Source: Azolla caroliniana (lineage: Eukaryota; Plantae; Polypodiophyta). Taken from it: a stretch of DNA of 64,000 nucleotides. Positions 1 through 64,000 of this stretch are shown here, one piece after another (the first letter of the stretch is position 1; every line of letters starts with the position of its first letter). The stretch is taken from contig JBHGNT010000020.1 of NCBI GenBank assembly GCA_043228905.1, positions 6,820,001 to 6,884,000 of the forward strand, written 5' to 3'. The position numbers and the translations under genes were made by a program. The notes below the pieces were generated by a model that was given only the letters and a program-made list of their open reading frames with translations, was not told the DNA's origin and made no database searches.

Positions 1-290
1 GGAGAGAATCCCTTTTTCGTTGGAAGTTGTCAGAATACCAGATGTCTCACAGGTTATGGTGGACACATAGCTTCTCCCATTGTTTACGTCACATATGGTT
101 TTTATTAATATTAGAGTTAGTTTCAACAAATATCAGAGTTACTTTCAACCAACCCCCCTTAACTCTAATACTTATAGATTAGTGAGAGAGACTCAACCCA
201 ATATGCTTGCAACAATTCCGATGTTTAGTACTTGGAACCAACTTGGTTAAGAAGTCAACCCACATATCTGGAGTAGGGGTATAGTTGTTG
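1..290 (-). mobile_element. Degraded copia 3' end (RNase H C-terminus, PPT, probable LTR part)
   Basis: Minus strand reads YTPTPDMWVDFLTKLVPSTKHRNCCKHIGL (ADxxTK-type RNase H tail), followed by a purine tract (AAGGGGGG, ~153-160). Confidence 0.5.
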
Positions 291-1611
291 TTGAGGTTAT
301 GTTATATCAACAAGTTCTGTTATGGTGTGATATTGAGCTTGTTATCCCTGTCGACTAACACAAAGGGTCGAACGACTATTTTATATAGTCTCTCTATCAA
401 TAAGATTGTGGTCGGAGACTGGAGTCGTCGAAGTTGTGCATTTTCGTAAGATTCAAGTTTGAGGACAAGCTATAATTGGTCGTTCGTCGTCATATTCTTC
501 CAGTAGTTTAGTGATTTCACCTATGTGTTTAGTTGTGAGCTCCCCGAAATCAGCTGACAATTCATCCCGAATTACCCTTAGACTCGCCTAGTCCAATTCA
601 TAAAATCCATTACCGTTTTTTTTTTTTGTTCTCCTGATCGGCCCTTAGCAGTTGTAATTCTATTGCTTGAGTCGACCAGGTCTTCCTTGTTCGAGGGATG
701 ATGTTATTTTCTTGTGCAGTCTTTGCTTATGTCGGTTTAAGATAGCTTGAATCTTTTGTTCGCCCATGCTGAGTCGATTTTTCAGAGCCTTCATTTCAAT
801 CTGTGGCTCATCTTATCGAGCTATTGCTGAGTCTTGTGCAATTTGAAATTTAGATTTTGCCCACTAAGAGTGAGGTTCACGCTTGTTCGTATTTCTCCAT
901 GAGCTTCTTGATTTGTTGCGTTATTTTGTCTTGGTCATCTTGGAAATCTTGGCACATCTTTTCCCTTTCTACTTTGAATTTTGTTGTGTGTCTTTGGCAA
1001 ATCTCCTCCTGGGCCTTCATGTCCTTGTTGAGATTAGCTATTATTTGTTGTTTCCGATCAAAAGGAATTTTGAGGTGTCGGTGTTCGTACTGGAGTTTGT
1101 CAAATTCTTCTTGTCATGCTCAAAGTGTGTCATTGATGTGTTTTTGAAATACTTCGACCTGTTGATGTGCTGTCTGAAGTCGGCCCCATAGTTAATGGAC
1201 TTTAGCGTCAACAGTCTCTAGTTTTTTATTTGCCTTGTCGAGTAGATCCTCCTTTTGTTGCAATTCTTCCCACAGACGCTTGTCCGGTACGAGAACAATT
1301 GCGTGGTCATAAGTTTGGAGTTGTTCTTCTGCATCCTTTAGCTTCGAATTAGCTTGTTGTAGTCATTCTGCTAACTGTGTTTTCGCTTGAGTGGATTTCG
1401 ACCACTCCATTAAGTCTGCCACCTTCATTGTACGTTTACTTACTTGAGCCATATCTTTTGCGACCCTAATCGTATTGGCAAGTTGTTCATGCACATTGAC
1501 CAATGCTCTATGCAGAGGTGGCATCTGGAAAGCTCTTCCTTTATTCTTTGCTTCCCTCTGACGTCTTATTCGATAAAGGGCTTGCTGGTCTTCAGGCTCG
1601 ATGTCACCTTG

Positions 1612-2177
1612 TGTTGGGAAAACATGTCCCTCCATATGGGAAGAAGAGTATGAGCTAAATCGGCTTATCGGCTTTGGCCGAAATCAAGAATTGAAATCGG
1701 AAATCCATTATATAACAGATTCGGGAGACTATATTTGTAAATAGTTTGAATGTGCCCCATGTGGGTTATATCTGTAAATAACCAAAAAGTTGTATAAGTA
1801 TAAATACAACTAGCGTAAAATTTGTTAGCGAGTTGTATTATCATTAGTTGTTAAATAGTTGGAGAATGTGGTTGCCTCTGTAACTGTGAGAGAGTGAGAG
1901 TTAACGAGTAACTCTACGGTCGTCAATCTGACGAAGGAGAGCTTAAGGTTGTTGCTTTTGAAGCTTCTCATTGTACTCCTCCTATCATAGTGATTTGTTT
2001 GGAATTTGTGGAATCCGCATGGTTTTTCCCTTTTGGTTTTTCCACGTAAACATCTGTGTCTTTGTGTTCTCTTTTTTCTCGGTACTTTCCGTTCTCTGTC
2101 TATGCACTATCATTGTTGATTCTTTGCACCCGAACATACATTAGAGGAACCGGTTGTGGCCGGTCACGATCCTAACA
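1612..2177 (+). repeat. Copia 5' LTR (family with gag starting MEDSFG)
   Basis: TGTTGGGAAA...CTAACA termini; PBS TGGTACCAGAG at 2181-2191; start is the reverse complement of the LTR ends at 10106, 29982, 58757 and 63484. Confidence 0.8.
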
Positions 2178-2193
2178 AACTGGTACCAGAGTG

Positions 2194-4257
2194 ATGGAAG
2201 AACACTTCGGTGGAATGTTCAAGTTAACAGGCTCCAACTATTTAGTGTGGAAGTCAAAGATGTGAGATATGCTCGTGTGCAAAGACCTGTGGCTGTCGGA
2301 GCAATATGGCAAGACGAAGCCAGACAGACAAGATCGGTGCATCGACTTGGGAAGTCATGCATCTGAAGTCGGCCACATATAGAAGGTGTTTTATAGACCA
2401 TGGTTGTTTACGTACCCGTATTTAACGTTTAAATACTTATAGTACCTCATCATTTGTATAGTACGTACTATACCTCAATGTTGTTCAGTCAAATATCATG
2501 TACATTTGTCCAATACGGTATTTAACGTATTTATAAAAAAATAGGTATAATACGTATTTATAAAGAAAATGTAAGTAAAACCCTAACAAAAAGCAGAAGA
2601 AAAAAAGATTTTACTGAAAAAGAAGCCAAAGGAAGGAAGAAAGAAGAATAGAAGAGACGACGATGAAGAAGATGAAGAAGAAGAAGAGAGAAAAGAAGAC
2701 ATAAACCTGTCCTGAGTGTGATAATCGCAGAAGATAGAAGAAGAAGAAGAAGAAAACGAAGAAAAGAGAAACCTATCATGAGTGTGATAATCGTAGATGA
2801 TTCCTTAATCTATGAAGGCATAATTGTAAATAATTATAATTTGAAGTAGAACATCGCGATACACACTTACACTGATTTATAGAATAAGGGAATGTCGACA
2901 TCCATATTACTACAAGTATTTTAGGATGTGAAATGTTCAAATGTCTTATATGCATTTTAGGATGTAGAACTATATTGTACATCACAAAATTGTGTAAACA
3001 TAGATGTTTTTTACAATATTATAGATATCTTTTAGAAAAGTAAATAATTTTCAAATTCTAGAAGTATTTAACGTACTATATGTAAAATACGTATTTTATA
3101 AGTATTTAACATATTAAGAAAACGTATTTAACGTATTTTTAAATTGGGAGGTACTATACGGGTATTAATACGTTAAATACGTATGGTATCCGTACCGTAC
3201 CTAACAACCTTGTTATAGACATGAGTCTATACAACAACTTTGATGAAGAGATGAGTGCCGACGTCCTTTGGAAGAAGATTGGTTTGATGTTCGAAAACAA
3301 GAACGTCGTGAACAGAGTCTCAATTTTCAGAAAAATCTTGAGACTTCAGTATCAAGATGGTACCAGTATGGTGGAGCACATAAATGCCTTACACAGATTG
3401 ATGAATCAAACCACATGTCTAGAAGTACCTCTTGTTGCTGGGATCCCTTCCAGACAACTAGGAGACACTCGTTATCACATTGGGCAACGCCGAACCGGAA
3501 GGGAAGCATCTGTCCCTAGAGTAGGTGAAGTCGAGCTTAGTGAATGAGGAAGCTCATTGGAAGTACCAAGAGTCAATAGCTAACCCAAAGGCCTTAGTCA
3601 TAGAAAGTGACAAAAATCGAGGAAGAGGCCGAAATCAAAGTCCCCAGAATCAAGATAAGTCAGGGACAAGGTCGAAGTCGAGGGGAAGGCCCACGTGCTT
3701 CTATTGTGGGAAGTCTGGGTACTTCCAAAAGAATTGCTGACACTTTCGAAAGGAAAAAGGGGGAGCCGATAGTGTGCAGTTGAAGAAGATTTCAGACAAC
3801 AAGAACACGTTGGCAATCGCGACAATTGAGGAGGAGTTGTTGCTCATCAGTGAGCAAAACAAAGTGAACCTTGTCGACGACGAATCGACATGGGTGGTCG
3901 ACTCGGGTGTGTTGTTTCACCTAACCCCCGACTGGAAGTGCTTCTCATCTTATAGAGCCGAAGATCTCGGATCTGTAAAGATGGGAAATGAAGGAGCATG
4001 CCGAATTGTCGGCATTGGAGATGTGTGTCTGGTAACGTCGACTGGATATCGACTAGTGTTGAAAGATGTTTGACACGTTTCGGAAGTCAGATTGAATCTA
4101 TTATCAGTCGGTCGACTGGATGATGAAGGCTACACGAGTAGCATCTGGAATGGTATCATGAAGTTTTCCAAAGGAAGCCTAATTGTGGCCCAAGCCCGAA
4201 AAACAAACACATTGTACTTAATGCGTGCTCGATTATGCTGAGGGGAAGTAAATGTGG
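2194..4257 (+). pseudogene. Copia gag-protease fragment, 3'-truncated and interrupted by a hAT element
   Basis: MEEHFGGMFKL start; knuckle CFYCGKSGYFQKNC; protease WVVDSG; stops and frameshifts; homologous to 58770-62872. Confidence 0.85.
2399..3212. mobile_element. Non-autonomous hAT-type DNA transposon (814 bp)
   Basis: 8-bp TSD TTATAGAC (2391-2398, 3213-3220); short TIR CA(T/A)GGTTGTT; subterminal CGTATTTAACG repeats; removal rejoins the gag sequence (RCFIDMSLYNN). Confidence 0.85.
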
Positions 4258-5130
4258 TGTTGGCCGCCTTGGACGGCCAAGTGGGAAAGGTCGAAAAGGT
4301 GAAAGACAAACGGGACGGTTACGACAAACGAAGAAGTAGGGTGGGGCCGTAGTGTAGTTAAGAGGGGGTAACAGCCGAAAACAATTATGAAGGGTAACGG
4401 TTCACGCGCTGAGTGTAAACCCCCATGACCCTATATAAAGGGCATGGAAAACTTGTAAAAATTAATCGTAATCTTGTATACAGTTTCTGCAATATAGTTT
4501 TTGTTTGCTTGACTCTTTGTGTCTCTCTGATTTGTGATGTGTACTCTGCTTAGGCTAAGTACGTATGAGTCGGTTGTAGCCATCATCGTAACCTCCACAA
4601 TCTCCACGATTAAGATAACATTACGATTCTAGTATAGTTCATTCGAGTTACGAGCACAACAGAAACACTCTTTCCCTAACCACGATTCCCTTGAGCCGAA
4701 CCCCGAAGGACTGAGGATTCAATACTGTGTCACCTTAACCGGTGAGTTCCAGATCCAAAGTCTGCGGATACAGATCCAGGAACACCTTCCCAAAAAACAG
4801 TCGAAACAACTACGGCTACAACAACTCCTTGAACTTGGCAAAGCTAGGATACTCAGCTTGGAGGCTCTAGAACAGGAACAACGTCGTCACAAAGCGTTCG
4901 TCGATTGGCATCGAGGGGGTAACGAGGAATTTTTCAAAATCAGAAAAGCTGTACTCGTGTTCCAAACACGCATGGGAAAAACGCCAGGCAAACTCTGATT
5001 TCGGTGCACAGGGCTGTATTGGATAGTCGGGGTCGAAAATGGCACTTTCGAGCTCGACACTCTCGCCAGCGAAATTTTACGACAAAAGGTCAACAACGTT
5101 CGACTCAAGTCATACTAGCGACCCACATTC
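4258..5130 (+). mobile_element. Gypsy remnant: LTR-like start plus integrase C-terminal region
   Basis: TG start with TATATAAA at ~4433; 4861-5118 reads ...TPGKL*FRCTGLYWI...NGTFEL...KVNNVRLKSY (GPY/F-type integrase tail). Confidence 0.55.
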
Positions 5131-6376
5131 CCAAACCCGTTTAGGAATGCCATGGAATTAGCAGGTGAAAACGCTGGCCCACTCCCTGCCAAATCAATTT
5201 CGGGCGGGGACCCAATCCTCATTAACTATGAACCCCACTATGTAATCATGTAATATTAATGTAACATAGTAATAGGCATTACTATTAGGTATAAAATGAA
5301 AAAGAGAGAGAGAGAGAGAGAAAGAAGGCACTCAAAACTATATATATTTAAAGATCTTGCATGCATGCGTACATCCCAAGAAAGAAAGTACCCCCTCCAG
5401 TCACATGCGTAGACAACATGGCTCGATGAATCTTGAACACTAGCACTCCCACCTCACAAAAAGGTAATTCAAGCCATTTCCCTCACTCTACACACCTCAG
5501 AAGCTCCCATTGCTCCCATTGCTCCCCCCGCTCTCCTTGCTCTATCTACGCTCACAAACTCTCACATCCTCGCTACCCTTCCTCTGTTATCTCTCTTCGC
5601 TCTTCACACCACATAGACAACCCTTCTGCGCACCGAGACACCAAAGTAGCCATGCCGATTGAAATCTCCCCTGCTCTACGACGGTGGCTCCATGACCACA
5701 ACGTCTCTGGATATATCCAAGTAGGGGAAGCGCCACCTCAACCCAACTCCCAAGAACTGGCGACACAAATAAATGTGGACACAATCATGAACGCGACGAT
5801 CCACAAGAAGTTAAGCTTGACCGCTATAGGGGAATGCCACTTTGAGATCCCTCCAACAGAGGTCCCCGAACACTACTTTGGCGAATAGTCCCTCTCGGCC
5901 AAAGCATACAAAACAAGGGATGCCCTTGATCCGTTCTTCCATTGTTGTGGCGTGGCTCGCCCAGAAGCGTAGCATTGTTCGAATAGAAGATAACATGAAA
6001 GTGAGGAAGGAATCGTTGGGATTATGGACGGAAGAGACGAAAGAGTAGAGATGTAGTAAACAAAGATCAACAAGATATGACAAGATAGGATGTAACATGA
6101 TATTTGAGGGAATGTAAGAAATTTATAATTGTTTGATGAAAGAATTACAAAATGGTTGCGAGCGTTGTTGAACCTTGAAAATTTGGTAATCACTCTTCTC
6201 TTTCTTGATAGTAGACCACAATCTTCCCTTCTATATTTTGATGAGGATAGGACTGGAACCTCCATCTTTTCGTTGCGATTTGAGGACCACCACCGCTAGG
6301 CTAGTTCTTCTCTTGTCTTTTGAAGATTGTATATAGCTTTCACCTTCTCTCCCTCTTTCTCTTTTATGATACCTCT

Positions 6377-6696
6377 TACAATATAATGCTATTCAATCTG
6401 ATTGATTCATTGATATCCTTGTGATTATATTCCCTTCTCCTTTTATAGGAAAGGGATGGTTCTACATGTTCACCATTTTATTTCGCTTGATCTGATACAA
6501 TATAATGTTATTCAATCTGATTGATTCATTGATATCCTTGTGATTATATTCCCATCCCTTTTATAGGAAAGGGATGGTTCTACATGTGCACCATTTTATT
6601 TCGCTTGATCCGATACAATATAATGCTATTCAATCTGATTGATTCATTGATATCCTTGTGACTATATTCCCATCCCTTTTATAGGAAAGGGATGGT
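6377..6696. repeat. Tandem repeat, ~118-119-bp unit, ~2.7 copies
   Basis: Units start at 6377, 6496 and 6614 (TACAATATAATG...); each contains CCTATAAAAGG on the minus strand. Confidence 0.85.
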
Positions 6697-6699
6697 ACT

Positions 6700-7102
6700 T
6701 CCAACGAGGTTGTTTGATTTATAAGCCCCTGGAAAGCATTCATGTGCTCCGCCAGCTAGAGCCATCTTGGGATCAGAGTCTCACTAAATTTTGGAATACT
6801 GAGACCCGATTCACAGCATTCTTGTTTTGAAGCATGATACCTATATTCTCCTAGAGTTCATGAGCTTTACTCTCTTCATTGAAGTTGTTGTACATGCTCA
6901 TATCTATGAAGCATCGAATATAGGTTGTTGTCTTCATGTGCATCACCTCCCAGGTCGACGCATCTATTTTGTCCGGTTTTGCATGTCTAAACTATACCAA
7001 CAACCAAAGATTTTTGACCACCAGTATGTCCCTCATCTTCGACTTCCATACTAGGTAGTTGGAGCCGGTGAGCTTGAACATGCCGCCGAATGAGTCTTCC
7101 AT
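6700..7102 (-). pseudogene. Copia gag N-terminal fragment
   Basis: MEDSFGGMFKLTGSNYLVWKSKMRDILV...; PBS-like TGGTTACAAAGCG between it and the LTR. Confidence 0.8.
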
Positions 7103-7731
7103 TTTTTTATTTTTTTGAAGTTTAGAAACTTCGCTTTGTAACCAGTTTGTTACAAAATAGGGCTAGGCCACAACTGAGTCTTAATCACAATGGAGGAATC
7201 AGAACAGAAATAAGATTAACACGCTTACACACAAAATGGGTCGACACAGGATATTAATGTGGAAACCCTAATTGGGGAAAACCATAGGAGTTCTCTGACT
7301 CCAAACAGAATCACTATAGAGATGGAGTACACCAAAATGAGACTTAGAGGCAATGACCTCGAGGACTGTATCTTTGCCAACATGTAGTTACAATAGAAAT
7401 AGGCTTTTTGTGTCTCTCTATCTCTCACAATCTGTCTCTCTATACCTTCAGTATCTCAACACTTCAAAACAGTGTTGCGCTAGTTATATTTAGGGAAAAG
7501 TACCAGGATACCCCTCGAAGTTTGTCTATTTACCAGAATGCCCCTAGAAGTTCCAAATTTACCAAATTACCCCTATGTCCAAAAAAATACACTTTATAAA
7601 GGAATTATACACTCAAATATACAAGCCATATTTACCAAAATACCCTTCAAACAGAAAATTGTTTACTTAGCGATTCTTTGGGTAGTCTTTCTCTTCTTTC
7701 TTGTTCATCATCAATCGTCTTCATCAGGTCA

Positions 7732-7737
<6 letters not shown>

Positions 7738-7770
<33 letters not shown>
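7738..7770. repeat. (TG)n microsatellite
   Basis: Uninterrupted TG run. Confidence 0.9.
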
Positions 7771-7772
<2 letters not shown>

Positions 7773-8844
7773 ATATGTAGTCATTTCTCTTCACTCTTCA
7801 TGATTGTTGTCTGACAAAAGAAAATGAAAATAAAAATTTGAGTTACTGTAGGAAATTTTTGTGCTTTGACTCCTTCTTAATGTTGTGTGTGCAAATGAAA
7901 TGGAGGAAATTTGTTTGAGGAAATGATTAACTATAGAAGAAAGGGGGAGAGCTCTACGAGATTAGTAATAGCTTGTGCTAACACTATGTGTTCATGTGAC
8001 AAAAAACATGGAAGAAATGCATCCGATATTAGTAGTATGTGCATTTTTTTATCTTTGTAGTATTGTGGTATACATTCAGATTCAAAGATTGTAAAGCCTA
8101 CTATCGTTACTTAGGATTCTTTTAAATTATTAGATGATATAGAAGTTGTGATCCAAGGAATGCTTGGCTAGTAAGTATACGGAATTATTCTGCAATCAAG
8201 GAATTGGAAAACGTTTTGAATTTATCAAGTACATGAAACTCTTGTGCTAAGCATTCACATGAATAGGATTTGGAAAACCTAGAAACTCTATCCTACAATT
8301 CTTATGAATTGTCGAATAATTACTAGCCACTATAGTTCTCCACTGCTCATATCCCCCTCATCCTTTGGATCTATAATAGGCCAAGCCTCATCCTTTGGAT
8401 TAATGGAGAGATCATGATGAACCATCCTTGGCGAATCTGATGCAAACCTGCTGAATTGTTATTCCTGATGCCGATCGGTAGGCCTTATATGCTCCACATC
8501 ATGTTTACATTGGCAATTAGCAAGCCTACATTGAGGTAGTGTAAGATTGTGATGTGCTACTTTGGGAGATTCTGCAGCCATATAAAATTGTGGATCGTGA
8601 TGAGAAGAATTGGAAGAACTAGCCAACAAATCAAATTGATTATTGAATTGCTGAGAATTGATAGCAATCTTGCTAAGTTGTTCCCTTAAGTCTTGAAGGC
8701 AAGAATCACTACCAACAAAACCATATTTGTAGTGAAGAGCCAAGGATTGTGAAGATGGAGCCGAGATTGGTGGTGTAGAGGGGACCTTAGAATGAGTCAT
8801 AACATTAGGCATATCCACATCCTTAAAGTAAGCCTTTCTATGAT

Positions 8845-9420
8845 ATGCTTCTTGTTGTTGCGAGCACGAAGATACGACCCATCCAATGGGGTAGGAATCA
8901 GAACAATCATGCCGCAGTAAAGGGGAAGCAGCATGGTGATCTATCCAAAGTATGGACTTTGGATTACCATTCCGATTCGGACCTATCTTCCACTTGGATA
9001 AACTCCATCGGTGGTGTGGATCCTGATTCTGCTAGGGTTAAGGCTTCGACCAATGATCAAATCAAGTTAATGTGTAGTTTCGGTGGAAAGATCATGGCTT
9101 GGCCAATGGATGGGAAGCTCAGATATGTAGGAGGAGATACTCACATCTTGAATGTCGCTAGAAAAGCCTCGTTTCGTGATGTTATGAGTAAACTGATCGG
9201 CTACTTTAGTAAGGGTTCTAATTTGACAGGGCCATTCAGGCTTAAATATCAACTTCCTAATGAAGATCTCGATGCATTGATTTCTGTGACATTGGATGAT
9301 GATATGCAGAATATGATAGACGAGTGTGAAAAGGTGGGTGATAGTAGTAGGCTCCGGTTGTTCTTCTTTGCTTCTTCGGGTGATATAGATGTGGTAGTAG
9401 CAGAGCCTAAACCAGAATGA
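8845..9420 (+). CDS. Captured plant PB1 (Phox/Bem1p) domain fragment
   Basis: IKLMCSFGGKI..P.DGKLRYVGGDTHI, LKYQLPNEDLDALISV..DDDMQNMIDE and RLRLFF are signatures of plant PB1 domains; lies inside the MULE TIRs. Confidence 0.8.
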   Translation: MLLVVASTKIRPIQWGRNQNNHAAVKGKQHGDLSKVWTLDYHSDSDLSSTWINSIGGVDPDSARVKASTNDQIKLMCSFGGKIMAWPMDGKLRYVGGDTHILNVARKASFRDVMSKLIGYFSKGSNLTGPFRLKYQLPNEDLDALISVTLDDDMQNMIDECEKVGDSSRLRLFFFASSGDIDVVVAEPKPE

Positions 9421-11795
9421 GGAGAAGGAGAGTAGGAATCACTGGAACTATCTAGGTTAGCAGAGAGGTGTTGCCGTGTGAAGAGATGGTAAATTGGGGG
9501 AGGAAATTCCTGATGATGATGATGGTGGTGGTGGTGGTGGTCACTGGTGACGAGGCAGATGTCGAAGAGGAAGATGAGTATGGTGAAGATGATGATCAAG
9601 ATGATGGATATGGTGAACAGATGGGGATGTGGAGGGTTCGAGGGGGATATGATTTATGATGTATTTTGGGAAATAAAAGTGGTACAAATTGGTCAAAATA
9701 GGTATATAATGGCATTATGGTAAATAAGTTTAGGCTTAAGGGTATTTTGGTAAATAGGGCTTGTAGATTTGAGTGCATATTTACTTTATAGAGTGTATTT
9801 TTTTGGACATAGGGATAGTTTGGTAAATTTGGAACTTCTAGGGGCATTATGGTAAATAGACAAACTTCCAGGGGTATCCTAGTACTTTTCCCTTATATTT
9901 ATACATATTTAACTTTGGGGCTATTTACAAATATGACCTAAAACAGTCACATCGGAACATATACATAAGCTAATGTTTGACCGGATACCAATCGAATCCA
10001 TCCGATCCGGTTTCCGGATATCTATCGAATCCATCCGGTCCAGTTCTTTCCTTCGGCTCGTCTGGTTCTCACCCAGATCCCATCCAGAGGGACCTGTTTT
10101 CCAACACTGGCAACCATGCCTTTGGAGGATTCTCCGGAACCAGTCGTCCTCCGTCGATAGTAGAAAGCCAACCCCACCAATCTTCAACTTTCGTAGTGTT
10201 TGGTCGGTGAACCGGTGCCCTATGTTGGCAAGATCTTGCAAACTCGGGTTGGTTGCGACCCCCTTCATCCGTATCCAGTTGTCCTCCGGTAAGGGAGCCA
10301 TGACTGGCCTCACCTTCTGGTCCACAGTCTTATACTTCCTATTGACTTGGGCAATCCGACCCGACCCAACCATCCGTCTGAACTTCTCTATTTCCTCGTA
10401 CATTTCGATCGAACCGACCAGTATCATCCATTCTTCGCTCAAACCTTCCTTGACCACCTTCTCGATCTCCTCAACAATGTCATCGAATGAGATTGCCTCC
10501 ATGGCGCCACTTATTGAGTCGTCGCGGTCCAAGGCTCCGCATGCCTTCAGATGTCTTTCAACTTGTCGTTTTTCTCAGCTGAAAACGTTGACTACTCTAC
10601 AACCTCTGTTTTCGGAGAGACAAAATTTTCTATCTATAGTAAAGTGTGGGGTTTCCGGTGTCTGTCCGAACTATTGTGGCCCCAGGCCTTGATAGCCCTG
10701 TCTAAAAAACCTCTCGTCCTTCGCCGCCGAGAGAGTCTAGATTTCGTTCATTGTTTGGTCGAACTGTCAGAAATTGGACGGAATGCCGACCATCTTGGCT
10801 CTTGACTTGGGCGTAAGCAGAATCGTTATCGAGCACCTTAGTCTCCATTCAAGCCATCGTGATATGGTTCGCCAAGTATAACCGGGTGCGAGGATGTCTC
10901 TTGCATGAAGAAGTGTTAGTCGATCTCGACATCTCCGACCTTCACCATGGACATTCGGGCATGTCCCATGAAGTTCTTTGGTGGCGCGGGTTGCTACGCA
11001 TATCTTCCAATCGTGCTTTGTGTTGATCAACCACTTCCCCTTTTTGTAGAAGTTCATTGACATCAGGTTCATCTCAGATCCATGGTCGATTAATGCCACA
11101 ACCGGCTCCTTGACATCATTGATCCGAAGTGGCGTCTTTGTGATTGCCCTCGCCAAGTGTGGCTTCAGGTAGTGGCTGTCGGCATGGTCGTCTTCTACCG
11201 CCACTTCGTCAATATGTGCCACCTTAACTTCGATCGATTTCTCGCTTTCCGGCTCAGTCAAGAGCCACTTTCTCTTAACCAAATCGATTATCGAGTTGTG
11301 GAACTCCTTCTTCACGATTCCTAACACTTCTCATAGTGGGAGCTCCACCCAGGTGTCGAGGATCCGCTCCTCTAAGACCTATAGGTCCATTGTCTTCTCA
11401 ATCTCTGAGCTCAGCTAGAATCTCGGGAACTTCATCTTCTCTTTCTCCTGTTGGTCAACCGGACCGACATCAGTCTTCCTCGGGCCACTCCGGGTGTCAT
11501 ACCGATTCGAAGGATTGGCCCCTCTGGCCTTCCTGACTTGTTTCTCCTCGATTAGAACCTCGTAGTTTTGGCATGCAACTTCCACGAAGCTGGTTTTCTC
11601 TTCTATCGGATCGTCCCATCGGGTGACCTCTCAGACCCACCTCTCCGTGCGATCTACTTCCTCCATCACTAGCTTCTTTCCAGAGAACCCTTCTAACACC
11701 ACTGACCATAATCTGGTGTCCGTCCCAGCTTACCGTTCTCCCCTCTGACCCGAATACCAACCGATGTTGAGTAATGGACGGTCTTTGCGTGTCGT

Positions 11796-12550
11796 TGTCG
11801 TGAAGGATTTTGCTTCACGATATAAAAATAAACTTAAATATTTGATTAAGTAACGTTTGAGAGACTTGAACCCATACCCTCATATACCAAGTGCAAAGTA
11901 TATACAACTAGGCTAGTTTATTTGTTTTTATAATATATTTCCTTCATTGTACTTATCCCATGTCTATTTTCATACATGAGAGCTCAAATGAGCGAGATGT
12001 CTATCATGCATCACATGTAATGCATGTACGCCAAATTGCGATCATGCATCACATGCGTTTCATGCACGGTGTCATAGTGTAATTCGCACACTACATGAAA
12101 TATGTCTGACTCATGCAAACGATCCGGCGCTGAAAGGCACGACAATGGGAGGCCAATCAATTAAGAAAAAAGTTAAGAAATCAAATAATCTAACAATCAA
12201 AGACGCTAGCTCATTTGGGAAGTGTCTTGTTTCTCAGAGTTAAAGTCAAGGGGTCAAATTCAGAGTTGGTAGAGAAAGGTTGATCATCTCTACGATCAAG
12301 CATTGTAAAATTGGTAAAATTTTGGATTTGTAATATAATACATTTTCTTATCATATTCTCTTGCCTCTTCAATCATACATTGTCTCTATCTCTCATTCTT
12401 GCTCGTCTCTCTCGCACATTATTTTTAACTCTTATTCCTTCTATCCTTAATATTTGTGCTATCGCCGCACAAGCCTTATAAATATTTGCTCGAACTCCCT
12501 TTAACCTTAGTCCCTGTGACTTCGACGCACGAACCACAACTACCCCGACA
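11796..12550 (+). repeat. Gypsy 5' LTR
   Basis: TGTCGTGAA...CCGACA; matches 28981-30288. Confidence 0.88.
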
Positions 12551-12579
12551 TATTTGGTGAACCCGATGTGGAGGCAGCG

Positions 12580-14240
12580 ACAAGGAAAAATGGAGGAGCA
12601 AATTAGGCTTATGTGTACGATGATGGAACTAATGATGCGGGAGCAAGAGATGATGGCAAGCATCGACAAAGGTGTTGACAATATTCTTGCATGAGTAGGA
12701 ATCTTAGAAGGTATGAATTTGAGAAGGTTTCTAAAGATTTACAATGAGGAGACGCTTAAACGTGGTGTCAATGACGCTGTAAAAATTAATAGCTTTAGTC
12801 GAGTCACTGCGATTGGGCTACAAGAAAGGATCCATGAGCTACAAAGGGAGCATCAGACATGGGCGACTTTCGAAAGAGCATTATTGAATGAATACCACCT
12901 CAATGATATGTCAAGGGTGACAAGGAGAGCTTTCATGGATTGGGTAGAGTCTGATAAACATTTAAGTGTTTTGGAAGTGTTAAAAGAGTTTTCAGAAAGA
13001 TTTGAGCAATTAAATGTTAGGGATAGAAATATAATAATGCCAGTAAAATAATATTGTTTCTACAAGCCACTAATATGAAAGACAGGAAAGACTTGGGAAT
13101 GCTTCTGGAAGATTAGAATAGTCCAAAGGACTTACTGGTAAAAAGGGCTTATGAACATTTTTGTAAAAGAAAGTTATGGTTTATGGAGCTGCCAGAGAGA
13201 AAGGGAGAAGAAACGAGGAATGACTTGGGAGAAAAGAAAGTAGAAGAGTCACTCTTGCAAGAATTGGTGAAAGGCATAAAAGACTTGTCAATCAAAGTGA
13301 CAAAGCTGGAATATGGACAAAGCTCAACCTCGCAAAAGGAAGGAGGTAGATGGTCCAAAGGTGTATGTGGTGTGATAGTATCAACCATTAGAAGAAAGAA
13401 TGTCAAGAACATAGGGATGCTCTTAATTGTGATAAAATCTATTATCAAGATGGTAAGGTTCACTCGACCAAGACTCAAAAACCATTCCAACTCAACTTCG
13501 GGCAAGGTGGAATGAAAAAACTAATGAAAGATGTTAAGGTAAAAACAATTCAAGTGATACGATCCGTGGCAACCTTAGGTTTGCGCGTGGAAGACTCATA
13601 TGGTGGATCTAGCTTTTGACATGATGTGATGGAGTATACAAGAAAAGGGAAGGTTCGAGTGGATGAAATAAAAAGAGCGGGTGATGAAATACGAAACTTC
13701 ACTGGATGGAATGATCCGGTAGACGCACAATCAGCATTCAGCCAAGTGAATGCACAAGATGTACTAGTGGAAGAGAAGCAGAAGAGGGATGAGGAGGCTG
13801 ATCTAGCTAAAAGCTATGAGACACAAGAACAAGAGAGAAGAGAGATGGAAAAGGATGCTCCTAAGTCGAAAGAAGCTAATAAAGTAAAAGGGAAGATAAA
13901 CCCAACTTTCAAGCTGTCTTCGGACACAGAAGTAGTGACAGATATAAAACATTTGATGGAAGAAGTTACGGGAGGGTGTGCAACAACACTCCAAGATTTG
14001 GATCATGACACCATTAATGTTGCAAGATTAAAGACGATAAATGATGTTGGGATTCATGAAGGGGATAGAAGTCATTATACAAGGGATGATTGGGGTTGGG
14101 CAACAACGAAGGCACCTACGAAAATTGGAGAGCAAAAAATTCCATGTATTGCTTTGATCGATCATGGATTAGAGATTAACATGATGTCATTGGAATTTTA
14201 TGCTCAAGGATGGTGGTCGATCGAAAGGAATCATGGGTGG
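12580..14240 (+). pseudogene. gag: Gypsy gag-protease remnant (continues at 28224-28930)
   Basis: ORF pieces 12713-13051, 13183-13515 and 13626-14240; protease-like ALIDHGLEIN. Confidence 0.7.
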
Positions 14241-14619
14241 TGTAAAGAATCAGATATGATTCTTGGGTAGCGGAAGAGATGTGTGTTATGTGTATGTGTG
14301 AGAGGAATTAGAGAAGAGAATAGAAAGACAAGATAGATAAGCTAGAGAAATGAAAATACTCAAGAAGAAGATGTATATTCACAAGTAGAATGAGAAATGA
14401 AAATGTAGCATAACAAGGAGTCACAACCGACTTAGTATGAAGTATGAGGGTGCTTTATATAGAGTCACCCTCTCTCTTCATTAACTTTACAACAAACACA
14501 CACTCTCTCTCTCTTGGGGAATGTGAAGACTCATAGTCATGGGGAATATGTAGTTTCTCATTAGTTATGTGCCATAGAATATGATTCTATGACACATAGT
14601 TAATGTGTAGAGAGTAGTG

Positions 14620-14655
14620 AACACGTTCGCGTTCACAAGTGGAAGGATCGCGCAT
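14620..14655 (+). repeat. Left TIR, copy 1
   Basis: AACACGTTCGCGTTCACAAGTGGAAGGATCGCGCAT. Confidence 0.92.
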
Positions 14656-14977
14656 AAATGGAAGGATAAGGGAAATTTTAGGGGTTTTTCAATGATTTTA
14701 CAAAACACATTGATACCAGTATCATACAAGTTCAAACATACTATGAAAAAGGTTAAAAATCCACTATTTTCGTGATTTAGAAGTAACTAAAAAAAGACGA
14801 ATTTCAAAAACATACATTCTCAATTTATATCACAAACTTTACAACCAATGTTATTTTATAAGAAACGATTTTTTAGAAATCATAAGAATTCAAAACACAT
14901 GATTTTATATTACTCGATTTGTTACAAGCGGAATGTAGTTACACTTAATAGCCAAATATACATTCATGATCACTCCT

Positions 14978-17758
14978 TTACGGAGAATCACTACTATAAC
15001 TAATATACAATGACGATTCCTCCTCCTCATCCTCGGATGTACCAATCAGTGCATTATCTTCGTCATAAACCAAATGGTTTGACTCTAGATTATATGTAGC
15101 AGATCTCGTTTGCCTTTGACTCGAGCCACCTTGTAGACCTGGTAATTTTTCTTTTATTATATCTATTGTTGACTTCCTTAATCGTCCGGCTTTTGTAAGT
15201 GTGAAGTCGTACACAATGATATCCACATCAGAGATATCAAGGGTCGAGGTGTTACGAATGTTTCGCTTCCTCTTCCTACCTCCCCTTCTTGTTTGGCATT
15301 CAATCATCTCCAATGTATACTTACCTGTAAAAGCATTTGCACTTCTAGTGTTGTACCAATGAACATTTATAGACTTGATCGTGTTTTCTATTTCATGCAT
15401 TAGCACTTCTAGAATTTTACCAACCCAAAATCGGTGGCCATGTGAGTTCTCATCAGCCGGCGTTGCAATCAACATCCCCGCGGTGAGCTCTTGCAAATTT
15501 CCTTGCCATCTAGCTTCGACTGCTTTGGTCATCCTTGGTCCCACATAAATGTCTCTTTGTTGTGGATGGACCAAGCTGTCATTAATCGCATTTACTAGTC
15601 GCTCCGGACTTCTATTTACGCGATCATGTTGCAGCGAGCATGTGAATGGCGTTTCCAAATTCCAATTATCAACAGATACACAATTGTCTATAATTTCTTT
15701 CTGATCACTATAAAATACATCCCACCATGACCTGTCTTGTTGTGCGGCATATTTCTTGGCGGCCTCAATATGCTTTCTTTTTTCTTCTAAGGCTTGGAGC
15801 CATGACCGTTTTTGTTCTGATACCAAGTCGCTCTGCAACTGTCCTTTCTTCTCAATTGGCATTTGCTTAGCTCCATGGACAATTGTACTCGGCATACAAA
15901 GTAATAACTGGCAACCACCTTCAGGTTCCCATGTTGTAGAAGATGAATATTGTTTAGCATACAAAAGTGTAGAACCACTTATTCCATTTTTCTTTATCAA
16001 AAAAATGTGATTGAAACTTATATTGTTTAACTGAGCAAGCACTTTAACATTCCCACCACCCCCATCTAATATATATCTCTTAAAGTCATATACCTCCTTC
16101 AAGTGTAACACTTTTGGGCGTGGTGTATAAGCATCACAAATGACATCAAATAGTTTAGGTAAAGTGAAAGCATCATGCCGAGACAACTGTCTGGAGAATG
16201 TGCTAAACATCTGATCTATATGGTCATGTGTGTGGCCAACCAAAAGGAAATTGACTTTCACTTTCCTAAACAATTCTCGGTTGACCAACATACTTAGATA
16301 GCCAAATACAGTTGAATTTTTGTTCTCTCTAGCAGTATTGTCCAATTGAATGTATAGAACAGGGGGGAAAGGTTGTCCCCAAGACATCAAAACTCGGTGA
16401 ATCGCTGTAACTGTTAGGTTAGGGTCATTGTGAACATTGGGGTAAGTAATGAAGACGTGAGGTGGAACAGACCTATTATAAGCCAAGCATCCCACCAAGT
16501 GCATTTGAACAAGGCACTCATCATTGACATCTTTGGGGAGTCTCCGCATATGCGGCAAGCATGTCTTCTTCTGGTCCATGCCATCTATCATTAAGCACAT
16601 GTATTGTTCGGGCCTCTTCAAACACTTCTCTCTATGATGCATCGCCTTCCTTCGTTCCAAGGATTGTGCCTCACGATGCTCTTGTAGTAACTTCTTACTC
16701 GTATCCTTTTCCATTGATGTCTTTGCACCTTTAGCCAAACTTTTAAGATTTGCACAAATGGAGCAATACCCCATACGTACTTTACGAGGAATAATAACAT
16801 TTGAAAACCGAGCTCTCCATAATCTTGTGAATTGGCTATAGGTGATAGACTTATTACGTGAGCCCAGCATATCAGATCGATAGACATCATAAACTTCCCG
16901 ACGGGTATAATTATCAGAAAGATGCATCCTACCTGTAGTGGGCATTACTTCACAATTTAACTGAAAGTAAGTTTTCATCCAGCCAATAGCTAGTCTTCCA
17001 ATTGCACCTTTCATACTTGGAACCTCTTTACAATTGAGCATCTGATCCCCGCTAAGTAGACGTTGTTGTACTCTATGTAGCCGCATGTTACTAACACATA
17101 ACGCAATTTTGAATGCAACTCTACATATCTGTTGCGCATGGAAGATATAATACTCGAATGATACTTTGATCCCCGTACATTTGTCAGATACTAGTTGCAT
17201 ATGTGACCCGAGGTAAGTGTCTTGCTCATCACCGGTCATCGAAAAATAGTATCGCCTTAATTCTCGCAACTTTGATTTTCCAATCATAGACATACAACCA
17301 CGGGCACAACATATTTTGTTGACATCAAATCCAATCTGTTTATCTGATGTCACCAAGCTAAATCTAGCCAGACGAATTCTTCGTGGGATTCTTCTAATAT
17401 GCATAGGGCTCCCAGATTTCTCTTCCTGCATAGAGGTTGGTGTAACCTTGTTACAGTCTAATTCTCTGTTGTGACCATCGCCAATGTTATTCAATGTTTC
17501 CTGGGCACTTCCTTCATTCTCGCTATCTTTATTAATATCATATTCTTCAATAGAGAACTCTTCACATGTGTCATTATTTACATTCCGTGTAGATGAGCTC
17601 AGACAATATTCTTCGATAGAATATGGTGAGTCGGTCGACAGACAATATTCTTCAATCGAATATGGTGACTCTGATGACAAACAATACTCTTCAGTAGAAA
17701 ACGATGGGTCTGATGACAAACAATATTCTTCAATCGAGAACGGTGAATCTTCACTCAT
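14978..17758 (-). CDS. Sola-like (DUF7869-type) DDD transposase, 926 aa, uninterrupted
   Basis: Motifs ICRVAF, CSIC, IDGMDQ, IQLDNTARENKN and FLLVGHTHDHIDQMFS; inside TIRs with a 4-bp TSD; stop 11 codons earlier than in copy 2 (TAA vs GAA). Confidence 0.85.
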   Translation of the reverse strand: MSEDSPFSIEEYCLSSDPSFSTEEYCLSSESPYSIEEYCLSTDSPYSIEEYCLSSSTRNVNNDTCEEFSIEEYDINKDSENEGSAQETLNNIGDGHNRELDCNKVTPTSMQEEKSGSPMHIRRIPRRIRLARFSLVTSDKQIGFDVNKICCARGCMSMIGKSKLRELRRYYFSMTGDEQDTYLGSHMQLVSDKCTGIKVSFEYYIFHAQQICRVAFKIALCVSNMRLHRVQQRLLSGDQMLNCKEVPSMKGAIGRLAIGWMKTYFQLNCEVMPTTGRMHLSDNYTRREVYDVYRSDMLGSRNKSITYSQFTRLWRARFSNVIIPRKVRMGYCSICANLKSLAKGAKTSMEKDTSKKLLQEHREAQSLERRKAMHHREKCLKRPEQYMCLMIDGMDQKKTCLPHMRRLPKDVNDECLVQMHLVGCLAYNRSVPPHVFITYPNVHNDPNLTVTAIHRVLMSWGQPFPPVLYIQLDNTARENKNSTVFGYLSMLVNRELFRKVKVNFLLVGHTHDHIDQMFSTFSRQLSRHDAFTLPKLFDVICDAYTPRPKVLHLKEVYDFKRYILDGGGGNVKVLAQLNNISFNHIFLIKKNGISGSTLLYAKQYSSSTTWEPEGGCQLLLCMPSTIVHGAKQMPIEKKGQLQSDLVSEQKRSWLQALEEKRKHIEAAKKYAAQQDRSWWDVFYSDQKEIIDNCVSVDNWNLETPFTCSLQHDRVNRSPERLVNAINDSLVHPQQRDIYVGPRMTKAVEARWQGNLQELTAGMLIATPADENSHGHRFWVGKILEVLMHEIENTIKSINVHWYNTRSANAFTGKYTLEMIECQTRRGGRKRKRNIRNTSTLDISDVDIIVYDFTLTKAGRLRKSTIDIIKEKLPGLQGGSSQRQTRSATYNLESNHLVYDEDNALIGTSEDEEEESSLYISYSSDSP

Positions 17759-18155
17759 GGCTTAAGGTCTAGATAGGGCTCTCTAAGTTATACTCCTCTC
17801 TAAACATATACTCCTCTTTAAACATAAATTTCTCTCTAAACAAAAGCCAAATCAATAGAATGTCTATATTATGTAATATTCTATTAATACAATACATCAA
17901 AAAATTATTTTTAATAAAGTAATTGTACTTAAATTATCAATTATTATATAAACTAGATCTATATGAAGTTAAATCAAGTAAAATATAAAACTAATCATTA
18001 ACAAGCCATGAATATGTTGGATTAATGTTAAAATCATTGGCTAATTAATGGCACCCATTTTGATATAGAACGTCTCACTCATTGGTTCCTTAATGCTCAC
18101 CATTTTATATATTAGACTTATCAATCATTGGTTAATTCATGCCCACATCTTTAAT

Positions 18156-18680
18156 GCCGTATCGAGTTCATGTATACAATACAAATATTTATACATGAAC
18201 TCGATACGCCGTATCGAGTTCATGTTTAAAGTGTAGGTTTTAAACATGAACTCGATACGGCGTATCGAGTTCGTGTTTAAAACCTACACTTTAAACACGA
18301 ACTCGATACGCCGTATCGAGTTCGTGTTTAAAGTTTGAATTTTAAATAGGAACTCGATACGCCGTATCGAGTTCCTATTTATAGTGTAGGTTTTAAACAC
18401 AAACTCGATACGGCGTATCGAGTTCGTGTTTAAAGTGTAGGTTTCAAACACGAACTCGATACGCCGTATCGAGTTCCTGTTTATAGTGTAGGTTTTAAAC
18501 ACGAACTCGATACGCCGTATCGAGTTCCTGTTTATAGTGTAGGTTTTAAACACGAACTCGATACGCCGTATCGAGTTCCTGTTTGAAACCTACACTTTAA
18601 ACACGAACTCGGTACGTCGTATCGAGTTTGTGTTTAAAGTGTAGGTTTTAAACAGGAACTCGATACGCCGTATCGAGTCC
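18156..18680. repeat. Array of 25-bp palindromes GAACTCGATACG-N-CGTATCGAGTTC, exact 51-bp period, 10 full copies plus one half
   Basis: Palindromes start at 18197, 18248, 18299, 18350, 18401, 18452, 18503, 18554, 18605 and 18656. Confidence 0.95.
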
Positions 18681-18683
18681 CTG

Positions 18684-18690
18684 TATATAA
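18684..18690 (+). promoter_or_regulatory. Candidate TATA box for the cargo gene
   Basis: TATATAA immediately after the last palindrome; TATATAAA in the same position in copy 2 (~36450). Confidence 0.35.
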
Positions 18691-19123
18691 GAAGGCTTTG
18701 AGAGAGAAAAATCGTGTTTTGGGGGTAACAAATAATTATGGGGTGGAAATGATATCAAATTGTCTGGCAAAATCAGTCTTTTTTATGTTGACTTTCCTTA
18801 CTTTTAAAGAAAAACATGCTCTAATTATAGGTGTTTTATGACCTACTTTAGCTTAAAATAGTAGAAAATGATCCACAAATTACCTTTACGATAGCAAATT
18901 CTCCTCAATATAGGTTTGGAATCTATATAAGTCATACCTACTATTTAAAAGAATATATAACCCATTTTACTTATTACGATATATATTTTCTAGGTTGAAT
19001 AGCCCTGCCTATAATAGATTTTTGAATATGTTACTACTCTTGGGAACTGTTCTTCATTATAATATACAACCTCAATCTACGTGACTACCTAACTTATGTT
19101 TTTGCATATACTTTCTTAAATAG

Positions 19124-22100
19124 GTCGTTTGAGAACCTGTCGGACAGACCCGTGAAGAAAATAAAGCTTCGCATACAAGGTTCTCCAATCGAAGCCCAGA
19201 CCAAGTTAGCTCCTGAGACCATGAAGAGAGGAAAAAAGCTTCTCTTTAACGAAGAGACAAAATCTCAGCCACATAGTGATGTTAGCCAAAAGAAACTTGT
19301 CGCCGCTACTGGAGGCGAAGACCTTCCTGACCGAGATCTAACGGACAAGGAATGGTGTATGCAATATGTCGACTCAAAGAAAAAAGTCGTATTGTATACA
19401 GCAAAGAAGAAGGGTGAGGGGCAACTTGGAAAGGAAACCCCATTTATGTATGGCCGTATTCTACGATTTGACTACGAAGATGCAGATTCGGCCAACATAC
19501 TGGTAATGATAGAGTGCTCCAAGGGGGTACGTAAAGTGTTCCTTTCAGAAGACCTTTTAGTAAAGGAATCTTGTGGGCCAGAAGTGTTCAAAAAAGCACT
19601 TGATAACTCACAAAACCTTATTGTTACCTTGAGGCCTTATATACAAGGCCATGTAACTCTAAGAGATGAAGTGCCCTCCACATTGAAGGCCACAAAAAAG
19701 GTATCCAAAGTCCAGTCAAGACCAGCAAAGAAGAAGACAACGAAAATGTCGGATACGGATTCAACAAGTGAAAATGAAGAGGAGGATAATAAGGGGACGC
19801 CAGGAGCCGAGCTGGCCTCGGGTGTTTTGTCATCCGAGCAGAATAAAATAAGGAGAGAGTTAATGCAACGGAAGCTGGTCAGGAAAGGGCAAGTATTTAA
19901 TTTGCCTATAACACACATCCATCGGCCCCCTATTGATGCAAAAACAGGTCGAAGACCACTTGAGATCAGAGAGCCTCACCGCATGCATGTTCAAAATCTC
20001 AAGAAAAAAATGTAAATTAATCCTCATGCCACTGTGGTGCCTTTTATTGTTATGGTAGATCCTGAAGAATGTGAAACCATTGAAGATTTTGATATTAGAA
20101 AGCATGATCAATATAATTATTTTGTCATTGGTGGATCGCATTCAGCAGAGGCACGTCGACAACTTGTGAGAGAACATCCAACCACTTTCTTCTTCAAGTA
20201 TGCCGAGTGCAAAATTTATGTTGGGCTCACAACCGAAGAGGCTAAGCTGTTGGCATGGGACCATAATAATGATAATGACTATAGGCAGAAAATGTCGTCT
20301 ATTGAGCGTATACGGTTCTTCCACCACGAGTATTTAGATGTGAAACAAAAGTTTGGTGTGAAGTTACATCCAGGCCTTCGACGTCAATGTCTGCATGAAG
20401 TTGGCATTGTGGTAGATGATAATGTTAGGTCCGATGGTCTTCGAAAGTATGAGTCTTGGTTTCAATTGGCGTTTAGAGATGGAGAAGTATGGGACCTACA
20501 AGATCAAATCTTCTCAATGTGGGAGAATAAGGAGGTAAAGGGTCAACGACAAAAGAAATGTAGGGAGAAATGTAGAGTTAAAGTCACAAGCTGCCAAGAA
20601 AATTGACTTGACAATTGAAGAAGCGGCAGATGACATGAAGTTGTCTCTATGGAGAGCGATGCAAGGTATTAAGGACGAGCAGCTTCTTGTGTCGGTTTTG
20701 TCAAGGGTTGTGGCGAAAGATTTAAGCCTTGAAGAAATGGTCACTGAGTTCAATAAGTAAGTCTTTCAAATACTAAAATTGTAGTCTATCTGGTGTAATT
20801 CAAAGTTCTAATCTTGATTTCTAATTTTACAGTCATAAGGTGTACATGAAGATCCAAGAAGTTATGATGAAACAACTTGGATGTATAACTTGGGAACAAG
20901 TGACCGAGGATTATCCTCTAACGTCTTCGTATAAGGCGTTATCAGAGTATTTTATTGCATTCAAGGATTGGGTTAGTATTCATGTTTTTTCATTACCCTT
21001 TCATCATATGTAGAGCTTGTATAATAATACCTGATGTCCAATTGCTTCTATTAGAAACCGTGTCGAGGCAAGAAACAAGGAGAAGTTAAGGATATACACG
21101 ATTTCCCCACATCCTTCCTTGCACATCTCGAGCGAGCCAGAAAAGAAAAGGATCGTCGCTTAGTCAAGGCGTACGAAATGGAGGAAGATGGCTCGTTTAA
21201 AAAATTTAGCCACAAAAAAGATATTACGAGAGATCTTTACTACAATGTGGTTTGCGGTGATGTCATCGACTTGATCTAGAAGGTGCCAAAGAAGGAATAT
21301 ACGCTAATGATTGCGGATATTCCTTACGGATTTCGAATGGCTGGGTCATCATACGACGATGAACCGTTTAGGTTTAAACAATTGGAGAAGATGGTCAAGG
21401 ATTTCGCTGAGCTAACGACCGCATCCTTGTGGCGAATAATTGTCTTTCATAGTATGGACCAATGGTACTCGGTAGCTCAAGCTTTGAGATCTCGTTGCCA
21501 TGGCATCGAGAACCTTGCATGGTAAGGATTATTTATAGGTGTCTTTCACTATATTGCAATTCTTAAGGTTGTTGAATCTATTCTTAACTCAATGAATTAT
21601 TTTTTATAGGCTCAAGACCAATGTAAATAGAGGGCCAACTTTTCGGTTCGTTAATGCCATTGAATACATAACGGTTGGCTACTTCGATGAAATTAAGAAA
21701 CAGAGAATCAAAGAGCATTCTAATGAAGTTGGAGGTTCAAATCTGTTGGTATATCCAGCAGTGACTCGGAAATTGCGACATGTCACCACGACAGAACGGG
21801 GACTTGTCAACCCATACCAAAAACCTCAACGACTTATGATGCGCTTGATCAAGATGTTTTCTGTCGAAGGAGACTGGATATTAGATCTTTTTTCTGGCAC
21901 AGGTATTCCTCGAACTAGGGTAACGATCTTGAGATAACCAATCACTTTTTTTTCGTTTGACAACTAAATCTTCTTGTTACTTACATCACAGGAACTACGT
22001 CAGCATGTGCATTGAAGCTGTTTAGAAATACAGTTGCATTGGAGAAGGACGAGGACCAAGTTATAATTATTAATATGCGGATTAAGGCTTTGTGGGAGTG

Positions 22101-22344
22101 CCCAGACCAGGATGAGGAGGTCGGTGCAAAGAACCTCGCCAATATAGAAAGGTTTCAACCTGCTTCGCGAGAGCCTATTCCTCCATTAGCCGGCGAACCG
22201 AGGGAGCTAATAGAGCTTGATGATGAGCTTATAGAAGATATTTCGTTGGCTCGGCTAACAGGGGAAACCAATGCACGTATAGCCGAAGACAGTTCTACAC
22301 AAGATGATGAAGAAAATGACGTTGATGAATTGATTGCTATGTAA
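19124..22344 (+). pseudogene. Spliced ParB/Srx-like plus beta-class N6A/N4C DNA methyltransferase gene (~930 aa when repaired)
   Basis: Exons ~19124 (ATG 19221)-20756, 20833-20971, 21055-21521, 21610-21902, 21992-22344 with GT-AG introns; ParB-like VPFIVMV..YFVIGGSHSAEA..LTTEEAKLLAWDHN; MTase CGDV..LMIADIPYG, LAWLK, NPYQKP, ILDLFSGTGTT; lesions TAA 20013, frameshift ~20565, TAG 21277. Confidence 0.88.
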
Positions 22345-22737
22345 TAGACTCTATAAAGAATATGACACTGACGATTTGTTAAGATTTCACATTATTAATA
22401 CCAATTTTGGGTTTTACCTAGTGAATTCTATTCTTTATAATCTTCTATATGTTTCAATTTTATTTTTATATACTTGATTAGTAGATTTATGACATTGGTT
22501 TCACCGCGTGCATAGCTGACTACCGAACTTATGGAGAAACATTGACTAGTTTAAATGGAGGCTGATTTTGGTCCAAGCTAACCTTAACAGAACATGGCCC
22601 TATAATTGTTGCCATGACTGTCCATGTTGTTATTATGGATCTTTGTCTTCTATTGTTAAAACTATTATGTTTCTATTCCATTGCTGCTTAGATTGTGTAG
22701 TGTGTTGATAATGGTTCCAGTTGCGTTATCGTTCGGA

Positions 22738-23015
22738 GTTTGATCTTGTGTGAATCACCTAAGCAATAGAGTAGATCAATTTTAAATACAGGTATGAAAG
22801 CCTAATAGGTTTGTTATTTCCACGACATTATCCTAAAGTTCACTGCCTTACATTGTGCACAATTATATACACATATGGTTTGATCCCATATGAACAAACT
22901 GAGGAATAGATTAGATCAACTTTAAATACAAGTATTGAATACTTTAATAAGTTAGTTATTCCAATCACTTATCCTAATGTGCACTATCCTACATTTTCCA
23001 CAATTACATACATGC
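22738..23015. repeat. Two diverged ~140-bp tandem units near the right end of the Sola-like element (also ~40596-40870)
   Basis: GTTTGATC...AATAGA.TAGATCAA.TTTAAATACA at 22738 and 22878. Confidence 0.7.
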
Positions 23016-23356
23016 ACGTATGGGTCAAAATATAAATTATATCTCATTTTATTAGTATGGATACAAGTACACCTCATATTTTTGTAAAACCTACCTAATT
23101 AATATAAGTCTTTAAGTTAGTGTTTCCCTTGTCGCACAATAGTGCCATATTGAGCCATAGTTGAACTTTATTATGCCTACATTAACTTATCAACATGTCT
23201 AAACTTGCATGATTTCTAATGATCTCCACTCGTAGATCTATCATGTATTTTTATATTTGCAAATTCTCATCAAGTTGAGGAACATGTGATACTAGTGCAT
23301 CCAATTTTTGTAGAGAGGGTGTATTTGCTTCGTTTTAAGAAGATTCTACAAGTGGA

Positions 23357-23392
23357 ATGCGCAATCCTTCCACTTGTGAACGCGAACGTGTT
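23357..23392 (-). repeat. Right TIR, copy 1
   Basis: ATGCGCAATCCTTCCACTTGTGAACGCGAACGTGTT. Confidence 0.92.
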
Positions 23393-23492
23393 AGTGGTGT
23401 GACTCTTGACTTTTGAGTAATCATGGATTCTCAAAAGGTGTGTTCACATGTTGTGCTATGTTGAGCTTGATTCTCAACACGCCCCCTCAAGC

Positions 23493-26400
23493 TCAACTTG
23501 GGTTGGTATCCAGTTCGGATGATCTCCGGTGTTTGCTCGGTATCCGGTTCTTGCTTGTACTCCCCCTCAAGCTTGGCAAGTCAGGGATCGTCAATCCAAG
23601 GTCTGACATGAATTCCCGAAGCTTGTTGGCTCCTAGGACCTTCGTGAAGATGTCGGTCGTTTGAAGATTTGTATTGATGTGTTGAAGGTCGACATCTCCG
23701 GCTTGAACACGCTCCTGAATGAAGGGATAGTGCACTTCAATATGCTTCGTGTGTGCATGGAACACCGGGTTCCGAGCCAGATAAATATTGCTCATGTTGT
23801 CGTAGTAAAGGGGAGTCAGATCCTTGATGGGAACATCCAGATCCTTCAAAATCCTCTTGAGCCATACAACTTCACATGCAGCTATAGCTATGCCCCTGTA
23901 TTCCACCTCTGTACTCGAAAGAGCGACGATAGGCTGCTTCTTGCTACTCCACGAAATCGCTCCACTGCCTAGGGAGAAGACGAATCCGGAGGTCGATCAT
24001 CGATCGGCTTTGTAGCCTGCCCAGTCTGCGTCTGTGTACCCTTCGAGTCATATTGGTGTGTATTGGTGTGGCCGATGCATAGAGAATTCCGTAATCCATT
24101 GTGCCGCTCACGTATCGTAATACTCGCTTAACGCAATCCAAGTGAATGTCGCGTGGTTTTTGCATGAATTGGCTGAGGAGTCCGACTGGATAGCTAAGGT
24201 CGGGTCGAGTGATCGTGAGATAGATGAGGCTCCTAATCAGTTGACGATATTGGGTCGGCTCACACTCATCTGTGCCAGAGTCAGCATCTAGTTTGAGGTT
24301 TCGATCGAGAGGCGTAGCGACCGATTTGTACTCAGTCATCCGGAACTTGTATAACAAGTTGAGAATGTAGTGTCGTTGAGAGATCATAATGCCGGCCGGA
24401 TTTCGAATCACCTCGATGCCTAGGAAGTAGTGTAACTCCTTCATGTTCGTCATCTCGAAATTTTTGGAGAGGAGGGACTTCACCTTGTTGATGTCGACTA
24501 AATGCTCACCTCCAATAACGAGATCATCTACATATAGAATGATGAAAATTGGGCTTTTAGACTCATTTTGTACATAGAGGGAGTTGTACATAGACTCATT
24601 TTGTCTGGATCTCAAGGCCTTCGAACTCACTATCGAGGGAGTGAGTTGATTCGTTGTCGTCGAAGTGCTTGTCTTCATACTCTAGCATTTTCGCCTTCCC
24701 TTTGTCCATCTTCGGACTCAGTCGAGATGTGCTTTGATCGCTCAAAGGCTCTTGTGGTCCGCTCAGTCGAGTCGTGATCGGACTTTCTTCGAACATGCGT
24801 GTAAAATGATCTTCATCCTCTATCTCTTGTTCGGCGGATTCCAGGTCGAGCAGAATCGGAGTCGAAGTTGTCTCTGGTGCGTACCAGGATGCGGACTTGT
24901 AAAAAACGACGTCTTGACTTACTCGAGATTTTCGAGTTGAGGGGTTGTAGCATTTGTACCCCTTTTGCTCCAGTGAGTATCCTACGAGGATACATTTCTC
25001 CGACTTCGGGTCAAGCTTTTGACGCTTCTGGTCGGGGATGTGCACATACGCAATGGAGCCGAATATCCGAACATGCAATATGTCCGGCTTCTTTCCGTAG
25101 AACTTCTCGTGCGGAGTAAGTTCGTGCACACCCGATGTCGTACACCAATTCATGATATAGACGGCCGTGTTAGCTACTTCCGCCCAATACGATTTTGGCA
25201 TATGGTTTTCGTTAAGCATAGCCCGTGCCACTTCGAGGATGTGCCGATTCTTGCGTTTGGCCACTCTGTTTTGTTGCAGCATATGTCGACATGAAAACTC
25301 TCGCCGTATTCCTTTTTTTCCGTAGAAACGCCGAAATTTCGTTGGAGAAGTACTCCTTGCCTCCATCCGACCGAAGACATCGTACATTCTTGAATTTTTG
25401 AATTTTTGGAAGTGTCCGAACACTTCACTCTTTTGCCGCATCGGGTAGATCCAAGTGTGTCTAGAGAAGTCGTCGATGAAGGTCATGTAGTATTGGCTTC
25501 CGCCGAATGTCCCCATTTGAGCCGGACCCCATACATCGGAATGAATTACGTCGAGTACGCCTTTGCTCACGTTCCGCTCCTTCGGAAATGGGTGCCGATA
25601 TTGCTTGCCGAATTGGCAAGCGGCACACACGCCTTCAATCTCTTTCTCCGTGAATGTCGGGAGCCCGATGACAACTCCTTTCGATTGCATTGCCTTGAGC
25701 TTTTGGAGGTTGATATGGCCAATCCGCTTGTGCCATAACTCTATGTCAGAATCGGCTTTCACACCCTTTGCGAACATGGCCGATTTCATCTTGTGTGAGT
25801 CGAGGATGAACATTCGGCCCTCTCTTCGTCCGCATGCGATGAGTCGGCCCTCTTTTTCGATGAAGCAACCGCCTTGATTAAATCGTACTTGTATTCCTTG
25901 CTCTACAATTAGGCCAACGGAGACCAAATTCTTCGTGATAGTTGGTACATGCAAGACATTTTTAATATAAGTTTGCTTACCTTCTTCTCCGAATAGAACA
26001 TTACCAATGTGCCGAATCAGGTGCATAGTATCGTCTCCGGTTTCGACATAGCTGGGTCGGTCCGGCTCTCGAAGTTCTCGGAACCATTCTTGATGTGACG
26101 TCATATGGTTCGAGGCACTGGAATCGACGAACCATGCGTCTTCCGGACCGGAGGCATTAGTAGAGGTAGAGGCCAACATAGACTTCGCTCTATGTCTCAT
26201 CACAAACATTCCGCCGCGATCGTCATAATCGGAGTTGATGGCATAGTTGGTGAGTTGTCGGCTAGTTGAAGCCGACTTGTGTATCTTCTTAGTACGACAT
26301 TCTTCTTCGTGGTGGCCAATTTTTCCGCAATATCCGCATTCGAACGAGCTTTGTCGGTTCAAACCGGAATGGAAGCTCCCCCTTCTTCCGAAGGTTCCTT

Positions 26401-27603
26401 GATGGCTTCTGTCTTGATGCTGAAATTGCGAGTTGTTTTTGTAAATCGGGCGTTGTCCACCTCGTCTGCCACGTCCTTGGCCGAATCGGCCTCTTCTTGC
26501 ACGGCCGCGTCCTCTTCCTCCGTCTGAATGCATGTACAGCATATGCTCCTCGTTCGAACATGATTCTCTTCGACCAACAACATGGATTGAAGATCAAAGA
26601 AGGAGGGTGAATTCTCCCGTGCTTGTACGGCGGTTCGCATCGCGCTCAATTGTGGTGCAAGGCTACCGAAACATACTTGCACCATATCGTCATCCTTCAC
26701 ATTTACGCTTATCGAGCCAAGAGAATCACGAAGCTCCTTGATCTTCAAGGTGTAGCTCGTGACGGACATATCCCTTTGTTGGATATTATTCAACTCTTGG
26801 CGGAGTTGAAGCTTCCTCGCGGTCGTGTTGGCGGCAAAAATCTTTCGTAGATTCTCCCATGCTTCCTTCGGCGTCTTGGCTTCTCAAATATACCCGAGCA
26901 TGTGGTCGTGAACACATGTCGGCAAGCAATACATCACTCGGCTTGCCGGTTGCTCCCATGTTTGTTATGTACACATAACGTTGGTGAGGGTAGGTCACTA
27001 ATATTTACATTAGTGAAGGGTATGTTCACTATTATTAAAAAGGGGACTAATGATTGGATAGAATGAATGATATGTGCATGCACTATCATGATTTAGACAA
27101 CCAATGAATAGAGAGCCTTTTAGAAAGGCACATCTATTCAAGGGGCCTAGGAAAAGGTATAAATATGAGGCTTAGCTACCCTCATAGGGATCATCACGTC
27201 GGAAGGCTGCTGTCGTAGACACCGGTGGTGCGGGCTAGGCTTTCGTCTCGACGATCGTGTTTATCTCTTCCAAGGTATTAGTCATCCTAATATCCGGCGG
27301 TATGGGACGTCGGTGGTAGGTTGGCTATGTCTAGATCATAGCTCGGGGGTGGTGGGGTGGAACGGGTTCTTCTATCCAATCTATTTTCTTCCTTTTTACT
27401 TGATTTGGTCTATTGATTAGTAATAGACTCTTAACAATGTTGCATAGTCGACATCTTCCGGCTCGGGCCGATTTTCTTGTGCTCCTTTGATGTAGCTCCA
27501 ATAGCCTTGGCCGACAAGGTATTAGTGCATCTTGTACTCCCAAGATGCAAAGTTGTTGCGATCCAACTTCTCGCTAGGGAGAGCGCTCCCCATTTGAGTA
27601 TTC
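23493..27603 (-). pseudogene. pol: Copia gag-pol (gag, knuckle, PR, INT, partial RT, RNase H), frameshifted and internally deleted
   Basis: CGYCGKIGHHEEEC, WFVDSSASNH, WHKRIGH..CAAC, HSDVWGP, ILYVDDL, TKHIEVHY. Confidence 0.9.
26963..27436. mobile_element. Solo LTR (474 bp) inserted in copia gag
   Basis: TGTTA...TAACA; 5-bp TSD ATGTT (26958-26962, 27437-27441). Confidence 0.85.
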
Positions 27604-27777
27604 ATTGTCGATGTAGATTTCTTCCTTCTTTTCTTTTCCGTCTTTCTCAAACACGAGCTATGTAGTCGCACTACGATAACGATGAGCCGGTTCTTCTTGA
27701 ACGTCGGCATAGAGCACAACACACGATCACGATGAGGCGAGTGGGTTAGATCGAGCTACCAAATCACTTTGATACCA

Positions 27778-28223
27778 TGTAAAGAATCGGATATGATTCT
27801 TGTGTAGTGGAAGAGATGTGTGTTATGTATATGTGTGAGAGGAATTAGAGAAGAGAATAGAAACACAAGATAGATAAGCTAGAAAAATGAAAATACTCAA
27901 GAAGAAGATGTATATTCACAAGAAGAATGAGAAATGAAAATGTAGCATAACAAGGAATCACAACCGACTTAGTATGAAGTATGAGGAGGGTGCTTTATAT
28001 AGAGTCACCCTCTCTCTTCATTAACTCTACAACAAACACTCTCTCTATTGGGGAATGTGAAGACTCATAGTCATGGGGAATATGTAACTCATTAGTTATG
28101 TGTCATAGAATATGATTCTATGACACATAGTTAATGTGTAGAGAGTAGTGGTGTGACTCTTGACTTTTGAGTAATCATGGATTCTCAAAAGGTGTGTTCA
28201 CATGTTGAGCTTGATTCTCAACA
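27778..28223 (-). repeat. Copia 5' LTR
   Basis: Near-identical to 14241-14619 plus 23397-23479. Confidence 0.9.
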
Positions 28224-28680
28224 GGTGGAAAATAAGAGCTCCCATAGAGACTACGGAGAATCTATTCAAAGCATATCCCAGTGTGAAATACTCAAGAAGA
28301 AGATGTATATTCACAAGAAGAATGAGAAATGAAAATGTAGCATAACAAGGAATCACAACCGACTTAGTATGAAGTATGAGGAGGGTGCTTTATATAGAGT
28401 CACCCTCTCTCTTCATTAACTCTACAACAAACACTCTCTCTATTGGGGAATGTGAAGACTCATAGTCATGGGGAATATGTAACTCATTAGTTATGTGTCA
28501 TAGAATATGATTCTATGACACATAGTTAATGTGTAGAGAGTAGTGGTGTGACTCTTGACTTTTGAGTAATCATGGATTCTCAAAAGGTGTGTTCACATGT
28601 TGAGCTTGATTCTCAACAGGTGGAAAATAAGAGCTCCCATAGAGACTACGGAGAATCTATTCAAAGCATATCCCAATGTG
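27889..28680. repeat. 395-bp tandem duplication spanning the copia LTR/gypsy junction
   Basis: AAATACTCAAG at 27891 and 28286; junction CAACA-GGTGG present twice. Confidence 0.88.
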
Positions 28681-28980
28681 AAGGTAACAATTGGAGATGC
28701 GTCGGTCAATCAAAATTTCTTTGTGCAGGATCGATCAACCTACTCAGCAATAAATCACCACAATATGGATGCAAACAAAGGTGATTGATGATGGTTCGGC
28801 TTTCGCAAGAATCAAGAGTCAAGATGGAAGAAAGATTGTCCAATTCTTAGCCATGAGGCTGAATCATGAAAGAAATAAAGCATGCTTGAGGGAACATCCG
28901 GTTCGAAAAGGGAATGAAGAGTTTTTCCAAGATTTTGGATGAACTTTGCACAACCAATGTGAAAGTTCAGAGGGGCTAGG

Positions 28981-29687
28981 TGTCGTGAATGATTTTGCTT
29001 CACGATATAAAAAAAAACTTGAATATTGCATTGAGTAACATTTGAGAGACTTGAACCCATAACCTCATATATGAGGTGCAAAGAATATACCACTAATCTT
29101 GGTTTATTTATTTTTGTAATTATATTTCCGTCATTGTAGTTATCCTATGTCTATTTTCATACATGAGAGCTCAAATGAGCGAGATGTCTATCATGCATCA
29201 CATGTAATGCATGTATGCCAAATGATGATCATGCATCACATGCGTTTCATGTATTGCATGCATGTCTTGTACCCTCACATGCATTGTATGCATGGGGGCA
29301 CCTATAAAAAGACAGGAAACAAATGAGGGAGGAGGCCAATCAATTAAGAAAAAAGTTAAGAAAGCAAATAATTTAACACAATCAAAGAAGCTAGCTCATC
29401 CGGGGAAGTGTCTTGTTTCTTAGAGTTGAAGTTTGAGGAGAATAGCGTAGAATATTGCTCGGCCACAACCGAGTCTTGAATCACAAAAATGGGAATGAAA
29501 CACAGAAACGAGAAGTAGAGAGTACACAGAATATTTACATGGAAAACCCTAATAGGGAAAAACCACGAAAGCCCACGGACTCCAACTATCACTATATGAG
29601 AGGAAATACAAAGTGGAGACACAAAGGCAACGACCTCATGCTCGCGATCTTCGCCTGACGGTGGTTACAACAGAAAGTGCTCATAGT

Positions 29688-29719
<32 letters not shown>

Positions 29720-30288
29720 ATAGAATACTTATGCCTACAACAATATGACAACAACCACACAACTTCAAAGTGATTGCCCTAAGTCATAGTTATATTTTTA
29801 TGAACTTAGGGTTATTTACAAATATGTCTTCTCTTCCGGTTGTCACCAGGTCTCCTCCGGTTTCCGGATCTCTTTTGGTTCTCACCGGATCCATCCGTTC
29901 CCGTTTCCGGATCTCTTCCGGTTCTCACCGGGTCCTCTTCATTCATAACCGGATCCCATCCAGAGGGACCAATTTCCCAACAAAGTTGAGGGTTCAAATC
30001 CATAGTTGGTAGAGAAAGGTTTCATTTCTATGATTAGGCATTGTAAAATTGGTAAAATTTTGGATTTTTAATATGATACATATTCTTATCATATTTTCTT
30101 GCCACTTCAATCATACATTGTCTCTATCTCTCATCCTTGCTCGTCTCTCTTGCACATTATTTTTAACTCTTATTCCTTCTATCCTTAATCTTTGTGTTAT
30201 CGCCGCACAAACCTTATAAATATTTGCTCGAACTCCCCTTAACCTTAGTCCCTGTGACTTCGATGCACGAACCACAACTACCTCGACA
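28981..30288 (+). repeat. Gypsy 3' LTR, split by a copia solo LTR
   Basis: Matches 11796-12550. Confidence 0.85.
29434..29982 (-). mobile_element. Copia solo LTR (549 bp)
   Basis: TG...CA; 5-bp TSD AAGTT (29429-29433, 29983-29987); same family as 7148-10106. Confidence 0.88.
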
Positions 30289-33200
30289 TCATGCCGCGGA
30301 CTTTCCATCCCACCATAGTCGATGTTTATTTACAGGGGCCTCCACATCTCGCTCGCGTGTACACGACCGTTCCAAAGGTACACTACGTTGTTCTTAAGAG
30401 CATCGGTAAAATCGGCGCACTCTCTCCGAATGTGGCCGACAACATCGCACCACATGCACCTCTAGTCATTCGGAGGGAGTGAGTAAAGCGATTGACCCTG
30501 ACTTCCCTTTGAGCTTGAGCGATCTGGAGATCGTGCACCATCTTCGTCACCTCTTCCAGAGCTACATCACTGGATGGTCCCTCGACCACGTTGGTCAAAA
30601 TTGAACCCGACTCGAGGCGCCTTCTTGTCTCGTCTGACCAAGTCGAAAACTCCTCCGACCTCTTCTCGGCGGACGAGAACCCCGCTTCATTCCATTCACG
30701 TCGTTTATCAAAATGGCTACAAACCCTTTTAACCACTGGCCAATCAGTCGTGAGCCCTTCATCCATCTCTAAGAGGAAACCTACCTTCTCCTAATGGAGT
30801 GGGTCGACCGACTTGATAAATAGCAAGACCTTGGTCGTATCGAACACGGTCCAGTCTAGTGCCAAAAGTCGTGTGAATTGGAGAAGTGTCAATGTATTAT
30901 GACCTTTGCCCGGGAGCTCCAACCACTCTATGAGCTCCCTCTTCAACAACCAGAGCGAGTCTTCAATGCCATACCTCTAGAGGATTAGCTCCTCGAACTC
31001 CGCCTAGTTACAACAGTTGGCTTGTATTTCAAGCACCTCTGTATGGATGCTTGACATGACAACTCGGGTAAATCCGGACAGGCGCCTGTCCTCCGAGATG
31101 TCCCGCATCAGCATTTCGGCCTTATAGGCCTCCAAGTAGCCCGTTACGTCCTTACCATTAAATCGACCTATCGTGTCGACTATCGTTTCGATGGCCCAAC
31201 CGAGACCACTCGTGCTTTCCTAAGCATTCACCAAGCGATCGACAGCCACCACCATCGCATCGGCAAGCTTGCTTCCCCTCATCTCGAACTCCGTTGCTGC
31301 CCTTTTAATGTCGGTTTCACCAAAGATGTCGCGGGATTTCCACATGTATGTGTCGGTACGGGGCGGGACCATTGGGGCTTGAATGAAGGAGCCGATAAGG
31401 AGAGTGGGAAATGATTATCCGGATCGATCTTCGGATAATTTCACTGTCACACAAGTTAGTATGTAACTGATCTAGACCAGTCACGGGATGCCAAATGATG
31501 AGCACACGGGCTTAGGCACGTATGTTATTCCGAACGATGAGTACACGGGCTCGAACACTTTGTTATGCACGCAAGAGGAAGGGAACAAAGATGATGATAC
31601 AAACAAAAATAGAAAGACCCAGGGGATCCAGGAGCTACAAAGTAATCGATTAACTTGAAATAATACATAGTAAAATCGGACTTGACCGGCAATAGAGCTT
31701 TGTGCGCTCCATGCACACATACAAAGATCCTAGTGAGCCTCTAGTTGGGAGCACACAGACTTCCAACGTTGCCTCGTAGTACAATGACCGACAAAAAGCA
31801 AGAAACGAGTAGCCAACTCGACAATCCAACAGAGCTTGTGCCTCCTAAACAATGGATCCCTTTAATGGTCTCTCTCGTCTCCTTTTATAAACCCAAGGAG
31901 AGGAGAATCGGTGTTATATCAGCCATTTAAGACAACTGATTCTGTCAGTGATTCTTCCCCTCGTTTTCCTCCCTACACATGTTTCATTCTCTCTTTTTGT
32001 GGGACATTAAAGTACCCATCTAAATCATACAACTAGTACTTATTATATTTCGATATTTACATTTGTTCTTAATATATACATAGGCTTCATTTGTGTGCAT
32101 CCTTGCACACCCCCATTCACACTCATCTGGCTCCCCTTTCCTCCTATGGCCAGAATCCTTCACAACATCGTGCTTGGAACGCGAAGATCACGCAACGACT
32201 GCGTCATATTGGGTTTGCTACGTCGAAATCGAACTCTTCACTATTCATCCCACAAGGTCGGCATGGGCCGGTAAGTATTCTACTCTATGTTGATGATCTA
32301 GTCATCGCCGACACCAACCTAGAGGAGATCGGCCATGTAAACACCCAACTAACCACGCCATTTGACATGAAGGATCTAGGGGACCTTCATTACTTCCTCG
32401 GGATCGAAGTGATCCGCACCCCGGACGACATACTCATTAGTCAACATCACTATGTTTTGAGTATGCTCTTCAAGTTTAGAATGATAGATTGCAAATCCAT
32501 TGCAACTCCTCTTGATAGAAATGTCAAGTTCTGCCCTGAATCTGGAATGACATGCGACCTGACACGGTTCAGACAAATTGTTGAAAGCCTTATCTATTTG
32601 ACAATCACTCGGCCTAACCTCAGCTATCCGGTTAGCTTGATTAGTCAGTTTATGTTGCAACCGACCACAACACAGCTTTAGTGCGCACAAAGGATCTTAC
32701 GATATGTGCGCCGCATGAAGGATCGGGGATTGTTGTACCGTCACGGCATAGCCGAACAACTGATTGGTTATACTGATGTTGATTGGGCCAGAGACGCCAC
32801 GGATTGCTGGTCGACATCAGGGTTCACATTCTCTCTTGGGAGCGCGGCGATAGCGTGGAGTAGCAAGAAGCAACTGACAGTGTCCCTGTCGAGTAGCGAG
32901 GCTGAATACCGAGGAGCCACCGTCGCTACGTGTGAGGCAATATGGCTCAAGAAACTGTTACAAGACTTACGAGACAAAGTTACCGATTCGATCCCGATCT
33001 ACTATGACAACATCAGTAGCATGCAGCTAGCAAAGAACCTTGTGTTCCATGCTCGCACCAAGCACATAGAAGTACACTATCACTTTGTGCGTGAATGGGT
33101 CCTAAGCGATGAGAACACATTCGCGTTCACAAGTGGAAGGATTGCGCATAACTGGAAGGATAAGGAATATTTTGGTTGATTTTAGGGCTTTTTCAATGAT

Positions 33201-33448
33201 TTTACAAAACACATTGATACTAGTATCATACATGTTCAAATATACAATGAAAAAGGTTAAAAATCCACTATTTTCATGATTTAGAAGGAAATAAAAAAAG
33301 AGGAATTTCAAAAAGTTACATTCTCAATTTATATCACAAACTTTACAACCAATGTTATTTTATATTAAACGATTTTTTAGAAATCATAAGAATTCAAAAC
33401 ACATGCTTTTATATTACTCGATTTGTTACAAGCGGAATGTAGTTACAC

Positions 33449-35571
33449 TTAATAGCCAAAAATACAATCATGATCACTCCTTTCCGGAGAATCACTACTA
33501 TAACTAATATACAATGACGATTCCTCCTCATCATCCTCTGATGTACCAATTAGGGCAGTATCTTTGTCATAAACCAAATAGTTTAACTCTAGATTATATG
33601 TAGCAGATCTCGTTTGCCTTCGACTCAAGCCACCTTGTAGACCTGGTAATTTTTCTTTTATTATATCTATTGTTGACTTCCTTAATCGTCCGGCTTTTGT
33701 AAGCGTGAAGTCGTACACAATGATATCCACATCAGAGATATCAAGGGTCGAGGTGTTACGAATGTTTCGCTTCCTCTTCCTACCTCCTCTTGTTGTTGGG
33801 CATTCAATCATCTCCAATGTATACTTAGTTGTAAAAGCATTTGCACTTCTAGTGTTGTACCACTTATTTCATTTTTCTTTATCATAAAAATGTGATTGAA
33901 GCTTATATTGTTTAACTTGGCGAGCACTTTAACATTCCCAACACCCCCATCTGATATATATCTCTTAAAGTCATATACCTCCTTCAAGTGTAACACTTTT
34001 GGGCATGGTGTATATGCATCACAAATGACATCAAATAGTTTAGGTAATGTGAAAGCATCATGCCGAGACAACTGTCTAGAGAATGTGCTAAACATCTTAT
34101 CTATATGATCATGTGTGTGGCCAACCAAAAGAAAATTGACTTTCACTTTTCTAAACAATCCTTGGTTGACCAACATACTTAGATAGCCAAATACAGTTGA
34201 ATTTTTGTTATCTCTAGCAGTATTGTCCAATTGAATGTATAGAACAGGGGGGAACGATTGGCCCCAAGACATCAAAACTCGGTGAATCACTGTAAATGTT
34301 AGGTTAGGGTCATTGTGAACATTGGGGTATGTAATGAAGACGTGAGATCCAACTGACCTATTATAAGCCAAGCATCCCACCAGGTGCATTTGAACAAGGC
34401 ACTCATCATTGACGTGTTTGGGGAGCCTTCGCATATGCGGCAAACACGTCTTCTTCTGGTCCATGCCATCTATCATTAAGCACATGTATTGTTCGGGCCT
34501 CTTCAAACACTTCTCTCTATGATGCATCGCCTTCTTTCGTTCTAACGATTGTGCATCATGATGCTCATGTAGTAACTTCTTACTCATATCCTTGTCTATT
34601 GATGTTTTTGCACCTTTAGCCAAACTTTTAAGATTTGCACAAATGGAGCAATACCCCATGCATACTTTACGTGGAATGATAACATTTGAAAACCGAGCTC
34701 TCCATAATCTTGTGAATTGGCTATATGTGACAGACTTATTACGTGAGCCCACCATATCAGATCGATAAACATCATAAACTTCTCGATGTGTGTAATTATC
34801 AGAGAGGTGCATCCTACCTATAGTGGGAATTACTTCACAATTTAACTGAAAGTAACTTTTCATCCAACCAATAACATGTCTTCCAATTGCACCTTTCATA
34901 CTTGGAACCTCTTTACAATTGAGCATATGATCCCCGCTAAGTAGACGTTGTTGTACTCTATGTAGCCGCATGTTACTAACACATAACACAAATTTGAATG
35001 CAACTCTACATATTTGTTGCACATGGAAGATATAATACTCGAATGATACTTTGATCCCCGTACATTTGTCAGACACTAGTTGCATATGTGACCCGAGGTA
35101 AGTGTCTTGCTCATCACTAGTCATTGAAAAATAGTATCACCTTAATTCTTGCAACTTTGATTTTCCAATCATAGACATACAACCAAGGGCACAACATATT
35201 TTTTTGATATCAAATCCAATCTTCTTATCTGATGTCACCAAGTTAAATCTAGCCAAACGAATTCTTTGTGGGATTCTTCTAATATGCATAGGGCTTCCAG
35301 ATTTCTCTTCCTGCATAGAAGTTGGTGTAACCTTGTTACTATCCAATTCTTTGTTGTGACCATCGCCCATGATATTCGATGTTTTATTGGCACTACCTTC
35401 ATTCTCCGTATCTTTATTAATATTGTATTCTTCAATAGAGAACTCTTCACATGTGTCATTATTCACAGGCGTTGTAGGTGAAGATGAGCTCAGACAATAT
35501 TCTTCGATAGAAAACGAAGAGTCTGATGACAAACAATATTCTTCAATCGAGAACAGTGAGTCTTCACTCAT
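33449..35571 (-). pseudogene. Sola-like transposase pseudogene
   Basis: Colinear with 14978-17758; CGA>TGA stop at 35137-35139; 619-bp deletion between ACCA microhomologies (junction 33859-33862). Confidence 0.9.
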
Positions 35572-36245
35572 GGCTTAAGGTTCACACAGAGCTCTTTAAG
35601 TTATGTGCTTAGGCTAACATAAAAAACTGATAAGCTCCTCTCTAAACATATACTCCTCTCTAAACATATACTCCTCTCTAAACATAAACTCCTCTTTAAA
35701 CAAAAGCTCCCTCAATATAATGTCTATATTATTTAATATTATATTAATACAATAAATAAAGATATTATTTTTAATATAATAATTGTATTCAACATATTAA
35801 TAATTACTTAAACTAGTCTATATAAAGTTAAACAAAGTATAATATAAATACAATCATTACCAAGCCACATATATGTTGGATTAAAGTTAAAATCATTGGT
35901 TAATTAATGGCACCCATATTTAATATAGAACTTCTCAGTCATTGGTTCATTCATGGCCACATCTTTACTATAAATCAATTAAGAGTCATAAAAATGTTTC
36001 TTTGAGTATTCAATCATTGGTTCATTCATGAACCTTTTATCATTGATTCCTTCATGACCTTCAAAGTCATTGTATGTAAGTGTGACTATAAAATAATCAT
36101 TATTATGTTAGTTTGACTATTTAATCATTGATGCATTCATAAGCATCATTTATTTCAAATCCATTAGAGAGTGATTGGTACACTCAAGATTAGGTACTAA
36201 ATAAAGTAACTTTGGTTAAAGTGATTGTGGTTACTAACTAACTAA

Positions 36246-36478
36246 TCGAGCGTTCCTGTGTAAAGTATGTGTTCTATAAAGGAACTCGATACGGAGTATC
36301 GAGTTCCTGTTTAAAGTTTATGTTTTGCACATGAACTCGATACGTCGTATCGAGTTCCTGTGTAAAGTATGTGTAACTCGATACCCTGTATCGAGTTCCT
36401 GTAGAAACACTAACTTTATACAGGAACTCGATACGACGTATTGAGTTACTATATAAAACACAAAATTTAAACAGGAAT
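36246..36478. repeat. Shorter, degenerate palindrome array (~4 copies)
   Basis: AACTCGATAC-NNN-GTAT(C/T)GAGTT at ~36282, 36333, 36374 and 36424. Confidence 0.85.
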
Positions 36479-37020
36479 ATTGTGTCTTTGGGGGAACAAT
36501 TTAGTCTATGTGTGAAAAGATACCAAACTTTCTATCAAAATCAAACTTTTTTAGTGACATTTGCCATATTTTGTAACAACTAGGGGCCTTACTTAAAAAG
36601 GTTTTATGACCTATTATAGCTTAAAATAATAGAAAATAACCCACGAATTACCTTTATGATATCAAATTTAAGGATATGGTATCAAGATGCTATATATCTT
36701 TGTATACTTATTAAGATATATAATTTTCGAAGTTGAATAGCCCTTACTAGAATGGATTTCCGAATAAAGGACTATCATGTTCACTCAATACATGATTGAT
36801 ATTTATAGTTTACCACAAATCGCTTGCTAGTTTTAGTCTTCGTCTAATTATGTATATTTTAATATACAACCTTAATCTACGTAACCACCTAACTTATGTT
36901 TTCGCATGTCCTTTCTTAAATAGGTCGTTTGAGAACTTGTCGGACCGGCCTGTGAAGAAAATAAAGCTCCAAATTCAGGGTTCTCCAATTGAAACCCAGA
37001 CCCTAATAGTTTTGGAGAAC

Positions 37021-40000
37021 ATGAAGAGAGGAAAAAAGCTTCTCTTCAACGAGGAGACAAAATCTCAACCATCCAATGAGGTCAGCCAAAAGAAAATGTT
37101 AGCAGCTACTGGTGGTGAAGACCTTCCTAACCGTGATCTAACGGACAAGGAATGGTGAATGCAATACGTCGACTCCAAGAAAAAAGTCATGTTGTATACA
37201 ACAAAGAAGAAGGGCGAGGGGCAGCTTGAAAATAATGAAACCCCATTTATGTATGGCCGTATTCTACGATTTGACTATGAAGATTCAGATTCGGCCAACA
37301 TACTTGTAATGATAGAGTGCTCTAAGGGGGTACATAGAGTGTTCCTTTCTAAAGATCTTCTAGTAAAGGAATCTTGTGGGCCAGAAGCTTTCAAAAAAGA
37401 TCTAGAAAGCTCACAAAACATTATTGTTACCTTGAGGCCTTATATACAAGGCCATGTAACTCTAAGGGAGCCATTGCCCTCCCCAATAAAGGCCCCGAAA
37501 AGGGCATCTAAAGTACAATCAAGACCACCAAAAAAAAAGACCACTAAAATGTTGGACTCCAACTCATCAAGCTCAAACGAAGATGAGGACACTAAGGGGA
37601 CGCCAAGAGCTGAGCTGGCATCGGGTGTGTTGTCATCCGAGCAAAATAAGATACAGAGAGAGTTAATGCAGCGTAAACTGGTCAAGAAAGGGCAAGTGTT
37701 TAATTTTCCTATAACACACATCCATCGGCCCCCTATTGATGAAAAAACAAGACGAAGACCACTTGAGATTAGAGAGCCACACCGAATGCATGTGCAAAAT
37801 CTCACAAAAAAAATGAAAATTAATCCACATGCTATCGTTGTGCCTTTTATTGTTATGGTGGATCCTGAAGAATGTGAAACCATTGAAGATTTTGATATAA
37901 GAAAGCATGATCCATATAATTACTTTGTCATTGGTGGATCGCATTCGGTAGAGGCACATCGGCAACTTGTGAGAGAACATCCAACGACTTTCTTCTTCAA
38001 GTATGCCGAGTGCAAAATTGACGTGGGTCTCACAACTGAAGAGGCAAAGCTGTTGGCATGGGACCACAATAACGATAATGACTATAGGTAGAAAATGTCA
38101 TCGATTGAGCGTATAAGGTTCTTCCACCATGAGTATTTGGACATCAAACAAAAGTTTGGTGTGAAGCTACATCCAGGCCTACGACATCAATGCTTGCATT
38201 AAGTCGGCATTGTGGTAGATGATAATGTTAAGTCCGATGGTCTTCGAAAATATGAGTCTTGGTTTTAATTGGCCTTTAGAGATGGAGAAGTATGGGACCT
38301 ACAAGATCAAATCTTCTCAATGTGGGAGAATAAGGAGGTCAAGGGTCAACGACAAAAGAAATGTAAGATAGACCCTCAACTAGAATTAAAGTCACAAGCG
38401 GCCAAGAAAATTGATTTGACAATTGAAGAAGCGACTAACGACATGAAGTTGTCTCTGTGGAGAGCGATTCAAGGTATTAAGGACGAGCAGCTTCTTGTGT
38501 TTGTTTTGTCAAGGGTTGTGGCCAAAGATTTAAGCCTTGAAGAAATGGTCACTGAGTTCAATAAGTAAGTCTTTCAAATAGTGATATTGAAGTCAATATG
38601 GTGCAATTAAAAGTTCTAATCTCGTTTTCTAATTTCACAGTCATAAAGTGTACATGAAGATCCAAGAAGTTATGATGAAACAACTTGGATGTATAACTTG
38701 GGAACAAGTGACCGAGGATTATCCTCTAACGTCTTCATATAAGGCGCTATCGGAGTATTTTATTGCATTCAAGGATTGGGTTAGTATTGGTGGTTTTTCA
38801 TTAAGCTTTCATCATATGTAGAGCTTGTATAATAAAACTTAATGTCCTATTGCTTCTATTAGAAACCGTGTCGTGGCAAGAAACAATGAGAAGTTAAGGA
38901 TATACACGATTTCCCGACATCCTTCCTTGCACATCTCGAGAGAGCCAGAAAAGAAAAGGATCGTCGCTTAGTCAAGGCGTACAAAATAGAGGAAGATGTC
39001 TCCTTCAAAATATTTAGCCACAAAAAAGATATTACGAGATATCTTTACTACAATGTGATTTGCGGCGATGTCATTGACATGATCCAAAAAGTGCCAAAGA
39101 AGGAATATACGCTAATGATTGCCGATATTCCTTATGGATTTCGAATGGCAGGGTCATCATACGACGATGAACCATTTAGGTTTAAACAGTTGGAGAAGAT
39201 GGTCAAGGATTTTGCTGAGCTAACGACTGCATCCTTGTGGAGAATAGTTGTCTTTCATAGTTGTCTTTCAGAGTATGGACCAAGGGTACTCAATAGCTCA
39301 AGCTTTGAGATCTCGTTGCCATGGCATCGAGAACCTTGCATGGTAAGGATTATTTATAGGTCTCATTCACTATATTGCCTTTCTTAAGATTGTTCAATCT
39401 ATTCTTAACTCGATGTAATATTTGTTATAGGATAAAAACCAATGTAAATAGAGGGTGAACCTTTCGGTTCGTTAATGCCATTGAATGCATCACATTTGGC
39501 TACTTCGATGAAATTAAGAAACAAAGAATCAAGGAGCATTCTAATGAAGTGGGAGGTTCAAATCTGCTAGTATATCCAACAGTGACATGGAAATTGCGAC
39601 ATGTCACCACGACAGAACGGGGACTTGTCAACCCATACCAAAAACCTCAACGACTTATGATGCGCTTGATTGAGATGTGTTATGTTGAAGGACATTGGAT
39701 ATTAGATCTCTTTTCTGGCACAAGTATTCCTCGAGCTAGGGTAATGATCTTGAGATAACCAATACTGAATCTTTTTTGTTTGAGAACTAATTCTTCTTGT
39801 TACTTTCTTCACTGGAACGACGTCTGCATGTGCATTGAAGCTCTTTAGAAACACAGTTGCATTGGAGAAGGACGAGGAGCATGTTATATTTATAAAAATG
39901 AGGATTAAGGCTTTGTGGGAGTGCCTAGACCAGGACGAGGAGGTCGGTGCAAAGAACCTCACTGATACAGAAAGGTTTCAACCTGCTTCGTGAGAGCCTA

Positions 40001-40167
40001 TTCCTCCATTAGCCGGGGAACCAGGAAAGCTAATAGAGCTTGATGATGAGCTTATAGAAGATATTTCGTTGGCTCGACTAACAAGGGAAGCCAATGCACA
40101 TATAACCGAAGAGACTTCTATACAGGATGATGAAGAAAATGACATTGACGATTTGATTGTTATGTAA
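37021..40167 (+). pseudogene. ParB-methyltransferase cargo gene, copy 2
   Basis: Same exon layout (introns 38565-38640, 38780-38862 and two more); DIPYG, NPYQKP and ILDLFSGT retained; several stops, a small duplication at ~39250-39270, last acceptor mutated. Confidence 0.85.
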
Positions 40168-42145
40168 TAGACTCTTTTAAACATGCGAAATGTATTGTTT
40201 GGATTTCACATTATTAAAACAAATTTTGGGTTTTACTTGGTGGATTCTATTATTTATAATCTTCTATATGTTTTAATTTTATTTTTATATACTTGGTTAG
40301 TAGACTTATGACATTGGTTTCACCGCGTGCATTGTTGACTATCAAATTGATGGAGAAACATGAATTAGTTTAAATTGAGGCTGATTTTGGTCAAACTTTA
40401 CCTTAACATAACATGGTCGTTGAATTGTTGCTATGACTGTCCATGTTGTCATTATGGATCTTTGTCTTCTATTGTTCAAACTATTATGTTTCTCTTCCAT
40501 TGCTGCTTAGATTGTGTAGTGTGTTGATAATGGTTCCACTAGCATTATCCGCATGTTTTTATACGCTTGTAGTTCCACTAGCGTTTTCGTTCGGAGTTTG
40601 ATCCCATCTGAATCACCTAAGGAATAGATTAGATCAATTTTCAATACAAGTATGAAAGCCTTAATAGGCTTGTTATTTCCACCACATTATCCTAAAGTTC
40701 ATTGTCTTACATTGTCCACAATTATATACATATGGTTTGATCCCATACGAACAAACTGAGGAATAGATTAGATCAACTTTAAATACAAGTATTTAATACC
40801 TTAATGAGTTAGTTATTCCAACCACATTATCCTAAAGTGCACTATCCTACATTGTCCACAATTATATACATGCGAGTATGTAGGTCAAAGTATAAATTAT
40901 AACTCATTTGGTTACAAGTACACCTCATATTTTTGTAAAACTTACCAAATTAATATAAGTCTTTAACTTAGTGTTTCCCATGTCGCACATTAGTGACATA
41001 TTGAGCCATTGTTGAACTTTATTATGCCTACATTAACTTATCAACACGTCCAAACTTATTTGTATTTCTAATGACCTCCACTCATAGACCTATCATGTAT
41101 TTTTATATTTGCAAATTCTAATCAAGTTGTAGAACATGTGATACTAGTGCATCCAATTTTTGTAGAGAGGGTATATTTGGATAGTTTCAAGAAGATTCTA
41201 CAAGTGGAATGTGCGATCCTTCCACTTGTGAACATGAATGTGTTTGAGGTCGAACTACGATACGTTAAGACTTATCGATAGGTTGCCGATATTTTCACCA
41301 AGGCCCTCGAACTGGACAAGTTGCAGCACTTCTCGAAGGAGCTTGGACTTCAACACCTTGACATGCTGCACTTGAGGGGGAAAGCAATTAGGATATTAGA
41401 TGAGAAGAACAATAGTTGTGATGATGAGCCAGAACAAGAGCCAGTCGAAGGCAAGAGGAGAGTCAAAGAAGAAGACAAATCAAAGGTCACAACCGATTTG
41501 GTCAAGAGGAATGATTTGGATGAGCCGACTTATGTTACCGGCCGGCAAGAAGGCTTAAGGAGGTCCAAACCAGAGTGTGAAAGGAATAGTTATTCGGGAA
41601 CTGTTGTAATTAGTAGTCTTAATATATATATTATTATATAAGAAGATGTGGACAGACGGACCGGAATCGGTATGCCGATCCGGATCCGGATCCGGAACAA
41701 TCCCGTAAAGGTGCCGGTTGGCACCGTTTTGTATTTCGCACCGGAGACCTATAGAAAGGCCCGGTTACAATGTAATCAGGAGCGGATAATTAATAAAGCT
41801 TATTGTCTTAATCTTCCAGTGTTGATTACCGTTCTGTATTCAATTTTATATCTTAAGCATGTTAATTACAGATTGCTAAGTAACCAATTAAGGTCTAATT
41901 AAGCGTTGTACCGTAAATCATTCTGTCGTACAATCCTTTAGTAAAGTGTCTTAAGTGGACACCCTGTGTTAAGCTGTTGTCTGGCCCTAGCAATAACACA
42001 GTTTTTGGCGACCACGATTCCTGCATAATCGCAGTGAACAATGGCAGGAACGGATGACTAGGCCAACAGACGACTCGGTTACGGAGAGAGCACGAAGACT
42101 TGCTGAACGGAGACGGCGGCGAGAGGCTTTCCAGCAAGCAGAGGT

Positions 42146-43363
42146 TTGCAACAAAACACCTACCCGGACGAAGGAAGCAGCTTAAGCAGCCTCCGGGAAG
42201 CGGAAACCCTTCTCCAAGCCTTGGTCGGAAGAGACGGCGAATCCGAAGCATTTTCAGCGTTGGAATCAGATTCGGAAGGAGGTTACAGCGCGCATACGAA
42301 CTATTGCAGCAGTAACGACACCCTAGGAGGACCGGAGGACGAGGAGTCGGATACCTTACCAACACCGGAACCAGAGTTGGCAGACCGGGAACCTCCGGCA
42401 CTCGTCGTGGAGCAACCTCCGGAGACGGAAGTGCACCGGCAAAAACCTCCAACATCGGAAGTCGAGCCGGCAACACCAAAGGAGGACCGGCAAAGACCTC
42501 AGATGCCAACGGAACAGCAGGAAAGACCACCGTCACCGCCAGCCCGCGTACTGACACCGGACAATGACATGTTGTTCCAGTACTCCAAGTATCGGGATGA
42601 CCCGGACGCGGAGGCTCATGTTCACACGTTTGAACAAACATGGGAAGCGAACCATGTGTCACAACGGTTAACCGCGGCAGAAGAGGAACGATCTAAGATA
42701 GCCGAATTCAGCGTGACATTAGAAGGACCGGCCGCCAGATGGCACCGGACGCAGGATCGCAGCACCATCACCACCTTTGCGGACCTGAAAGACAAATTCT
42801 TGCACTTCTTCCAGAAGGAGGTGGATCAGCGAGAAATGGTGGGCTTATTTTATACAATTCGGCAGGACCCCGGGGAGAGCATCCCACAGTTTGTCATCCG
42901 GTTTCAACGGATGCACAGTCAACTTAACCGCGCACCTCCGGAGGAGGAAACGCGAGCTATATTTTTAGCCGCGCTCCGGGAACCTCTACGAATGGTACGC
43001 ACGGTCATCGACTTTCGTACAAGCACCGTCGACCAAGTCATCAACCGGGTTAGAGAAATGGAGAAAACGAGCTCTTGGCTAACAATGGGAGCCCTCCAAC
43101 GAGCATTACCAACCGATGAGGATCTCCGTTTCCGGCAAGCAATCCAATGCACGACCTACTTGAATTCCGGACACTCGTCACTAGAGTGCACCATGTGGAC
43201 GCACTGCTTACTCTGCCAATCTACGAGCCACACGATGGACCGGTGCGAATATAACTTATTGAATCGGCAAGCTCCACCAATCCGGCAAATCGAGCCACAT
43301 AGTAGTCGAGATGAAGAAGACGACCGAAATGGCCAGAGATGGGAGCAACCGGACAACAGTTGA
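42146..43363 (+). CDS. gag: Retrotransposon gag protein
   Basis: DAEAHV..F, FSVTLEGPAARW, FADLKDKFL, IRQDPGESIPQFVIRF; two Cys/His knuckle-like motifs. Confidence 0.75.
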   Translation: MQQNTYPDEGSSLSSLREAETLLQALVGRDGESEAFSALESDSEGGYSAHTNYCSSNDTLGGPEDEESDTLPTPEPELADREPPALVVEQPPETEVHRQKPPTSEVEPATPKEDRQRPQMPTEQQERPPSPPARVLTPDNDMLFQYSKYRDDPDAEAHVHTFEQTWEANHVSQRLTAAEEERSKIAEFSVTLEGPAARWHRTQDRSTITTFADLKDKFLHFFQKEVDQREMVGLFYTIRQDPGESIPQFVIRFQRMHSQLNRAPPEEETRAIFLAALREPLRMVRTVIDFRTSTVDQVINRVREMEKTSSWLTMGALQRALPTDEDLRFRQAIQCTTYLNSGHSSLECTMWTHCLLCQSTSHTMDRCEYNLLNRQAPPIRQIEPHSSRDEEDDRNGQRWEQPDNS

Positions 43364-46300
43364 ACAAACTGCCGAAAAACCGGCCAGAACGGATTGGACG
43401 ATGACCGGAATGGGCCGGATCGATGGCCAAAACGGCGATACCGACAAAGACTGACGAGAGGCCGGAAAAGCGCCGGCCGGAGAGCAGTTGGAGTGGCCAA
43501 AGCGACGGACGACGACAGACAGAGACGGTGCCAGAGCCGGAGACGAAAAAGAAAACATACAGAACATCAGAAGGTGAGACAGCTAGAAGGGCCGGACAGA
43601 GATCGGCAACAATGGTGTTGGTTACGACAAACAATAGAGAAAGATGGAAGACGCGACATATATAGACAAACGGCCAATGATGACAACCAAAACAGCCAAA
43701 ACAGAGGAAGAAAGAGAGAAGAAGGGAAGATTTGCAGAAGAAATCAAACAAGAAGAGATTGCAGAGAAGAAAGAAGAGGAATGAGAAGCAACAATGGAAG
43801 AACAGAATAAAACAAGAAGAAGAGAGAAGAGAAAGAGAGAAGAAGAAGAGGAGGAGGAAGGAGAAGCACCAGTTCGAAGCAACTAAAGAAAAAGAGAAGA
43901 CAACAACAACAAGGAAAAAGAAACATAGGGGCACGTGAAGAATTTCGGAAACATGAGGGTAGACTAACAAATTTCATAAATGTAAGGGTACATACTTAAA
44001 ATTTTTAAAAATCAAATGGTACCTATGAAATTTCGAAAACTCATCAACCTAAACGAAATGGATGCGATCGACACACAACTCACAAAATCAACAAAAGGAA
44101 GATACACATACACACACCTTTTGGCGACCACTAAGGCGATTCCCCTTTGGAGACGGAGTCGAAGAATGATACACGGATGTGCAAGCCATAGCGACTAAGT
44201 GCAAGAAATGGCGAAACGCGAAAATGACGGTGAAGATGTTGGAAGAAGTCTATGAAGGAATGCATGAATGGCAACAATGTTTGTGCGAGGTTGCGATTAG
44301 TGTCCATGTGCGTGTTTCCGAAAGCGGTTAGCGACAATGTGCGTGTTCTCAAAAGCGTGGTGCAAGATGCACGGCTGGACAAACAACAATGCAGAGGGAA
44401 CTGGTGCCAGCACGACCGGAAAGAGAAGCCCACCAGGAGACTACGAAGAAAGTCGCAGTGTGTGGAGCGGAGACCGGCAGGATGTGCTAAGAATGCACGG
44501 GCAATGGTTCTAGAAGAAACAACGTGGAGAGAGTCGGAACCGGAATCGGAACAAGAACCAGAGTTGGTTAACACCGAAGGACCATAGAAGACAGAGAAGA
44601 GACACAGACGCAGACTCGAATGGATGGAAACCAACAGAGACGGTGATGGAGTCCACAACGAAGTGGTAGCTTGATAGCGGCTGAGGCATAGACGGAAAAG
44701 GCTGGAGAGGCCGGCAAGCGGCGGCCAAACCGAGGGTCGAACAGTGGAAAGAGACCGGCCAGACAGAGCCAACAAAGATAGTGACTATGACGACCAACAG
44801 CGACCAGGCATGGAAGAACGAAGACAATCGGACAAGGTCAACAGCGACAAATATGCGAAGAGACAAAGACCGTTGAAGAACGACTTGATGATTGGAAACG
44901 GCCGAACGGATGGACGGAAGAATGAACGAAGGACCGGAAAGATATCGTCCGAGACGGACAGCCAGCACGACCAACTAATGGACAACAGCCAAGAACAGAA
45001 CGGTTAGACACAGCCGAACCGTGGCCAAAACAGAGGCCAAAAGAACGCTCGGATAGTGACGACTGAACAGAGCGGCCATGCGACTGGAGGCTGGCCGGAC
45101 AGGGCTGGCGACGACGAGAAAGGCGTCAGGAATGGTCACCACCAACCAATAGCAGTCGGAGCGGAGCGGCCAGAGAGCAGTCGGAATGGTCGGATAACGG
45201 CTGAAGAGCGACCGGAATGGCCGAACAATGGCTGAAGAGTAGTCGGGCAACAGTCAGAACGGTTGGAATAGCCGGACAGTGGTTGTAGCAACTGGAGCGG
45301 CCGAAGGGTCAAACAAGGGTCGGATGAAGCCGCATCGGTCGCCAAACAAACGATGGCGGCCGGAACGATGACGGAGTCACCGTATAACCGGCCAGAGACA
45401 CGCTGGACAAAGACAGCCGAAACAGCGACATTGATGTCGAAAAGCGACGGACCTCGGCCAAAACCGACGGCCGAATAGGGCCAACAAGGTCAGTGACAGA
45501 GACATCTGGAGATGGACCGGACAGACATGGCCAAATGGGCCAGACAGCGGAAAGAGCGGCCAGAAGGGCCGGAAACTGGTCGAAACGGCGAGAGATGGAG
45601 ACGGACGAGCGGCCAAAGAGTGGCCGTAATAGCCGAACAGTGGCCGGAGTGGCCAAACGGGCTGGACAGACGACCAACCACGAAAACCAAAACAAAGACA
45701 ACGTAGAGAAGAAAGAGGCAGACATACAAAAAATAAGAAGAAGAGAGAAGAGAAATGCAAGGAAGAAGAAGAACAGAAAAGGAAGAAAAAGAAGATGTCA
45801 TGGAAGAAGAGAAAGGCATGAACAGACAGAAACGAAGTGGATGAAACAGAGATAGAAGAAGAAAGAGAGAGGAGGAAAAGAAAGACAGGAAGAGGAGAAG
45901 AAGCAACGGTTAACACCAAGAGGAAGAAGATGCAGACAACACGCAGGAGAAAACGTAAGAAGACAAACACTAAAAAAAAAAAATGAGAGGGAAAAAGAGA
46001 AGAGAGGGGCATGCGAAGAAATTTTAAAATGTTGAGGGTAGCAGCCTAAAATTTCAGAAACTCAGGGGTACTGAATGAACTTTTCAAAACTCGAGGGTAC
46101 ATATCAAAATTTAAAATAAAAAAAAGGCACCACCAAAATTTTGAAAATCCCCAAGACTACTCACACACACTCAAAACAAAGGAAGAACATACATATACAC
46201 GACATGATTTTGGACCCATGACGAAGTTCGTAAGCCGACAGAACGAGAATGCTCGTGTCGCAGAAAGATTTGCTGACCGACAAAGATGTTCGAGTCAAGC

Positions 46301-46654
46301 ACTCCGATCGAGGGAGTCGATCGTTGAAAGGACCGATGGAAGTTCCGGTCGAAGAAATATCATCATCAAGGCATGTGGGATCGACGTGCAAGGCACTCTC
46401 CCACGGGCGTGCCATATTGTGTTACCCCGTACGAGATGTACGGAGAGTCAAGTGTGATGAGCGAGGGTCGAATGTTATCATGATGTTGTTGTGTATGTGT
46501 AGGGGGCATAAATGTAATTGTGAGTCTATACGTATGTGAACACATGCACACGTGTGTGCATGTGGATGGATACGAGAAGGTGTGAGTGAGTGTTCAGTAT
46601 GAATGCTCGAGTTGTACTATTTAACCCCTTATGGGGAATGAATGAAACATATAA

Positions 46655-46658
<4 letters not shown>

Positions 46659-46690
<32 letters not shown>
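46659..46690. repeat. (TC)n microsatellite
   Basis: TC run. Confidence 0.85.
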
Positions 46691-46692
<2 letters not shown>

Positions 46693-48313
46693 CCCTTACG
46701 TTGAACCCCCTTGGGAGGGGGGTGGAGCCATTCTAGGCACCACCCCCCACCCCGCAATGCTTCTCAATGCACATCATGCTATCACCCACAATGATTCTTA
46801 TCGCCATCACCATTTCCATCTTCATCACTATCAATGTCATAATCAATCTCTCAATGCTTATCACCAATCATCATAAATGTTAACCCTAAAACATATAACA
46901 ACTTATATGAGTGTCGTGCGGACGAGAAAGAAGCCAAAAACAACGTCATAGAGGGAGTACCAACGGATCGAAGAGTGCCAAAATCACAAAGGCAAGAAGA
47001 AAGCCGATGAAGGCCTAAGGAGCAGAAAAGTTGATCGAACGGGTGCCAGATCGGTTGTGAACCAGATCGGTGGTGAGCCAGATCAGATGGGAACCAGCAG
47101 GCCTTTAGGGCCCTACGCCCCTATTTTAGTAGATACGAATATCTTTAGGAGTTAATGTCAGATGCTATTATGTGATCATTAAAGCACTGATGGTACTTGT
47201 GTCAACCTGTTGTCAGGGCTTGTATAAAAGTGTTCACTGAGCACATTGTATGCACAGAGTGTTGATTATTTTGAATTGAATTTTCTCTTTTGCTCTCTCT
47301 CTATCTCTCTTGCTCCTACATACTATAAACCTATCTATGTGTGTTTTCTTAAGTTTTGTTTTTGGTTGTCTGGTTGAGTTGGTTGTACTCGGTGCCTGTT
47401 TGTTTAAGCTTCTACATCACTCTGTTTACAAGCATAATGTGAATGACACAATGAATTGGTTCAAAGATAAAGCATAATGCAAATGGCATAGTCAATCGAT
47501 TCAAGGCTCAGTTACTTGCCAAGGGGTATGCACAAACCCATGGCATAGACTATGAAGAAACATTTTCCCCAGTGGCAAAAATGACTATCGGGAGTACTAT
47601 AATCGCTCTCACGACAGTGATTGTGGCACTTGCATCAAGTGAACGTTGTTGTGAAGAAAACCGTCCCTTGGCGCAATCGGTGAATAGCGCACATGAACCG
47701 GCCCTTCACGTGTGCGCGCTCTTAATGTATATAATAGAGAATTAGGTACATAGAGATATCCTGGGTAGTTACATTCGGTAGGTAGGAAGTAAATGAGGGA
47801 GACGGCTCCCTTCTTGACGCTATAAAGGAGAGGGAGACGCAGTGAGAAGGGATCGGGCATTAAGGAGGACGAAGTGTTGTCGGACCGGAACCGAACGCTT
47901 CTCCTCTGTTCGTTCTCCATCGTTCTTCTCTACAGGTTTTCGGGAGGCTCGCGCTGCTTCGAGGAACGCCCTTGTGCTTCCGGCGGCACCTCCACCCTTT
48001 TCTCCTTTCGTGCGCAGACGAACAAGCATCGGCATCTGTTCGCCGGCCTGTTCGGTTGTAACCGCTCGTGTTGCTTTGTTGTGTATTCTGTTACTCGTTA
48101 ATATACAAACACTTGTGTCGCCCTATCTTTGTGTCCCTTCGCGTCTTCTGTGTTGACGGGCCGTGCCCCTGTGTTTCTTACTCATACGTGACAGGGCGTC
48201 TCTCTCTTTCTCATTCCCCTTCTATCGCCTGCTCTTCGGTCCAAGACCCCGGTGGTCCCGCCTCGTTTCTCCATGCACGCGCGTAGTAACGCGACATATT
48301 TGGTGAACCCGAC

Positions 48314-51300
48314 GTGAAACAAGCGGCAGAGGAGCAGAAGATGAGGGGTTCGGATCTTGCAGAGGCCATGGCTTCGGGCGTGGACCGGATAGTAAGCGCG
48401 CGCGAGGGCACCGGCGCCCTTGAGAGGGCTATTGAGGCGATCGTCGGTACGATCGGCCGGTTCAGTGGAAAGGATGCCATGAGTTATTCGGCGTCCTACC
48501 GAGCGGAGATTTTGATGAGGGATATTCCGAAAGAGAGGCGTCTTGCCGGATTCCCTCGAGTGGCGATGCCGGGCATCCATGCGGAGGTGCTTGAGGTCCG
48601 GGCGGAGAGCCGGACCTAGGAGGAGTTCAAAGGACGGTTCCTGGAGAAATACAGGCTGGATGACGCGCTTCGACTTTCGAAGCGGAGCTTCATGGAGTGG
48701 GTGGAGTCCCCCAACAAAGGAAGAAATGCGTCGGTACTCCTCCGGGAGTTTGAGGAACGCTTTGCGCGCCTTTCGGCGCTCGATCGGACCGTTCTGGACA
48801 CAAGTCGTGTCCTGCTGTTTGTCAAATCGGTTGACGCACGGGATTGGGGGCAAGTTGGCTCCTTACTGGAAACCAAAGACGGGCTGACGGCCGATTAGGC
48901 CGCGGTAAAAAGAGTCTGTGGCCGTTTTGACAAACGGTGGGAGTGGGCTGATACAGAGGCGACGGGGCGGGACCTGTCGCAGCAAGGAAGCTCGAACCGA
49001 TACCGCAGGCGCGAAGGGAAGAGACCCGGGAGTGGCTCGAAACCGGTTCGGCTTCGACCGGCGTGGTCAGAGGCTCATCCGGGGGAACAGCTTTGGAGGA
49101 GTTGACACGAGCGGTAAAGGATCTCCAGATCGCCTAGGCTAGGAGAGAAGGCGGCGATCAGGCTCGTGACCAACGACCTCCGACAGGAAGTAGGTGCATG
49201 TGGTGCGACGAAGTCGGCCACATCCGGAAAGACTGCGGGGACTTTATGGAGGCTTTGAGAAGCCGGGTAGTGTACCTATGGGAAGGTCGGGTGCACGCCA
49301 ACAATACCCGGAGGGCCCTGAACCGAAACGACGGGCGAGGAGGAATGAAAAGGCTGATGGAAGAGGCGGCAGCCTGGCACGCGGAGACCTTCCACTACTC
49401 AGCGACAGCCGGTATTCGGGTTGGAGGCAGCGAGGCCCGGAAGGAGAGCAAAGCCGAGTTCTGGCCGACGGTGCTGGAAGGCCTCGCCGGTGCCCGACTA
49501 AAGAGAGACGAGGCGGACCACGCGGAGAAGCGGATCCAGGAGGTAACCGGGTGGAGTGACCCGGTCGAAGAAAAGACGGGTTTCGTCGAAGCGGCTTGCC
49601 AGAACTACGAGGCTCTGGTTGAAGACAAATGGGTAGGTAAACCTGAAGGGGCCGGATCTTCATAGAGATACGAAACCCGATTCGGGCCGAAACGGAACGA
49701 GGCCGGTGAGTCCAGTGCCCAGGATAACCACAAAAAGGGCGGGTACCGTTTTGGCACGGAGATCGAAAGGACCACGGACCTACGAAAGGTCCTGGAAGAA
49801 CGAATCCTCGACAGCAAGGTGGAACTGTCGCTGCGGGAGGTGCTAGGGATCGCCACGAAGGAGTTCCATGACTCCATCGTGGACTTGGTGAAGAGGAAGA
49901 GGCTGTCAACGGAGGCAGAACCGGGAAGGCCGGTGGAGGTGCGGATGACGCACATAGAGGACATGGCGTAGGAAGACGAGTGGGCGGAGAGCCACTACTC
50001 GAGGCCACACTGGGCCCGAGTGACCACGGTGTCGTGAAGATCCGTCACTACGCGCGGATCGTGAGGCGGAACCGCCGGGGTTCTGGACCAGAAGGATTTA
50101 GAGTCGATACAAACTTTGGCGAGAAAGTACTTAAGATAGATTGGGAAAGAGAGAAGATGAGATTACACGATTGATTTCAAAACGAATTTCTTCCTCTTAA
50201 TTTTCATAAAAAAAACCCTGTTTTTCTCCTCCCCCTTCCCTCTTTTATAGATGCTCTCATGCATATGATGCATGTGAGGGTACAAGACATGCGTAAATTG
50301 CATGTTTGCCATTTGGCGCTTAAGTATTACATGTGGTGCATGCTAACCATGTCACTCATTTTAGCACTCATGGATGAGAATTTACATGTAAAAGTACAAT
50401 GATAGAAATATAATTTCAACTAAATACTATGGCTTAATGGTAAGCCATTTGACTCCTAACTTGGAGGTGCAAGGTTCGAATCCATACTTGCCCTCCTTGT
50501 ATATGTATATATTTTTATATATTTATTTTATCTAGTCGCCGGTTCGCCGGATGCCGTCGCCGGATGCCGGTGCCGCCGCCGGATGCCGACGCCGAAGCCG
50601 GATACCGGTGCCGCATGCCGCCGTCGGATCACCGGCTCCATCGCCGGTCCGGTTTTGGTTGGCCAAAAACCCTTTTCGAGTAGCTAGCCACCTCCACTCT
50701 AAGTTCAAGCTACCTTGAACTCTCTATGCTCCACACATAGACACAAAGATAATATCTTTTGCTCCACCTTATATATGATGAGAGCCGTATTTGTCGTGCC
50801 TATGTGGGATATCTCACAATTTTCTCTTTTCTTTTCACAAAGTTTATACCCTTATATCTTGACATTTAGTTGTCCATTTCTCGTGTAATAAAGTGCATTC
50901 GAAACCTCCATCATTTTGTACTTAGATATTAAAAATGTTATCTTCACAATTATTGTATTACATGATTCATACTTGATTTTGTACGTTTTATGGGATTTTC
51001 ACACTATTGCCGAAAATCTTCACGACAACGGAAACCCCGGTGAAGATCGGAGATGTTTAGGAACCGGTGGTGGCGCTGGTGGACCATGGTTCGGAAATAA
51101 ACCTGATGTCCATGGATTTCTACAAGAAGGGGGAAATGGCCGATCAACACTAAGCACGGGTGGAAGATACGGGCGGCGACGCGCGCCACCGAGGAACTAC
51201 ACGGGGCCTGCCCAAACGTGCGAGTAAAGATCGGCGACGTCGAAATAGACCAGCACTTCTTTGTGCAGGAGACGTCCTCGCACCCGGTCATACTGGGAGA

Positions 51301-51469
51301 ACCGTACATTACGGCAGCGCGAATGGAGACCAAGGTGCTGGACAACGGGTCTGCTTACGTGAGGGTCAAGAGTCAGGACGGGCGTCATTCGGTCGAGTTC
51401 CTGACGGTGCGACCGAACCACGAGCAAAACCGCGAGTCCCTCGGTGGCGAGAACCGAGAGGATTTTTAG
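48314..51469 (+). pseudogene. gag: Gypsy ORF1 gag-protease (premature stops; split by a solo LTR)
   Basis: Knuckle CMWCDEVGHIRKDC; protease-like ALVDHGSEIN and VILGEPY. Confidence 0.8.
50030..51027 (-). mobile_element. Gypsy solo LTR (998 bp)
   Basis: 12-bp terminal inverted repeat TGTCGTGAAGAT...ATCTTCACGACA; 4-bp TSD ACGG (50026-50029, 51028-51031); internally homologous (reverse) to LTR 11796-12550. Confidence 0.88.
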
Positions 51470-51578
51470 AGAGGGCTGCCAAGGCATGGGGCCGCGACAC
51501 TCCGGACACTCCGGGAAAACCCCACATATGTACGATAGATGTGAAACCGAAGAAACCTTGTACCATAAGTAGGAAGTT

Positions 51579-54500
51579 TTGTTTCTCCGAAAACGGAGGG
51601 TGTACGATAGTCGGCGTCGTTGGCCCAGAGAAAAGACGAGGGCGGAAGAGCGACTTCGGGTGTGCGGAGTTCTCGGGCCCAGCGAGGAAATCTACGGAGC
51701 CGTGGAGGCGGTCTCCTTCGATGATACCTTGGGGATACTGCGAGAGGTGGTCGGAGAGGGCCTTAGAGAGGACTGGACGATACCGGTTTGTTCAGAAGAA
51801 ATGTACGAAGTCATCGCGGACTTCAGTCGAGGGCTCGAGTCGGATCAGACGGCCCGGGTTAACACGAAGTACAAGACTGTGAACCGGAAGGTAAGGCCAG
51901 TCGCGGCACCCTTACCGGAGGGCAGCGAGTTGCGAATCGAGGGGGTCGCGTCGGACCCCAGTTTACGAGATCCGGCCTGTGTAGGGCACGCCTTCACCGA
52001 CAAAATGCTACGGGAGCTCAAAATAGGTGGGGGCGGGTTCCTACTGCCGGCGGAACAAGACCGGTTTCGGAGAATGCTTGGAAGGCATGGGAAAGCCTTC
52101 ACATTCTCACTGGAAGAGATCGGGTGCGTAGACCCGACAGTCGTGAAGCCGATGGTGATATTCACGGTACCGCATGTACCACGGAATCTCAAGCCAATTT
52201 CGGTACCGAGAGCTCACATCCCGGAGCTGATGGAGCTATTGAGGTAGAAATTCGATATGGGCATCCTCGAACCGTCGAGTGCCCCGGTACTCGAACCGGT
52301 GGTTTACCATACCGAAGAAGAATGGGACGTTGCGCTTCATTCAAGACCTGCAACCGGTCAACAGAATGACCATTCGGAACGTAGGAATCGGACCAATGAT
52401 AGACGAGTTCGCGGAGGCCTTCGCCGGAAGGTCGATCTACTCGGTCGGTGATCTATACTCGGGGTACGATCAGTTCCAACTAGCCGTAGAGAGCAGAGAC
52501 ATTACGACGATGCGGACTCCTCTCGGCCTAGTGCGGATGTGCACCTTTCCACAAGGAGGGACGAACTCGGTGGCCCACATGGTGAATGCAATGAACAAGG
52601 TGCTGAGGGATTGTATCCCGGACATCACCATGCCATTCTTGGACGACATCCCGATCAAGGGATGTCCGGTGGAGGAAAAGGACGAAACGGTTGGACCGGA
52701 CGGATGCCGGAAATTCGTGGCGACACAAATTGACGACTGCGAGAGGGTGCTGTAGAGGCTAGAGGACGCGAGGCTCACCTTCTCCGGGGAAAAATCGGCC
52801 TTCGGGAAATCAGAGATCATGGTCGTCGGACATCTATGCGAGCCGTATGGCCGGAAACCGTCTCCGGCTAAGGTAGAAGCCATCTCCTCAATGAAGCCCG
52901 ACTGTAACTCGGTCACGGAGGTACGGAGGTTTTTGGGAGCATGCGCATTCTACCACATATTGATCTCGCATTACGCCCACATTGCCGAGCCGCTATACGG
53001 GTTGCTGAAAAAGGGGCGAAAATTCGAGTGGCGAGACGAGCATGCGGAGTCGGTCCGAAAGATGAAGGAGGCTCTTTCTACAACCCCAGCACTCCGGAAG
53101 GCTGTCTACGAGAAAGGCACTCCCATCTACATAACGGTAGATACGAGTCCGACCGGGATCGGATGGGTCGTCAACCAAGACGATGAGGACGGCATTCGGT
53201 TCCCAATCCGGTTCGGCGCGAAGTTCCTCAGCGAGCGACAGCGAAGATACGCCCAGGTTAAATGCGAACTCTGGGGTATCGTTTCGGCGGTGAAGGCCGA
53301 TAAAGACTATCTGATCGGGGCAGAAGTGATTATCGAGACGGACTGCCTGCCGATTCTCGGCATGGTTTCCGGATGCGCAACCCCGGACCTGGCGATGCTC
53401 AGGTGGATAGCGTACATCAAGTCCCTGGATCCGGAAATACGACACATTTTCGGGAAAGACAATGCCATGGACGACATGCTTTCGAGGGCACGATTCAACG
53501 ACGAGGGCGGCATGGTTTCGGAGGACAAGGAAGTCGGCGTGGACTTCTTCGAGGTGGCTTACGCAACAACCGAGGGAGGGAGCACTCCGGCGCTTAATGA
53601 TTTCAACGTAAGCAAGTACGACGGGGAGTGGCTGCAGATTGGGGGATTCTTGAGGACGATGACGCCGGACGCGTCATGGACGAAGGACGAGGCCAACCGG
53701 ATCCGGAAGAAAGCATACCGATTCTTTCTCCGGGACAGATACTTGTGGAAGCACCCGAAGAAGAGAAACGGCATCCCACTCCGAGTAATGGCGGTGAAGG
53801 AGGAACAGGAGGAGTTGTTGAAGGCCTACCACGACAGCCCCTGGGCTGGACACCGTGGGATGTGGGCCACGTTTGAGAAGCTAAAAGGGAAGTACTGGTG
53901 GCCGGGACTATACCGGGACGTGCATCGGTTCGTGACAACTTGTGAGAGTTGTCAGATGCACTCCATAGTCCGACATCGGGACAAGCTTCACCCCACTTAC
54001 CCTCCGGCCATCCACTTCAAATGGATGGTAGATTTGGTGACGATGCCGATAGGCATAGGGCAGATGCGATATCTGGTGCTGGCCCGGGAGGACCTGACGA
54101 ACCAGGTGGAAGGCCGAGCCCTGCAGAACAAAATGACCGCGGTCGTGTGTCAGTTCCTGATCGAGGACGTGATATGCCGGTACGGGTGCGTCGGAAAGAT
54201 CGTGGCTGACCGCGGGGAGTTGGACACCGAAGAGGCCGAGGAGCTGTTCGACCGGTTAGGGGTCAAGCTCTCGCTCACCACAGCGTACAATCCGGAGGCA
54301 AACGGGAAGGTAGAGCGCGGGCACGGGCCAATCGTCAAAGCGCTAGTCTGGGCATGCGGAGGCCAGGTTGGGAATTGGCCACGGCTGTTAGCTTATGCCT
54401 TGTGGGCGGACCGGACAACGCATAGTTTGGTAACCGGGTTCATGCCGTCAGAGCTCATGTTCGGACAGAAGCCGATCATGCCGATGGAACAGACGATCTC

Positions 54501-55050
54501 CTCTTGGGCGACAGTACATTGGAGGGACGAGGTGAGTCGGGAAGAACTGCTAGCGGCACGTATACGGCAACTCGAGCGGAGGCCAGAGGACGTGGAACGA
54601 GCGGTGGAGAGACTTCGAACGGCGAGGATGAAGAACAAAGCCCGATTCGACCGAACGCACCAGCTACGACCGAAGAAAATCGAGGAAGGCGACTGGGTGC
54701 TAGTCTACGACAGCAGCCTCGACAACCAGCACCGAGCAACACGGAAGTTTGCGAAGCAGTGGTTCGGGCCTTACGTGGTAACGAGCACCAACGACAACGG
54801 GATGTATCACCTGGCGGAACTCGATGGTACGAGGATGGCGATGCCGGTAGCAGGAAAGCGGATCAAAGCGTTCAAGAAGCGCCACGACGATGAACCGGAT
54901 CTAAGAAGCCTGGACAGCGAAGACGAACAGTCCGAAACGGAGGGCGAACCGATGGACAAAGAAACGGAACCCGGACCGGTTTTCTCCAACCAGAACCCAA
55001 TTTTGGCGCATACCGGTGGATGCGCGGTTAGGTGGGGGCGGATGTCGTGA
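51579..55050 (+). pseudogene. pol: Gypsy pol (RT, RNase H, integrase) with a few stops and frameshifts
   Basis: LRFIQDLQPVN, DLYSGYDQ, PQG, FLDD; VDTSPTGIG; HDSPWAGH..CESC; YNPEANGKVER; WFGPY. Confidence 0.92.
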
Positions 55051-58000
55051 AGAAAACTGTCCCTTGGCGCAATCGGTGAATAGCGCACATGAACCGGCCC
55101 TTCACGTGTGCACGCTCTTAATGTATATAATAGAGAATTAGGTACCTAGAGATATCCTAGGTAGTTAGATTCGGTAGGTAGGAAGTAAATGAGGGAGACG
55201 GCTCCCTTCTTGACGCTATAAAGGAGAGGGAGACGCAGTGAGAAGGGATCGGGCATTAAGGAGGACGAAGTGCTGTCGGACCGGAACCGAACGCTTCTCC
55301 TCTGTTCGTTCTCCATCGCTCTTCTCTACAGGTTTTCGGGAGGCTTGCGCTGCTTCGAGGAACGCCCGTGTGCTTCCGGCAGCACCTCCACCCTTTTCTC
55401 CTTTCGTGCGCAGACGAACAGGCATCGGCATCTGTTCGCCGGCCTGTTCGGTTGTAACCGCTCGCGTGCTTTGTTGTGTATTCTGTTACTCGTTAATATA
55501 CAAACACTTGTGTCTCCCTATCTTTGTGTCCCTTCGCGTCTTCTGTGTTGACGGGCCGTGCCCCTGTGTTTCTTACTCATACGTGACAGGGCGTCTCTCT
55601 CTTTCTCATTCCCCTTCTATCGCCTGCTCTTCGGTCCAAGACCCCGGTGGTCCCACCTCGTTTCTCCACGCACGCGCGTAGTAACGCGACAACGTGAAGA
55701 ACACGTTCCTCCAAAGCGAGCTCGGGGAGGAAGTTTACATGATGCAACCACCCAGCTTTGAATCAAGCAAACATCAACATGCAATTCATCGATTAAAGAA
55801 AAATCTCAATTCAAAGATCACGTTGTAACTTCACACCATCGACTTCTGGATGTCAAAATCAAATAATTCATTTTATATCCAAAACAATATCAAAAGCTTG
55901 GTCTTCATAATCTTGTATGTCGATGAACTTGTCATCGACGGAGAAAGCCTAGCCGAGGCACAAAAGATTAAAAAGCTGCTTTTAGAGAAGTTCGAGATGA
56001 AGGACTTGAATGCCCTAGATTATTTTCTCGGCATCGAGGTCATTCGAACTCTATTTAAGGGCCTAATAGAGATAAAGTACATAGCATCAATGTTAAAACC
56101 ACGGTCCTACAGTTCGAGAAACTTCAGCCGAGTCTTCAACTACACTGAGACAACCAAGCTTAAGAGGACACACAATTGACCTTGAGGGGGCATGTTGAGA
56201 ATCAAGCTCAACTTGTGTGAATATTTTCTTATCAAGAAAAGCACAATGTGTGAAAAAGTGCGTGAGCACACTTTATTGTAATCTGTGTGAATTACCTAGT
56301 TACACGAAGAACTAGATTGTGATATCTAGTTAGTTGTCAAGTGTAATGTGGTCAAAGAATATTAGATATTCTTATGACAAAATCGTACTTGAGTGGATAT
56401 CTATGAGTAGATATTCTTATGAAAAAATCATACTAGAGAGAGAGAGAGAGAAAGCGATGGCGTTCTAAGAATAGTGTTGAAACATGTTTTTGATGTAACT
56501 TTGTACTCAAAACTCCATTTTTTATGATTTTTAGCTCGTTGTGAAGCTCATTCAGAGAGATTTCCAACAATTATTTGCACATTAAGTTTAGATAACATTA
56601 CATGAAGCTACAAGCAAAATTGTCATTGTCTCAAGTTAGTTCTCTCAATCTCTATTAGGATGGTTAACACAACAATAGGTAGTGAGTTGATGATTGTTGA
56701 TGGATGTGGTAGTAATGATGGTTGTGAAAATTACTAGACGCAAAAGCATATCGACTCTACAGAACATGAGAAAACATCATATGATGTTATTCTTGGTGGG
56801 AAAGATGTTATTGGAGATGATTATAATATGGACAGTTGTCGTGATTTTGTTAAGGCTTTGCTTTCTGATTTTATGGAAAAAAATGAGAAAGATGCTAAAG
56901 ATTGTGTGGAGGTGGTGATGGAGACCAAGTCTATTATGTTAGCAACTTTTGACAGGTTTTATGATCGTGGTGTTATTTTGTATTTCACTAGCAAACTTCC
57001 TTTGGTATCATGGATTAAGCAGTGGTTGAATTCATTCATAATGCCTAATTGTGTTGAGGATGTCTATGTGGGTTCAAGAGGTTTCTATGATGTGGTTTTT
57101 TGATCATCAGAACACTGTACGGCTTTGATGTGAAAGGTACCAATCTTTTTTGATAGAAGATTAGTGCATGTGATGGAATATTCCGATGGTGGATTATAAA
57201 GATTTATTAAAACAACAATGTCCAATTTGGGTGACCATTGATTACAATAACTCATTCTTTTCGGATTTACTACTAGGATTGATGTCTCAAATTGGTAAAG
57301 ATTTGGTTGCTCCTCATGTTAATTCATTGAACAAATGTAGATTTTGCATGTTATGGGATACAAGTTGTAAACTTCTAGGACGGTTGAGTATAGATACATC
57401 TCGATTTGGTCAATTTCGTTTTAAGCTTCAATGGGAGACTTTTGCAGGACATTATTTTAAATGTGGTAAATTGGGGCATTTTATAGTTGAATGCCAATAT
57501 CATGGTGAACTATCCCCAGAAAATAATGTCAAAAGGAAAAATAAGGAAGATGTTGAGAAGGATATTGTCTCAATGGTTGATATGGTCATAGATAAGGGAA
57601 CATCTCATGGGTTAGAGCGTGATCCTAAAGTTCATGGTCATGTTAGAGGTGTTGGGGAGGAGAATGGAGAATGCATTAATGATGACCCAAATGTTGAAGA
57701 TGGAGAATGGCATCAAGTGAAGCATATTATAAAATTGAAGGGTGTTGCCATACAAAGGGACACAAAAAATACTAACGGTAAGGCATAACCAAAAGATAAT
57801 TTGAGATTGAATGAGGGGTTTAAGAAAAATCCTTGGCAGAAACAAGTGTGAAATTAGAGATTGTCCAACCAATTAAAATTCAATTCTTCAGGAAGGGTGG
57901 TACGACCTCAATTAAATTAAGGACTTCGTTCTCGTGGAGCTAGACAACAAAACCCTAATATTGTTAGAGGGGATGTAGTACACACAAGTCCTTATGCAGC

Positions 58001-58183
58001 TCTTGAACAAGTAGTTAGTACATTCATGAATACACTTGCTCATAAAGAGCAAGTTCTTACTAAAGGTGTTAAATGAAATTGGTATCTTGGAATGTGCGAG
58101 GGGCATCTTCTTCTCATAAGAAATATATATTATGGAAAACTTTATTTGATAAAGAATGAGATGTTTTATGTGTAGTTGAACAT

Positions 58184-61100
58184 TGTTATGAAATGTCAAG
58201 CCACAACCGGTTACACGTTCGTATTTGTATACAGAAACCAAGAATTACCAGGCAAACAGAGAAAAACATGAAGACACAAAGACACCGATATTTTACGTGG
58301 AAAACCCGAAATGGGAAAAACCACGGGGGTCCACAAACCCCGAGAAAACAGATCACTACGGTAGAGAGGAAGTACAAAAATCCGGAACTTGAAGGCAAAG
58401 ACCTCGAGTTCTCCTTTGTTCGTCTGGCTACAGAGTTACACTCTCACTCTCTCACTCATGGTTACAGAGGCAACTACCTCGTTCTTACTTTTTCAATAAT
58501 GATCAACTACACTTACTAAAGTTTGCCCTAGTTTCTTATAAACAAAGACAACTTTCTGGATGTTTACAAGTATAGCCCACAAGGGGCATTTTAGACTATT
58601 TACAATTATAGTCTTCCGAAACGGTTTCAATTTTCGATTTAGTTTTATATTTCAATTTTCGAATTCGATTTTGGTTTGGTTTTCAATTTCAATTTCAATT
58701 TCAATACTCACCAACACGGTACTTCTCTTCCCATCCGGAGGGACATGTTTCCCAACAAACTCCCCCTTCACTCCGGCATGGGGTACTTCACCAAACCGAC
58801 TCTCTATCGGCACGCGTTTAGCTTTTCAACTGACAACACCTTCATCAACATATCCGATCCATTTTCGACCGTGTCGATCTTCACTAGAGCAAACTCCTTT
58901 TCTTCCACTCGCTCCCAAACCCAATGATATATTCTCTGGATGTGTTTGGTACTTGAGTGGTAGGTGGCATTTTTGGAAAGGTGGATGGCACTCTGGTTAT
59001 CGCAATGGAGTTGGAATTACTCCTGTCGAATTCCCAGCTCACCGATAAACTCCTTCATCCATATGATTTCCTTCCCGGCTTCCGCTATGGCCATATATTC
59101 GGCTTCCGTGGTCGACAACGCCACGACCTTCTGCAGCCTCGACAGCCACGAAAAGGATCCCCCTGGATAAGTCATTACGTACCCGGACATGGATCGGCTG
59201 GTATCCACATTAGCCGACATGTCTGAGTCTGTATAACCTTCCAGTGTAGGGTTACCTAAACCGAAACCAAGGCACACGTTTGGTACCGAAGTATCCACTT
59301 CATGGCAACCCAATGCTCTCTTCCAGGGTTGCTCATGTATCAGCTAACCACGCCGACTGCGTATCCTATGTCCGGCCTAGTACATATCATCGCATACATC
59401 AGGCTTCCAACTGCCGAGGCATAAGGAACTTTTGACATCTCAGCCTTCTCGGTTTTTGATTTTGGACATTGTTCTATGCTTAGCTTGCAGTTCGTCGGCA
59501 GTGTCAAGCCGACCGATTTCGTGCTTTCCATGCCGAATCTCTGGAGCACCTTTGTCACCTATTTATCTTGTGACAGCCACAACAATTGCTTTGTTCGATC
59601 CCGAACAACATGCATCCCCAGGATTTGCTTTGCCGGACCCATATCCTTCGTTGAGAATGATCTGCTCAAGGCCTTCTTCAGCACTCGGATCTTTGTATGG
59701 TCCCATCCAACAATCACCATGTCGTCCACATACAACAGGAGGATGAGGAAATCTCCTCCGTTGAATTTCTTCACAAATACACAATGATCGGCATGCATTT
59801 TGTGATACCCGTTGTCGGTCATGAAGGATTCGAATTTTCGGTACCATTGTCAAGGTGCTTGCTTCAACCCGTACAGACTCTTCCTTAGTCGGCATACTAG
59901 GTTCTCTTTACCTTTCTCCACAAATCCTTCCAACTGATGGTTGTCACAACTTCGAGATCCATGCTGGCCGCAATGGTTAGCACAGTTCGGATTGACATCA
60001 TATTTACGACCGTAGCAAATATTTTGTCGAAATTGACATCCTTCTTCTGTTGAAAGCCTTTCACGACGATTCGTGCTTTGTACCTGGGTGGATTCCTACC
60101 ATCTCCAGGTTTCACCTTGTATACCCATTTATTCCGAAGTGTCTTCTTTCCTCTCAGCAGTTCGGTCAGTTCATATGTGTGGTTCTCATGCAAGGAATCC
60201 ATCTCCTCTCGCATGGCATTCAACCACTTTCGGTTGTGGGTATCTTCGTTAGTTTCTTCAAAGCTTTCCGGCTCCCCATCATCGGTTAGCAATACACGCT
60301 CTTCGTCCGAAAATCTTCAGGGGGAGGGGGGGGGGGGGGGGGCGCTCCTTTCTCATAGGGGGTATCTTTGGCCTCCATTTGGCACAGTCGGTTCTTCTTC
60401 GATTTTTTCGGCTGAATCAAATTCGGTTCCTTGTTCAGCCGTTTCCCGTCGTTCTTCAGTTAGTTCTCGATTTTGCCGAGTTACTTTATTGAATCAGGTG
60501 ACTGGCTCGGGTTCGATTTCGATTGATTCGGTAGTTGGAGACTTATTCTCAATCTCCCAGTCGACTATTGTCTTTTCCACCATGAAGATAATGTTGCAGC
60601 TCCTAATCACTTTCTTCTCGGCTAGGTCCCATAGCCGATAGTCAAATTCATCATTACCGTAGCCGAGAAATATACCTGGCCGAGATTTCGGGTCTAATTT
60701 TCCCCTTTGTTCTTTTGCCACATGCACATAGGCAAGACAGTCGAACACCCCTCAAATGTCGATACGAAATGTCATTGCCGCTCCACACCCTTTGCGGCAT
60801 ATCACCGTCTAAGGGTAGTGAGGGTGATCGGTTTATCACGTACGTTGTCGTCATCAGTGCCTCAGCCCAGAACATCTTCGGTAACTTAGCATGTACAAGC
60901 ATACTTCAGACCCTTTCCATTACGGTCCGGTTCATTCTCTCGGCCAGCCCATTAAGCTCTAGCGTCTTCGGCATGGTATACTTAGGCTGGATTCCTTGAT
61001 TTCTTCAATATTCCTCGAACGGTCGATGGTACTCTCCGCCATTGTCCGCTCGGACTACCTTCAGTTTTCGGTCGGTTTCTCTCTCAGCTCTCGCTTGGAA

Positions 61101-63484
61101 CTCTTTGAAGACAGATAACACTTGATCCTTTGTCTTCAACACGGAAGCCCATAGCTTCCGGCTACAATCATCAATGAAGGTCACGAAATACTGTGAGCTG
61201 CGATGCAACTTCGTGTCCACATAGCATACATCTGTATGCACGAGTTCTAGGGGCATTTTCTTCCTCATTGGGGGCCTTGCTCGGAAGGATGATCCTTTGT
61301 CTTCAACACGGAAGCCCATAGCTTCCGGCTACAATCATCAATGAAGGTCACAAAATACTGGGAGTTGCGATGCAACTTCGTGTCCACATAGCATACATCT
61401 GTATGCACGAGTTCTAGGGGCATTTTCTTCCTCATCGGGGGCCTTGCTCGGAAGGATGTTCGATTCTGCTTGCCGGCCAAGCAATCAGTGCACTTCTCAA
61501 GTTGCACGTTCTTCACCTCCGGAATGAGGTTGCCCTCGACAAGCTTTCGCATCCCCTTCTGGCTCATGTGGCACAACCTCATGTGCCATAGTTCACAGAC
61601 CGTGTCGGCTACCACATTTGCTTCCCCTCGGCATATTCGAGCATTCATTATGTACAGTGTGTTGGTCTTCCGAGATCGAGCCACGATCAGGCTTCCTTGG
61701 CAGAACTTCATGGCACCGTTCCGAATGCTACCCATGTAGCCTTCATCATCTAGACGACTGGCTAATATTAGGTTCAATTGAACCTCCAGAATGTGTCGTA
61801 CATCTCTCAACACGAGTCTGCACCCAGTTGAGGTTTCCAAACACACATCTCCAATGATGACGATTCGGCATCCTCCTTCATTTCCCATCTTTACAAATCC
61901 AAGATCTCCGACTCTGTAGGATGCGAAGCACTTTCAGTCAAGGGTTAGGTGAAATGACGCACCCGAATCGACCACCCATGTCAATTCTTCACCTACGAGA
62001 CTCACTTTGTTTTGCTCACTAATGAGCAACAACTCCTCCTCACTCGTGGCGATTGCTGAGGTGTTCTTCCTATCCGGAATTTTCTTCAACTCTACACCAT
62101 CAGCTCCCCCTTTGTCCTTTCGAAAGTGTCAGCAGTTTTTCTTAAAGTGCCCCAGCTTCCCACAATAGAAGCACGTGGGTCTCCCCCTCGACTTCAACCT
62201 AGTCCCCAACTTATCTCGGTTCTGGGAACTTGGATTTCGGCTTCTTCCCCAAATCGTGTCACCTTCCATGACTAAGGCCTTCTAGTCAATATTGGACTCT
62301 CGGTCCTTCCTGCAAGCTTCTTTGTTTAGCAAGCTCAACTTCACCTACTCTAGGGATAGGTGTTTCCCTTCCGGTCCCGCGTTCCCCAACGTGACAACCA
62401 GCGTTTCCCAACTATCTAGAAGGAATCCCAACAACAATAGTGCTAATACCTCATCGGCTAGAGGTACTTCTAGAGAGGTGGTTTGGTTCATCAATCCTTG
62501 GAAGGCATTGATGTGCTCCGCCATACTGAAGCCATCCTAATAACGAAGCCTCACGATTTTTCAAAATACTGAGACTCGGTTCACGACATTCTTGTTTTCG
62601 AACATGACGTCGATCTTCTTCCATAGGACGTCTGCTTCTGTTTCTTCGCCTAAGTTGTTGTATAGACTCATGTCTATAAAACACCTTATATATGTGGTTG
62701 CCTTCAGACGCAACACTTCCCAAGTCGTTGCATCAATCTTGTCTAGTTTTTTATCTCCGAACTGCACCGGCAGCCATAGGTCTTTGCACACAAGCATGTC
62801 TCTCATCTTCGACTTCCACACTCAGTAGTTGGGGTTGGTTAGCTTAAACATGTCGCCGAACGAGTCTTCCATAGCTTTGATACCACATGTTAGGAAACAA
62901 TCGGCCGCAACCCGTTACACGTTCATATTCGTGTACAAAAACCAAGAATTACCAGGCAAACAGAGAAAAACGTGAAGACACAGAGACACCGATATTTTAC
63001 GTGGAAAACCTGAAATGGGAAAAACCACGGGGGTCCACAAACCCTGAGAAAACAGATCACTATGGTAGAGAGGAAGTACAAAAATACGGAACTCGGAGGC
63101 AAAGATCTCGAGTTCTGCTTCATCTAACATACGGCTACAGAGTTACACTCTCACTCTCTCACTCACGGTTACAGAGGCAACTATCTCGTTCTTACTTTTT
63201 CAATAATGATCAACTACACTTACTAAAGTTTACCCTAGTTGCTTATAAACAAAAGCAACTTTCTAGCTATTTACAAGTATAGCCCACAAGGGGCATTTTA
63301 GACTATTTACAATTATAGTCTTCCGAAACGATTTCGATTTTCGATTTCGGTTTTGGTTTTGGTTTTGGTTTTGGTTTTGGTTTTGATTTTGATTTGATTT
63401 TGATTTCGGTTTCGGTTTTGGCCTCAGCCGATGCTCACCAACACGATACTTCTCTTCCCATCCGGAGGGACATGTTTCCCAACA
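58184..63484 (-). mobile_element. Full-length but degenerate Ty1/copia element
   Basis: 5-bp TSD AACAT (58179-58183, 63485-63489); LTRs 58184-58757 and 62888-63484; PBS TGGTATCAAAGC; PPT AAGGGGGAG. Confidence 0.93.
58770..62872 (-). pseudogene. pol: Copia gag-pol pseudogene
   Basis: MEDSFGDMFKL, WHMRLCH..CTDC, VHTDVC, YKARIVVKGF, LLYVDDM, GYTDSD; 167-bp tandem duplication 61124-61457; many frameshifts. Confidence 0.9.
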
Positions 63485-64000
63485 AACATTAATGGCATGA
63501 CTTAGTAGGATCTGTGTTACATTTGCGTGGATATTCCGCATATTATGCAAGACAATTATCACATCATTACTCAGGGGTTGTCATGATTATTCGTGATTTG
63601 TTTTGTCCACATATAGTCTATAATGATCCATATGGACGTTTTTTGGTGATGGAAGTCAAGTATTTTGAGGATTTGATATGGTTGGTAGGATCTTTCACCC
63701 AATAATGCTAATCAATGCATTGAGTTATGGTCTTCAATGTATCCACGGTTATTAGTGGGCCGTGTTGGTTTGTTAATGGGTGATTTTAATATGTGTGTTG
63801 ATGCTTCACAATCTACTTCACGATTCTCATTGATGGATTCTCCTGAACAAGCAGTCTAGGATAAATTGGCATAAGAGGTTTTGAAGTTGGATGTATGGAA
63901 ATGGTTGCATCAAGATGAGGTTGGGTTTACATTTCAGTCTATGCAATATAAGGAAACATGGAGTAGGTTAGATAGAATGTATGTTATGCATGATGAGTCC

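Follow-up and report, generated by a model that had tools for sequence, protein, structure and literature searches.

The brown alga Ectocarpus contains a transposon, Sola1-1_Ec32, with a gene for a 1104-aa ParB-like and DNA methyltransferase (MTase) protein on the strand opposite the transposase, and this cargo was proposed to bind and modify its own transposon (PMC12477816, Genome Biology 2025). In Plavaka (KDZ) elements of the red alga Bostrychia, tandem inverted-repeat arrays adjoin ParB-domain accessory genes; PAG2 comprises an N6A methylase and SET, PAG3 a ParB domain and a 2OG oxygenase, and self-binding and self-modification were proposed by the authors (10.1101/2025.02.11.637652). A fusion of a Dam enzyme to a ParB-type HTH, the chlorophyte-type Dam, was described from chlorophytes and chytrids by Iyer, Zhang and Aravind (PMC4738411).

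The window, the entire 64,000-nucleotide stretch of Azolla caroliniana DNA analyzed here, contains two insertions of an autonomous cut-and-paste transposon family, both of them old and partly decayed. An earlier note on this DNA knew of no description of the combination found in it; this claim of novelty falls with the ParB-like and MTase gene described in PMC12477816, and the Ectocarpus and Plavaka reports together place the combination partly among catalogued systems. Since a brown-alga transposon with this pairing of genes was published in 2025, the window element adds a land-plant representative to a kind that has hardly been studied, and is not itself a new kind.

Judged by its published description, Sola1-1_Ec32 resembles the window element in having an accessory ParB-like and DNA-MTase gene opposite the transposase; it differs in host (brown alga versus land plant) and size (21.5 kb versus 8.8 kb), and an array such as that of the window element is not mentioned for it. 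With Plavaka, the element shares a ParB-domain accessory protein beside an inverted-repeat array inside a DNA transposon, whereas the transposase belongs to another superfamily, and in Plavaka the ParB domain is fused to a dioxygenase and the methylase is located on a separate SET protein. The order ParB_N followed by a beta-class amino-MTase is also that of the Javan93 protein (MK448835.1, adenine-specific methyltransferase). Unlike the cargo, phage ParB-MTases have about 420 aa, are intronless and lack the long N-terminal extension, and Pfam recognizes the phage ParB_N but not the plant ParB-like part. We know of no cognate array for phage ParB-MTases.

Chlorophyte-type Dam has in common with the cargo the eukaryotic ParB-HTH and adenine-MTase fusion of phage origin; it is M.EcoKI/M.TaqI-like (group 2), in contrast to the beta-class (PF01555) cargo, and is not reported from streptophytes. 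Bdelloid N4CMT and Marchantia DN4MT1 are amino-MTases of bacterial type that function in eukaryotes, as is predicted for the cargo. Both are host genes with an S-P-P-Y type motif (TSPPY in Marchantia, 10.1101/2021.02.12.428880), whereas the cargo has D-I-P-Y, is transposon-borne and contains a ParB-like domain.

Transposons with their own DNA-modifying enzyme and a cognate array could, if this is true, set their own chromatin state, beyond escaping that of the host. The idea was raised only recently, for algae, and the occurrence of the module in streptophytes is now shown. Abundant 6mA is not expected in these streptophyte lineages. A survey from 2026 found no retrotransposon-borne adenine methylases in them (10.64898/2026.05.21.726589). 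Three points are added here to the published accounts: strong purifying selection on the cargo, transposase linkage kept over deep divergence, and arrays whose position is fixed and whose sequence is lineage-specific yet palindromic throughout; these arrays represent concrete candidate binding sites.

Element boundaries and transposase

The features of the two insertions outside the cargo gene are as follows.

14616..14619, left TSD of copy 1 (AGTG); a single AGTG at the paralogous empty site
14620-23392, copy 1, with 36-bp inverted ends and TSD AGTG
14620..14655, + strand, left TIR of copy 1, 36 bp, one mismatch to the right TIR
14978..17758, - strand, transposase ORF, 926 aa, uninterrupted, Pfam DUF7869
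17779..17842, direct repeats of 18 bp in 3-4 units, immediately upstream of the start codon of the transposase; in copy 2 at 35630-35719
18156..18690, palindrome array, about 10 units of 51 bp, between the divergent genes
22803..23015, subterminal direct repeats of 72-136 nt, two units; kept in copy 2 at 40596-40873
23357..23392, - strand, right TIR of copy 1
23393..23396, right TSD of copy 1 (AGTG)
28147..28150, paralogous empty site, copy-1 flanks joined with one AGTG
33114..41244, + strand, copy 2, TSD TGAG, inserted in a Ty1/copia pol gene
36283-36457, array of copy 2, 4 units

The 36-bp inverted terminus (AACACGTTCGCGTTCAC...) was common to both ends of both copies, and the 17-nt terminus occurred exactly four times in the window, corresponding to the four element ends. 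The window also contains the copy-1 target as an uninterrupted paralogue, in which the left flank runs up to 28150 and the right flank begins at 28147; the one AGTG found there, where the element is absent, is independent proof of the copy-1 boundaries. A 395-bp tandem duplication repeats this empty site at 28542-28545. In silico removal of copy 2 together with one TGAG restored the Ty1/copia pol reading frame. Thus, the TIR transposon with 4-bp TSDs proposed in the earlier note was borne out by the 36-bp ends, the AGTG and TGAG duplications and the empty-site paralogue, and its view that the transposase, the array and the cargo transpose together is supported. The layout recurs with a TSD of its own at 33114-41244 (copy 2, 88.9% identity to copy 1), where the transposase has lost 619 bp by a deletion.

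The copy-1 transposase frame is still open, and a dN/dS of about 0.37 was obtained for the transposase between the window copies. The protein is of the DUF7869 type (Pfam, E 7.5e-51), its sole family match by sequence. D395 and D473 were invariant and D515 nearly so among plant and animal DUF7869 proteins, which is compatible with a DDD triad and makes them candidates for it. Sola1 is most likely the superfamily; the 4-bp TSD of both copies and the TIRs (36 bp, one mismatch in copy 1) are Sola1 traits. Of the Sola/DUF7869 match anticipated earlier from a profile search, Pfam returned DUF7869. DUF7869 matches were also obtained in bivalves and a sea urchin, which is compatible with the known range of Sola; no mention of DUF7869 was found in the literature searched.

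Cargo gene and predicted protein

The cargo gene lies on the strand opposite the transposase, is transcribed divergently from it and consists of five exons separated by GT-AG introns.

19221..20756, + strand, exon 1, from the first in-frame ATG (true start uncertain)
20833..20971, + strand, exon 2, with a GT-AG intron on each side
21055..21521, + strand, exon 3, MTase motif IV (D-I-P-Y-G); nonsense codon at 21277-21279
21610..21902, + strand, exon 4, Pfam N6_N4_Mtase (E 2.4e-8), first part of motif I (F-S-G-T-G)
21992..22344, + strand, exon 5, rest of motif I (G-T-T-S-A...), acidic tail and stop codon

The part of the protein specified by exon 1 has a variable N-terminus containing a beta-rich domain, a linker of low complexity, and the ParB-like N-domain together with a helical domain. 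In copy 1 this exon has a nonsense codon at 20013-20015 and has lost 5 bp near 20569, so that the copy-1 cargo is broken by two nonsense codons and one frameshift in total; the copy-2 cargo is broken by at least eight stops and a 13-bp insertion at 39259. Judging from these coding sequences, neither window copy is able to make the cargo protein, and the earlier note is amended accordingly. The copy-1 lesions are confined to that copy, and nearly all other genomic copies have a sense codon at its nonsense positions. The intron positions and the split of motif I were conserved, and many uninterrupted first-exon ORFs of 500-600 aa were present in other fern assemblies. The sequence was absent from all RNA runs searched. 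The cargo of the family is accordingly described from predicted sequence and model as an approximately 930-aa protein with a variable beta-rich N-domain, a ParB-like/helical DNA-binding part and a beta-class N6/N4 amino-MTase.

For the ParB fold, an intact homologue was used whose ParB part shares 81-87% identity with that of the window protein. With the AlphaFold2 model of its N-terminal half (pLDDT 83.5), the top 14 Foldseek matches were all ParB or Noc (probability 0.99-1.0). The N-domain of Caulobacter ParB (7bm8_A) was matched with Z 11.2 and an rmsd of 2.2 Å over 99 residues (VIA), and ParB, Noc and KorB including the HTH domain gave Z 9-11.6 over 167-204 residues. In a second structure search that did not rely on Foldseek, PadC, KorB and pNOB8 ParB ranked first; KorB was matched with Z 9.3-9.4, and with Z 8.2 in this second search. 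By sequence profile, no ParB match was obtained in Pfam, NCBIfam or a PDB profile search, and hhalign of the cargo to a phage ParB-MTase gave an E value of 0.096. Hence, the ParB-like character claimed earlier stands on the predicted fold (ParB, Noc, KorB) but not on a sequence profile match. The arginine patch GERRxR is replaced by G-G-S-H-S-A-E-A-R-R, in which G and H hardly vary within the family; CTP-dependent clamping therefore need not apply, and the part is termed ParB-like rather than a canonical CTPase ParB.

For the MTase part, the exon at 21610-21902 matched N6_N4_Mtase (PF01555) with 34.6 bits (cut-off 26.7), and full-length relatives gave values of up to 65.7 bits (E 7.6e-18 for Ginkgo P0047, 6e-10 for P0067). 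Motif IV (D-I-P-Y-G, exon 3) precedes motif I (F-S-G-T-G/T-T, exons 4 and 5), which corresponds to the beta permutation, and motif I is rebuilt across the GT-AG intron between the latter two exons. The closest solved sequences were M.RsrI and CcrM. The MTase domain aligned over its whole length with phage proteins at 24-29% identity, and 301 phage records matched the entire domain; the best one examined, the methyltransferase of Streptococcus phage Javan93, carries ParB_N and N6_N4_Mtase. In the ESM Atlas, the named clusters closest to the protein show a ParB_N plus amino-MTase architecture. The profile match, the motif order and the Javan93 match agree with the phage-type beta-class amino-MTase postulated earlier, and a phage-type protein that combines a ParB-like part with a beta-class amino-MTase is supported as the predicted cargo product. 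The catalytic tetrapeptide is D-I-P-Y in the window and in lineage L003, versus D-P-P-Y, and elsewhere D-F-P-Y (P0067), D-I-P-H (Ginkgo) or E-A-P-Y (Adiantum P0232, in which motif I is degenerate). In view of these motif IV variants and the degenerate motif I, MTase activity is uncertain and may have been lost in some lineages.

Palindrome array, selection and linkage

Each array unit consists of a roughly 43-bp palindrome (core AACTCGATACG-S-CGTATCGAGTT) and an 8-bp spacer in either orientation. The half-site AACTCGATAC occurred 26 times in the window versus 0.09 expected, exclusively inside the two arrays, and was absent from the element ends. The transposase ATG lies about 400 bp from the array and the cargo ORF about 500 bp, with the array upstream of both, and arrays were found at the same place in every locus with the divergent layout. 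The core is common to close lineages (window, L003) and symmetrically changed in L001 and L002 (AAGTCGATGC...); the Riccia array has another sequence and is still palindromic. The array is probably the binding site of the cargo protein.

A dN/dS of 0.17 over 945 codons was determined for the cargo between the window copies. Across lineages, dS was saturated, and dN of the ParB part (0.10-0.22) was lower than that of the transposase (0.20-0.41). The MTase exons showed 61-91% amino-acid identity across lineages and a dN/dS of 0.11-0.18 between the window copies. As estimated from these substitution patterns, the cargo is under purifying selection, which answers the dN/dS check suggested by the earlier note. 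The linkage search that it also suggested recovered the divergent transposase/cargo layout in Ceratopteris richardii, two other fern assemblies (ENA contigs) and the liverwort Riccia sorocarpa. Components of the module were found in the window genome, Ceratopteris, Adiantum, Riccia, Chara and Ginkgo. A Chara locus of 49.5 kb contains the cargo without a DUF7869 transposase, and no cargo was found within 10 kb of the DUF7869 loci of oyster, mussel and a second Riccia lineage; the pairing of cargo and transposase is thus not obligatory.

Possible function and alternatives

The explanation that we favor, with some reservation, is a DUF7869 transposon family whose transposase, ParB-MTase gene and palindrome array are inherited and selected together, with array-targeted self-modification as the inferred function. 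Dimers of the cargo protein would recognize the lineage-specific palindromes via the ParB-like/HTH part, and binding to the array would concentrate the MTase on the element's own bidirectional promoter. The mark written there would probably be 6mA, in view of the initial Asp of motif IV and of M.RsrI and CcrM as the closest enzymes of solved structure. As the outcome, expression of transposase and cargo would be regulated, or the element would be marked as self. We infer DNA binding to the array, catalysis, the base modified and the effect on silencing or mobility; as Ceratopteris richardii is a transformable model fern, the hypothesis is directly testable. A more far-reaching version, which we consider possible but rather doubtful, would be a land-plant self-recognition module in which a ParB-like reader co-evolves with the array and a phage-derived MTase writes 6mA (or 4mC) on the bidirectional promoter, keeping it active against or separate from host 5mC silencing; such a module would date far back among the streptophytes (Chara, liverworts, ferns, Ginkgo), and host amino-MTases might have come from it.

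Alternatively, the cargo might be an autoregulator similar to KorB, whose ParB-like/HTH part uses the palindromes as operators to repress or activate the bidirectional promoter in a copy-number-dependent manner, the MTase being secondary and either acting elsewhere or inactive. The location of the array in the upstream region common to transposase and cargo, the presence of KorB, a ParB-family repressor of palindromic operators, among the structural matches, and the variable or degenerate catalytic motif in some lineages are in line with this role. However, the MTase exons match the ParB part in their degree of conservation, which argues that the enzyme matters, and we regard this alternative as unlikely, although it overlaps with array-targeted self-modification and the two are not mutually exclusive.

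Less probable still is a function of the array for the transposase or for DNA structure, as an internal transposition enhancer or cruciform, with the ParB-MTase acting on other targets, e.g. by methylating the genome at large or by protecting excised DNA. Other elements, such as phage Mu, do have internal transposition enhancers, and the length (about 43 bp) and tandem arrangement of the palindromes would allow cruciform extrusion. Against this, the half-site is missing at both element ends, where the transposase must bind, and the unrelated Plavaka, with another transposase, also pairs inverted-repeat arrays with ParB accessory genes (10.1101/2025.02.11.637652), which ties the arrays to ParB and not to the transposase type.

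Passive capture of a host or horizontally acquired gene fragment now decaying neutrally, the reading that the earlier note had set against its own, could account for the stops and frameshifts in both window copies, but it is contradicted by the selection and linkage data (the low dN/dS between the copies, a ParB part more conserved than the transposase across fern genera, a cargo that accompanies the transposase in a liverwort too, conserved intron positions and motif split, and lesions private to copy 1) and is highly improbable.

Copy boundaries and transposase

Two insertions of one transposon family were delimited in the window, the first of which contains an uninterrupted transposase gene.

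14620-23392, copy 1, with 36-bp inverted termini and flanking AGTG
33114-41244, copy 2, with the 36-bp inverted termini of copy 1 and flanking TGAG
14978-17758, minus strand, uninterrupted transposase ORF of copy 1 (926 aa, Pfam DUF7869, 7.5e-51)

Within the 64-kb window, the 17 nt that open the terminus were present four times, once at each element end. An uninterrupted paralogue of the copy-1 flanks, with the left flank extending to 28150 and the right flank starting at 28147, contained a single AGTG, and removal of copy 2 plus one TGAG in silico gave a Ty1/copia pol reading frame that was continuous across the joint. The boundaries of both copies were fixed by these two results. The terminal inverted repeat (TIR) unit with a 4-bp target site duplication, its recurrence with a duplication of its own and the intact transposase ORF, all proposed in the earlier note, were confirmed. 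The two copies shared 88.9% identity; in copy 2, 619 bp of the transposase are missing and small indels are numerous. Further family members were recovered on 2909 contigs from a DNA sequencing run under the same organism label, indicating that the family is abundant.

Transposase relatives were found in ENA assemblies (84–87% identity), Ceratopteris richardii (54%), the liverwort Riccia sorocarpa (32–36%), and bivalves and a sea urchin (about 30%). In an alignment of 13 diverse DUF7869 members, D395 and D473 were invariant and D515 nearly so, which makes them candidates for a DDD triad. The 4-bp duplication and the pattern of acidic residues fit Sola elements, with putative membership in Sola1; no mention of DUF7869 was found in the literature searched. 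Close to the C-terminus of the transposase (window 15100-15300), DUF7869 proteins from plants and animals share a W-[IV]-G-K-[IV]...W-Y motif (consensus of the transposase alignment A2) that is reminiscent of chromo/Tudor-like barrels. Directly upstream of the transposase start codon, 18-bp direct repeats (TATACTCCTCTCTAAACA, 3–5 units) were present in copy 1 (17779-17842) and copy 2 (35630-35719); they may function in the promoter or 5'-UTR, separately from the palindrome array.

Copy 2 is inserted in the pol gene of a decayed Ty1/copia retrotransposon, in the C-terminal part of RNase H (flanks 32714-33113 and 41245-41644). The empty site of copy 1 is present twice, as the paralogue (27778-28618) is tandemly duplicated (27891-28190 versus 28286-28585, 100% identity, 395 bp apart). 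The remaining window is mostly retrotransposon (23944-26542, 42146-43363, 52819-55050, 61265-61888): Copia-type gag-pre-integrase/RVT_2 ORFs adjoin copy 1, and a gag ORF and a gypsy-type RNase H-integrase ORF were also identified. The 42–46 kb region showed a strong A-over-T skew (0.4–0.5).

Predicted product of the cargo gene

A second gene, referred to as the cargo, diverges from the transposase gene of copy 1.

About 19221-20756, plus strand, cargo exon 1
20833-20971, plus strand, cargo exon 2
21055-21521, plus strand, cargo exon 3, with motif IV (D-I-P-Y-G)
21610-21902, plus strand, cargo exon 4, matching N6_N4_Mtase (34.6 bits versus a Pfam threshold of 26.7)
21992-22344, plus strand, cargo exon 5

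The five-exon model was assembled from plus-strand stop-to-stop pieces and the intact homologue on L003, an ENA fern contig. Every intron is GT-AG, and splicing is predicted from these sites and homology only; searches were run per exon or with naturally uninterrupted homologues. In RNA runs, the cargo was not found. Motif I (F-S-G-T-G / T-T-S-A) was reassembled across the last intron, and its position C-terminal to motif IV gives the order of beta-class enzymes. Together with the N6_N4_Mtase match, this bears out the beta-class methyltransferase postulated for a divergent, intron-containing gene. The full-length annotated relatives matched by the same profile were Gb_37443 of Ginkgo, P0067 from JGI, and several proteins from Chara braunii and Adiantum. 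The closest solved sequences were those of the N6-adenine enzymes M.RsrI and CcrM; this similarity and the aspartate of motif IV favour 6mA as the base that would be written. Methyltransferases of 301 phage records aligned with P0067 across the whole methyltransferase domain. The one record examined, from Streptococcus phage Javan93, combines ParB_N and N6_N4_Mtase, an architecture also found among the nearest named clusters of the ESM Atlas. A relation to Marchantia DN4MT1 was dropped because its catalytic motif is TSPPY versus D-I-P-Y in the cargo.

The ParB part of the earlier claim was supported by the predicted fold but not by sequence profiles. Pfam and NCBIfam searches with each cargo exon and intact homologues yielded no ParB match, no PDB sequence was matched by a profile built from 22 ParB-like regions, and hhalign of this region to a phage ParB-methyltransferase was not significant. 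An AF2 model was built for the ParB-like part of the intact L003 homologue (81–87% identical to the window; 22 aligned sequences, pLDDT 83.5), and Foldseek ranked Noc, ParB, Spo0J, sulfiredoxin, and KorB at the top (probability 1.0, best E 4.5e-5). VIA-align superimposed the model on the Caulobacter ParB N-domain with Z 11.2 and an rmsd of 2.2 Å over 99 residues, and with Z 9–11.6 over 167–204 residues when the helical DNA-binding domain was included. In agreement, a Foldseek-independent search with a second model again placed PadC, KorB, and pNOB8 ParB at the top. CTP-binding ParBs have an arginine patch that is absent here; the cargo family reads G-G-x-H-S-x-x-A-R at this position, and the domain is therefore named ParB-like.

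The cargo N-terminus (window 19340-19700; residues 41–161 of the L003 ORF) was confidently predicted to form a beta-rich domain (pLDDT 80–90) and shows the lowest conservation within the cargo (35–59% identity). Among solved structures, the SANTA domain of M18BP1 matched it best, though weakly (Z 5.9 over 101 aligned residues), ahead of numerous PH-like folds (Z about 4); the modelled domain could act in targeting to chromatin or to proteins.

Palindrome array and linkage in other lineages

A palindrome array lies between transposase and cargo in copy 1, as previously proposed, and at the same place in all related loci.

18156-18690, array of copy 1, about ten 51-bp units, each a ~43-bp palindrome plus an 8-bp spacer
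L003 array, core of the window kept, flanks different with symmetry kept
Ceratopteris array, about 16 units, AAGTCGATGCC-W-GGCATCGACTT
L002 array (second ENA fern contig), GGAAGTCGATGC-NNN-GCATCGACTTCC
Riccia array, ACTGTAT-N6-ATACAGT

The core of the copy-1 palindrome is AACTCGATACG-S-CGTATCGAGTT, and the spacer occurs in either orientation; copy 2 has kept four units. The half-site was observed 26 times in the window versus 0.09 times expected, in the arrays only and not near the element ends. The palindrome types differ between lineages (AACTCGATAC in the window, AAGTCGATGC in Ceratopteris, ACTGTAT in Riccia), and a change in one arm is matched by its mirror image in the other, the pattern that sequence-specific binding by a dimer, or a hairpin, would enforce.

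A search for the linkage in other genomes, as the earlier note had suggested, recovered the divergent layout in Ceratopteris (L001, CM035423.1), L002, L003, and Riccia sorocarpa (L005). The pairing is not universal: a 49.5-kb Chara locus contained cargo copies, with no DUF7869 transposase found, and DUF7869 loci of oyster, mussel, and a second one of Riccia had no cargo within 10 kb. In L003, only the TIR on the transposase side was found, and the window TIR motif was not found in the Ceratopteris locus. There, inverted subterminal repeats of ~850 nt (2672-3558 and 14938-15813) enclose both genes; they consist of short tandem repeats, are far longer than the 36-bp TIRs, and the terminal sequence is unrelated to that of the window family.

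Selection, proposed function, and known systems

Compared with intact relatives, the copy-1 cargo is disrupted three times, by nonsense mutations at 20013 and at 21277 and by loss of 5 bp near 20569; the copy-2 cargo contains a 13-bp insertion and at least eight stop codons. Nearly all other family contigs from the DNA sequencing run mentioned above carry A at position 20013 and C at position 21277, so the nonsense mutations are private to copy 1. Between the copies, the cargo gave dN 0.054, dS 0.314, and dN/dS 0.17 (945 codons), indicating purifying selection, and the transposase a dN/dS of about 0.37. Between lineages, dS was saturated, and dN of the ParB-like part (0.10–0.22) was about half that of the transposase. 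Other assemblies contained dozens of uninterrupted first-exon ORFs of 500–600 aa. Passive capture of the cargo is excluded by its dN/dS, the layout kept across lineages, and the intact ORFs elsewhere.

The element is best read as carrying a co-inherited module, whose ParB-like/HTH part would recognise the palindrome array and, bound there, would bring the methyltransferase to the bidirectional promoter of the element. We infer array binding, methyltransferase activity, and any effect on silencing; the main rival, a KorB-like autoregulatory role, fits this anatomy as well. The observation behind the proposed self-marking or anti-silencing system stood, its interpretation in part, and its novelty not as stated: Sola1-1_Ec32 from Ectocarpus (21.5 kb) carries an opposite-strand gene for a 1104-aa ParB-like + N4C/N6A methyltransferase (PMC12477816, 2025).

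In Plavaka elements, tandem inverted-repeat arrays adjoin ParB-plus-dioxygenase accessory genes (10.1101/2025.02.11.637652). A chlorophyte ParB-HTH + Dam family is also known, with a methyltransferase group different from that of the fern cargo (PMC4738411), and a 2026 survey reported retrotransposon-borne adenine methylases as absent from Streptophyta (10.64898/2026.05.21.726589). No report of a ParB-methyltransferase transposon module in land plants was found in the literature searched. The fern element adds a well-supported case, with new comparative evidence, to a recently noticed kind and places the module in a model fern.

The named hosts of the ParB-like-methyltransferase family are Chara braunii, with many intronless cargo paralogues, Riccia, ferns, and Ginkgo; no angiosperm was among the matches listed. 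All of these host lineages have motile sperm, a pattern that may reflect sampling or merely where the transposon survives.
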